A stretch of 64,000 nucleotides of DNA from Centroscyllium fabricii (Eukaryota), in assembly GCA_051313645.2 (NCBI GenBank), contig JBNRSN020000014.1, forward strand, positions 103,230,001 through 103,294,000. Direction: 5' to 3'. Below the pieces are notes generated by a model. The model was not told the DNA's origin. It did no database searches and saw only the letters and a list, made by a program, of their open reading frames with translations. Below are positions 1 to 64,000 of the stretch, one piece after another. Numbering within the stretch: position 1 is the stretch's first letter; every line of letters starts with the position of its first letter. Both the position numbers and the translations under genes were made by a program.

Positions 1-460
1 TTGGCTGATATTTGTAAAAGTTCTCTTTCCTCAGGTACTGTCCCCGTCTCCTTCAAATCTGCAGTTATCACTCCTCTCCTCAAAAAAACAACCTTTGACC
101 CCTCCGTCCTTCCAAACTATGGTCCCATCTCCAACCTCCCTTTCCTCTCAAGTCTCACATTGGCTCCTGGTTAAGGAACGCCTCGATTTTACAATTCTCA
201 TCCTTGTTTTCAAATCCCTTCATGGCCTCGCCCTTCCTATCTCTGTAGTATCCTCTAGCCCCACAATCATCTGAGATCTCTGCGCTCCTCTGATTCTGGC
301 CTCTTGAGCATCCTCGATTTTAAATGCTGCACCATTGGTGGCCGTGCCTTCAGCTGCCAAGGCCCTAAGCTCTGGAATTCCCTCCCTAAACCTCTCTGCC
401 ATTCTACCTCTCTTTCCTCCTTTAAGACGCTCCTTAAAACCTACCTCATCTGCCCCAATA

Positions 461-884
461 CAGGTACACAACCCTTTATCCGAAAACCTCGGGACCGGGC
501 GGGTTTCAGTTTTCGGATAAATACGGTTTTTAGATTTGGCCCCAGTGTGCATGCGCAGATCGCTTGCGCATGCGCATTTCCGTGTTTGCGGCCCAGCTCG
601 CGGTCGGGGAACGGCATACCGGCCGTTTGCAGGGGGAGACCGGCCGTTTGCAGGGGGAGACCGGCCGTTTGCAGGGGGAGACCGGCCGTTTGCAGGAGGA
701 GATCGGCCGTTTTTTTCCTCAGCACGGCATCAACCGCACGAGATCGGGGTGGAACATGTTTTGTCTGCTGCAGCTTAAATCATTTTTTTCTTAAATAAAT
801 TGAAGAAAAACTTCGGTTTTTGGAGCTTTTCGGTTTTTGGAGCTTTTCGGTTTTTGGAGTTGCAGATAAGGAATTGTGTACCTG
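461..884. mobile_element. Tc1/mariner-type MITE
   Basis: TIRs CAGGTACACAACCCTTTATCCG / CAGATAAGGAATTGTGTACCTG; TA on both sides; L2 is continuous when it is removed. Confidence 0.8.
619..712. repeat. 21-bp tandem repeat inside the MITE
   Basis: CCGGCCGTTTGCAGGGGGAGA, about 4.5 copies. Confidence 0.9.
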
Positions 885-1002
885 TATCTCCTTTTGTGGC
901 TCAGCCTGAAATTTTATTTTGTAACACTGCTGCAAAGCTCCTTGGGACATTTTACTTCATTAAAGACACAATATACATACAAGTTGTTGTTGTGTATATA
1001 AT

Positions 1003-1434
1003 CGCCCAGAAATTCGGGTCCCAACGCGTGAGTACAGAAGGGGTACTCGCGCGTAGGCCCATCCAAAGTGCCGGTTCCGTGCATGCACAGTGCATGCGCG
1101 CAAAACCCGCACTTCCAATCCCCTGACAGAAGGGGTCAGGGGTCGGAACGTGGGAGCGGGTGCGCGTGCGCAATGCACTTCCGATTTTTTTACAGGTTCT
1201 GTATCCGGGTAAGTATGGAAAAAGTTACGGCGTGCAAAGACTGGTTTTCAGAAGGTAAGTGGTGAATTAATTATTTCTGAAACATTTTTCCCCACAGGTT
1301 TTTTACTTTTAAATACTTTAAAGAAAGGTAAGTTTATTTTTAGCTCCGTTCAAACCTGTAATTCATTTTTTCAAAAATTTTCATTATTGTTTAAAATAGT
1401 TATTTAATGTCATTGATAGTTATTTAAAAAAAAT
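1003..1434 (+). mobile_element. Left part of a PIF/Harbinger-like MITE (type 1), truncated
   Basis: End GCCCAGAAATT; colinear with 36825-37416 and, inverted, with 50435-51197. Confidence 0.7.
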
Positions 1435-4400
1435 TGGTGCTACTACCACACGCGGTTCGACCACAAAGCGCACCGCTGCGTACAGCCATGCGCGTTTAAG
1501 CCTAGGCCCAACTCAGCCCCCACCATGTCTGTAGGCCACACAGGAGCACTGCTCTTCGCCACAGACAGCGGTACAGGCCTCAGGTTCCTCTGCGACACAG
1601 GCGCGCAGCACAGCATCGTGCCAGCCTCCCCTGCAGAAACCAAACGAGGTACCCGGGGCCCGCCACTAGCGGCAGCCAACGGCTCTAATATAAAAACGTA
1701 CGGCACCCGCAAGTTAACCATTACCCTTGCAAGCCACGCGTACACCTGGGATTTTGTAACGGCCCAGGTCACTTCTCCCCTCCTCGGGGCAGACTTCCTC
1801 TGCGCCTACGGCCTATTGGTCGATGTAACTCGGCGCCGCCTGGTGAATTTAAACACCATGACGACCATCCCATGCTCCACAGGGCCCGCACTCCTGGCCC
1901 ACGCGGCAGCCCAATGCCGCTCCAGGGACCCCGATGCCTACGGCACGCTCCTGGCAGAGTTCCCCGCCCTTACCAACCCCACGTTCACCGCCCGTAAGGC
2001 CAAACACGGGGTAGAGCATTTTATAACTACCACAGGTCCCCCCGTCCATGCCCACGCCCGCAGGCTCGACCCAGCCAAGCAGGAGATCGCGCTCACCAAG
2101 TTCCGCACCATGGAGCAACTCGGTATAATCCGCCGCTCCAACAGCCCCTGGGCCTCTCCTCTCCACATAGCCCCCAAGCCCGACGGAGGTTGGCGCCCCT
2201 GCGGCGACTACCGCCGCCTCAACAACGCCACAACCCCGGATAGGTACCCCGTACCCCACATCCAGGACTTTTCCGCCAGATTAGCAGGGTGTACGATCTT
2301 TTCCAAGTTCGACCTGGTGCGTGGCTACCACCAGGTGCCCGTACACCCGGCGGACATTCCTAAAACGGCCGTAATCACCCCGTTCGGGCTCTTCGAATTT
2401 CTGAGGATGCCCTTCGGCCTCAAAAACGTGGCCCAGGCCTTCCAGCGCCTCATGGACTCAGTCCTCAGGGACTTGAAGTTCATATTCGTCTACTTAGACG
2501 ATATCCTCGTGGCCAGCACCTCTCCCCAGGAACACCTCCTGCACCTCAGGACCCTGTTCCAGCGCCTTACTGAGCACGGCCTTATCCTGAGCCCCACCAA
2601 ATGTAGGTTCGGCCTCGAGACCATTGACTTCCTCGGCCACCGCATTTCGCCCACAGGGGCCATTCCCCTGCCCTCCAAGGTGCAGGCGGTACAGGAATTT
2701 CCTCGCCCGCACACTATTAAAGGGCTGCAGAAATTTTTAGGGATGGTAAACTTTTATAATCGCTTCATCCCCGGAGCAGCCGCTCTCATGGCCCCATTAT
2801 ATCAGGCCACCCGCGGGCAGTCCAACAAGGCTGCGGTGGTGTGGACGGCCGACGCCGCCACCGCCTTTACCGCAACTAAAACGGCCCTGGCAAACGCCAC
2901 CCTCCTGGCCCACCCTAGGCCCAACGCCAGAGTAGCCCTAACCACCGACGCCTCCGACCACGCGGTCGGGGCCATATTCGAACAGTGGACCGGCGACTCG
3001 TGGCAGCCCCTGGCCTTTTTCAGCTGACAACTCCGGCCCCCAGAGGTTAAATACAGCACCTTTGATAGGGAGCTACTTGCTCTCCATCTGGCGGTGCGAC
3101 ATTTTCATTTCCTCTTGGAGGGCCGACACTTTACAGCCTTCAGCGACCACAAGCCACTCACGTTTGCGATGGCTAAGGTCGCTGAACCCTGGTTGGCCAG
3201 GCAGCAGCGCCAACTCGCGGCCGTGTCGGAATTTACAACCGACATTCAGCACATTTCCGGCCGCGACAACGTGGTCGCTGACTGCCTCTCACGCCCCACC
3301 ATTAACGCCGCCCAAATGGCGGTTGATTACGCCCAGCTGGCCGCTGACCAGCTGGCCGACCCTGACCTACTTAACGCAGCAACTAATCTCCCCGGCCTAC
3401 ACTTGGCCAATATCGCGCACGGCCCCGCTGCCACCGTCGTCTGCTGCGATGTTTCGTTACCGCAACCCAGGCCAGTCGTGCCCCACGCTTAGAGGCAACA
3501 TATCTTTAGGACCCTCCACGACCTGTCCCACCCCGGCGCCCGCGCTTCCATTAAGCTAATATCGGCCCGTTTTGTATGGCGCGGCCTGCGCAAAGACGTC
3601 CGCGCCTGGGCCAGCTCCTGCATAGCCTGCCAGCGCTCCAAAGTGCACAAGCACATCAGGGCACCGCTGGAAAATTTTACGGTACCGGCCAGGCGTTTTG
3701 ACCACGTCCATATTGACCTCGTCGGGCCACTACCGCCATCTCGCGGCCACACACACCTATTGACCATGGTCGACCGCAACACTCGCTGGCCTGAAGCAGT
3801 CCCCCTCACCGCCACCGGCACCACGGACTTGGCCAGGGCGTTTATCGCCACCTGGGTCGCCCGATTCGGCGTGCCCACAAACATCACCTCCGACAGAGGA
3901 CCCCAGTTTACGTCGACTTTATGGGCGGCCATCGCCCGCGACCTCGGGGTGACACTACACAGAACCACCGCATACCACCCACAGGCGAACGGCCTATGTG
4001 AACGGTTCCACCGCTCGATGAAGGCATCACTACGGGCCACGCTGAAAGGCGCATCATGGACCGACCGCCTTCCATGGGTCCTCCTCGGGCTGCGCTCGGC
4101 AGTCAAAGAAGACCTTAATGCCTCAGCAGCGGAGCTCGTCTACGGCCAAGCTTTAACGGTGCCGGGCGAATTCCTGGCTGAGCCCAACGCTCCCTGGTCA
4201 GCAGACCAGTATTTAAAAGACTTTGCAAACCCGGCACGAGCTTTCCAACCACTACCAGTGGCCCGGCATGGAGAGCCGGCAGCTCGGGTGCCGGAGGACA
4301 TTAAAAATGCCAAATTTGTGTTCATCCGGCGCGACGGACACCGATCTCCACTACAGCCACCTTATGATGGCACATACAGAGTGCTTCGGGCGGGAGCTAA

Positions 4401-4602
4401 AACTTTTGATTTACAATTGGGTAACAGAACTGAAACTGTAACAATAGTTACAGTGATAGCGGGCGAGACCACGGTCCCCGCACAACCACCTCAACGCGGT
4501 CGCCCTCCCGCAACAAAACCCGCCCACACTCCAACGCAGAACCAGAGACTACTAGCAACATGGTCCGGCCGCATCATCCGGCCACCCCAACGGCACACAT
4601 AG
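1435..4602 (+). pseudogene. pol: gag-end/pol polyprotein of Gypsy A (PR-RT-RH-INT), two in-frame stops
   Basis: ORFs 1525-3027, 3094-3492 and 3643-4602 share one frame; stops at 3025 (TGA) and 3490 (TAG). Confidence 0.9.
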
Positions 4603-4644
4603 ACACTTTCACTATTCCTCCCGGACGGATTCTGGGGGGAGCTG

Positions 4645-4889
4645 TGTGGCGGTACACCCACGGGGATATCGAATCCGCCACGGGGACTCCGCGGAGCAAA
4701 GCTCCGCTCATCCGGGTGACGCGACTACGTCATCACGTCGCCCGACGCGATGACGTCACCAACCGCGGGACCGTTTAAATAAGCCTGTCCTGAGTGGTTC
4801 TGCCTCTTTCTTGTACTGTAGTTGATGATTAAAGCTGTGTTTTCTCTAAGCTCTGGCTCACGTGTGATCACTAGGCCTGAGGCGCTACA
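4645..4889 (+). repeat. 3' LTR of Gypsy A
   Basis: TGTGGCG...CGCTACA ends, preceded by G-rich PPT; internal TTTAAATA and ATTAAA. Confidence 0.8.
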
Positions 4890-7800
4890 ATGGTGCCAAA
4901 GGATGTGCAGGCCATATTAGGTTTAATAGCCTGTGAGAGACTGAACCTGGTAAAGAGAGTCCTCGTTGTGGAAAGCGAAGGAGAGACAGTCTATGATGAA
5001 CTCATGAAAGAGTACAATGACCTATTTCAGGGTCCAGGCTGCCTTCCAGGAGAACACACGATCAGAGTGGATAAAAATGTGCCACCGATAATACATCCAT
5101 GCAGAAAAGTTTTGTTTGCTCTTCAAAAGCAACTGAAGGCAGAGTTGGACAGGATGGAAAGCTTGAACATGATTCAGAAGATAGATTAGCCAACTGAGTG
5201 GGTGAGTTCCCTCGTCGTTGTGGACAAACAGAATGGAAAGCTCAGAATTTGCCTGGATCCAAGAGATCTAAACAGAGCAATAAAGAGAGAGCACTTCAAG
5301 CATCCGACATGTGAGGAAATCATGTCACAGTTTGCAAATGCAAAGTATTTCAGCAAGTTAGATGCATCATCAGGATTTTGGCAGTTGAAACTGGATGAAG
5401 CAAGTTCAAGACTGTGGATGTTCAATAGTCCATTTGGCAAATACAGATTCCTAAGGTTACCATTTGGTATTGCCTCAGCTCCTGAAGTGTATCATAAAAC
5501 TATCCACATGGACTATGAGCACCTGGAGGGAGTTAATACCTCCATGGATGACATCGTAGTATGGGGAACCACAAGAACTGAGCTTGACGAGAGACTGAAA
5601 AAGTGCTGGAAGCAACAAGGAAAACAAACCTGAAGCTGAATAGAGAGAAATGCCAGCTCGGGGTGACAGAACTGACATTTGTGGGAGATATCCTTAGCAG
5701 TGAGTGCATCAGACCAGATCCCAGAAAGGTGTCCGCCATTGGGAATATGCCAAGGCCACAATGCAAAAGGGACATGCAGAGGTTTAATGGAATGATCAAC
5801 TGCATGGGTAAATTCATATCCAACCTCTCAGAAAAGATGTCGCCACTGAGAAGACTAACTAAAAAGAACATAGAATGGGAGTGGAATCATGAGCATGAGA
5901 AGTCATGGAGCGAAGTAAAGAAACTGCTCACAGAGGAACCAGTTCTGAGGTTTTATGACCCAGCGAGACCCATCAAGATATCATCAGATGCATCACAGAG
6001 TGGGCTTGGGGCAGTTCTTCTGCAAAAATATGATGACTGGCAACCTATCGCATATGCATCGTGCTCAATGACCGACGCGGAAACGTGATATGCTCAAATA
6101 GAAAAGGAGCTGCTCAGCATCACATATGCCTGTGAAAGATTTCATCAGTTTGTGTCAGGACAAGCAATCAGTGTAGAGACTGACCATAAGCCCTTGATTG
6201 CATTGTTCAAAAAGCCATTAAATGTCTGTCCACTTAGAATACAAAGAATGATGATTAGGCTGCAACGTTATACACTGAATGTGGCGTACACTCCGGGTAA
6301 GCTGATGTACATAGCAGACACGTTGTCTCGAGCTGTTGACCCAAGAGAGCCCGCAAACACCAAAATGGATGAAGACGTGAATGCCTACGTGGACATGATC
6401 ACAAGTGCACTGCCCATAGCAGATGCAAAAATGGAGCTCATAAAGACTGAGACAAACAAAGATGAAACACTGAAACGACTGAGAAAAAACATCTTGGATG
6501 GATGGCCCAACATGAAGCAAGACTGCTCACCTGACATTGCAGAGTACTGGAACTGCACTGCTGCAGGGCGGAACTATCAGTGGTCGAAGACATCATCTAC
6601 AAAGGAAGTAAAATAGTTATCCCAAAGAGTCTGAGAAAAGACGTGCTAAAAAGGATCCATGGAGGACATCTGGGAATCAAAGTGTAAGAAAAGAGCACGA
6701 GAGGTGATGTACTGGCCAAGAATCAACCATGATGTGACAAATGAAGTGTCAAATTGCACAATATGCCAGAAATATCAAGCAAGCAATCCTGCAGAACCAC
6801 TAAAGCCACACCCAGAATCAGACAGACCTTACCGGAAGGTAGGCGCTGACCTATTTGTATGTCAAGGGAAGGACTATCTTGTAGTCACAGACTATTACTC
6901 CCTGTATCCAGAGGTGTGTAGACTGAACACCACCACTGCAGATGCTGTGATAACCTGTATGAAAGACATATTCTCCAGACATGGACTGGCAAGCGAGGTC
7001 TTCACAGACAATGGACCCCAGTTTTGCAATTCAAGTTTCCGACACTTTGCCAAAGAGTGGGACTTTTTCCCCACAACATCAAGTCCTCATTATCCGCAGT
7101 CCAATTGACTAGTGGAAAAATCGTTCCAGACAGTGAAAAGACTGATGTACAAGGCAAAAGACAGTGGAACTGACTTCTACCAGAGCATGCTAGTATACTG
7201 CACAACGCCGCTCGAGTGTGGCATGTCACGAGCCCAACTCCTTATCGGACGTAGGCTAAGATCAAACCGACCAATCCCGGAGAACCTCCTGAAAACAAAA
7301 GAGGGAGAGAAAGTGAGGAAGTTCAAAGAACAACAGAAACAAAAGCAAAAGTACTACTTTGACAGAGGAACAAAAAACCTACCTGAACTCCACCCTGGTG
7401 ACCAAGTAAGGCTCAAAGACAAAACTAACATATGGACTCAGAAGGGAACTGTCCTTAAGCAATCCAACCAAGATCATACACCATTCAGACAGATGAAGGT
7501 ACTGTTCTAGAAGAAATCGTCGAGATCTTCTAATGGGACCAGCCACAGCAGGCAGAAAGACTGATAATGTTGAACAACCTGATTACACAGCTGAGAAGAC
7601 ATCATCTGAGGCAACAACTCAGATTCAAGGACAATTAATCAGGAGATCGTCAAGACACGTAAAACCACCTGAGAGACTCATAGAGCAAATTTAAAGACTC
7701 TTGTTATAGAATGAAGTAGTGTTATCTTATTTGCTCTTCAAGCTCTAGTGTGTGTACATATTTCATGTGAACACACAAAACAAGGTTAAAAAATGTTAAT

Positions 7801-8160
7801 GAACTTAACTTTTCATTATTATTAACATTATTAAGTGTTATAGTTGAAATTGTAGAGTAACACAAAGAATACATGTTGGTTAAAAGTAAGACACTTTTGT
7901 TTTAAGAAAGGGCGATGTAATGATATGTGATCATGTTTGCTTGTTTGACTATCTATGCCTTACTAACAGAAGGATCATAGTTGCCTGTTTGATTATCCAT
8001 GCCTGGCCAGCAGAGGTCATGTGATAAGAAGCCAGTGCTGTTTCAGTTAGTTTTGGTTTCAGTTTAAGTTGGATCTCTAAGATGGAGACTCTGTAAAGCC
8101 TGTGTAAAAGCCTCATGTTAAAGCTGTAAGTTACTTGTATATACTTTAGATTAAACAACA
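4890..8160 (+). mobile_element. Gypsy LTR retrotransposon B (Mag-like), 5' part missing, degenerate pol
   Basis: RT (LRICLDPRDLN, RLPFG), RNase H (SDASQSGLG), integrase (TDNGPQF, SSPHYPQSN) over several frames; PPT AAGAAAGGGCGA. Confidence 0.9.
7916..8160 (+). repeat. 3' LTR of Gypsy B
   Basis: TGTAA...AACA directly after the PPT; right edge inferred. Confidence 0.65.
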
Positions 8161-8557
8161 TTCTCCTTCATATGTGTAGTCTTTGGAACCCACAATACAA
8201 AACAAAACACCCCCCAGTTTGAAATAATGAGCGTAGTGAGTTTCTGCTGATTGCACCCATTTGCAGCCGTTCAAAGAGGCTCCTCAAATTGAAATCATTT
8301 TTAGGCTGCAGGCACTAGTAGGCATGGTTTAAAAGTCTTTGCATGTTAAAAAATATTTAATTTCATAAGAAACTGATTAGTGTACACCAATGAAGCTATT
8401 GAAGGGTGTATTTTTAAGTCATTTTCAGTGATTTAAAATCAGGTTTAAATCAGCACTAGACACTCTTATTAAAAATGCCTATTTTTTGTGAGAAACCTAT
8501 TTTCAGCTGTATTAATTAAACTGCACCAGGTTACCACTCTTAAATACTTCAATGGAT

Positions 8558-8756
8558 GGCCCGTATTTTCCGATCGGAGGCTTCCTGTGTGCTGATGCCT
8601 CCTATCGGGAATAAATCTACGTCCTTACCTGAGAGCTCCCGAGGTCAGGACTCTCCTGGGCCTCTCCTGGTCCGCGCGCGCAGAGACCCAGGTACCCCAG
8701 GGACGCAGGCAGTTCGCAAGCTCGTACACACCCACAGGGATTGGAAAATATGGGCC
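8558..8756. mobile_element. Short Harbinger-like MITE
   Basis: TIRs GGCCCGTATTTTCCGATC / GATTGGAAAATATGGGCC; body matches 15130-15260 inverted. Confidence 0.7.
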
Positions 8757-8809
8757 ATTATTTTTTAATGCAAAAAAAAATGAAATGATTACATTTGGGT
8801 TCCGCCAGT

Positions 8810-9435
8810 ACCACTAGTCTTCAGACATCATTGCAGCCTTTGTCCAAACACAGACACAAGAACTGAATTCCAGAGGTGAGGTAAGAGTTGACATCAAGAC
8901 AGCATTTGACTGAGTGTGGCACCAAGGAGGCCTGCAGAGAAGAGAGTGGCTCACCTCCTGACTTCCAAAATCCTCTCTACCACTAACAAGGCAGAAGCCA
9001 GGAGTGTGATGGAGTACTCTCCACTTGCCTGGATGACTGTAGCTCCAACAACACTCAAGAAGTTCAACACTCTCCAGAACAAAGCAGTCCATTTGTTCGG
9101 CACAACATCTACTGGCTTAAACATCCACTTCCCCCACCCTGGGCACTCCGTGGTTGCAGTGTGTACTATCTACAGGATGCACTGCAGCAACTCACCAAGG
9201 CTTCTTCGGCAGCACCTCCCAAACCTGTGACAACTACCTCCTAAAAGGACAAGGGCAGCAGATGCATGGTAACACTGTCATCTCCAATTTCCACTCCAAA
9301 TCACACACCATCCTGACTTGGACACATATTACCATTCCATCCCATCGTTGCTAGGTCAAAATTCTGGAACACCCCACCTAACAGTATTGTGGGAGCACCT
9401 TCACACGCCGACTGCAGTGGTTCAAGAAGAAGGCC
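8810..9435 (+). mobile_element. CR1-group LINE family B, deleted 3' fragment
   Basis: RSVMEYSPLAWM motif; homologous to 26858-27582. Confidence 0.8.
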
Positions 9436-9456
9436 TGTAAGGTTCAAGAAGATTGT

Positions 9457-10962
9457 CTTCTTCTTAGGCAGACTCTCGGAACCGAGGATGACTTGCTTCC
9501 ACATTAGAAATGAGTATGCAGGTGACTGATGAGTCCAATGCAGGACCTGCAGTCTCTGTCACAGGTGGGGCAGACGGTGGTTGAAGGGGCGGGTGGGTGG
9601 GGTGCTTGGGTTGACATGTGTTCCTTGTGCTGCCTGCGCTTGGCTTCCGCTCGCTCCCAGCGAAGAGACTCGGTGTTCGGCGCCTTCCCGGATGCTTCTC
9701 CTCCACGTTGTGCGGTCTTGGGCCAGGGATTCCCAGGTGTCAGTGGGGATGTTACACTTTTTGAAGGAGGCTTTGAGGGTGTCCTTGAAGCGTTTCGTCT
9801 GCCCACGTGGGGCTCTCTTGCCGTGCCAGAGCTCCAAGTAGAGTGCTTGTTTTGGGAGTCTCGTATCAAGCATGCGGACAATGTGACCCATCCATCGGAG
9901 CTGATCGAGTGTGGTCAAAGCTTCGATGCTGGGGATGTTGGCCTGAGCCAGAACATGGATGATGGTGCACCTATCCTGCCAATGGATTGGCAGGATCTTG
10001 CGGAGGCAGCATTGGAGATACCTCTCCAGTGCTTTGAGGTGCCTGCTGTACATGGTCCATGTCTCTGAGGCATACAGCAGGGCAGGTATCACTGCTGCTC
10101 TGTAGACCATGAGCTTAGTGCCAGGTTTGAGGTCATGGTCTTCAAACACTCTCTTCCTCAGGTGACCGAAGGCTGCACTGGCACACTGAAGGCGGTGTTG
10201 GACTTCGTCGTCGACGTCTGCCCTTGTTGACATTAGGCTCCCGAGGCATGGAAAGTGGTCCATGTTGTCCAAGGCCTTGTCCTGGATTTTGATAATTGGG
10301 GGGCAGTACTGTGTGGTGGGGGTAGGTTGGTAGAGGACCTTTGTCTTACAGATGTTTAGTGTAAGGCCCATGCTCTCGTATGCTTCAGTGAAGGTGTTGA
10401 CGATGATTTGGCGTTCGACCTCCAAGTGAGCACAGACGCAAGCGTCGCCTGCATACTTTAATTAGACAACAGAAGATGGAACAATCTTGGATCTGGACTG
10501 GAGGTGACGGAGGTTGAACAGTTTCCTGTTTGTTCTGTGAATTAGCTCCAGAGGGGTGCTTACTGATGGTGAGATGGAGCATTGCAGCAATAAAGATCAT
10601 GAAGAGCGTTGGTGCGATGGCACAGCCTTGCTTGACCCCGGTTCGTATGTGAATTGGGTCTGTGGTGGAACTGTTGGTCAGGATCATGGCTTACATGTCA
10701 TCGTGAAGCAGGCGGAGGATGGTAAACCTTTGAGGGCAGCCGAATTTGAAGAGGACACTCCATAATCCCTCATGGTTGACAGTGTCGAAGGCTTTTGTGA
10801 GATCAAAGAAGGCCATGTACAGTGGTTGGTGCTGTTCCCTGCATTTCTCTTGTAATTGACGTGCGGTGAAGATCATGTCCACTGTGCCCCTTAGTGGGCG
10901 GAATCCGCATTGCGACTCTGGGAGGAGCTCTTTGGCCACTGGGAGAAGGCGATTGAGGAGGA
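9457..10962 (-). mobile_element. RTE-clade LINE, 5'-truncated
   Basis: LLPESQCGFR..FFDLTKAFDTV, GVKQGC; (AAG)n tail; 14-bp TSD TTCAAGAAGATTGT at 9443-9456 and 10963-10976. Confidence 0.9.
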
Positions 10963-11563
10963 TTCAAGAAGATTGTACCATAAGGTTCTTGATCATGTTT
11001 ATACTGCAGATTAGGTACATACATTTTACAAGTAAATTCTATTGTTTATTTCTTGTCTAATAAAATGGAGGGAAGCATATTTCTCAATATAACAAAGTTG
11101 TAAATGCTATGTAGGATTGAAAAAAATCAGCAATTCTCTGATGTGTATATATTTGGTTTGAAAGAGAGAATAGACACAAATTGCAATCAATGATCTAGGA
11201 TATTAATGTGAATCTGTGCAATCAGCAGCGACATTGGAATAAACAAGTTTGCAATTATGGAGTCAAACATTTTCTTCACAGGTGGTCGATTTCAATTTAT
11301 GTCCTTATAAAAATGCAGCACAATTGCTTTTAGAAATTATTTCAGAGATGTATTGGTAATTCTGATCAGGTACATTAGAGAAGGCAGATATAACAACTCT
11401 GCAAAATATGTATTGTTTCATCACCGTTCATTTTTGTAACTGGTCATAAGCCACCCAAATAAATATATTACTAAAAGAATTCATATCCCTTAAATGTCAA
11501 ATGTTATAGCAAATTTGCCTACAAGTTTTTAAAGGAAAAGATGGACAAAGTTATGGGTAATTT

Positions 11564-14440
11564 AGGTGGATGAATTAGCAGTAGAAATAGAGGTAAACAA
11601 ATATGATCTAATTGGGATTACGGAAACATGGCTGCAGGATGGGCAAGGCTGGGAACTTAACATACAGGGGTATTCAATATTTAGGAAGGATCGACAAAAA
11701 AGAAAGGGAGGAGGGGTAGCATTGCTGGTAAAAGAGGGGATAAATGCAATTGAAAGGAAGGATATTAACTCGGTTAATACGGAATCTATATGGGTAGAAC
11801 TAAGAAATAGCAAGGGGCGGAAAACGTTAATAGGAGTGGTATATAGGCCTCCAAATAGTAATATGGAGGTAGGGGAGGGCATCAAAAGGGAAATTAGAGA
11901 AGCATGCAATAAGAGCTCAGCTGTCATCATAGGTGACTTTAACTTGCATATAGATTGGACTAGCCAAATTAGTAAAAATAACGAGGAGGAGGAATTCCTT
12001 GAGTGTTTAAGGGATGGTTATCTGGATCAATATGTCGAGGAACCAACTCGGGGTCAGGCTATCTTAGACTGGGTACTGTGCAATGAGAAGGGACTAATTA
12101 GTAATCTTGTTGTACGGGGACCCTTGGGTCAGAGCGATCATAACATGATCGAATTCTCACTCGAAATGGAGAGCGAAGAAACTGACTCAGAGACTAAGGT
12201 CCTGAATTTAAATAAGGGGAATTATGATGCCATGAGACGGGAATTAAGTAAGTCTGATTGGGCAGCGTTTCTGGGGGGACTGGCGGTGGATAAACAATGG
12301 CAAGCATTTAAAGACAGAATGGCAGAATTGCAGAAATTGTTTATACCAATCTGGCATAAAAAGAAATCTAAAAAGGTGACTCAACCGTGGATAACAGGGG
12401 AAATTAGGGACAGCATAAAATCCAAAGAAAGAGCATATAAAATAGCCAAAAAAAGCACCAGACCTGAAGATTGGGAACAGTTTAGGATACAACAAAGGAG
12501 GGCAAAGGGATTAATCAGGAGGGGAAAAATAGCGTACGAAAGTAAGCTTGCGGCAAACATAAAAACTAACTCCAAAAGCTTTTACAAGTATATTAAGAGG
12601 AAAAGACTGGTGAAATCCAAAGTCGGTCCATTACAGTCAGATTCTGGGGAATATATAATGGGAAATAAGGAAATGGCAGACCAATTAAATGCATATTTTG
12701 GGTCTGTCTTCACAAAGGAAGACACAAAAAACCTCCCTGAGATATCAGGAACCATAGGGACAATTGCAAGGGAGGAACTGACAAAAATCAATATCTCTAA
12801 GGATATGGTGTTGGGGAAGCTAAAGGGACTAAAGGCTGACAAATCCCCAGGGCCTGATAACATGCATCCTAGGGTACTCAAGGAGGTGGCCCTAGAGATA
12901 GCAGATGCGTTAAGGATAATTTTCCAGAATTCGATAGACTCGGGAACAGTGCCCATGGATTGGAGGGTAGCTAACGTTACCCCACTATTTAAAAAGGGGG
13001 GTAGGGAAAAAGCAGGCAATTACAGACCTGTAAGCCTTACATCGGTGGTGGGCAAAATACTAGAGTCCATCATTAAGGATGTAATAGCAGAGCACTTGGC
13101 AAATGGGGACAGGATAGGACAGAGTCAACATGGATTTACAAAAGGTAAATCGTGCTTGACGAATCTATTGGAATTCTTTGAGGAAGTAACTGGTAAAATA
13201 GATGGGGGAGAGCCAGTAGATGTGGTGTACCTGGACTTCCAAAAAGCCTTCGATAAGGTCCCACATAAAAGATTAGCATGTAAAATCAAGGCTCATGGGA
13301 TAAGGGGAAAAGTATTGACGTGGATAGAGAACTGGCTGGCAGATAGAAAACAGAGAGTTGGAATAAACGGCTCATTTTCTGAATGGCAGGCAGTAACAAG
13401 TGGGGTACCTCAGGGATCTGTCCTGGGTCCCCAGCTGTTCACAATTTATATTAATGACCTAGATCAGGGAATCGGATGCAGCATCTCCAAATTCGCAGAC
13501 GACACTAAACTAGGAGGGGGGGTAGGCTCAGAGGAGGGGATCAGGAAGCTCCAGAGCGATTTGGACAAATTGGGGGACTGGGCAGATACATGGCAAATGC
13601 ACTATAATGTGGACAAGTGTGAAGTTATCCACCTTGGGGGCAAAAATGGGAGGGCAAATTATTATTTAAATGGCAATAGATTGGGAGATGGGGAAGTACA
13701 GAGAGACCTGGGTGTTCTGGTGCACCAGTCATTGAAGGCGAGCATGCAGGTGCAACAGGCGGTCAGGAAGGCAAATGGTATGCTGGCCTTCATATCAAAA
13801 GGGTTAGAATACAGGAACAAGGACACCTTACTACAGCTGTACAGGGCACTGGTGAGACCACACCTCGAGTACTGTGTGCAGTTTTGGTCGCCTCATCTGA
13901 GGAAGGATGTTCTTGCCATGGAAGGAGTGCAGCGGCGATTCACCAGGCTGATACCAGGAATGGCAGGAATGACCTATGAGGAGAGACTATGTAGTTTGGG
14001 GATGTACACACTGGAGTTTAGAAGATTGAGAGGGGATCTCATAGAAACATATAAAATTCTGACAGGCCTGGACAGACTAGATGCAGAAGGAATGTTTCCG
14101 ATGGCAGGAGAGTACAGAACTAGGGGACACAGTTTAAGGATAAGGGCTAAACCATTTAGGACAGAGATGAGGAGGAATTTCTTCACCCAGAGAGTGGTGA
14201 ACCTGTGGAACTCACTACCACAGAGGGCAGTGGACGCCAGCTCATTGAATATATTTAAGAGGGAATTAGATATATTTCTGCAGGCAAAAGGGGTTAAAGG
14301 TTACGGAGAGAAGGCAGGGACGGGATACTGAACTGAAGGATCAGCCATGATCTCATTGGCGGAGCAGGCTCGAAGGGCCGAATGGCCTACTCCTGCTCCT
14401 ATCATCTATGTATCTATGTATCTATCTACGTATCTATGTA
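11564..14440 (+). mobile_element. Young CR1 LINE (HER1-like), truncated at the start of ORF2
   Basis: Open ORF2, conserved 3' UTR and (TCTATGTA)n tail. Confidence 0.95.
11566..14331 (+). CDS. CR1 ORF2: APE endonuclease plus reverse transcriptase (921 aa, N-terminus missing)
   Basis: ITETW, GDFN, SDHN; RT GVPQGSVLGP and FADD; no stops. Confidence 0.9.
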   Translation: MDELAVEIEVNKYDLIGITETWLQDGQGWELNIQGYSIFRKDRQKRKGGGVALLVKEGINAIERKDINSVNTESIWVELRNSKGRKTLIGVVYRPPNSNMEVGEGIKREIREACNKSSAVIIGDFNLHIDWTSQISKNNEEEEFLECLRDGYLDQYVEEPTRGQAILDWVLCNEKGLISNLVVRGPLGQSDHNMIEFSLEMESEETDSETKVLNLNKGNYDAMRRELSKSDWAAFLGGLAVDKQWQAFKDRMAELQKLFIPIWHKKKSKKVTQPWITGEIRDSIKSKERAYKIAKKSTRPEDWEQFRIQQRRAKGLIRRGKIAYESKLAANIKTNSKSFYKYIKRKRLVKSKVGPLQSDSGEYIMGNKEMADQLNAYFGSVFTKEDTKNLPEISGTIGTIAREELTKINISKDMVLGKLKGLKADKSPGPDNMHPRVLKEVALEIADALRIIFQNSIDSGTVPMDWRVANVTPLFKKGGREKAGNYRPVSLTSVVGKILESIIKDVIAEHLANGDRIGQSQHGFTKGKSCLTNLLEFFEEVTGKIDGGEPVDVVYLDFQKAFDKVPHKRLACKIKAHGIRGKVLTWIENWLADRKQRVGINGSFSEWQAVTSGVPQGSVLGPQLFTIYINDLDQGIGCSISKFADDTKLGGGVGSEEGIRKLQSDLDKLGDWADTWQMHYNVDKCEVIHLGGKNGRANYYLNGNRLGDGEVQRDLGVLVHQSLKASMQVQQAVRKANGMLAFISKGLEYRNKDTLLQLYRALVRPHLEYCVQFWSPHLRKDVLAMEGVQRRFTRLIPGMAGMTYEERLCSLGMYTLEFRRLRGDLIETYKILTGLDRLDAEGMFPMAGEYRTRGHSLRIRAKPFRTEMRRNFFTQRVVNLWNSLPQRAVDASSLNIFKRELDIFLQAKGVKGYGEKAGTGY

Positions 14441-14442
14441 AT

Positions 14443-14503
14443 TGTTATAGGGCCAATGTTATAGGGCCAATGTTATAGGGCCAATGTTATAGGGCCAATG
14501 TTA
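14443..14503. repeat. 14-bp tandem repeat next to the CR1 tail
   Basis: TGTTATAGGGCCAA, about 4.3 perfect copies. Confidence 0.9.
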
Positions 14504-14538
14504 AGCAACCTCCTTTCTCCTCCTGGTTCACAAATAAT

Positions 14539-15270
14539 GATCTGTATTTTTGCGCCCCCCACGGGTGCGCGTATGAGGTGTGTACGCACCCGTAGGGGCC
14601 GCACAAGTGACGGTTTCAGGAATGCAAAGCACATGCGCTGAAAACCGGCACTTGCGATCTATCAAGAAATCTCTGGACAGGTCATCCGCATGCCCAAGAA
14701 AAGTGCCTCTGCGGGTGGAGAGTCGCGCTTTTTGCACAACCTCCGCCTGCTGAATGACTGTCAAATTCTTACGCCTGGTAAGAAACTTCAGGGTTTAATA
14801 AAATAGAAACATGAAATTTGATAACTCATTTATAAATTTAAGATACTCTTCAAAAAGCTAAGTTTATTTTTCGCCCTGTAAAAACATTTTAAAAAAATCT
14901 CCAAAAAATGTAATTTTTGTTTAAAATATTTAATTAAATGGCATTTTAATATGCAATAAAAAATTATTTAATGTGTTGGTGTATTTTTTAGGTGTTCCCT
15001 ATTCATACTTTTGACAGTTCCGTACGTACAGAACTGTCAAAAGGTTGAATGGGGATTCCCTTTTTCGATTGGTTGGGCCGGCCCACGTGATCCCAGGAGC
15101 GCCTATGAACCACATGCGTCCCTGGGATACGTGGGACTCTGCCCGCACGATTCCGGAGAGGCCCAGGAGCGCAAGCTGCCATTCTTCCCGGGCTACCAGG
15201 TAAATTCATAGGCAGTTTGCAGGTCGGAGGCTTCCGTCCACGGGAAGCCTCCGATCACAAATGTTGGCTC
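14539..15270. mobile_element. Harbinger-like MITE (diverged relative of type 1)
   Basis: Degenerate TIRs, AAT/ATT flanks, shared hairpins; partial copy at 32695-32865. Confidence 0.6.
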
Positions 15271-15589
15271 ATTATGTTTCGAGTAAGCACAAGACTTCGT
15301 GGTGGAGTATACGGAACAAACTTTATTGTTACACAGAAAGGTGATCAGCCTTTACCGGTATACATAGAGTGGATATTCAGTTTCTGTATCTTTCCTGTAC
15401 ACACTGACAAACTGTTGAAAACTGAGGCCATGATTTCACCTACTGAGGCAGGCTTAGCGCGTCCAAGTTAGGTGGCAGATTGCAATCCCGCTCCCGGCTC
15501 CATCCCGCTCTGCAAGAAGAATTTTCCATTGATTGGGCTTGTTAAGCCTGCCCTGTGAGATTCCTGGCCACCTTGTCATCAGCCGGTTT

Positions 15590-15790
15590 CCTTAAAGAGA
15601 CCATGCCTACAATCATTTTGACAGTTGTGCTGTCTGTGTTTTGAAGCACTGAGGTGCTGCAAACACTGACAAGCACTGCACAAAGGTGCACAGCTGCACC
15701 CAGGCTCTCCCATGACTCCCTCCATATGCTTATGGAGGGAGTCACAGCACGCAGGGAGGTTCTCTTCCCTTCCCATAGGCAGAAGAACCT
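15590..15790 (+). mobile_element. Harbinger Myb/SANT-like ORF remnant
   Basis: APRLSHDSLHMLMEGVTARREVLFP; related segment at 17100-17225. Confidence 0.5.
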
Positions 15791-15967
15791 TTTAATGATT
15801 TCAGTAGATCACAAATCGTTACTGCCAAGCCACACGCAACCTCATCCTGCTGTGCCACTCATCACATCCCCATCACTCTGCCTTCATACCCTAGTCCTGC
15901 ACATCTTTACTCACACCAACTTACTTTGCACCTTCACCCATCCCATTTGATGACACATTATCGTGGA

Positions 15968-17092
15968 CGTTGACGTGGATTGAGAACTGGTTGGCACACA
16001 GGAAACAAAGAGTAGGAGTAAATGGGTACTTTTCAGAATGGCAGACAGTGACCAGCGGGGTACCGCAAGGTTCGGTGCTGGGGCCCCAGCTGTTTTCATT
16101 AATATATAATGTATTGGATGAAGGGATTAAATGTTCTATTTCCAAATTTGCGGATGACACTAAATTGGGAGGCAGTGTGAGCTGCGAGGAGGATGCTAAG
16201 AGGCTACAGAGTGACTTGGACAGGTTAGGTGAATGGGCAAATGTATGACAGATGACGTACAATGTGGATAAATGTGAGGCTATCCACTTTGGTGGTAAAA
16301 ATAGAGAGACAGACTATTATTTGAATGGTGACAGATTAGGGAAAGGGGAGGTGCAACGAGACCTGGGCATCATGGTACATCAGTCACTGAAGGTGGAAAT
16401 GCAGGTACAGCAGGCAGTCAAAAAAGCAAATGGCATGTTGGCCTTCATAGCAAGGGGATTTGAGTACAGGAGTAGGGAGGTGTTGCTACAGTTGTACAGG
16501 GCCTTGGTGAGGCCACACTTGGAGTATTGTGCGCAGTTTTGGTCTCCTAACTTGAGGAAGGACATTCTTGCTATTGAGGGAGTGCAGCGAAGGTTTACTA
16601 GATTGATTCCCGGGATGGCCGGACTGACATATCAAGAAAGACTGGATCAACTGAACTTGTACTCTCGAGAGTTCAGAAGAATGAGGGGGGGATCTCATAG
16701 AAACATTTAAAATCCTGACGGGTTTGGACAGGTTGGATGCGCGCATAATGTTCCCAATGTTGGGGAAGTCCAGAACCAGGGGGCACAGACTAAGGATAAG
16801 TGGTAAGCCATTTAGGACTGAGATGAGGAGAAACTTCTTCACCCAGAGAGTGGTGAATCTGTGGAATTCTCTACCACAGAAAGTTGTTGAGGCCAGTTCA
16901 CTAAATATATTCAAAAAGGAGTTAGATGTAATACTTACAACTAGGGGGATCAAGGGATATGGCGAGAAAGCAGGAATGGGGTACTGATGTAGCATGTTCA
17001 GCCATGAACGTGTTGAATGGCGGTGCAGGCTCGAATGGCCGAATGGTCTACTCCTGCACCTATTTTCTATGTACCTATGTATCTATGTATCT
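15968..17092 (+). mobile_element. CR1 LINE 3' fragment
   Basis: RT with a stop and a frameshift; (CTATGTA) tail. Confidence 0.9.
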
Positions 17093-17899
17093 ACCAGTTT
17101 TCTTAAAGGGACCATGCACAGTTTTTTTTGACAGCTCATTTCTCAGTGTTTGACAGCCTTGAGGAGCTGCAAACACTGACAATCACTGTACAAAGGTGAG
17201 CTCTTGTACCCAGGCTCTCCAATAACTTCTTTCGTAGGTTAGAACAGATGGCAGCTGCAGGTGAGGTGACAGGAGCACTCTGTCACTGGTGAGAGTGGTT
17301 CTCCCAATGAGCTGGCAATAGACATCGGTTTCAAAACTTGTTACCTAAGAAATGTGTAAATGCATTAAAAATAATTTTTCCAACATTTTCTGACCGAAAC
17401 TCACCAGTGCAACATTGGATCCTTCACACCACTTCTGCAGCTGTCATCAATGCAGAAACATTACAGCAGACTCACAGCATGCCACACTTACCTGGCGTGG
17501 TGTGCGGATGTCGGGAAACCCGAGACAGAAGCGGCAAAATTTAAAAATAGGCTGTAAACTACTAGCAACCACCTGTTAACAGGCAGTTAATTGGCTTTAA
17601 TCCTCTTCCCACCGCTAGGTGTCGGGTCCGTGTGCAAACCAGTGACCCGGCACTTGGGAAGACTGTTTGGAGGTGGGTTGATGGTGGGATCAGACCCTGC
17701 AGTCAGTCAAAATGATTTTAACCTTTGATCCATCTCCAAACCCGCCCTAAAATCGCAGCCTATGCCTTCATCACTGTTATTGATTTTAATACATATTGTA
17801 TAAAATGCAATCAATTGTTGTGTCACATATTTTCACTTCTTTATATGTTAATGGCAGAGCAATGCTACATACAGATATATACAAAGCTATTGCCATAAT

Positions 17900-18452
17900 G
17901 GGGCACAAAGCAACTAGCACTCCGGCGCGGCGCTGCTAACGTCTCCCGCGAAATTCAGTGGAAGGTTAGCGGCGGTGGTAACCGGTAGCTTCCTGCAGTG
18001 CTGCGCCTTCGGCGATGATGTAATCACCGCATACAGTGCCCCACTCGTGCCCCAGCCAAGAACCTCAGTAGCACCCCCTGACTTGTCCGACAGGGTTAGG
18101 GGGATGCATGTGCGGCCGGGGCGGCGATAATTAAAGAGGAGGTGCCAGACTCTTTTGCCGGCACCCCGATCCCTGGTGGCCCAGCTGGGCCCTGGGTTGC
18201 GCTGTGTAAGGCCCCACCCCTTCAATAAAGGGAGGAAGGACTGCAGTACCGCGGTGCGAGCGGCACGTAGTGTCGCGATATTCCCTGGTAGCACCCCAAG
18301 AGGGAGGGGGAGTGCTGCCAGTAGTACCTGGCCTCCCTCTTGGGGTGCTGCCAGTGAATTTCAGGCGCGCGGGCGCTCACCTTTTCGGGGTGCAAAAAGT
18401 AGCGCCCTAGCGAAGTTAGCATCCCAAAGGGGGTGCGACTGAATTTTTGCCC
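17900..18452. mobile_element. GC-rich MITE, Harbinger-like
   Basis: GGGCACAAA...TTTTTGCCC ends; related to 52832-53537. Confidence 0.55.
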
Positions 18453-18897
18453 TTTGGTCTCCTTACCTAAGGAAGGATTTACTTACCATAGAGGGAGTGC
18501 AATGAAGGTTCACCTGACTGGTTCCTGGCATGCGGGGGTTGTCCTATGAGGAGAGATTGAGTAGAATAGGCCTATATTCTCTAGAGTTTAGAAGAATGAG
18601 AGGTGATCTCACTGAAACATATAAAATTCTTACAGGGCTTGACGGGGTAGATGCTGGGAGGATGTTTCCCCTGGCTGGGGAGTCCAGAACCAGGGATCAC
18701 AGTCTAAAAATTAGGGGTCGGCCATTTAGGACTGAGATGAGGAGAAATTTCTTCACTCAGAGGGTGATGAATCTTTGGAATTGTCCACCCCAGAGGGCTG
18801 TGGAGGCTCCGTCGTTGAGTATATTCAAGACAGAGATCGATAGATTTTGAGTATTAAGGGAATCGAGGGATATGGGGATAGTGCAGGAAAGTGGAGA

Positions 18898-20745
18898 TCA
18901 TAGAATCATAGAAGATAGGAGCAGGAGTAGGCCATTCAGCCTTTCGAGCCTGCTCCGCCATTCAATGAGATCATGGCTGATCTTTAGCAAGCTAGTACCC
19001 CGACCCCGCCTTTTCTCCGTAACCTTTAATCCCTTTAGCTTGAAGAAATATATCCAATTCCCTCTTGAATATGTTTAATGAACTGGCCTCCACCGCCCTC
19101 TGTGGCAAGGAATTCCACAGGCCCACCACTCTCTGAGTGAAGAAATTCTTCCTCATGTCTGTCCTAAATGGTTTACCCCTTATTCTTAGACCGTGGCCCC
19201 TGGTTCTGGACTCCCCCGCCATTGGAAACATTCTCTCTGAATCTAACCTGTCCAGACCTTTCAGAATTTTATACGTCTCAATGAGATCGCCTCTCAATCT
19301 TCTAAACTCCAACGAGTACAAGCCCAGACTACATACTCTCTCCTCGTAGGTCATTCCTGCCATTCCAGGGATCAGCCTGGTGAAACGCCGCTGCACTCCC
19401 TCCATGGCAAGAACATCCTTTCTCAGGCGAGGCGACCAGAACTGTACACAATACTCGAGGTGTGGTCTCACCAGTGCCTTGTACAGCTGCAGTAAGGTAT
19501 CCTTATTCCTATACTCGAACCCTCTTGATATGAAGGCCAACACACCATTTGCCTTCCTAACCGCCTGCTGCACCTGCGTGCTCGCCTTCAGCGACTGGTG
19601 CACAAGAACACCCAGGTCTCTTTGCACCTCCCCATCTCCCAATCTATTGCCATTTAAGTAATAATCTACCCTCCTGTTTTTGCCCCCAAAGTGGATAACC
19701 TCACATTTATCCACATTATAGTGCATCTGCCATCTATCTGCCCAGTCCCCCAACTTATCCAAATCGCCCTGTAACTTCCTGACACCCTCTTCAGAGCCTG
19801 CCCCCCCTCCTAGTTTGGTGTCATCCGCGAATTTGGAGATATTACATTCAATTCCCTGATCCAGATCATTAATATATATTGTAAACAGCTGGGGTCCCAG
19901 GACAGACCCCTGCGGTACCCCACTAGTCACCGGCTGCCACTCAGAAAACGAGCCATTAATTCCAACTCTCTGTTTTCTGTCTGCCAACCAGTTCTCTATC
20001 CACATCAAAACTTTACCCCCAATCCCATGAGCCTTAATTTTACATGCTAATCTTTTATGTGGAACCTTATCGAAGGCTTTCTGGAAGTCAAGGTACACCA
20101 CATCTACTGGCTCTCCCCCATCTATTTTCCGAGTTACTTCCTCAAAGAATTCCAATAGATTAGTTAAACACGATTTACCTTTTGTAAATCCATGTTGACT
20201 CTGTCCGATCTCATCCCTAATTGTCAAATGCTCCGAGATTACATCCTTGATAATGGACTCGAGCATTTTGCCCACTACTGATGTAAGGCTTACTGGTCTA
20301 TAATTCCCTGCTTTCTCTCTGCCCCCCTTTTTAAATAGTGGGGTAACATTAGCCACCCTCCAATCCGTGGGTACTGATCCAGAGTCTATCGAGTTCTGGA
20401 AAATGATCCTTAAAGCACCCTCTATTTCCAGGGCTACCTCTTTAAGTACCCTAGGATGTAGATTATCAGGCCCTGGGGATTTGTCGGCCTTCAATCCCTT
20501 CAACTTCCCCAAAACCATCTCCCTAGAAATACTGATATCTGTCAGCTCCTCCCTTGCATTAGACCCTATGTTCGCTGCTATCCCTGGGAGGTTGCTTGTG
20601 TCCTCCTTTGTGAAGACAGTACCAAAATATAAATTTAGTTGGTCTGCCATTTCTTTATTCCCCATTATATATTCCCCTGAATCGGACTGCAAGGGACCGA
20701 CTTGGGATTTTACCAATCTTTTCCTCTTGATGTACCTATAAAAGC
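18898..20745 (-). mobile_element. Young CR1 LINE, 5'-truncated
   Basis: Open RT ORF close to the 11566 copy; (TCTATGAT)n tail; no TSD. Confidence 0.95.
18992..20716 (-). CDS. CR1 ORF2 reverse transcriptase part (574 aa, truncated)
   Basis: Stop-free frame with PQGSVLGP and FADD. Confidence 0.85.
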   Translation of the reverse strand: MVKSQVGPLQSDSGEYIMGNKEMADQLNLYFGTVFTKEDTSNLPGIAANIGSNAREELTDISISREMVLGKLKGLKADKSPGPDNLHPRVLKEVALEIEGALRIIFQNSIDSGSVPTDWRVANVTPLFKKGGREKAGNYRPVSLTSVVGKMLESIIKDVISEHLTIRDEIGQSQHGFTKGKSCLTNLLEFFEEVTRKIDGGEPVDVVYLDFQKAFDKVPHKRLACKIKAHGIGGKVLMWIENWLADRKQRVGINGSFSEWQPVTSGVPQGSVLGPQLFTIYINDLDQGIECNISKFADDTKLGGGAGSEEGVRKLQGDLDKLGDWADRWQMHYNVDKCEVIHFGGKNRRVDYYLNGNRLGDGEVQRDLGVLVHQSLKASTQVQQAVRKANGVLAFISRGFEYRNKDTLLQLYKALVRPHLEYCVQFWSPRLRKDVLAMEGVQRRFTRLIPGMAGMTYEERVCSLGLYSLEFRRLRGDLIETYKILKGLDRLDSERMFPMAGESRTRGHGLRIRGKPFRTDMRKNFFTQRVVGLWNSLPQRAVEASSLNIFKRELDIFLQAKGIKGYGEKAGSGY

Positions 20746-21509
20746 TTGAGGTAGAAGATCAGCCATGATCTTATTGAATGGCAGAGCAGGCTCGAGGAGC
20801 CGGATGGCCTACTCCTGCTCCTATTTCTTATGTTCTTATGCTAAAAAGAAAAGCACTGTGATTGAATCATTGAATTACTGAAGCAACTCAGCAGAGCTTT
20901 GAGAGAAAGGCAGGGTATTAATTATTAATGATTTTAGTTATATAAAAATTGAATGAAATTGTAGCAATGATGTCTTAGGGGAGAGCAGCTAATTCATGTG
21001 GTAATTGCAGGAATGCTTCTTGATGTAACATATTAATAAGGGAACTGCACAAGGCCATACTGGATGTAGCATGTCTTTGTTGGTGTGGGTTGGAGTAAGA
21101 CACAGTAAAATTAATGGTTCAGATTTTGCGGTCAGCGGCAAACCAACGGTGCCTGCCATTCATTACACTTGCACTTACCCATAGACTCTCTATGGACTTT
21201 TGCACTGGAATTTCCTGTCAGCCAACTAGCCAAAAAGCACAGTGCCTTCCATTGGGCATCTGAGGCCTTTATGAACAGGTCAAGCAACTGTGCATCTCTT
21301 TAACCAATTAGACTGGAGAAACATATTTGAGCAGCACAAAGTCTGAACCAGGAACAATCATTGGAATATTGAATACAATGTCATATCAGGTATAGAAAGT
21401 GAAATAGTGGAAAAGAAAGATTAGATTAAGAAAGAGAGATAAAAGAGCCAGAGAAAAAAGTAAAAAAACATTTTTTTTTTTAAATCTGCAACAAAAATTA
21501 AAATTGTGT

Positions 21510-21993
21510 AGAGTACTGTGTGCAGTTTTGGTCACCTTATCTGAGGAAGGATGTTCTTGCCATGGAGGGAGTGCAGCGAAGATTCACCAGACTGATGCCT
21601 GGGGTGGCAGGAATGAGGAGAGATTGGGTCGATTGGGCTTATACTCGCTGGAGTTCAGAAGAATGAGAGGGGATCTCATTGAAACTTATAAAATTCTAAC
21701 AGAACTAGATAGACTAGGTGCAGAAAGGATGTTCCTGATGGTCGGGGAGTCCAGAACCAGGGGTTGCAGTCTAAGGATAAGGGGTAAGCCGTTTAGGACA
21801 GAGATGAGGAGGAATTTCTTCACCCAGAGAGTGGTGAACCTGTGGAATTCTCTACCACAGAAGGCCGTAGAACCCAATTCATCCAATCTCATGGTACTGA
21901 GATTGGATGATCAGCCATGATCTCATTGAATGGCGGAGCAGGCTCGAGGGGCTGAAGGGCCTACTCCTGCTCCTATCTTCTATGTTTCTATGT
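21510..21993 (+). mobile_element. CR1 3' fragment, (TCTATGTT)n subfamily
   Basis: RT end and tail. Confidence 0.9.
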
Positions 21994-22299
21994 AAAATCT
22001 GAAGGAATGAGACTGCACACTTGTAAAAGTTAACTTTCAGTGTCAGAGAGGTTATTTGGCACTAATTAAGACTTATCGCACCATTAAAATGTACTTACAC
22101 TGGAATGGACAAGCCCTAATGTTTTATTGTCAAGTTTAGTTTGTATCCATGAGGTAAGTACAGAAACTTCATGCCATTTAATGTATTTGAATTGTGAGTC
22201 TCTCGGTAAGATACCATTATCACGCAACCTTTGGAGAAGTAGGGCATCTCGGACAGCAACTTCCTGATTTCTGCATTTAACTGCACATGTACGGTTGCC

Positions 22300-22450
22300 C
22301 TTGTTGTTTGTAGGAGCTTACTGTGTGCGAATTGGCTGCTGCGTTTCCTACATTACAACAGTGACTACACTTCAAAAGTGCTTAATTGGCTGTAAAGCAA
22401 TTTGGGACATCCTGAGGTCGTGAAAGGTGCTATATTAATGCAAGTCTTTC
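22300..22450 (+). mobile_element. DeuSINE 3' fragment
   Basis: Matches 56055-56210. Confidence 0.8.
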
Positions 22451-22713
22451 ATTTTTCTCTCCAATTTCCATGTGAATAATGGTGAGTGCTGTTAGCCTCA
22501 CTGTTATTTCTACCACAAAATCCGGCCCAAGGTATAAAATTTCAGGAGAGTAGTCACAATGCGGAGGTGTAGCAGGCAGTGTACTGTGACTGGTTCAGTG
22601 GGGTGCTTGGTAATTTTAAGGATGTCATGCAAAACTGTCTGCTACTACGACTGGATCATTAGGCACAACCAACAAATGTCCTCCCCCAGCAAGTTCTGCC
22701 TTGACTCCAAGTT

Positions 22714-22864
22714 GAAAAAAAAGTATTCGTTCACCGATGTGGGCGTCGCTGGCAAGGCCGGCATTTAGTGGCATTCCTAATTGCCCTCGAGAAGGTGGTG
22801 GTGGTGGTGAGCCGACTTCTTCAACCGCTGCAGTCCGTGTGGTGAAGGTACTCCCACAGTGCTG
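22714..22864 (-). mobile_element. LINE family B 3' tail
   Basis: Matches 25125-25246. Confidence 0.8.
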
Positions 22865-23520
22865 ACTTTGTCATGGTAACTTGGTTTTGGTTTCCACCTG
22901 TGATGGTGGCAAGGATGCCGATATGTCCTGAAATTAATTTTAATTTGCTCTTCTTCCAACTTCTTGCAAGTTGAAGCTATCTGTCTTTTGGCTGCCCCCT
23001 TCTGAACTCTAACATCAGCAAGCTCTTAGGTTTACTTCTAACTGCCCCTAATAGGTGTATCCTACTGATATGATGGCAGGAAGACTTCCCCTGACCTCCA
23101 GCTAATCCATGTGGAGTGAAAAACAATGGAAGATAGCCCAATCCGAATAAATCATGCACTCCTTTTGAAATCTGGCTCACTGCTAGCAGGTGTCTGGCAT
23201 GTCAACAGCAGTGCCCCGTGTAAGCTACTCATGAAGCCCTTTGAGCTCACTCCACTCCACCCAAACAGGCTAACTGTCAAAGCCCTGGTCAGAAAATCAA
23301 AACCCACCAGACATTGGCAGGGAAGCACTGTAGTATGCATGAGCACCACTGTCACCAGCTGGAATCAGTTCCAAAAATTGTCCACAACTCCAGCTACTCA
23401 GTACACACACTCGCTACCACAAGGAACCATGAACCTGAAAATGTGCAAGCCCTTGCTTGATTTTTTCTAAGAGGGCCCGTCCTCCCCACATATGGTCCCC
23501 CACATCAAGGGGAAGGGTAG

Positions 23521-23801
23521 TGTCTTGTTTTTCACACTTTGTACAAAAATAATAAATTGCAGGACAACGGAGGATTACACTTTAACTCTTTTATTAAGCA
23601 TCAGGTCTGTGATCTTACTCCTCGCAGCATCACTGGGGAAAGCATGGCATTAGGACCCCTAGCCTGGGTCTTCAAAACAGTAGCAGTCCTTACAGATGCC
23701 TGCAAGCCAATGACAACTTGGCATGTGATCACATGTGAATATAATAGGTATTCCTTACAGATGCCTGCTGGCCAATGATAATTCAATATGCAAATGTTAC
23801 A
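23521..23801 (-). repeat. 3' LTR of Gypsy C
   Basis: Direct repeat of 30433-30713 with TG...CA ends. Confidence 0.95.
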
Positions 23802-25246
23802 TCCTCTTTTAAAAGAAAAATGTTATGCATTACCTTTAAACCTTTCTTCTACATCATGTTCTCGATAGCATAAACATGTAAGTAAACTCAGCATTTAACT
23901 TGCATTGAAAACATCTCAATGTTTCAATAAAGATATGCAGGTTTTTTTTTAGGGTAGCGATCCGCCTACACCCTTTAACATTTCCCAAGTCAAAGATAAC
24001 TCTAGGCTTGACCTCTCATCTCGACCCTGTGTGGTATGAAACTGAGCATGCTCCTGAATCGGTCAACAATTCAGGTTCAGGTAAGTATGATGTGTTTTGT
24101 GTATTGCTCTGTTCATCACACTCTGTTGAACTGATCCTCTCGTCGGAATGATGGTGTTGTTCCTTGGTGTTCAGGAGGTGCCTGCGATTGTGACGGTACA
24201 CCTGTCCTTCTGGGGTGCGGACGTGATATGATCGCTAAGTGTCAGCTGGCTGGATGAGGATTGCTGGTTTCCAGTAGTCATGCTCCTGGATTCTGACGGA
24301 TTCTCCATTATGCAGCGGCAGCAGTAGTCTAGCTGACCTGTCATAGTATCTCTTTTGGTATTGCTGTCTCTGTACATGTTTTGCATGCACTTGCTTGCAG
24401 CTGACGACCTCTGGCTGCAGCTGCTGGTTGGTGCTTGGAAGGATTGAGCGAAGTCTTCAGCTCATCAACAGCTGTGCTGGTGACTTGAATTTGTCAACCG
24501 GCGTGTTGCGGTACTCGAGGAGACTTATGTAGGGGACGCTTTTGTCTGTTTTGGCTTTGTCCATGAGTGTTTTTGCAATCTGGACAGTTTTTTCAGCAAG
24601 GCCAATACTTTGAGGGTAATGTGGGCTTGATGTGACATTTGTGAAATCCCATGCCTTGGCAAATGACTCGAACTCTTTTGATTTGTATTGGGGCCCATTG
24701 TCTGAGACTAAACTCTCTACCATGCCATGCCTGGCAAAGGCTGCCTTTAGCCTGTGGATCACAGCTGCAGATGTGGTGCTGTGAAGCTTGTCTAGTTCAA
24801 AAGATCTACTGTAGTAATCAACAGTCACTATGTAGTCCTCATTGTTCCATGTGAACAGATCCATTGCCGCGACCTGCCAGGGCTTGTCTGGGATACGGTG
24901 AGGTATCATGGGCTCTTTGACATTTGATGGGTGGCATTCTAGACAAATGGAACATTTTTCGACAATGTCCTCAATGTGTTTGCACATTCTAGGCCAAGAC
25001 ATAATGTCAGGTGCTCTTTGTTTGCATTTTTCCATGCCCATATGTCCAGCATGAATTTTTGTCAACATCTCTTCTCTGAAACTGTTAGGAATGATGATTT
25101 TCTCCCCTTTGAAGATGCTTCTGGTTTTTTTTATCCATTGATGGGATGTGGGCGTCGCTGGCTGGCTAGGCCTGCATTTAGTGCCCATCCCTAATTGCCC
25201 TTGAGAAGATGGTGGTGAGCCACCTTCTTGAACCGCTGCAGTCCAT

Positions 25247-25519
25247 ATAGAAACATAGAAACATAGAAGATAGGAGCAGGAGTAGGCCATTCGGCCCTTC
25301 GAGCCCACTCCGCCATTCAATGAGATCATGGCTGATCATCTAAACCCAGTACCCTGTCCCTGCCTTGTCCCCATATCCCTCGATCCCTATCGAGCCTGCA
25401 CCGACACATATCCCACCCTATCCCCGTAACCCTACATATTTAATCCCCCTAACACTAAGGGTCAATTTATCATGGCCAATCAACCTAACCCGCACATCTT
25501 TGGACCGTGGGAGGAAACC
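25247..25519 (-). mobile_element. HE1-like SINE 3' portion (5'-truncated) forming the 3' end of the METTL6 insert
   Basis: Near-identical to the 3' two-thirds of the SINE at 47264-47674; (TCTATGTT)n tail. Confidence 0.9.
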
Positions 25520-25795
25520 ATTCAATCAATGCTGCCCCGATTCAGCCTCTGGGAAGCCTCGACAGCAGCCCTGGAGCTCCTCTCCCCCTCAACTTTCCTT
25601 CACCCATGTGGAGACACACAGAACCTCTGTTCAGCAACCCTCATACAAGCAGCAGCACAGCCAAGATCTCCAACTCATCCCTAGCTCCTGCTGCAGATGT
25701 CCAAGACACCATTCACAGCACAGCTTTGGCACAGGGCTAGGAGTAGGTTACTCTGCCTGCTCTCTCTGCCACGGTACTACACACTGCAAGGCAAT

Positions 25796-26806
25796 CTAGA
25801 GATAAATGTCAAGACAGTATATCTTATTGTAAAAAAAAGAGCAGCAGTAACAGTTCAACAGGTTAAAATATTCTGTTTCTCTCTTTGACTTCTTAAACTT
25901 GCATTGAAGAAAAGCTCTTGGAACACACAGACCTTCTTTCTTATTAACAGTTTCACGGAACACATATTCATTGACCAGCACCTCATACCCAGCAGTCGTC
26001 AGGAGCTGTGCCATGTAGTCATCGGAAAAGAAGAAGGATCTTGTTCCGTCTTGCCGAACATAAACATTTGGTCCAAGCTTATGGCCAGTTTTAAATCGGA
26101 GCATGGTGTGATCATACAGTCCGTAATCTCTGAATAGGATACATCCACCCGGTTTCAGTATTTTATAGATATTTTCTAAGGCCAGCTGCATCTTGTCAGG
26201 ATGAATGGCAGAGAGCACAAAGATCAGTGTTACAACATCCACGGAGTCAGCTGGCACATGCTCCAGTAAATCGTCTTTTGTCAGGTCGCACTGAAAGGCC
26301 TTGCATCGCTCAGTGTTATACAGGCGGTTTTGCTTCACAAATTGTACAGCTCGGGGAGAGAAGTCACAAGCATAAATGAAGGCATTCAGATCGTCCTCTA
26401 ATAGAGGGAATAAACAGTTCCCAACTCCACAGCCAGCTTCCAAGACAATCAGTTTTTGATTCTCAAATTCTCGACATGCTTTCAGCTCTTCAAATTCCCT
26501 GGTTGTTCAATGCCTATCTTTGTAGAAGTTGGTGCTGTTCCTTTGGTAAAATAAATCCCAGTTCCTCTGCGCCTCTCTTTCGAGCTTCTGTTGTTTAAAA
26601 TCAGACACTAAGCTCCGATCTTTTACGAGTTTTTCTGCTTCTTCAGGGGTAAGAATCCTTCCCTTGTCCCCAGTCACTTGAAAAGGCGGTTCTGATCTGG
26701 AAGGTGTTACAGTTACTACCTTATTGCTTAAAGTACAATTGTTTACCCCTTCTGTTCGGCAGGTTTGGGTAGCACAAGAACCATTTGCTTCCATATCATC
26801 TCCCAT
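25796..26806 (-). pseudogene. METTL6: Processed pseudogene of tRNA m3C methyltransferase METTL6
   Basis: Intronless; KLEREAQRNWDLFY..KDRH*TTREFEEL, LEAGCGVGN, ACDFSPRA, FRDYGLYD, YVRQDGTRS; ORFs 26507-26806 and 25796-26443 are in frame across one TGA. Confidence 0.93.
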
Positions 26807-29800
26807 TGTGTTTGCAATATTCCAGATGGTTCAGCGTCCCGGCCCGGCCCGGCTCATGTAGGTACACCTATAATGTTGTTAGGAAGGGAGTTCCAGGATT
26901 TTGGCCCAGCGACAGTGAAGGAGCTGCGATACAGGTCCAAGTCAGGATGGTGTGGGGCTTGGAGGGGAACTTGTAGGTGGTGCTGTTCCCATGTGTCTGC
27001 TGCCCTTGTCCTTCTAAGTGGTAGAGGTCGCGGGTTTGGAAGGTGCTGTTGAAGGAGCTTTGGCGAGTTGCTGCAGTGCATCTTGTAGATGGTACACACT
27101 GCAGCCACAGTGCGCCGGTGGTGGAGGGAGTGAATGTTGAAGGTGGTGGATGGGGTGCCAATCAAGCGACCTGCTTTATCCTGAATGGTGTCGAGCTTCT
27201 TGAGTGTTGTTGGAGCTGCACTCATCCAGGCAAGTGGAGAGTATTCCATCACACTCCTGACTTGTGCCTTGTAGATGGTGGAAAGACTTCGGGGAGTCAG
27301 GAGGTGAGACACTCGCCGCAGAATTCCCAGCCTCTGGCCTGCTCTTGTAGCCACAGTATTTATATGGCTGGTCCAGTTCAGTTTCTGATCAATGGTAACC
27401 CCCAGGATGTTGATAGTGGGGGATTCAGCGATGATAATGCCACTGAATGTCAAGACGAGATGGTTAGAGTCTCGCTTGTTGGAGATGGACATTGCCTGGC
27501 ACTTGTATGGTGCGAATGTTACTTGCCACTTGTCAGCCCAAGTCTGAATGTTGTCCAGGTCTTGCTGCATATGGACACGGACTGTTGATTTGTGACGGTT
27601 TGTCTCTGTGGTTCCAGAATTTAAATATGCCCTGAGGGCATTTCTTCCTTTCCTCAGACCATCCTTCATGTATGACTTTGCTCAGTAGTGTGAGTAGTGC
27701 ATCTTTTTCTGTTCCTGCTCGGATCTCCTTCAGTTTTGCGTCACTCACAGGTCCGCCGTTGTACACGATGTGCACCTGCACATCCATGCCTTCACTGAGG
27801 CTGCTGTCCTGGTAGCTAAGAGACTTTCTGGAGTGCGTGTCTGTGACAGGAATGTCTTTGCCTGGACAGTGAATGATTGTGAAGTCGTACTTCTGTAGCT
27901 GAGGTATCATTTTCTGAAGACTTGGTGGGGCTGCGGCTAGTGGTTTCCTCATGATTGACTCGAGGGGCTTGTGGTCAGATTCCACAATGACTTGTCGGCC
28001 ATAGACATACTGGTGGAAACGCTTACACCCAATCAGAATTGCATATAGCTTTTTCTTGATTTGAGCATAGTTGATTTCACTGTCTGTGAGAGATCTGGAA
28101 GAGTAGCCGATGGGCTTTCCTTCTTGCAGTAATACTGTGCCTAGTCCGTACTTTGACGCGTCCACTTGTAAACTGAGCTCTTTGTTGGGGTCGAAGTAGG
28201 CAAGAACTGGTCCTGGTTCTCTGGTGATTAGGTCTTTCATTTTCTGAAATGCTGTGTCATGTTTGTCCCACAGGAACTCATTGGATTGTTTGAGCAACTG
28301 ACGCATGGGTGCGTTGATTTTGGAGAGGCTCGGGGCAAACTTGGCTAAGTAGTTAACCATGCCTAGTACTGTCTCTAGCTCTGCATGGTTCTTCGGTGGC
28401 TCCCTCTTCTTGATGGCGGAGATTTTCTCTGGATCCGGCTTAATGCCATCAGTTGAGAGGCAATGCCCAAAATAACTGATCTCAGTGGATCTGATTATGT
28501 CTTTCTCAGGGTTGAGCTAGATGCCTTTCTCCCGTGATCTTTGTAGCATCACACAGAGGTTCCTATCATGTTCCTCTCTATTCCTGCCATAGATGAGGAT
28601 GCCATCTACGATTGTGACTACTCCCTCGAGGCCTTCATATGTTTCATCGATCTTCCGCTGGAATTCATCCTGAGCTGAGGTAAGACCAAATGGTAAACGC
28701 AGAATTCGGCAGTGTCCAAATGGTGTGTTGAATGTTGTTAGCTTAGATGACTCATCCGTGAGCTTGATAATCCAGTATCCTGATCGTGCGTCCATTACAC
28801 TGAAGTAACGTGCTCGCACTAGCTTGGGTGTGATGTCATCTAGAATTACTAGAGGGTAGTGAGGGCATTTGATAGCCTTGTTCAAATCTCTGGGGTCGAG
28901 ACAGACTCTGAGCTTGCCTGTACATAGTTTTTCAACCACTACTACCGTGCTGACCCACTCTGTCGATTCTGTTTCCCGGACGATGATTTCTGCATTTTCC
29001 ATGCTCTGCAGCTCCTCCTTCAGACGACTACATAGAACAAGGGGTATCCTTCTTGGTGGGCAAACCACAGGGGCTGCTGTTGAGTCAAGGTGACTAGTGC
29101 ATTCACCTGGGAATAGTCCGATTCCTTTGAAACATCAGCAAACTCCTCCATGACTGTCTGCTTCTCAACTGGTGCTGTCAATTATAGCACTAGCTTGATG
29201 AGGTCCATGTCTAAACATGCCTTTAGACCTAGCACTGGAGGTGCTTGAGTGTCAACAATGTATAAGTCCAATATCATGTCATTTTCTTTGTACTTGCATT
29301 TCAACACGCATGTGGCTTTTACAATGAGCTGCTCACCCCCATAGCTGGTTAGTCTGCATGAGGTGGGCTGTAGCTCACACTCATCCTTCAAGCTGTGATA
29401 CTCACTCAGAGGAATTACATCAACCTGAGCACCAGTGTCTAGTTTAAACTTAAGCTTTGTGCCCTGATTTCCTATCTCAATATCTGCAAAGGCTTGCTCA
29501 GTCTCTGAAATCTGTTTTTTTCTGTGACACAGAATCAATAAACAGTTCCTCTGCATTTGGCTCTCTATCTGGCATTTGGCTGTCACTCACTGTGTGTACT
29601 GCTTTTCCAAAAATAGTCCTGCAAACTTTCGCAAAGTGGTTCCGATTACCACATTTAGCACATAGCCTTCCTTTGGCAGGGCATTTCTCCTTTTCCCCAT
29701 GCACCTTGTTTCCACAATATCCACAGTTTTTGAAGTGTTTTATGACTGTGTCACTCATTTTTAGAACTCTCTCTGTTCTTTCTGTTCTGAAATACGCTCT

Positions 29801-30432
29801 CTGTGTGGTGTTCTTTGGTGTATGTCTATTAACTGCGTGCACTGTCTGTTCACACGAGCTACTCATGGCGCCGGTTATGGTTTTCAACTGTGCTTGGGCT
29901 ATCTCGTGCGATCTCGCTATGTCCATAGCTTTGTCCAGCATTGGCCCGGACCCAACATTCAAATGTTTCTCTCTCACTTGAGCTGAATGTATTCCAAACA
30001 CGATGCAGTCTCTGACCATTTCATCTTTATCTGCATATTCACAGTCTTTTCCCAGCAGTTTTAACTCAGTCACAAACTATTCAAACGACTCACTAGCTTC
30101 TTGTACTTTCTCCTGAAACTTGTACCTAGTGAATATCGTATTTGTCTTGGGCATCATATATGATTCAAAATGGTCAAAATAACTTTTCAGTACCTTTGCT
30201 TCATCCGCGGTGAGAGACCATGTGTTAAAAATGTCTCTCACTTTTTCTCCGATCCACAGGAATAGGCAGTTGCATCTTTCATCCTCCCCTTTGCTTTTCA
30301 GCGGACCCGAGAACATCAACTCCATGTGTTGCTTGAACTTGCGCCATTCTCCAGTTAAGTACAATGATTCCCAATCCTTTTGTGACAAGGGAGATTCAGC
30401 GATGTCTATTTTCAATCTCTTTTTTGACACCA

Positions 30433-30713
30433 TGTCTTGTTTTGCACACTTTGTACAAAAATAATAAATTGCAGGACAACGTAGGATTACAGTTTAACTC
30501 TTTTATTCAGAAGTAGGTCTGTGATCTTACTCCTCGCAGCACCACTGGGGAAAGCATGGTATTAGGACCCCTATCCTGGGTCTTCAAAACAATAGCAGTC
30601 CTTACAGATGCCTGCAGGCCAATGACAACTCAGCATGTGATCACATGTGAATATAATAGGTATTCCTTACAAATGCCTGCGGGCCAATGATAATTCAATG
30701 TGCAAATGTTACA
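30433..30713 (-). repeat. 5' LTR of Gypsy C
   Basis: Direct repeat of 23521-23801; followed on the minus strand by the PBS. Confidence 0.95.
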
Positions 30714-31200
30714 AGTAGGACAGATGGGAGGTGGAGGGGGTGGGAAGGATGAGGGGGGAGAAGTGAGGAGAGAGTTCGGGAAGAATAAGGGGGGCCGGGG
30801 AAAGGGAGGGGAGGATCGGGAGGGAGGAGGAGAGGATAAGAGGAAGAGATACAATGGGGGATATAGGGGGGTGGATGGTGAGAAGGGAAGAAGAAGGAAC
30901 AAAGGAAAAATACTGTTGAGAAGAGGAGGCCATGGTGGAGAGGCATGGGAACAAGGAAGAAGATAGAAGAGGAGGTGCGGAAGAGGGATGGGGATTGGGG
31001 AGGTGGACAGGAAGGGCGGGGGGATGGGAGAGGAAGAGAAGGGAGGGTGAGTGCGAAGAGGTGAGGGGAAAGAGTGAATGGCAATGGGGAAGGGATGGGG
31101 AGATGGATGGGAGAACGTAAGTGGAATGGGAGATTAGGAGAGGGACAAAAGGAAGAGCAGGTGGGGCATGTTTGGATGATTAGTAGTGGGGGGGACACAT
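30714..31200. repeat. GA-rich low-complexity tract
   Basis: Strongly purine-biased plus strand. Confidence 0.85.
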
Positions 31201-31304
31201 TTGAAGCTCTGTGGGGTGATGACTTCCCAGCATATTGGGAGGGGAGTGTTAGAGTGGGCCTGTGTGATTATTCTGCTCAGTCGGGGAACCAGGGTAATTT
31301 CCCC

Positions 31305-31655
31305 GCAAATGTTGCTCGCAATAAGGAGCTCCTGGGTTCAAATCGTGCTTGGCCCGGGACCTCTCTGCGTGGAGTTTGCATGTTCTCCCCGTGTTCATGT
31401 GGGTTTTCTCCGGGTACTCCGGTTTCCTCCCACCACCCAAAGACATGCAGATTAGGTGAATTGGAGATACTAAAATTTGCCCATGAGTATGTGTGTGAAA
31501 TATAGTTCTTAGAGTTGGGGGTGTCGGGGGATATGGGGAGAGGGTAGGAGGGGGATGCTGGGTTTGGATGGTCAGCCATGATCTCATCAAAAATGGCAGA
31601 GCAGGCTCGAAGGGCCGAATGGCCAACTCCTGCTCCTATCTCCTGTGTTTCTGTG
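31305..31655 (+). mobile_element. Diverged HE1-like V-SINE
   Basis: B-box, V core and CR1 tail. Confidence 0.8.
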
Positions 31656-32959
31656 GAGAGGCGGGAGTGTGGACAATACAAAGGGCCCAAAGCTGGTCAT
31701 TAGAAGGCAGCAGTGATGAAAATGCTGTACAGTAAAAGGTGGTAAGGGCTGAAATGGATCGGAGGGAGGTGTGAAAAGCTACTTCGGGCTGGGCGCCTGG
31801 TGCTAAGAGGCTGTTCAGTAATGCGTGGGGGCAGCCGTGCTGCTCACTGGTGGGGGAAACGGAATGCTGGTCTCGGGAGGGAGGGGGGAATAGGCAGGTT
31901 TCCTGCTTGGTGAGAAGGGGGTGTGGCCAAATTGCTGCTGAGTGGGCAGGAGGGATCAGATTGTTTGTCAATGCTGGGCAGGGGTCCCAAAATGCTGCTT
32001 ATATGGAGATTAGTAGGCTGGGTGGGGCACAATGTTGATCAGTGTGAATGGAGGGGTAAACTACTTTGGCCAGGATTGCCAAGAAAAGGTCGGAATTTAC
32101 ACAGCCATTTGGAGATGCAAGTAGGCGTGTAAACTGGCAGCAGAGTGTGTGTGGTGTGGGGTGGGGGCGCCAGCAGAGGTGCAAGTTGGCCACAGGGTGG
32201 GCCTGGATGGAACCAATTTTTTCTCTGCTAAAGGAGGTAAGGGTGAATGATTGCATGCTTGCTCTTATAGTGAGCCTTGGAATCAGGGAATGATCAGTGG
32301 TATTGAGAAGGATGGCTGTATGTAAGCAGTAGCCATCAAGGTGGGGTTTGAGTAATTGCTAGACAACTCTAAGGGGGTAAATTATTTAAAAAGTGTTTTT
32401 ATTTACTTTTACCCCACGATACTTACCTTATTTACTTACCTCTGCTAACATGGCGATTGACTAAGCCGATGGAACTTCAAACGCTTCAGCCTGCTGCAAG
32501 CATTGCTCAGTGGACAGAACCTGCAAGCTCATGTAGGTTCAACCAGCATTTTTATGTTGACCCTCAACATGCTGTGTAGGAGCCGTTGTTTTAACAGCTA
32601 ACGTTATTTACCGTTAACATTAAAAAAAAACTTTATCACAGCACCACCTACAGTTATAACCGGTACTACAGTTAACTGTTGCCAGTTTCAAAATGGGCCG
32701 TAATTTGCGGCCCCTAGGGGTGCGTGCGTGCATGCGTGGTGTGTATGCACCCATCAGATCTAGGCACGAAAACCCGGAACTTGCGATCTGCCAAGAATCT
32801 TCTTGACAGATCCTCCGCAACCCCGGGTAAAGGACACCTGCGGGCGGAGAGTTGAGCTATTTGAGATGCAAAAGTGAAAATTAAGGTCAAAGTGAAAACT
32901 GCCAAAGGAAATAAAAATGAACATTAGCAGAATGTAAATAACTTGCCAGTTGGCAGGCA

Positions 32960-35160
32960 TGGAGTTGATTTTAAAATACAGACCGAAATGGGTGAAAGCT
33001 GGGCAGGAGGTCTACTTAGTGTGGCCGAACTGCTAACATGAGGCACGCACCATTTTGAGGTATATGATTCATTACAAAGCCCGTGTTGCAAACAAAATGT
33101 CTGCTGCCAGAGCCTTGGACATGTTGATGCGAGGAGCTAAACAGGAGGAAGCTGTTATTCCTCTCTAATGGGCATAGAGTGCCCTGTCAAATAGTCCAGC
33201 AACAATGGACAGAGGTAGTAGAGCTCATGAATGCCAGGTATCTGATACCACAGACCTGGCACCAAGATAAGAAGAAATTCAAAAACCTGACCACAGGTGC
33301 TAAGGTTAGCTTTCCAGCATTTTGTTTCATCTCACAATGTTGGAGGCTGGGTAGTGGAAGTTGGGTACTTTAGGTGTAATTTTCCTACTTTGGATAAGGG
33401 AGTTCCAGATTTCTACCACACTTTGTCTGAAAAAGTGCTTCCTAATTATGCTCCGATATGGTCTAGCTCTAATTTTAAGATTGTGCCCTCTCATTCTGAA
33501 TTCTCCACTAGAAGAAAAAGTTGTTTAAAATTTATTCATGGAATGTGGGCATTGCTGGCGAGGCCAACATTTATTGCCCATCACTTATTGCCCATGAGAA
33601 GGTGGTGGTGAGCTGCCTTCTTGAACTGCTGCAGTCCGTGTGGTGAAGGTACTCCTACAGTGCTGTTAGGGAGGGAGTTCAAGGATTTTGACCCAGCGAC
33701 GCTGAAGGATCGGCGATATACTTCCAAGCCAGGATGGTGTGTGAGTTGGGCCTTGCTCTTCCTTGTCATCCTCTGTTTCTTCCAGTTCTTCATGCTTCTC
33801 GACCTCCATATCTTCCTGTGCAGGTAGCTCGATGGGTTGGTCCCTTTGCATGGCAAAGTTGTGGAGCACAACTGCAATCCTGGAGATGCTCTGGGGGCTG
33901 TGGTGCAGGATGCCTGCAGATCTATCCAGGCAGCGGAATCATTGCTTGATGATGCCATGGTTTGCTCTACCAGAGCTCTGGAAGAGTTATGATTTTGATT
34001 ATATCTCATTTTGGCATCTGCACTTGGGTTCCTGACAGATGCCATGAGCCACGCCGACAGGAGATACCCCTTGTCTGCATAGCCAGCCTCTGACCTGATG
34101 GTCTGGATGAAAGAGAGGAGGACTGAGGAGTAGTGCAGGATGATGACATCATGACCGTTAAACCTGCATAATGCACTGCATGACTTCACACACCAGCTGT
34201 ATGTTCAGTGAGTGGAAGCCCTTCCTGTTGACAGATACTCCAGGGTCTTCTGTTGGAACACGCAAGGCTATATGTGTGCAGTTGATGATTCACTATCCCT
34301 GGTAGAAGTATGCCATCTGCCTGTCTTCCTGCTTTGTGGCCGCCATAGGGAAGGAGATGACGTCATTGACTCTGGTGAAGAGCACATCCTTCGCTTGCTT
34401 GATGCATGCATGCACAGCAGATTGACTAATGTTGCTAATGGCACCTGCTAAGGCCTGACATGATCCCAAGGCACATAAATTCAGGGCCACAATTACTGTC
34501 CGAACAGCCAAGGATGAGTGTGTCCTGGTGCTGGGCTGCAGTTGGTGCTGCAGTAGGTGACATCGCTCTGTGGCAGCCTCCCAAGTGAAACAGAGCCTCC
34601 TCACACACTGCTCCTTGCTGAACTGCAGGTTTGAAGAGGGAGATTTTAAATGTCAGTGTGTTTCCAGCAGGAAGCCGCTGGTTTCCGTAATATGTAGCAG
34701 GCCCATTTCCCGTCCATTCCAAGCTGAGCGGGAAATGGGTGGGAAGTGGCTGCCAGCCTGCAGAAATTCGGACGGCCATTGGCTGCTTGCATTTAGGTAA
34801 TTTTGGGGACCAGGGTTCTGTTGGGGGTCGCAGGGGGTGGGGGTGAGATGGAGTCCAGGGCAAAGGAGGCTTAAACCTTGCTTGTAGGACCTACAGGAGC
34901 ACACCTACTCCTGATGGTCCCACAAACAAAAGTAAAACACCTATCTAGAATGGCTTCTTCTGCTCCAAACCTTTGCTCACTTAATTGTACCTGGCGGGAA
35001 AGCTGCCACGGTTTCCCCACTCAGGTGGGAGATAAAATCACAGTCGGACTCGATGGCGTATCCGGATACCAATCTGCATATGTAAAGAAGGACCATCTGC
35101 TCAGCAGAGCAGGTTAAGGTTGAAGACTGTGGGAGTCAGATGGGACATCGGCAGGTAAGC
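32960..35160. mobile_element. Degenerate autonomous-type PIF/Harbinger remnant
   Basis: Plus strand Myb-like QQQWTEVVELMNA..QTWHQDKKKFKNLT (33100-33305); minus strand DDE transposase pieces (ISQSAVH, DKGY, RALVEQT, LHNFAM) at 33745-34650; edges approximate. Confidence 0.75.
33535..33745 (-). mobile_element. LINE family B 3' end
   Basis: Matches the other family B tails. Confidence 0.8.
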
Positions 35161-35874
35161 CAATAAACTGAACTAATTATTGGAAATAATGAAAGGGTTA
35201 TAATAAACCAGGAAATTAGTATAATGAAAGAAATGACCAAATGAAAGGAAAAACATAATGAGTGAGTGAGACCGCAACCCAATGTTCAGGGCCCTAACAC
35301 GTGTGTAAAAATGACCACCCTTATGTTCTAGATGGTAAGCACCCCAAACTGTTAAAAGAGCAAAAGTAGGGTTGTGGCAGAAATTCATTGGATACTGGGG
35401 AAGTGTAAGAAAACTATTAAATAATGAAGGTGATTCTAAACTTTATTAAGGATCAGAAGCATAATTTTTGGAACTAAAGACCATTGTAGTCCAACAGCAA
35501 CACTGGAAAAGTTACTGCAATCTCTTATAAAGAAAGATTAGGTGGTGAAAGTAAAATAAATCAAAACCAACATCGATTAATAAAAAGCTACTTGTTCCCA
35601 GTAAAAGTATTGGAATTGTATAAAGATATAGTGAAGTTGATGCAGAAGTATACGATGGAGTATGTGATAGAATAAAACTTCAAGGAGTTATAAATTGGTT
35701 TCGTGTTGTAGCGCGAAATGGCCAATAGCAAATTGGCCGCCTGTTTTACACTCTGCATGATTTTCTTATCCTTTGTAATCAACGGAAAAGAAAATCGGAA
35801 AAGAAAATCGAATCAAGTGTAAAATGGGCTACCATTTCACTGTTGCCCGTTTTGTGCTACCATCCAAAATAAAT

Positions 35875-36610
35875 GTATACCCGAGGAATACAAGATGAAG
35901 ATGGTAATGCCGTTGAATTTCAAGGAGAGGTGGTTAGACTCTCTCTTGTTGGAGATGGTCATTGCCTGGCACTTGTGTGGCATGGATGTTACTTGCCCAA
36001 GCCTAAATGTTGTCCAGGTCTTGCTGCATCAGGGCACAGACTGCTTCATTATCTGATGAGTTGCAAATGGAACTGAACACTGTGCAATCATCAGCAAACA
36101 GTCCCATTTCTGACCTTATGATGCAGGGAAGATCATTGATGAAGCAGTTAAAGATCATTGGGCCTACAATGCTGCTCTGAGGAATTCCTGTAGCGATGTC
36201 CTTGGGCTGAGATGATTGACCTCCAACAACCACAACCATCTTCCTTTGTGCTAAGTGTGACTCCAGCCTCTGTAGAGTTTTTCCCCAGATTCCAATTAAC
36301 TTCAATTGTATTAGGGCTCCTTGATGCCAGACTCAGTCAAATGCTGCCTTGATGTCCAGCGCAGTCACTCGCACCTCACCTCTGGAATTCAGCTCCATGT
36401 TTGGACCAAACTGTAATGAGGTCTGGAGCCAAGTGGTCCTGGGGGAACCAAACAGAGCATCAGTGAGCAGGTTATTGGTGAGTAAGCGCCACTTGATAGC
36501 GCTGTCGACGACACTTTTCATCACTTGCTGATGATTGAGAGTAGACTGATAGGACTGCAAATGGCTGGGTTGAATTTGTCCTGCGTTTTGTAGACAGGAC
36601 ATATCTGGAG
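35875..36610 (-). mobile_element. LINE family B RT fragment
   Basis: ALDIKAAFD, GIPQSSIVGP, FADD. Confidence 0.85.
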
Positions 36611-36824
36611 ATACACATATACAGTGTTGCATAATTTTTTCCTTACCCTTTTAACAAATTTATACAACTAGAGACAGTAATACATTTGATAATTCACTGA
36701 CAACTGATTACCGACAAATAATTAATCTGAAACACCCTAACTAACAGAACATTCATCTTAAACACCCTAACAAACTATACAGAGTAGCGCATGTTAGCCC
36801 TGCATTCCAAATTGACTGTGCATT

Positions 36825-37416
36825 GGCCCAGAAATTGCGACCGACCCGAGTGAGTATGCACTGGGTACTCACCCGTAGGCCCATCCGAAGTGCCGATTTC
36901 ATGCATGCACAGCGCATGTGCGCTAAAACCGGCACTTCCGATACCCTGAAAGAAGGGGACGGGTCGGAACACGTGCGCGGCAGCGCGTGCGCAATGCACT
37001 TGTGATTTTCTTTTTACAGGTTTTTATCCGGGTAAGTATTTGGAAAAAGTTACATCTCCTATTTTGAAGTGCAAAGACCCCTTTTCAGCAGGTAAGTGGT
37101 GAATTAATTCAATTAAAAAAAAAAAGTCCACAAGTTTTTCATTTTTAAATACTTTAAAGAAAGGTAAGTTGATTTTTAGCCCCGTTATCTACTTTAATTA
37201 TTTTTTTCAAAATTTTAAATTTTTGTTTAAAATAGCTAATTTATGTAATTGATAGTTATTTAAAAAAATGTGATGTTGTTTAAAATGTAGTTTAAGATTT
37301 ACAGAGGTTTTGGGGTTGTAGTATTCATAAGTTTGACAGGTCTTCCTGTCAAACTTATGAATGGAGCATTCAGAGCTCCGATTTGCTCCCCGCGGCCAAT
37401 GTGAACCCGCGCGAAG
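36825..37416 (+). mobile_element. Harbinger-like MITE type 1, cut by an LTR
   Basis: ATT + GGCCCAGAAATT end; colinear with 1003-1434. Confidence 0.75.
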
Positions 37417-38153
37417 TGTCGAAGCCTCGACTCCCGAGTAAGACTCTTTTAGACAAAGTATCGTCAAAGATAGGCTTTATTATTTTACTTGCAGCAAGGG
37501 GAGGGCATGTAGTCAATGGCTACGCTGACCACTCCAAAGAATAAGCGAAATGTTACATATTTATACACAAAAAGAGCAGGCATTCTATATCACATGACAT
37601 GGTACTGAACCATAATTAAAAATAGAGTTTGCAAAATAACTAAAAGAACTTATTCAAGGATTCGTTAAAGGTTCGAACAGAAATACCTTAAGATAAGACT
37701 GGCTAATCCTTTGTTATGGGATCTTTCTGTTTTTCCTAAAAGTACCGTTTGGAGTTAGGGCTGATGTTTATTTACACATGTCCTTGGCTATGAGACTCCT
37801 TGGTCCTTTGTACATTCTAAGCTTATCTACTGATTGGGAACTCTCTATTAAGAACATAAGAACATAAGAAATAGGAGCAGGAGTAGGCCAATCGGCCCCT
37901 CGAGCCTGCTCCGCCATTCAACAAGATCATGGCTGATCTGATCCCAACCTCAATTTTATTTTAACTTTCCATCCCACCCAAACACATTCTTGAATTGTCT
38001 CCTCTCTATTCTGCATTCTTGAATTGTCTCGTCCTTGTTTTAAACTGCGAAAAACTAGTAAGCTAATTAGGTGCATCATGGTATAGGCCATTTTGAGTCT
38101 TATACTGTGTCCAGAAAGCCATTTTGTGTTCATATAAAAAATATACTTCCACA
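37417..38153 (-). mobile_element. ERV-like 3' LTR with PPT, containing a CR1 tail insert (about 37850-37985)
   Basis: Minus strand AAAAATGGGGGAA|TGTGGAAG...CTTCGACA; TATAAAT then AATAAA. Confidence 0.65.
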
Positions 38154-38204
38154 TTCCCCCATTTTTGTCCTTACCAGGACAATATAGCTTAAACAACTCT
38201 TTCA

Positions 38205-38572
38205 GTTCTTCTTTAAAATAGGTAATTTATGTTAGTTAGAGTATTGTTAAAAAATGTGGTGTTTTTTTAATTTTATTTTTGTATTTAGATGTGTTTTTGA
38301 AACTCTTCCTTTCCATAACTTACACAGATTTCTCCGTGTAAGTTATGAATGGAGGATTGCTTCCATTCATTGGCTCCCTGCAGATCATGTGGTCGCACGC
38401 GAGATCTCTCACTAATTACACCGTTCAGTTGCACCAGCATGGCGCTTGGAGCTTGCAGCAGCTGTACAACTCGGGATTTCACATCCCATAATTGCAAAAC
38501 GACAGAAGTGCAGGGTAAGTGTACCTTGGAGCCTTGCACTCGCAGGAAGGCTCCAAGGCTAATTTTTGGGCC
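38205..38572 (-). mobile_element. Part of Harbinger-like MITE type 2
   Basis: Inverted homolog of 51693-52050; ends TAATTTTTGGGCC + ATT. Confidence 0.65.
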
Positions 38573-39140
38573 ATTACATTTGGTCCCCTCATCCAAATCA
38601 TTGATGTAGATTGTGAATAGCTGAGGCCCAATCACTGATCCTTGCAATACCCCACTTGTTATAGCTTGCCAACCCTAAAATGACCTGTTTATTCCTACTA
38701 TGGGAGTACCTTCACCACACGGACTGCAGCGGTTCAAGAAGGTGCTCACTACTAACTTCTCAAGGGCAATTAGGGATGGGCAATAAATGCTGGCTTTGCC
38801 AGCAATGCCCACATACCATGAATGAATAAAAAATAGTAGGGTTGGTAACTAGAGGACACAGATTTAAGCTAATTGGCAAAAGAGCTGCAGGTGAGATGAG
38901 GAGAGGTTTTTTTAAGCAGCGATGTGTTATGATCTAGAATATACTGCCTGAAAGGGAGGTGGAAGCAACTTCAATAATAACTATCAAAGGGATTTGGATA
39001 AATTCTTGAAGGGGAAAAAAATTTCATGGCTTCGGATAAAGAGTGGCGGAGTGGGACTAATTGGATCGCTCTTTCAAAGAGCCAGCACAGGCAGGATGGG
39101 CTGAATGGTCTCCTTCTGTGCTGTAAGATTCTATGATTTC
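38573..39140. mobile_element. Cluster of short LINE fragments (CR1 RT, family B tail, CR1 tail)
   Basis: Homology to in-window copies. Confidence 0.75.
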
Positions 39141-39208
39141 TGTTGGGTGTTTGGATCACATAGGTCACTTCAACAGGAGAATAATTGAAAATGTTTTGAT
39201 AGAACCGT

Positions 39209-39999
39209 GGGGTTTTCCCGAAGGTGCGGGGACCTGGCGGGTTTTGGTCGGGTTGGGTTTCTGGCCTGGCCGCCCAAGGGCCTGGAAACCCGACGCAATT
39301 TACCCATAATTGGTCAATTAATTCCCCGCGTGCGGGAAGCCACTTCCAATTGCCTGACTCGATCGGCAATCAACACGTTGCAGCTGGGAGCGAGGACTTT
39401 GAGTGACAGTTCTAGGGACTGTCTGTTGTCAGTTGCCAGGGAAACACACTATTGTGACATCGCAATGTGCAACCAATCGCAAAGCCCAAGTGTGCTGAGT
39501 GACAGGTGCACGGACGCGCTGGAAATCTTTCACAGTTAGGGACCATCTCTCTATCCATCTGTCAAGATTAATTTTTAAGGTTTTTCTCCACAGATGGCCC
39601 TCAAAAAAGGGAGCCACTTACACCTCCAGGGTGTTGAAGGCCTGGAAAGCATTCTGCTCTAGGTCCTTCAATGCCTTGAAGGTGAAAGTGACCAAGGCCA
39701 CTGTGATCCCACTGAGTTTCACCAGCGGGGTTTCTGGATGGCGGGGTTTGGGTGGGAATGTGTTTAAAATAGGTGAGGGCCCTTAAAATGGGATTATTCA
39801 GTCCAATTAAGGGCCCTCAATTAACTGAACGAGCATCCCCGCCGGCGGCGGGCGGGAAAGATTCGGGACGGCTGGACACGCCGCCCGAAACTTACAAGCC
39901 GGCAGCAATCTGGCGGGGGGTGGGGTCAGGACCCCCCTGGTTTCGTGATTTTAGGCCCCACCTCGCTGGAAAGCCGCCCTCACGGACCCGCAAAAAATT
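39209..39999 (-). mobile_element. GGGGG-TIR MITE family copy
   Basis: Inverted homolog of 46395-47180. Confidence 0.75.
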
Positions 40000-40482
40000 T
40001 AACAATACTAAGATCTAAATTCCATCTATGAGAATGCTGGAGCTGTAGTAAATAAAGTCCAGTTTAAATTACAGATTATTCTACTTTAGGGAAAGCAGAA
40101 ATACTAATCATGAGCAATCACATTTTAAAAACTCCTAGGACATCATTTCTTCTGCAATTATTGGCTCTCATTAATTATTCTTTCTCATCTCAACTATGCA
40201 GTGCATTTGGAGCCCCCATGCTCACCTTGTTGTCAGGTCAAATTTAACCACGGATAAGGAAAAGTATTGATGGGGAACAAATCCCAAAACTGCAGAATAT
40301 GGAGACCCGTCCCGTAAAACCAACTCATGCAAGGAGCAAAATGTAGCAAATGCACATGAAACTCGATAAACAATCTTCAAAAGTCTATCTTCTTTCTTGA
40401 AAGGCCTGCTCAAACAGGCAATTTCCTGAGACTTTCGCTGTGCTCGACTTCGACCGGTGAGGCTTGTGGGGTGAGCATCACC

Positions 40483-40490
40483 TGACGTCA
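40483..40490. promoter_or_regulatory. Consensus CRE site in non-repetitive sequence
   Basis: TGACGTCA with local CpG retention; function not shown. Confidence 0.3.
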
Positions 40491-40917
40491 TAAAATTTGA
40501 ATCCCAAACTTTTCAATTCCATTTTCTCTGTGTGCGCTCATTCTGCAGTTTCATTATTTTAGTTCCAGATCACGCCTTGTAAACTCAGGTCTGAACAAAT
40601 TGGGCAGGTGAGATTCTTATGACCTCCGAGTGCAGAGTGGGAGTGAGGCTTTGCCGGAGGTGCAGGGACTTGCCCAATTTATACTATAGTACGGGTTTGG
40701 ATACATTCTTCAGTTGACAAAGATCCACAAATTAACTTGTTTTTTCTTGGTCTATTTTTATTTTTTTAAAGTTCAATTGCTTAATGTGCAGTGAATTGTT
40801 GTCCAGGCATGAAAGTCTGCCCTCCTTGGGAGAACCTTGAATAAAGGCCTACAGGAATAAGATTGGAATTGCTTCCCACATTAAAAAAATAAGACCACCC
40901 AAAATATTTGGTGGTTG

Positions 40918-42361
40918 CAGGGTGACACAAAAATAAAAAAAATTCACTTGCCCAATCGGGCAAGTGGATTTCTAAAACACTTGCCCGAACACAAATTTCA
41001 CTTGCCCAAAATTTTTAAAGAAATAAATAAAGATTTTACATTTTTATTAAAATGCTTCAATATAAAACCATAGATTGTGATTGTGCCTTTAGTTGCATTG
41101 GCCTGGTTTCAGCCCCTCTCTGCCAGGGTCTCTCTCTCTACTCTGAACATTCTTCCCTCATTTACCAAACTTTCTGTGAAGCCTCCGCAGGTCGCGGACT
41201 CCCTCACTCTCTTGCCCTGCCTAATTCGTCCAGCAGCTGCTTTGGTTTTTACTCTCCCCCTCAGCGGGTCGACAGCACCGACCCACTCTTCCCGCGTGCC
41301 ACCAGCCCGCTCTACCTAACCCGACTGCTGCCCCGTCCCCTGATTGACACGCCACCTCCTCCAATTCCTGCCGCGCCACCTGGCCCTCCCAGCCAATACG
41401 CACCCGCTTCCAGGGCAGGATCCACCCACCCATGCCCGTGGCCTCGATCATCAAGCGGGCAAGCGGTTTTGTCGTGCCCTGGACTGTCCCTTGATTCGGT
41501 CTCTGGGTTTCAGCATCCCTGGATTCAGTCTCTGGGTGTCAGTGTCCCTAGATTCGGTCTCTGGGTGCCAGTGTCCCTGGATTCGGTCTCTGGGTGCCAG
41601 TGTCCCTGGATTCGGTTTCTGGGTGCCAGTGTCCCTGGATTCAGTCTCTGGGTGCCAGTGTCCCTGGATTCAGTCTCTGGGTGCCAGTGTCCCTGGATTC
41701 GGTCTCTGGGTGCTAGTGTCCCTGGATTTGGTCTATGGGTGCCAGTGTCCCTGGATTCAGTTTCTGGGTGACAGTGTCCCTGGATTCAGTTTCTGGGTGA
41801 CAGTGTCCCTGGATTCGGTCTCTGGGTGCCAGTGTCCCTGGATTTGGTCTCTGGGTGTCAGTGTCCCTGAATTCGGCGGACTGGTGACCTGTACCCCTAA
41901 TGGGATATGCATCAGAGCTCTGTCGACCACGGACAAGCCCCACCCCCCGGGACACACACTGGAAAAGTTGCCACTCTGCTCGCACTGCGGCCACGTGACA
42001 TGGGCTTGGCTCCGTAAGTTCAAAGGTTCCCCTCTGCCACGGACGCAGTGAAGTGAGCTGAGGTGTTGCAGCGCCGAGCGGCGGGTGGCCGGCTGGATCA
42101 AGTTATGATTGGCCGAGCAGGGGCGGGGCGCAGCGCAGCACGAGAAAACTGCTGGGCTGTGATCGACCGAGCTCGGGCGGGGCAGAGTTTAAAATCAATC
42201 GGCCGAGGCGCGTCCGCCTCCAGGGCGGGATCCACCCACCTGTTCCCACGGCCTCACTCATCGATGTGATCGGACTTGCCCGGTCGGGCAAGTAAGATTT
42301 TCATTTACTTGCCCGGTGGCGCATTTTACCTGCCCCGGGCAAGCAGTTTTGTCACGCCCTG
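40918..42361. mobile_element. hAT-like non-autonomous element with 5-bp TSD
   Basis: TIRs CAGGGTGACACAAAA / TTTTGTCACGCCCTG; subterminal ACTTGCCC repeats; GGTTG on both sides. Confidence 0.7.
41483..41875. repeat. 29-bp minisatellite
   Basis: GTGTCCCTGGATTCGGTCTCTGGGTGCCA, about 13 copies. Confidence 0.95.
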
Positions 42362-42629
42362 GGTTGGATACCCTTCACCCACAGAATGATCCAATTAATA
42401 CATTATTTGTTTCTTGTTGCTCTTTACCGTAATATATACTATTATTGTGAATTTAATGAAGCAAATTATTGTGGCAATAGTTTTGCAACAAGGTAGATTT
42501 GATCATAATTTTATTTACTTACCAAAGAATATGTTCACATAAGGCATCATATTCTTACGGCATAACATTATTAGCTTAATTAGTAAGGGTACAACTCTTG
42601 CAATAAACAGGCACCATATCAGCTTGTTG

Positions 42630-43073
42630 GCCAAATCTCGTTCACCCATCACCCCTGTGCTCGCTGACCTACATTGGCTCTCAGTTAAGAAATGCCCCGA
42701 TTTTGTTTTTTAATTCTCATTGTTGTTTTCAAATCCCTCTGTGGCCTCGCCCCTCCCTATCTCTGTAATCTGCTCCAGTCCTACAATCCTCCCCAATATC
42801 TGTGCTCCTCCAATTCTGGCCTCTTCAGCATCCCCGATTTTTAACGTTCCATCATTGGCAGCCGAGCCTTCAGCTGCCAAGGCCCTAAGCTCTGGAATTC
42901 CCTCTCTGGCTCTCTACCTCTCTTCTCCTTAAGATATTCCTTAAAACCGTTCTCTTTGACCAAGCTTTTGGTCACCTGCCCTAAAATCTACTTAAGTGGT
43001 TTGATGGCAAATAGCGCTCCTGCGAAACACTTTGTACGTTTCCTTACTTGAAAGGTGCTAAATAAATACAAGT
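42630..43073 (+). mobile_element. L2 LINE 3' fragment
   Basis: Homologous to 150-994. Confidence 0.8.
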
Positions 43074-44740
43074 GGGGGAATTTTCCTCGGTCTGGGAGGG
43101 TGGAAATCCGGCGGGGCTGGACCTAAAATCACGGAACCGGAGGTCCCTCCCCCTTCCGCCGATCGCCGCCGGCTTGTAAGTTTCGGGGGGCATGTTCCGC
43201 CGTCCTGAAACTTTCCCGCCCGCCGCCGGCGGGGATGCTAGTTGAAGTAGTTGAGGGCCCTTAATTGGTCTGCATAATGCCATTTTAAGGGCCCTCACCT
43301 ATTTTCCACCCCTTCCCACCCAAAGCCCGCCATCCTGAAACCCTGCTGGTGAAACCCAGTGGGAGCACAGTGGTCTTGGTAACTTTCTCCTTCAAGGTGT
43401 TGAAAGACCTCGAGCAAAATGCTTTGCAGGCCTTCAACACCCTGGAGGTGTAAGTGACTCCCTTGGGTGAAGACCAGCTGTGGGAAAAACTTAAAAATCT
43501 TACCTGACAGCTCCGTTGACAGCCGGTCCCTAGCTGTCAAAGATTTACAGCCCGCCCACCCACCTGTCACTCAGAGCACTTGGCCTTTCCCATTGGTTAC
43601 ACTCCACTGTGATGTTACAGTGGAGTGTTTCCATGGGAACTGTAAACACACGGGGGAATTTTCCTCAAGGTGCGGGAACCTGGCGGGGATTGGTTGGGGT
43701 GGGTTCCTGTCCCGCCCGCCCAAGGACCTGGGAGGCCCATGCGATTTTGCCTTAATTGGCCACTTAAATCCCCGTTGGTCAGCGGCGTGGGGCGTCCTTG
43801 CAGATTCTGAATGACCAAGCGGGCTTTTGATTGACAGGCCTGAAGAGTTGTAATAGCTCAGAAACCACAAAGTCTGATTGACAGTTCTGAAGTGGTTGCT
43901 TTGTTTCAGTGTTGACAGAGCCATTGTGATGTCACAATCGCAATGTAAACACTTGAAATCACAAATCTCTCAGTCAGAATTTCAAGTGGACTGACTGGTT
44001 GTGGTTTCATTGGAATGTCAACAGAAATTGATCCCCTAGGTGATTGACAGATTGCTTCACAGACACAGCTCGCAGCGCGATCTGTTTGAATGGCTGGGAC
44101 GCATATGCAGGTAAGTGATTTCAAGTTATTTGGGCACTGAGGTTTATCACCCTTGGGTGCCAGCTGCACCTCCAGCATGGTGGAAGCTAGCAAGCTGCTG
44201 TGTGGGTGCTGTACCCATGCCTTGAAGGTGGCAGTCACCCAGCTGATTGGGTGCCCGCCAGCTTTCAACGGCAGGGTTCCTACCAGGCGGGTTTTGGGTG
44301 GGAAGAGGGGGAAAATAGCTGAGGGCCCTTAAAATAGGATTACCCACGCAATTAAGGGCCCTCAGCGAGCTCATTGAGCATCCCCGCCAGCGGCCGGTGG
44401 GAAACATTCGGGGCGGGAAAACCCGCCCGAGGAAAATGGCAATTCGGCGGGAATCCGGCGGGGTGGGTTCCCGCACGCCGGAATTGCCATTTTAGTCCCC
44501 GTCCCGCCAGAAACCCGCACTCAGGGACCCAGGAAAATCCCCCCCAACGTCCCCGCAGCTTTGTAATTGCCGACTCTAATTGCTGACTCGACTGAGGCAA
44601 TTACCAGGGGTTCCCCGCACGTGGGGATTTAATTGAGCAATTAAAGGAAAAAAGCGTCGGCTTTCCAGGCCCTTGGGCAGGTGGGACAGGAACCCACCCC
44701 GACCAATCCCCACCAGCTTCCCGCAGAGGGGAAATCCCCC
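43074..44740 (+). mobile_element. GGGGG-TIR MITE hosting a nested relative
   Basis: GGGGGAATTTTCC...GGAAATCCCCC; colinear with 46395-47180 once 43652-44543 is removed. Confidence 0.75.
43652..44543 (-). mobile_element. Nested GGGGG-TIR MITE (related subfamily)
   Basis: Own TIRs GGGGGAATTTTCC / GGAAAATCCCCC. Confidence 0.75.
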
Positions 44741-46394
44741 TCAAGTTGTTGCTGATGATGCCTTTCATTATTCTGCACAGCAGATTTGACTTGGTACGAA
44801 GGGCAAAAGACAATGCAGAGGCAAAAAAAATGTGCTGGCTTTGTATTTTGTGGTGAGATAGGGAGGGCTTATGTTGTATTTAACCTGAAGAAATATTCAG
44901 GAGAACCAAAATAGTAAAAGGTAGAAGCGCGATTAGAAGATATTATTCAAAATTGCCTGAAAATTAAAAGCAAATTTTCAGTCCAACAGTGGTTCAACTT
45001 TTTGTTAATGGCAAGCACACAGGGTTAAACAGTTTCTGGATTGCCAGCAGTCTGGGAGTATCCACTGAAAATCACCTATATATGCAGGATTGGCAGGCTG
45101 TCAGTTCTATCAATTGGACCTTCAAGCTCAGAACAATTATTAACTAACCAGAACGGCTTAGGGATAGCAGTCATTAATATGGATGCCAAGAAGAAAAATT
45201 AGGATAAGTAGCCCACTCTAAAGATATGTCTGGAGACTATTAGCAACTTTTGTTTACTCTGCAAATTGTTGTTCTCATGGGATCGGTAATAAATAACATT
45301 GATTTCTGTGCCCAGTGTTCGCACACTTCATGATTTTAAAAGCAATCTCCTAAATATATCACCATCAAATCCTGTTAGAAAAGCAAGCTTTCTATACATG
45401 GAAACCTTCATTTCCTTTCATAAGCAGGTCATTCATATTTCCAGATATTTATATCTTGATGCTTAACATTATAAATTGTTAATCACAGAGGCACACCATT
45501 TTTGACAAAAAAACTTTAATTTTTAGTGTCTCAAAATGAGTTTAAATGATAATCAAGATTATTGTCCTTAAGCATTGCATGATGTGTTCTGCAAGAATTT
45601 TACATTCACTAAAATTTCAGGAATAAACATCAGCAACTGATCTTGAATTAACTGTTCCATTTTTACATAGATTGTAATTTATGCACACTGATACAACTGA
45701 AGGGCAAAAGTGCAACTGCAGGTATTAATCACTCAGTAGTGCACATGAATACTGTCTTGCTAAAACTCTGTTTCATGTACTAAAGTTATCATTCTCATAA
45801 TATCTTTTGATATGACTTATGAAACAGCAGTACAGTATTCTTCTGAATTATATTTTAATGGCATGCAACATCACAAAATAATTAATATTAGCCTCTTTAA
45901 CTTGGCAGTTTAATTTGCAACTGGCATCCATATCATGCGCACACCAAGTACAATACTCGATGCTTCAATTTAAACACTGCGGTGTAATTTTATTCAATCA
46001 GTTAGGTCACAATGGTCGATGATCTCAGCACCATGACTTTCATCCTGTATCAAACTCATTGATAAAATGCCGCTCCTGATGAGGAAGTTAGAGATAAACA
46101 GCGTGCATTTATTTAGCATCTTTCAGACCTTCAAGGGCATCCCAAAGTGTTTCACAGCCAATTAATTGTTTTTGAGAGTAGCTTTTAACTTTCGGCGGTA
46201 GTGGAAAATGGTGGCAGTGGATTGGCCTCCCATTTACATCCCATCTGATTTCCCTTCCATTGACTGATGGATAGGAAAATCAGGCAGGGTATATGAGGTG
46301 CCGCCAATCTGTTACCTTCGATTAATGTCTCATCCAAAAAATGGTACTTCCAACAATGCAGCACTCCTTCAGTGCTGTATTGAAGTCTTAGGGG

Positions 46395-47180
46395 GGGGGA
46401 TTTTCCTCGGTCCGTGAGGGTGGCTTTCTGGCGGGGCGGGGCCTAAAATCACAGAGCTGGTGGTCCCGCCCCCCCCCTCCCGCTGGATCGCCGCAGGCTT
46501 GTCAGTTTCAGGTGACGTGTCCTGCCGTCCCGAAACTTTCCTGCCCGCCACCGGTGGGGATGCGCGTTTAAGTAATTGAGGTCCCTTAATTGGTCTGGAT
46601 AATGCCATTTTAAGGGCCCTCACCTATTTTCCAGCCCTTTCCACCCAAACCCCGCCATCCTGAAACCCCGCTGGTGAAACCCAGCGGCCTTGGTCACTTT
46701 CTCCTTCAAGGTATTGAAGGACCTAGAGCAGAATGCTTTCCAGGCCTTCAACACCCTGGAGGTGTAAGTGACTCCCTTGGGTGAAGACCAGCTGTGGAGA
46801 AAGCACTTAAAATCCTTACCTTGGCAGATCCATTCAGAGACGCTCCCTGGCTGTCAAGGTTTTGCAGCCCGCCCGTCCACCTGTCAGTCAAAGCACTTGG
46901 CCTTTCCGATTGGTTGCACTCCATTGTGATGTCACAATGGAGTGTTTCCATGGGAACTGTCAACAGACAGTCCCTGGAACTGTCTGTCAAGCTCCTCGCA
47001 GCCTGCTGCAGCGCCTTGATTGCCGATTTGACTCAGGCAGTTACAAGTGGCTCCCCGCACGCAGGGATTTAATTGATTTTCAGCAAACTTTCGTTGGGTT
47101 TCCAGGCCCTTGGGCGGGCATGACAGAAACCCGACCCGACCAATCCCCACCAGGTTCTCGCACCTTCGGGGAAATCCCCC
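46395..47180 (+). mobile_element. GGGGG-TIR MITE, complete copy
   Basis: TIRs GGGGGATTTTCC / GGGGAAATCCCCC. Confidence 0.8.
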
Positions 47181-47263
47181 TCTTTGTCTGCATTGTGCCC
47201 CCTGCAGTGGGGCTTTGAACCACAACTGTCTGGCTCAGCAGTCTGAGTCAGGTTGGAAAGGAA

Positions 47264-47674
47264 CACAGAAACATAGAAACAAAGAAGATAGGAGCAGGAG
47301 TAGGCCATTCGGCCCTTCGAGTCTGCTCCGCCATTCAATGAGATCATGGCTGATCATCCAAACCCAGTACCCCATCCCTGCCTTGTCCCCATATCCCTCG
47401 ATCCCTATCGAGCCTGCACCGACACATATTCCACCCTATCCCCGTAACCCCACATATTTAATCCCCCTAACACTAAGGGTCAATTTATCATGGCCAATCA
47501 ACCTAACCCGCACATCTTTGGACTGTGGGAGGAAACCGGAGCACCCGGAGGAAACCCACGCAGACACGGGGAGAATGTGCAAACTCCACACAGATAGTAG
47601 CCGAGGCTGGATTTGAACCCGGGTCTCTAGTGCTGTAAGGCAACAGTGCTAACCACTATGCCACCGTGCTGCCC
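47264..47674 (-). mobile_element. Full-length HE1-like V-SINE
   Basis: tRNA head with A/B boxes (TGGCATAGTGG, GGTTCAAATCC), V core and CR1 tail. Confidence 0.9.
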
Positions 47675-48015
47675 TTGACATTCATAGATTAAGTAATTGA
47701 TAGATTAAGGCAAAACTGTGCAGATGGAGTTCAGTGCAGGGAAGTGTGAGGTGATCCACTTTGTACTGAAGAAAGGGAGCTCAGAGTATTTCCTAAATTA
47801 AGTTAGGGTCTGTGGAGGAGTAAAGAGATTTAGGTGCCCATGTACAGAAATCACTAAAAACTAGTGAACAGGTACACAAATAAATTAAAAAGGCTAATGG
47901 AATGTTAGACTTCATTGCGAGTGAGCTTGAATACAAAGCCGTGGAAGTTATGCTACAGTTATATAAATGCAAGAAGTCGCACAACACCAGGTTATAGTCC
48001 AAGTTTTATTTTAAA

Positions 48016-48052
48016 TCACAAGCTTTCGGAGCGCTGCTCCTTCATCAGGTGA
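48016..48052 (-). ncRNA. Minimal hammerhead ribozyme motif (inverted copy)
   Basis: UCAC-CUGAUGA-A-GGAG/CUCC stem-GAAA-GC-UU-GUGA. Confidence 0.7.
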
Positions 48053-48408
48053 AAGAGAAGTTGATTTAAAGAACGCACATATGGAAGGACTTCTTACAAA
48101 AACTCAGCACCCACGGACCAGTTGAACCAAGAACACTCCTTGCCACGATGGACATCTCGGCACTCTACACCAGTATCCCCCACGATGACGGCATTGCTGC
48201 AACAACTTCAGTACTCAACACCAACAACAGCCAATCTCCAGACATCATCCTACAACTCATCCGCTTCATCCTTGACCACAATGTTTTCACCTTCGACAAC
48301 AATTTTTTTACCCAAACACACGGAACAGCCATGGGGACCAAATTCGCACCCCAACACGCCAACATCTTCAGCCCTTCCATATGTGCTTTCTTTAAATCAA
48401 CTTCTCTT

Positions 48409-48445
48409 TCACCTGAGGAAGGAGAAGCGCTCCGAAAGCTTGTGA
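48409..48445 (+). ncRNA. Minimal hammerhead ribozyme motif
   Basis: UCAC-CUGAGGA-A-GGAG/CUCC stem-GAAA-GC-UU-GUGA. Confidence 0.7.
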
Positions 48446-49024
48446 TTTAAAATAAAACTTGGACTATAACCTGGTGTTGTGTGACTTCTTGCATTTGCCC
48501 ACCCCAGTCCAACACCGGCACCTACACATCACAGTTATATAAAGCTCTGGTTGGACCATATATTGAAGACTGCATTCAATTCTGGGCACCGCAACTCTGG
48601 AATGATATACTGGCCTTGGAGGGGATGCAGTGCAGATTCACCGGAATGATACCGGGGCCAAAAGGGTTAAATGTATTACTCTCCTGAGAGCGTGGGTAGA
48701 ATTGTAGAAGTTTGCTGTGTCTGACAAAACTTTGCCATAACTTGGGGGGTCTCGACTTCAACATCCTGGGAGAGTAACTGATACAGCGAGAAGATCCTGC
48801 GATGCGGGAGCCGGAACAGAAGGGCACAGCACATGCGCAGAAGCCAAGCGTTCTACAGGGCTGTCAGACAAGAACTGGTGGCACAGTCTTTCACCCAATG
48901 TGCTCCCCCATCCCCCCACATCAGACCTCCTCAGCAGAAGTTGAAAGCAGAAGGTGACCCAGGCTCAGATCTCATCAAATTCAAATAAGATTATTGCAAA
49001 TTGTTAACAACAAATAGACCATTT

Positions 49025-49645
49025 AACATAGAATTACATAGAATGTTACAGCACAGAAACAGGCCATTCGGTCCAATATGTTATGCCAATAGGTGTTTAT
49101 GCTCCACATGAGCCTCCTCTCAACTTAATTCATCTCACTCTGTCAACATGTCCTTCTATTCATTTCTCTCTCATGTACTTATCTAGCTTCCCTTTAAATG
49201 CATCTATGCTGTTCACCTCAACCACTCCATCTGGTAGCAAGTTCCACATTCTCACCACTTTGAAATTTGATGGAGTTGCTCAAAATCATGAGGGGTCTAG
49301 ACAGAATTTATAGAGAGAAATTGGTCCCAGTGGCAGAAGGGTCGTGAGCCAGAGGACACAGATTTAAGATGATTGGCAAAAGAGCCAAAGGTGACATGAG
49401 GAAAAACTCTTTTAGTCAGCAAGTGGTTATGATCTGGAATGCACTGCCCAAAATGGTGGTGGAGGCAGATTCAATTGTGGCTTTCAAAAGGGAATTGGAA
49501 AAGTGCCTGAAGGATTATTTTTTTTTAAAGAGGGCTAGGGGACAGGGTGGGGGTTGGGACTAGCTGAAGTACTCTTGCAGCGAGCTGGCATGGGTTCGAT
49601 GGGCCGAATGGCTTCCTTCTGTGCTGAAACCATTCCATGATTTTA
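49025..49645. mobile_element. Two short CR1-type 3' ends in opposite orientation
   Basis: Degenerate 3' UTR/tails and RT-end remnant. Confidence 0.7.
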
Positions 49646-50434
49646 TAGATTATAAAGAAGCTTCTTCTGACTTCATTACTGGATTTATTAGTGACGATCA
49701 TATATTTCTGGCCCATAGTTTTGGACTCCCTCACTTGTGGAAATATCTTCTCTGTGTCTGCCCTATCGAACCCATTCATAATTTTAAAGACCTTTTATGA
49801 GGTCATCCCTCAGTTTTCTCTTTTCTAAAGAAAGAGCCCCAGCCTGTTCAGTCTTTTTAGATAGTTGCACCCTTTCAGTTCTGGCATCATCCTTGTAAAT
49901 TTTTTGCACTTTCTCCAGAGTGCCTATATTCTTTTTGTAGTCTAACGAAGGTTCTATATACGTTTACGATTGCTTCCCTGCTTTTCAATTCTACTCCTTT
50001 AGAAAGTGCATTGTTTGCATTTTTATGGCTTTGGCAACTTGCATTGCTACTTTTATTAATTTGTGAATCTGTATCCCTAGATCCCTTTGTACCTCCACCC
50101 CATTTAGACTCTTATTAGCTGTCCGTCAGTCCTCTGGCATAATTCCATTTTCTAATGAATTTTTATATATATGTCCCACTCACCCACTCTTTCCCCTAGC
50201 CCTGCAAGTACTGCCTCTGCTATGTCTTCCCTAACTTCTTTTAGTATGGCCAGATGCAATCCATCTGGACCAGGAGTTTTATCCTTTCTAAGTTTGTCTA
50301 GTTTATCAATTATCTCCTTCCTTTCTATCTTAAATATCCTTTTTGATCTTTTCTTCCAATATCATGTCCACCTTGTTAGTCTCCCTGGTAAGAACTGAGG
50401 CAAAGTCATTAATCAATATTTCTGCCATTTCACT

Positions 50435-51197
50435 GGGCCAGAAATTCGGGTTGGAGGCTTCCCGTGAGTGAAAGCCTCCAACCCACACTTACGGAGCACG
50501 CCTGGCGTTCTGGATTCTGCCATCCTGAAATTCCGATCCAGGAGCCTGGTGAGAGGGCCCCACGCCGTGCTGCCGCATCTTAACGTCGGAGATGGTGCGA
50601 AGCTTCCCGCGGGATCACGTGGTCCGCGGGGAGCCAATCGGAGCAAAGAATGCTCCTTTCATAAGTTTGACAGGAAGAGCTGTCAAACTTATGATTTTCT
50701 ACAGCCCCAAAACCACACTAAACCTTAAAATAAATTTTTACAAAACATCACATTTTTAAAAATAACTTGTTATGACACAATAAAGCTATTTTAAACAACA
50801 ATTAAAAATTTTGAAAAAATAATTAAAGTCTTTAACGGGGCTACAAATCAATTTACCTTTTTAAAAAAAGTTTTTATAAATGAAAAACCTGTGGAAAAAG
50901 ATGTTTAAATTGAATTAAATAAACTTACCTGATGAAAAGGGGTATTTGCGGATGAAAATATCAGCCGTAACTTTCCCGATACTTACCCTGATAAAAAAGG
51001 GAGAAAAAAATCAGAAGTGCATTGTGCACACCCCTGCCGCGCACGCAACGCGCTCCGACTCCTGACCCCTTCTGACAGGGATCGGAATTGCCGGTTTCAC
51101 GCGCATGCGCGGTGCATGCCGGAAACCGGCAATTTCGATGGCCCGACGTGTGAGTACACCGTCCGTACTCACGCGTTGCGGGCCTAATTTCTGAGCC
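50435..51197 (-). mobile_element. Complete Harbinger-like MITE type 1
   Basis: TIRs GGGCCAGAAATT / AATTTCTGAGCC; flanks ACT/ATT. Confidence 0.8.
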
Positions 51198-51692
51198 ATT
51201 GTCATTACCTGTGAGTTTATCGTGTGCATCCCTTACTGGTCCAATTCCTATCTCAATGTTCCTATTTTTATTTATGTATCTGTTGAATTCTTTACTATTT
51301 CTTGTTATATTCCTTCATAATTTAATTTTGTAATTCTTCTTTGCCTTCCTAACTGCTTTTTTGACTTTTTTCCTAACCTCTTCGTATTCCCTTTTGCCAT
51401 CCTCTCCTTTTATGTCTACATACTGAGTGTATACCTTTTTTCTTCAATTTTAATTTTAGCTTTAGCTCTTTATTAATCCATGGTGTCTCATTATTGGCTA
51501 GTTTGTTCTTGTTTTATTAATGGAATATATTTCTTCTGAACTCAATTGATTACTTTTTTAAATATTTCCCCCTGCTGTTCCATCTTTGTTCATAAACTAG
51601 AAAAAATTACCTTCCCTAGTTCCATCCTCATCCCCCTCATCATTAGATTTTTTCCAATCTGTTACTTTGGACTTATGTCTCTCTCAGTCATT

Positions 51693-52440
51693 GGCCCAGA
51701 AATTGCAGTGGAGCCTTCATGCGGGTGCAGTGTCTGCTAGTTGCACTTGCACTGCCCATAATCCGTTTTGCTTTTTTGCACTCAGTAATTCCAGTTAGCC
51801 CAGCCTGTCAGAGCTCTGTGCGAGCTTCATGGGCATCTGAACGGCGTATTAGTGCGAGATGGCTTTTGAGACCATCTGATAGTGGAAGCAATCCTCCGTT
51901 CAAAACTTCCACTGAGAAATCTGTGTAAGTTTTCAATGGAGAGATTACCCAAAAGACATCTATACTCAAAAATAAAATTTTAAAAAGACCACATTTTTTA
52001 ACATTACCCCAACTAACATAAATAACCTATTTTAAAGAAAAAATAAAAATTTGCAGAATTCTTTTTCATCCTCTAAGAGGCCTAAACAAATACCTACCTG
52101 TCTTTAAAGTTAACAATAATTAAAAACCTGAAAAAGCAACACTTAAAATCAATAAAATACACCCTTACCAGATAAAAACGGGTGCTTACGACTCCTATTT
52201 TCCAGCGTTGAATTTTCTGCACTTGGTCCGTAGAAAAACCTAAAAAAAAAACAGAATTACTGAACGTACCCCGTAGTTCGATGGTTCCTGCGAGAGCCAT
52301 CACAGGAACTCTGCCCCCCCCCTTCTGGCCACCATCAGAATGACTAAAGCAGTGCAAACGGCTGTTTCATCCGAGATTAAGCTCTGGTGCGCTCACACCA
52401 GAGCTCAAACGCGATATGGGCAGACTGGAATTTCTGGCCC
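51693..52440 (+). mobile_element. Complete Harbinger-like MITE type 2
   Basis: TIRs GGCCCAGAAATTGCAG / CTGGAATTTCTGGCCC; TSD ATT. Confidence 0.85.
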
Positions 52441-52524
52441 ATTATCTTAAACCTCATTATGTTGTGATTGCTATCTGATAGATGCTTCCCTACGCTTACT
52501 TCTCTTATCTGCTCTGGTAAATAG

Positions 52525-52831
52525 TAATGAACTTTTTCCCTTGGTAGAGGGGTCAATAACAAGCGGCATAGTTTCAAGGTAAGAGGCGGGAGGTTTAGAG
52601 GAGATTTGAGGAAGAACATTTTCACCCAGAGGGTGGCTGGAATCGGGAACTCACTGCCTGAAAGGGTGGTAGAGGCAGGAACCCTCAGAACATTTGGATG
52701 AGCACTTGAAGTGCCATAGCATACAAGGCTATGGACCAAATGCAGGAAAATGGTATTAGAATAGACAGGGCTTGATGGCCGGCATGGACACGATGGGCCG
52801 AAGGGCCTCTTTCTGTGCTGTATGATTCTAT
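52525..52831 (+). mobile_element. CR1-type 3' end
   Basis: RT-end remnant and TATGATTC tail. Confidence 0.8.
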
Positions 52832-53537
52832 GGGCGCAAATGGACTAGTGCCAAATTAGCGTCAAAAATAGCGCCCCATGCTAAATTCAGCTGGGCGCTA
52901 AACTGGGGGCAAACTGTTAATGCCCCAACGAATTTAGCGCCCAGCTGGACGTCCAAAATGACATCATCAGGCTACGCAGCGCCTGGAAGGCACTGCGTGG
53001 CAGAAATTGGGCAGTGCCCACCGTTTTATCGCGGTGCTCTGCCAGCACCAGCTTTTTTCTGACCAAACAGCAGCGCCCGAGCGCTGCTTAAAGGGAAGTG
53101 CGGCGGTCGGCCATTTTTATTGCTGGCCGACCGCCAGCACCTTCCCCCGCTGCTCCCCGGCGGGTTGAGGCTTCCCTCAGCTGAGCGCGACACTTCCTCC
53201 ACGTGCCGGGTTCGTTCTGCGGCTCCCGGTCCCTCGGTGGCCCCGCGGGGCTCTCGCTGCAGCCGCACTAGGCCCCTTCCCGTTAATGGGGGAGGCAGCC
53301 TGCCGTTCCGCGGGCCGCCGCTACTGCTGCCTCCCTCATGCAGCGCTGCGCTAACGGCCCAGTATTCAGCCGCCTTTGCACTGAGAGCGAGGCGGCCCAC
53401 CCGATTTAGCTCCCGTCCAAACGGAATGGGCGATGCGGCCGATATCGGCATTTTTAGTGCCAGCGACGAGCTGGCGCTAAAAATAGCGCATCGCCCAGGT
53501 CAGCGCCACTTTTTGTGCGCTGACCAATTTAGCTCCC
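52832..53537. mobile_element. GC-rich Harbinger-like MITE
   Basis: GGGCGCAAATGG / CCAATTTAGCTCCC; TSD TAT. Confidence 0.75.
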
Positions 53538-53540
53538 TAT

Positions 53541-54267
53541 GACTCTAAGTATTTATCCAATTCCCTTTTTGAATCTGTACCCACCACATGATCAGGCAGT
53601 TGCATTCCTAATCCTAAGCACTCATGTAAAAAGGTTTTCCTTATGTTGCCTCTGGTTCTTTTGACAATCACCTTAAATCTGTGCCCTCCGGTTATCGACC
53701 CTTCAGCCATTGGCATCAGTTTCTCTTTATTTACTCTATTTAAAGGCTTCATGATATTAAACACCTCGATCAAAACTCCTCTTAGGCTCCTCTGCTCTAA
53801 GGAGAACAACCCCAGCTTCTCCAGTCTATCCACATAACTTTAATCTCTCATCCCCGGAACCATTCTAGTGAATCTCCTCTGTACCCTCTCTTAAAGCCTC
53901 CATGACTTTCCTAAAGTGTGGTGCCCAGAATTGGACACAATACTCCAGCTGGGGCCGAACTAGTGTTTTATATAGGTTTAGCATAATTTCATGTCTTTTG
54001 TACCCTGTGTCTCTATTTATAAAGCCCAGGATCCCAAATGCTTTATTAACTGCTTTGTTAATCTGTCCTGCCACCTTCAAAGATTTGTGCACAAGCACCC
54101 CCAGGTCTTCCTGTTCTTGCACCCCCTTTAAAATTGTACCGTTTAGTATGTAGGGTCTCTCCTCATTCTTCTCACCAAAATGTATCACGTCACACATCTC
54201 TGTGTTGAATTTCATTTGCCATGTGTCCACCCATTCCACCAGCCTGTCTAGGTCTTCTTGCAGTCTT
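53541..54267 (-). mobile_element. CR1 RT fragment
   Basis: [15 protein letters not shown]. Confidence 0.85.
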
Positions 54268-55521
54268 TCATAGAAACATAGAAGATAGGAGCAGGAGTAG
54301 GCCATTTGGCCCCTTGATCCTGCTCTGCTATTTAATGAGATCATGGCTGATCATCCAAACTCAGTACCCTGTCCCTGCTTTCTCCCCATATCCCTTGATC
54401 CCTGTAGCCTTAAGAAATATATCTAACTCTTTCTTGAATATATTTAATGAATTGGCCTCAACTGCCTTCTGTGGTAGAGAATTACACAGGTTCACCACTC
54501 TCTGGGTGAAGAAATTCCTCCTCATCTCAGTCCTAACTGGCTTACCCCTTATCTTTAAACTGTGACCCCTGGTTCTGGACTTCACCGCCATCAGGAACAT
54601 CCTTCCTGCATATAGTCTGTCTAGTCCTATTAGAATTTTTTCCGTTTCAATGAGATCCCCGCTCATTCTTCTAAACTCCAGCGAGGACAAGCCTAATCGA
54701 CCCAATCTCTCCTCATATGTCATTCCTGCCATCCCAGGCATCAGTCTGGTGAATCATCGCTGCACTTCTTCCATGGCAAGAACATCCTTCCTCAGATAAG
54801 GCAACCAAAACTGCACACAATATTCAAGATGTGGTCTCACCAAGGCCCTGTACAACTGCAGCAAGCCATCCTTGCTCCTGTCCTCGAATCCTGTCGCTAC
54901 GAAGGCCAACATACCATTTGACTTCTTAACCGCCGCTTACCTTCAGCGACTGGTGCACAAGGACACCCAGGTTTCGTTGCACTTCCCCTTCTCCCAATCT
55001 ATTGTCGTTCAGATAATCTGCCTTCCTGTTTTTGCCACCAAAGTGGATAACCTCGCATTTTTCCACATTATACTGCATCTGCCATGCATCTGCCTAATCA
55101 CCCAACCTGTCCAAATCATACTGGAGTTTCTTGGCATCCTCCTCACAGCACATACTCCCGCCCAGCTTTGTGTCATCTGCAAACTTGGAGATATTACATC
55201 TAATCTCCTCGGCTTGATCATTAATATATATTGTGAATAACTGGGATCCTAGCACCGATTCCTGCAGTACCCCGCTAGTCACTGCCTGCCACTCAGAAAA
55301 AGACCTGTTTTTTCCAACTCTTTGCTTCCTGTCTGCCAACCAGTTCTCTATCCAAGTCAGTAACTTACCCCCAATCCCATGTGCTTTAAATTTACCTGCT
55401 AATCTCTTATGCGGGACCTTACCGAAAGCCTTCTGAAAGTCCAAATACACCACATCCACTGGTTCTCCCTTATCTATTTTACCAGTTACATCCTCAAAAC
55501 TTCCAGTAGATTAGTCAAGCA
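54268..55521 (-). mobile_element. CR1 3' fragment, (TCTATGTT)n subfamily
   Basis: RT motifs and tail. Confidence 0.9.
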
Positions 55522-55722
55522 GGGGGAATCTCATTGAAACTTATAAAATTCTAACAGGACTAGACAGGCTAGATGCAGGAAGGATGTTCCTGATGGCGGG
55601 ATATGGGGAGAAAGCAGGGTACTGAATTTGGATGAGCAACCACGATCTCATTAAATGGCGGAACAGGCTCGAGGGGCCAAATGGCTTACTCCTGCTCCTA
55701 TCTTCTATGTTTCTTCTATGTT
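55522..55722 (+). mobile_element. Internally deleted CR1 3' end
   Basis: Tail homology. Confidence 0.8.
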
Positions 55723-55739
55723 AAGCTACACACATGCTG

Positions 55740-56212
55740 TGACAGCTGTAGCTCAGTGGGTAGCCCTCTTGCATCTGAGTCAGAAAGTTGGGGGTTCAAG
55801 TCCCACTCCTGGGACTTGAGCACAAGTCACTAGACTGTTACTCCAGAGCCGTACTGAGGGAGTGCTGCACTGCTGGAGGCGCCGTCTTTTTAATGAGACA
55901 TTAAACCAAGACACCATCTGTTCTCTCGGGGATGAAAAAAAAATCTCATGGCACTATTTGGAAGAAGCTCGGAGGAGTTATTCCCAGTGTCCTGGCCAAT
56001 ATTTATCCCTCAGTTAACATCACAACAGAAACAGATTACCTGATCATTTTAACCTTGCTCTTTGTGGGAGCTTGCTGTGTGCAAATTGGCTGACGCGTTT
56101 CCTACATTAGAACAGTGACTACACTTCAAAATTATTTCATTGGCTGTGAAACGCTTTGGGATGTCCTGAGGTCGTGAAAGGCGCTACAGAAATGCAAGGC
56201 TTTCTTTCTTTT
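55740..56212 (+). mobile_element. Full-length DeuSINE (SacSINE1-like)
   Basis: tRNA-like head (GCTCAGTGG, GGTTCAAGTCC), Deu-domain motif GTGTCCTGGCCAAT, L2-like tail. Confidence 0.8.
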
Positions 56213-56674
56213 TCCAGTCTCCGAAGGGAATTTTTTTGTCCCTTTTATAGCCCTCCATCCTAGCACCTTGATGCTCCATTGGCTTTGTTCCAATGACATA
56301 TCTACTGTGCTCGTAGATTGCGCTGCTTCTCGGGTATTTATCTGGTCGGGCTTATGATAATTAGTTTGCGAGGATATATGGCTCAATTTCACAAAATGGG
56401 CATTGCTTTGGAAGCAACTACCAATTGCCCTGACAAAGGAAACGCTAGGCCAAACTTTACAGATCAAATTTCGATTTCAATGTAACTATTCTCAATGACT
56501 CCCTCTCCTCATTTAGTCTTACCCTCGCAAAGATCTATCAAATGTATTTGTCAACATGATCACAGTGTTTATTAGACTGAATCTTAGTTATCTAATAAAA
56601 TGATCTCTCTCTTTCATATATTTTTGGTGTCCTGTACATTGATATGCAAAGACATATGACCATACAAACATAAT

Positions 56675-57535
56675 GGGCCAGAAATTCGGGTGCCTGGGAG
56701 TAGCTGCACCCGCACGGAGGGCTGCCAATATGCCCCGTGCGATGATCGCACGGGGCATGCCCATGGATCGGAGCTTTCCGATGCTGAGGGAGAAGAGGCC
56801 TCAGCATGGAACGCACAAAAGAATTGCACCCAAAAATCCCGATGTTTTTGGGTGTGATTCTGTGCGTGAATCTGTGGGCAACTGGGCCTGGGGCTGCACG
56901 AGAAAATAGGAGTCGTAACCTGTGCGTTGGTGAGAGCAGTGCGTTCCTAAACACAGGTAATGGACTTTTTTACCTTTAATTTTACGTTTTTTAAGTTTTT
57001 TGGAGTAATGTGGCCAGATCGCTATCATTAAATTTTGCTGTTGAAGTTTTTTTTTTTTTAATTCAAAAATCCAAATTTCAATTGCTATACCTATTCCAAA
57101 TCGCTTATTTTTAAATTTAAAGTTCAGAAATTTTTAACTCTCCTTAATTTAAAAAACGAAGAAAAAAATCTGTAAGACTTACCGACATTGATAAGCTGCT
57201 CTGGCCGTGGTGCTCACTGCCGAGTCTGTAGGTGCAGCAGTGGGCGTGGTCCTAATAACGGCCTCACGTCCCTGCTCTCTCAAAAGTCCGACTGTGAAGC
57301 AGGGGGCGTTTTTTATTTAAATTAGGGATCTGTGGGCGGGGCATCACTGCTACCTACGCACGACGGCAGCGCATATACTGCGCTCCTAGCGTGGCTGGAC
57401 TGCCACGCAGCCCAGGAACGGGGCAGAGCCAACAGGAAGGTCTGGACGTAAAAAAAGTGAGATGATGGTGCGGTGCTATAGGTGTCCGCATGGTCCTTGC
57501 ACCCGCACAAACTGGCACACTGGAATTTCTGGCCC
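56675..57535. mobile_element. Complete Harbinger-like MITE type 3
   Basis: Perfect TIRs GGGCCAGAAATTC; TSD AAT. Confidence 0.85.
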
Positions 57536-58152
57536 AATAAATTGATTGACAGGTGTACTTATGACAGTCCAGTCCTCTTAGAGTAATTATTTGGATTAGG
57601 TAGCTCTGATTCTCATAAGCAGATGATTTCCTGAAGTGAAACAATTTTCAATCGCCTGAGCTTAGTGGATTTTATCCGTACTTTAATTAAATAAATACTG
57701 GTCTTTCTCAGCTGAAAGATTAAAATTTGCTTTACGCATCTCTGGCTTCTGCCCAACAAAATTCAGCCCAAGCTCAGATTCTCTGTTGGCATCCATATGC
57801 TTTGTGCACTAATCGAGTGGGCGGCAATGGGCACTGGCACAGTGATCTGTAATAGATCTCCACCCACTGTTCATATCATCATTTCTGGCAGCCAGCAGGA
57901 GTCCCTGCCCAATTTTCGTTCGGTGCGTGACCCAAATGAGAGGGTAATGACGTGGCAAAGTCATGTCCCATTTGTCATCATTGGCGCTAATTCATATTCT
58001 CGGCAGCATAAAACTGGCATCCAGAGTTCCTAGAACCAGAGAACTTTATAGCACAGAAGGAAGCCATTCAGTCTATTGTGTGACTGCCAGCCCTTTGCTA
58101 GAGTAATCCAAAACTAACGTTACTGCCCTTTTCTTTCCACATAGACATAGAC

Positions 58153-58548
58153 GGGCGGCACGGTGGCATAGTGGTTAGCACTGTTGTCTCACAGCACTGG
58201 AGACCCGGGTTCAAATCCAGCCTCGGGCACTATCTGTGTGGAGTTTGCACATTCTCCCCATGTCTGCGTGGGTTTCCTCCGGGTGCTCCGGTTTCCTCCC
58301 ACAGTCCAAAGATGTGCGGGTTGGGTTGATTGGCCATGATAAATTGACCCTTAGTGTTAGGGGGGATTAAATATGTGGGGTTACGGGGATAGGGTGGGAT
58401 ATGTATCGATATAGGGATATGGGGAGAGGGCAGGGACTGGGTACTGGGTTTGGATGATCAGCCATGATCTCATTGAATGGCGGAGCAGGCTCGAAGGGCC
58501 GAATGGCCTACTCCTGCTCCTAGTTTCTATGTTTCTATGTTTCTATGT
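58153..58548 (+). mobile_element. Full-length HE1-like V-SINE
   Basis: tRNA head, V core and CR1 tail. Confidence 0.9.
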
Positions 58549-59292
58549 ATCTTCCTCTCCTTCAAATATTTATCCAATTTTCCCTTAAAAGATGCAATGG
58601 TCTCTGCTTCGACCATTTGCTGTGCCAAAGCAATCCATAGTCCAACAATCTCAGTGTAAAGATGTTTCTCTTAATCTCTCTCCTCCCTCACTTGGTGATA
58701 ATTTTAAACTGATCACCCCTTTTCACTGACTCATCAACCAGAAGTAATAGTCTTTCCCATTCATTCTATCAGAATTCATCATAGTTTATAAACATCTATT
58801 AAATCTTCTCTCAATGTTCTCCGCTCCAGTAAAAATAGTGCCAGTATTTCAAAACTCTTCTCATAACTATGTAGTTTATCATCCCTGGCATCATCTTTTT
58901 GGTTTTAATTCCTTTCTACAATGAGACCCGCAAAACTGAAAACATTACTCTAACTATAGCCGAACCAATGTTTTAGACATTTATCATTACTTCTCCACTC
59001 TTGCTCTTTATTAAACCCCAAATTTCTATTAGCCTTTTTTATTGTTTTGCTCACAGGCTGCTGAATTCGGCTCAGTAGCGTCCGGTTTTCGGGCGCTATG
59101 GGCGCTGTTTTGGGTCGAAAATGGCATCTTTCTGCGCCACGCAATGCTGATTTGCCGCCAGCCCTGCAATTTTTTACCTCAACGCTCCAGCTATCGCCAT
59201 CCCTCAAACACACACAGCTGAACGTGCGATCAGCAGCAAGGAAGACCCCTCACCAGCGTTATTTAAAAGGGCCATCAACTGCTTTCGGGTTA

Positions 59293-59695
59293 ACATAGAA
59301 ACATAGAAGATAGGAGCAGGAGTAGGCCATTCGGCCCTTCGAGCCTGCTCCGCCATTCAATGAGATCATGGCTGATCATCCAAACCCAGCACCCCGCCCC
59401 TGCCCTCTACCCATATCCCTCGATCCCTATCGAGCCTGCACCGACACATATCCCACCCAACCCCGTAACCCCACATATTCAATCTCCCTAACACTAAGGG
59501 TCAATTTATCCTGGCCAATCAACCTAACCCGCACATCTTTGGACTGTGGGAGGAAACCGGAGCACCCGGAGGAAACCCACGCAGACACGGGGAGAATGTG
59601 CAAACTCCTCACAGATAGTACCCGAGGCTGGATTTGAACCCGGGTCTCCAGTGCTGTGTGACGACAGTGCTAACCACTATGCCACCGTGCCGCCC
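59293..59695 (-). mobile_element. Full-length HE1-like V-SINE
   Basis: Same structure as 47264-47674. Confidence 0.9.
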
Positions 59696-59908
59696 CCTGC
59701 TACACCACTCCCTAGATACTTCTGCAACTTCAAATAAGATAACATACCACCAAACACTTCTACAAACTCACCAAGAGCCAGTAGAAATCAATCAGCAGGG
59801 TTAGTTGCTGATTGATTTCTACTGGCTCTTGGTGAGTTTGTAGAAGTGTTTGGTGGTATGTTATCTTATTTGAAGTTGTAGAAGTATCTAGGGAGTGGTG
59901 TAGCAGGG
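59695..59908. repeat. Palindrome with 103-bp arms and 8-nt spacer
   Basis: 59695-59797 is the reverse complement of 59806-59908, one mismatch seen. Confidence 0.95.
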
Positions 59909-60405
59909 TACCTCAAGGCTTCTGCTCAGACCAGTTGCTCTCAGACATGGGTCCAGTAGTTTGTATCCCTGTTGGCCTGCAGCATGACGGGGAGAATGAG
60001 CAGAGGTGAAACAAACTGCTCAAAGAGGGGGGGAGGAGGAGGGGAGAAGGGCTCTCAGCAGGAGGCCATATCCACCCAGGGTCTTCAGGGAGCAGTTCTC
60101 CTACCTCAACCTCAGCGAGGAACCATGTATGCGACATCTTCGCTTCACGAAGGAGGTGCTCACTGAAATATGCCACCTGTTGCAGGAAGAACTGTAGCCT
60201 CAGAGCAGGGCAAGGACAGCATTGATAGTAGCTGTGAAGGTGAGCGTGGCCTTGAATTTTTATGTGTCGGGTTCCTTCCAGACTGGAGCAGACGATATTT
60301 CTAACATCTCCCAGTTTGCCGAGCACTGTTGCATAAGGGAGGTCACTGAGGCTCTGTATGAAAAAAGAGGGGAATGCATTCCATTCTCACTTGCCAGTAA
60401 ACTAA

Positions 60406-60903
60406 TTTGCAGATGCCACAAAGCTGGGTGGGCGTGTGTACTGTGAGGAAGATGCCGAGAAACTCCAGGATGATTTGGACAGGTTGGGTGATTGGGCAGA
60501 AGCATGGCAGATGCAATATAACGTGGATAAATGAAAGATTATCCACTTTGGTGTCAAAAAACAGGAAGGCAGATTATTATCTGAATGGCAATATATTGGA
60601 AGAAGGGGAAGTGCAACGAGACCTGGGTGCCCTTGTGCACCTGTCACTGAAGGTAAGCATGCAGGTGCAGCAGGTGGTTAAGAAGGCAAATGGTGTGTTG
60701 GGTTTGAGTACAGGAACAAGGATGTCTTGCTGCAGTTGTATAGGGCCTTGGTGAGACCACAGCTTGAGTATTGTGTGAAGATTCGGTCGTCTGATCTGAG
60801 GAAGGATGTTCTTGCCATGGAACGAGTTCAGCAAAGATTCACCAGGCTGACACGTGGGATGACAGAAATAACATATGAGGAGAGATTGGGTTGATTGGGC
60901 TTA
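60406..60903 (+). mobile_element. CR1 RT fragment
   Basis: Degenerate RT motifs. Confidence 0.85.
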
Positions 60904-63692
60904 GACTATGATAGTAAGAGAGCGGAATTGATTAAGGTGGACTGGGAAAACAGATTAAAGGGTAAGACGGTACATGATCAGTGGTGTGTATTCAAGGAGT
61001 TATTTTACAACTTTCAAGAAAACTATATTCCACTGAAGAAAAAAGGTGTAAAAGAAAAAACAGCTATCCGTGGCTAAGTAATGTAATAAAGGAGTGTATC
61101 CAACTAAAAACAAGGTTATATAAGGTAGCCAAATCTAGAAACATAGAAACATAGAAGATAGGAGCAGGAGTAGGTCATTCGGCCCTTCGAGCCTGCTCCG
61201 CCATTTGATGAGATCATGGCTGATCATCGAAACCCAGTACCCCAGTACCCCGCCCTCTCCCCATATCCCTCGATCCCTATCGAGCCTCCACCGACACACA
61301 TCCCACCCTATCCCCGTAACCCCACATATTTAATCCCCCTAACACTATGGGTCAATTTATCCTGGCCAATCAACCTAACCCGCACATCTTTGGACTGTGG
61401 GAGGAAACCGGAGCACCCGGAGGAAACCACGCAGACACGGGAGAATGTGACAACTCCACACAGATAGTACCCGAGGCTCGATTTGAACCCGGGTCTCTAG
61501 TGCTGTAAGGCAACAGTGCTAACCACTAGTGGGAAGATAGAAAATCGGGAAGCTTTTAAAAGTCAGCAAAAAATAACAAAAAGATTGATTAAGAAGGGGA
61601 CGATAGATTATGAAAGTAAATTAGCAAAAAATAAAAAAACAGATAGCAAGAGTTTCTATAGTTACATAAAAAGAAAAAGGGTTGCTAAAGTAAATGTTGG
61701 TCCCTTAGAGGATGAGACCGGGAAATTAATGGTAGGGGACATGGAGATGGCAAAAACGCTGAAAAAATATTTTGTATCAGTCTTTACAGTAGAGGACACT
61801 GAAAATATCCCAAACTGGATAAACAGGGGGCTCTAACTGGGGGGGGGGGGGGGGAGATGAGCTAATTATGATTAAAGTCACTAAGGAAGTGGTACTCGGT
61901 AAAATAATGGGACTTAAGGGGGGGATAGGTCCCCTGGACCTGATGGCTTGCATCCTAAGGTCTTGAGGGAAGTGGCGGTAGGGATTGTGGATGCATTGGT
62001 AATAATTTTTCAAAACACTCTGGACACGGCAAAGGTCCCAGCAGATTGGAAAACTGCTAATGTAATGCCTTTATTTAAAAAGGGTAGTAGACAGAAGGCT
62101 GGAAATTATAGACCAGTTAGCCTAACATCTGTGGTTGGCAAAATGTTAGAATCCATTATTAAGGAAACAGTAACAGGGCATTTGGATAAACATAATTTAA
62201 TAGGACAAAGTCAGCATGGTTTTACAAAGGGGAAGTCATGTTTGACAAATTTGCTAGAGTTCTTTGAGGACATAACATGCAGGGTGGATAAAGGGGAACC
62301 AGTGGATGTAGTGTATTTAGACTTCCAAAAGGCACTTGACAAGATGCCACACAAAAGATTATTACTCATGATAAAAAATCACAGGATTGGGGGTAATATT
62401 CTGACATGGGTGGAGGATTGGCTTTCTAACAGAAAACAGAGAATTGGGATAAATGGTTTATTCTCAGACTGGCAGTCAGTGACTGGTGGTGTTCCGCAAG
62501 GGTCGGTGCTGGAACCCCAACTCTTTACAATCTATATTAATGATTTGGAGGAAGGGACCAAGTGCAACATATCAAAGTTTGCGGATGACACAAAGATGGG
62601 AGGGAGTGTGATGAGTGAGGAGGACATTAAAAACCTGCAAAAGGACATAGATAGGCTAAGTGAGTGGGCAGAGATTTGGCAGATGGAATATAATACTGAA
62701 AAGTGTGAAGTTATGCACTTTGGCAGGAAAAATAATAGAGCGAGTTATTATCTAAATGGAAAGAAACTGGACAGTACTTCAGTGCAAAGGGATCTGGGGG
62801 TCCTGGTGCAGGAAACACAAAAGGTTACTATGCAGGTGCAGCAGGTGGTCAGGAAGGCCAACGGAATGTTGGCTTTTACTGCTAAGGGGATGGAGTATAA
62901 AAGCAGGGAGGTCTTGCTGCAGTTGTAGAGGGTGTTGGTGAGACCACACCTGGAGTACTGTGTGCAGTTCTGGTATCCACATTTAAGAAAGGACATACTT
63001 GCTCTCGAGGCAGTGCAAAGAAGGTTCACTAGGTTAATTTCGGGAATGAGGGGGCTGACATATGACGAGAGGTTGAGTGGATTGGGCTTCTACTCATTGG
63101 AGTTCTGAAGAATGAGAGGCGATCTTATTGAAACATATAAGATTGTGAAAGGGCTTGATCGGGTCGATGCGGTGAGCATTTTCCCAATGGTGGGTGAAAC
63201 TAGGACTAGGGGGCATAATCTAAAAATAAGGGGCTGCCATTTCAAAACTGAGATAAGGAGAAATTTCTTCACTCAGAGGGTGGTGAGGCTGTGGAATTTG
63301 CTGCCCCAGAGAGCTGTGGAAGCTACTACATTGAATAAGTTTAAAACAGATAGACAGTTTCCTGGAAGTAAAGGGAATTGGGGGTTATGGTGAGCGGGCA
63401 GGTAAGTGGACGTGAGGCTAGGTTCAGATCGGCCATGTGATCTCCTGGACCAGTTTTCGATCGCCTAGATGGTCTGGAGAGGAATTTCCCAGATATTTTC
63501 TCCCAAATTGGCCACTGGGTTTTTTATATTTTTTTGCCTCTCCCGGGTGATCACATGGGTTTGGGCGGGATGGAGAGTAAAAATAAAATTGAGGTTAGGA
63601 TCAGATCAGCCATAATCTTGTTGAATGGCGGAGCAGGCTCGAGGGGCCGATTGGCCTACTCCTGCTCCTATTTCTTTGTTCTTATGTTCTTA
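60904..63692 (+). mobile_element. CR1 LINE, degenerate ORF2 and long 3' UTR, with a SINE insertion
   Basis: RT ORF 61948-62928 plus flanking frames; (TCTTATGT)n tail. Confidence 0.9.
61136..61529 (-). mobile_element. HE1-like V-SINE lacking about 15 bp at its 5' end
   Basis: Homology to other copies; CTAG at both junctions. Confidence 0.9.
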
Positions 63693-63921
63693 TACTCGCT
63701 GGAGTTTAGAAGAATGAGAGTGGATCTCATTGAAACTCATAAAGTTCTAACAGGACTAGACAGACTAGGTGCAGGAAGGATGTTCCCAATTGTGGGGGAG
63801 TCCAGAATCAGGGGCCACAGTCTAAGGATAAGGGGTAAGCCATTTAGAACAGAGATGAGAAGGAATTTCTTCACCCAGAGAGTGGTGAACCTGTGGAATT
63901 CTCTACCACAGAAGGCCGTAG
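63689..63921 (+). mobile_element. CR1 RT-end fragment
   Basis: Near-identical to 21638-21870. Confidence 0.85.
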
Positions 63922-64000
63922 TTTGGGTTAATATATCTGTTAATATCTGTACATTTCTGCAAGGACCTGTACCAGCTGACCCCGCCTCTGGGTACTAGTA

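What the first reader, a model, noticed from the sequence alone, without database searches (positions are those of the whole stretch)
25247..26857. METTL6 mRNA retrocopy ending in a SINE/CR1 tail: probable CR1-driven gene retroposition through a SINE-mRNA chimera
Seen: on the minus strand the insert reads GC-rich leader, intronless METTL6 CDS, about 275 bp of presumed 3' UTR, then a 5'-truncated HE1-like SINE ending in (TCTATGTT)n. There is no poly(A) and no TSD. The host LINE rejoins across the whole block with only about 4 bp lost relative to copies at 22830 and 33630, so mRNA and SINE appear to have arrived together. Established: CR1 LINEs recognise their own 3' tail and usually leave no clear TSD, whereas classic retrocopies are L1/poly(A) products. 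Inference: either RT began on SINE RNA and switched template to the mRNA, or the parental 3' UTR carries a SINE that licenses mobilisation. Either would be an L1-independent route to gene duplication.
Basis: partly seen in the sequence, partly recalled or inferred. Interest (0 to 1): 0.85.

Follow-up and report, generated by a model that had tools for sequence, protein, structure and literature searches.

The report
Shark gene copy with SINE tail
A dead, intron-free copy of the tRNA-methylase gene METTL6 in a shark genome ends in the tail of a small jumping element instead of poly(A), which suggests that a CR1 retrotransposon, thought to copy only its own RNA, duplicated a host gene by way of that tail.

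Summary
The anatomy is real. On the minus strand, 26856-25247 holds a short GC-rich leader, a gapless 313-codon METTL6 copy (90% identical to sawshark METTL6), 343 nt of 3' sequence, and the last 273 nt of a tRNA-SINE whose tail is shared with CR1 LINEs in the window. There is no poly(A). An older LINE rejoins across the block with 4 bp missing. Gene and SINE have decayed alike (1.7% and 2.2%), so one CR1-primed insertion is the likely origin (about 0.85-0.9). Whether the join arose by template switching (0.5) or the SINE already lay in the parent's transcript (0.35) cannot be settled: no shark genome was reachable. The route is less new than claimed. snRNA-SINE chimeras of stringent LINEs, CR1-flanked chicken retrocopies, and a correlation between CR1/Tx1 content and retrocopy number are in print. 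Ten searches found no described full-CDS mRNA ending in a CR1-SINE tail. Verdict: a clean single example of a new variant; interest 0.5.

The parts
26857..27584 (-). 5' part of the interrupted host LINE (end of ORF2 and start of 3' UTR; a second LINE family, only 23% identical to the CR1 ORF2 over 172 aa; clade not determined)
26831..26856 (-). GC-rich leader with (CCGGG)x3; inferred end of a non-coding first exon
   Evidence: 4 CpG in 27 nt, o/e 1.04; orthologue isoforms P0002 and P0003 differ upstream and begin to match at 26830
26807..26830 (-). 5' UTR just before the ATG, conserved in longer isoforms of two other sharks
25868..26806 (-). Intronless METTL6 coding copy, 313 codons, premature TGA at 26509-26507 (invariant Trp100)
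25790..25867 (-). Displaced native stop (25865-25863) and AT-rich proximal 3' UTR (32% GC) with a U-run and a variant hexamer AATAAG at 25828
25520..25789 (-). G-rich 270-nt segment (54% GC) of unknown origin: distal UTR, read-through flank or a third template
   Evidence: no match in the window or in protein sets
25247..25519 (-). tRNA-SINE lacking its first ~137 nt (the whole tRNA-like head); last ~140 nt homologous to CR1 3' ends; ends in an 8-bp repeat (25268-25247)
25127..25246 (-). 3' remainder of the host LINE; resumes 4 nt after the left flank stops
24457..25120 (-). Gypsy-type LTR element (integrase part) into which the host LINE inserted; its RT/RNase H part lies at 27590-30493
11566..14437 (+). 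CR1 LINE copy with a 921-aa open endonuclease-RT frame and the same tail: the kind of element inferred to have supplied the enzyme
47260..47674 (-). Full-length copy of the same SINE, the closest of 4 (3.7% different over 271 nt; 2 shared diagnostic bases)

Best explanation
This is a processed pseudogene made in one target-primed reverse transcription event by a CR1-clade ORF2 protein. The enzyme bound the CR1-derived tail of a SINE RNA and primed at its 8-bp repeats on a nick in an old LINE. It copied about 270 nt, then most likely switched to a spliced METTL6 mRNA at a point short of its poly(A), and copied it almost to the 5' end. The cDNA was joined with loss of 4 bp of target. The copy then decayed neutrally. 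Shown: the anatomy, the rejoined flank, the tail homology, the decay. Inferred: a single event and the CR1 enzyme (about 0.85-0.9), and the template switch rather than a resident SINE (about 0.5 overall).
For: Insert ends coincide with the mRNA 5' end and the SINE 3' repeat, with 4 nt of host missing. A sense tail ending within 10 bp of a fixed point has a chance of about 0.1% at the window's density of 14 other tails in 64 kb. No poly(A), and the target site is not the A-rich L1 type (sequence; L1 consensus recalled). The tail matches the 3' ends of 5 of 5 LINE copies aligned; their ORF2's best-scoring relatives are mostly bird and turtle RT proteins at about 50% identity, i.e. CR1 by established knowledge. 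Ages agree: 7 private changes in 415 nonsynonymous sites (1.7%, CI 0.7-3.5) against 6 of 267 in the SINE (2.2%, after removing 2 bases shared with the 47k copy); Fisher p=0.58. For the switch: this is the only deeply truncated copy among the 5 young SINE copies; 3 are full length and 1 lacks about 16 nt. L2 and RTE LINEs form U6 pseudogenes only as chimeras, including with the SINEs Mon-1 and AnolisSINE2; the platypus ones have TSDs of 1-9 bp or none (PMC4476161).
Against: The parental locus was not seen. No bases are shared 5' of the UTR/SINE breakpoint, so no microhomology is shown; the 3' side cannot be checked. A jump onto the mRNA's 3' end would have left poly(A) at the join, so an internal or deadenylated landing must be assumed. 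The 270 nt before the SINE do not look like the AT-rich UTR and follow a possible poly(A) site, which suits read-through. The age test has little power. The tail folds into local hairpins but no better than shuffles (z=-0.98, 28 of 200 as good). One locus only: no second retrocopy was found among 135 frames scanned.
Confidence: 0.5

Rival explanations
1. Licensing, or 5' transduction: a truncated sense SINE already sat in the METTL6 3' UTR or just past its poly(A) site. A spliced transcript containing it was bound by CR1 ORF2 like any SINE RNA, and reverse transcription began internally at the 8-bp repeats. Still one CR1-driven event, with no switch.
For: Explains the lack of poly(A) and of microhomology with no extra step. 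GC jumps from about 30% to about 55% near 25800, just after a U-run, an AATAAG variant hexamer at 25828 and before a GU-rich stretch, which resembles a poly(A) site read through (inference). Stringent LINE proteins recognise the tail RNA (PMC4176376). 3'UTR Alus are over-represented in parents of primate pseudogenes (PMC5199112 abstract).
Against: Needs a deeply truncated SINE where 0 of 4 other young copies are, and one no older than the retrocopy. AATAAG occurs 3 times in the insert, so it may be chance.
Confidence: 0.35
2. Two events: an ordinary poly(A)-primed L1 or Tx1 retrocopy came first; a SINE later inserted in its 3' end and a deletion removed the remaining UTR, poly(A) and right TSD. 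Or the SINE came first and the retrocopy landed at its 5' edge.
For: Retrocopies are common in cartilaginous fishes (14,081) and tails are dense, so a 0.1% coincidence could occur about once per thousand retrocopies. L1 has been argued to make retrocopies in non-mammals (PMC4641402).
Against: The deletion must stop within 4 bp of the first insertion site and also take the SINE head. No poly(A) remnant and no A-rich target. Ages match.
Confidence: 0.1
3. Second-hand or triple chimera: the G-rich 270 nt come from a third source, either the flank of an earlier METTL6 retrocopy that was transcribed through to a SINE, or a second template switch.
For: Sharp change of composition near 25800; triple chimeras are reported (PMC4476161).
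Against: No poly(A) at that boundary; the segment has no match in the window or in protein sets.
Confidence: 0.05

Closest known systems
U6-L2, U6-Mon-1 and U6-AnolisSINE2 template-switch chimeras (Doucet et al. 2015, PMC4476161; passages and Conclusion read)
   Same: Cellular RNA at the 5' side, short piece of a stringent LINE or its SINE at the 3' side, repeat-ended tail, TSD short or absent.
   Different: The cargo here is a 1.3-kb spliced mRNA with the whole CDS, and the partner is CR1. Their one U6-CR1 case (turkey) was unresolved.
CR1-flanked chicken retrocopies (Tan et al. 2016, PMC5131818, Supplemental Table 8, read)
   Same: mRNA copies joined to CR1 sequence, no poly(A) or TSD listed, scored 'non-LTR' (6 of 21 chicken rows).
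   Different: All are 5'- and 3'-truncated (166-1873 bp spans), joined to the LINE rather than a SINE, 5 of 6 marked 5' side (the table note was cut, so the sense of that mark is uncertain); not discussed in the main-text passages seen.
L1-made chimeric retrogenes (Buzdin et al.; seen only as cited in PMC4476161 and PMC4494074; mRNA-Alu cases recalled)
   Same: Two RNAs fused in one insertion, 3' partner 5'-truncated.
   Different: Those end in poly(A) with L1-type TSDs.
3'UTR-embedded Alu as facilitator of processed pseudogenes (PMC5199112, abstract) and SVA/L1 5' transduction (recalled)
   Same: A SINE inside a transcript helps it to be retroposed.
   Different: L1 and poly(A) dependent; here reverse transcription starts at the SINE's own repeat.
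HE1 V-SINE / HER1 LINE pair of sharks and rays (table row in PMC3747384; PMC4824008 passages)
   Same: tRNA-headed shark SINE sharing its tail with a CR1-clade LINE.
   Different: Identity to the HE1 consensus was not testable; the name rests on recall and on this architecture.
Classic L1 processed pseudogene
   Same: Intronless, decayed, dispersed copy.
   Different: No poly(A), no long TSD, target not A-rich.

Membership tests
Processed pseudogene of METTL6 | Orthology to METTL6 | tested here: met
   Top hits named METTL6 of sharks, 93% over 217 aa; short branch among sharks
Processed pseudogene of METTL6 | No introns across the CDS | tested here: met
   One HSP per orthologue for 8 of 8; 6 of 8 with no gap
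Processed pseudogene of METTL6 | Parent has introns at another locus | not testable with these tools
   No shark genome reachable; isoform names X1-X6 and recalled human gene structure point to a spliced parent
Processed pseudogene of METTL6 | Disabling mutations | tested here: met
   TGA at invariant Trp100; 7 of 176 invariant residues changed
L1-type retrocopy | 3' poly(A) | tested here: not met
   Longest A-run 2-3 nt at the junctions
L1-type retrocopy | TSD of about 7-20 bp at an A-rich cut site | tested here: not met
   Longest shared word 4 nt and out of register; ATG (3 nt) in register; 4 bp of target lost
CR1-mobilised insertion | 3' end homologous to a resident CR1 LINE | tested here: met
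CR1-mobilised insertion | Ends in an octamer repeat (PMC4316615) | tested here: met
   Period 8, 2.8 copies, 25247-25268
CR1-mobilised insertion | Hairpin in the tail | tested here: inconclusive
   Hairpins predicted, z=-0.98
CR1-mobilised insertion | Mobilised by CR1 ORF2 in an assay | not testable with these tools
   Bench test
HE1 V-SINE | tRNA-like head with A and B boxes in full copies, LINE tail | tested here: inconclusive
   Box-like motifs seen by eye in 3 full copies (motifs recalled); ARAGORN and Rfam found nothing
HE1 V-SINE | Match to the HE1 consensus and V-domain | not testable with these tools
   No consensus found as text
Template-switch chimera | Both parts inside one insertion site | tested here: met
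   Host LINE rejoins around both
Template-switch chimera | Parts not adjacent at the parental locus | not testable with these tools
   Parent locus unavailable; indirect protein searches empty

The most novel reading that the evidence does not exclude
In sharks, where CR1 and its SINE are dense, sense tails in 3' UTRs or read-through transcripts (or frequent switching from SINE RNA) routinely hand mRNAs to the CR1 enzyme. A large share of the 14,081 retrocopies counted in cartilaginous fishes would then end in CR1/SINE tails, making a 'stringent' LINE a main engine of gene retroduplication, with parent choice set by tail content rather than poly(A).
Probability: 0.2. Interest if true: 0.75.

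Novelty: new variant of a known kind. Interest (0 to 1): 0.5.

Why it matters
Reviews hold that CR1 recognises only its own tail and so makes few retrocopies (PMC5470649), while a 2026 survey credits CR1/Tx1 with non-mammalian retrocopies on correlation alone in the main text seen. This locus is a junction-level example of how the two can be reconciled, and it gives a simple genome-wide test: what do shark retrocopies end in? The copy itself is a dead pseudogene with no likely function.

Tried and rejected
Finding the parent's 3' region indirectly: one antisense frame of the G-rich segment searched by words (3 candidates, none significant) and another by phmmer (3 hits, all repetitive proteins with no sign of homology); 2 of 6 frames tried. 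blastn and tblastx of the segment against the window: nothing convincing (best tblastx E=0.006 over 19 aa). Cluster membership of the shark orthologues could not be queried, so the species' own METTL6 protein was not identified. Rfam and ARAGORN: nothing in the window. Pfam on 135 frames of 62 aa or more in the stretches I chose as unexplained: 1 weak DDE transposase hit, no second retrocopy; shorter or Pfam-free copies would be missed. Splicing into the SINE was rejected: no AG acceptor precedes the breakpoint in full copies. A functional retrogene was rejected (stop at Trp100). DNA-level duplication or misassembly was rejected: the ends follow RNA ends and the host rejoins. Suh 2015 and Ichiyanagi and Okada 2008 were not held. 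The bacterial, phage and plasmid collections were not searched as they cannot hold the parent.

Full report
Setting. The window is repeat-dense shark DNA: CR1 LINEs, a second LINE family, Gypsy elements and SINEs. The locus is nested three deep on the minus strand: a Gypsy-type element (RNase H and integrase domains) is split by a LINE, which is split by the insert.

The gene copy. The frame at 26806-25868 aligns in one piece to 8 of 8 chondrichthyan METTL6 proteins, 6 of them without a gap; Pristiophorus is 89.8% and Heptranchias 87.5% identical. The best database hits are named METTL6, and the copy sits on a short branch among sharks, unresolved with those two species. It is not intact: Trp100 is TGA, and where those two orthologues stop after E-Y-x the copy's TAA is one base out of frame. 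It differs at 7 of 176 residues invariant in the orthologues, or 1.7% of 415 nonsynonymous sites (95% CI 0.7-3.5%). Longer isoforms of two sharks start to match at 26830 and differ from each other upstream, so the 26-nt CpG-rich leader is probably a spliced first exon (inference). That the parent has introns is taken from isoform names and recall; it was not seen.

The 3' segment. From the native stop to the SINE is 343 nt. The first 78 nt are 32% GC and the next 270 nt are 54% GC and G-rich. There is no AATAAA in the insert; an AATAAG lies at 25828, one of 3. The G-rich part has no match in the window, and two of its six frames found no real protein relative. Its origin is open.

The SINE. 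25519-25247 is 88-96% identical to four other copies. Three are full length, one lacks about 16 nt, and this one lacks about 137 nt, the whole tRNA-like head. Its last 140 nt align with the 3' ends of 5 LINE copies. One of these has a 921-aa endonuclease-RT frame whose best-scoring relatives are mostly bird and turtle proteins near 50% identity; bird LINEs are CR1 by established knowledge. The tail ends in an 8-bp repeat, the CR1 hallmark described in PMC4316615 (passages). Predicted hairpins are no more stable than shuffles (z=-0.98). The copy has 8 differences from the majority in 267 sites, 2 shared with the 47k copy, leaving 6 private (2.2%); the other four copies have 6-11. This matches the gene copy's decay (Fisher p=0.58), with little power.

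Junctions. Three other copies of the host LINE agree across the site; the locus keeps the left side to 26857, resumes at 25246 and lacks 4 nt. No A-run over 3 nt lies near any junction. ATG occurs at both ends, so a 3-bp duplication or tail-target microhomology is possible. No base is shared 5' of the UTR/SINE breakpoint. With 14 other tails in 64 kb, a sense tail ending within 10 bp of a given point has a chance near 0.1%. Across a thousand retrocopies that could happen once, but a two-step history must also remove the poly(A), the right TSD and the SINE head while sparing the flank. I give it 0.1.

Mechanism. The simplest history is one target-primed reverse transcription by CR1 ORF2 starting on the SINE tail (0.85-0.9). 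Two routes lead there. Template switching (0.5) explains the mid-SINE truncation and the equal ages, and has direct precedent: L2 and RTE LINEs make U6 pseudogenes only as chimeras, including with their SINEs (PMC4476161, passages and Conclusion). It needs an internal or deadenylated landing on the mRNA. Licensing by a SINE resident in the UTR or read-through flank (0.35) needs no switch and fits the change of composition after a possible poly(A) site; tail recognition by stringent LINE proteins is shown in PMC4176376 (passages). A third-source origin of the G-rich part gets 0.05. These weights are judgement, not computation.

What is known. CR1 is described as limited to RNAs with its own tail (PMC5470649, passages; Suh 2015 not held). 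Against that, Supplemental Table 8 of PMC5131818 lists 6 of 21 young chicken retrocopies next to CR1, with no poly(A) or TSD, scored non-LTR; all are truncated at both ends and 5 carry a 5' mark whose definition was cut from view (supplement file 1 was not searchable). The main-text passages seen do not discuss them. A 2026 preprint counts 14,081 retrocopies in cartilaginous fishes and says CR1 or Tx1 sustain retroduplication outside mammals, from correlation (10.64898/2026.06.26.734816, passages and section 5); its Supplementary Note 1 was closed and may bear on this. The companion VGP preprint (passages) adds no mechanism. 3'UTR Alus facilitate primate pseudogenes (PMC5199112, abstract). The coelacanth study favours L1 (PMC4641402, passages). 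SINE heads gained by chimera formation are described in PMC7245038 and PMC4494074 (passages). Ten full-text searches showed no report of a whole-CDS mRNA copy ending in a CR1-partner SINE tail, or of retrocopy 3' ends in sharks; I saw most listed papers only as listings, and subscription journals are largely missing.

Verdict. It works like a stringent-LINE chimera carrying an mRNA in place of an snRNA; membership in the template-switch class cannot be closed without the parent locus. It is a new variant of a known kind. One locus cannot show a general route, but it names the test. Interest 0.5.

Noticed in passing
window 11566-14437 (+): CR1 copy with an open 921-aa endonuclease-RT frame, slightly 5'-truncated, so a young family; followed at 14443-14503 by a perfect 14-bp tandem repeat (4.4 copies) right after its tail.
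   Followed up: partly
window 37853-37949 (-) and 63593-63688 (+): Two elements with a CR1-like tail but a different shared upstream sequence: probably a second SINE or LINE subfamily.
   Followed up: no
window 21893-21993 (+): A 100-nt tail, 93% identical to the young SINE, joined to unrelated upstream sequence.
   Followed up: no
window 31331-31655 (+): Older relative of the SINE, 71% identical to the 47k copy.
   Followed up: no
window 61133-61530 (-): SINE copy lacking about 16 nt at the 5' end, with CTAG at both junctions: a possible 4-bp TSD.
   Followed up: no
window 41485-41876: 29-bp minisatellite, 13.5 copies, 91% matches.
   Followed up: no
window 618-712 and 812-859: 21-bp (4.5 copies) and 17-bp (2.8 copies) tandem repeats just before a Gypsy element.
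   Followed up: no
window 1420-4602 (+), 4881-7510 (+), 24457-30493 (-): Three Gypsy-type LTR retrotransposon remnants; the first has long open protease-RT-integrase frames.
   Followed up: partly
window 9559-10690 (-), 48070-48450 (+), 33752-34652 (-), 15645-15950 (+): Frames that look, from recall, like an RTE LINE, a Penelope RT, a Harbinger transposase (weak DDE_Tnp_4 hit) and its Myb-like partner. I recognised no L1 frame among the 117 listed, but did not test this.
   Followed up: partly
window 25305-25304 region of the SINE tail (alignment columns 215-216): Two adjacent private changes (CA to TG) fall in a predicted stem that still pairs in the fold; probably chance.
   Followed up: no
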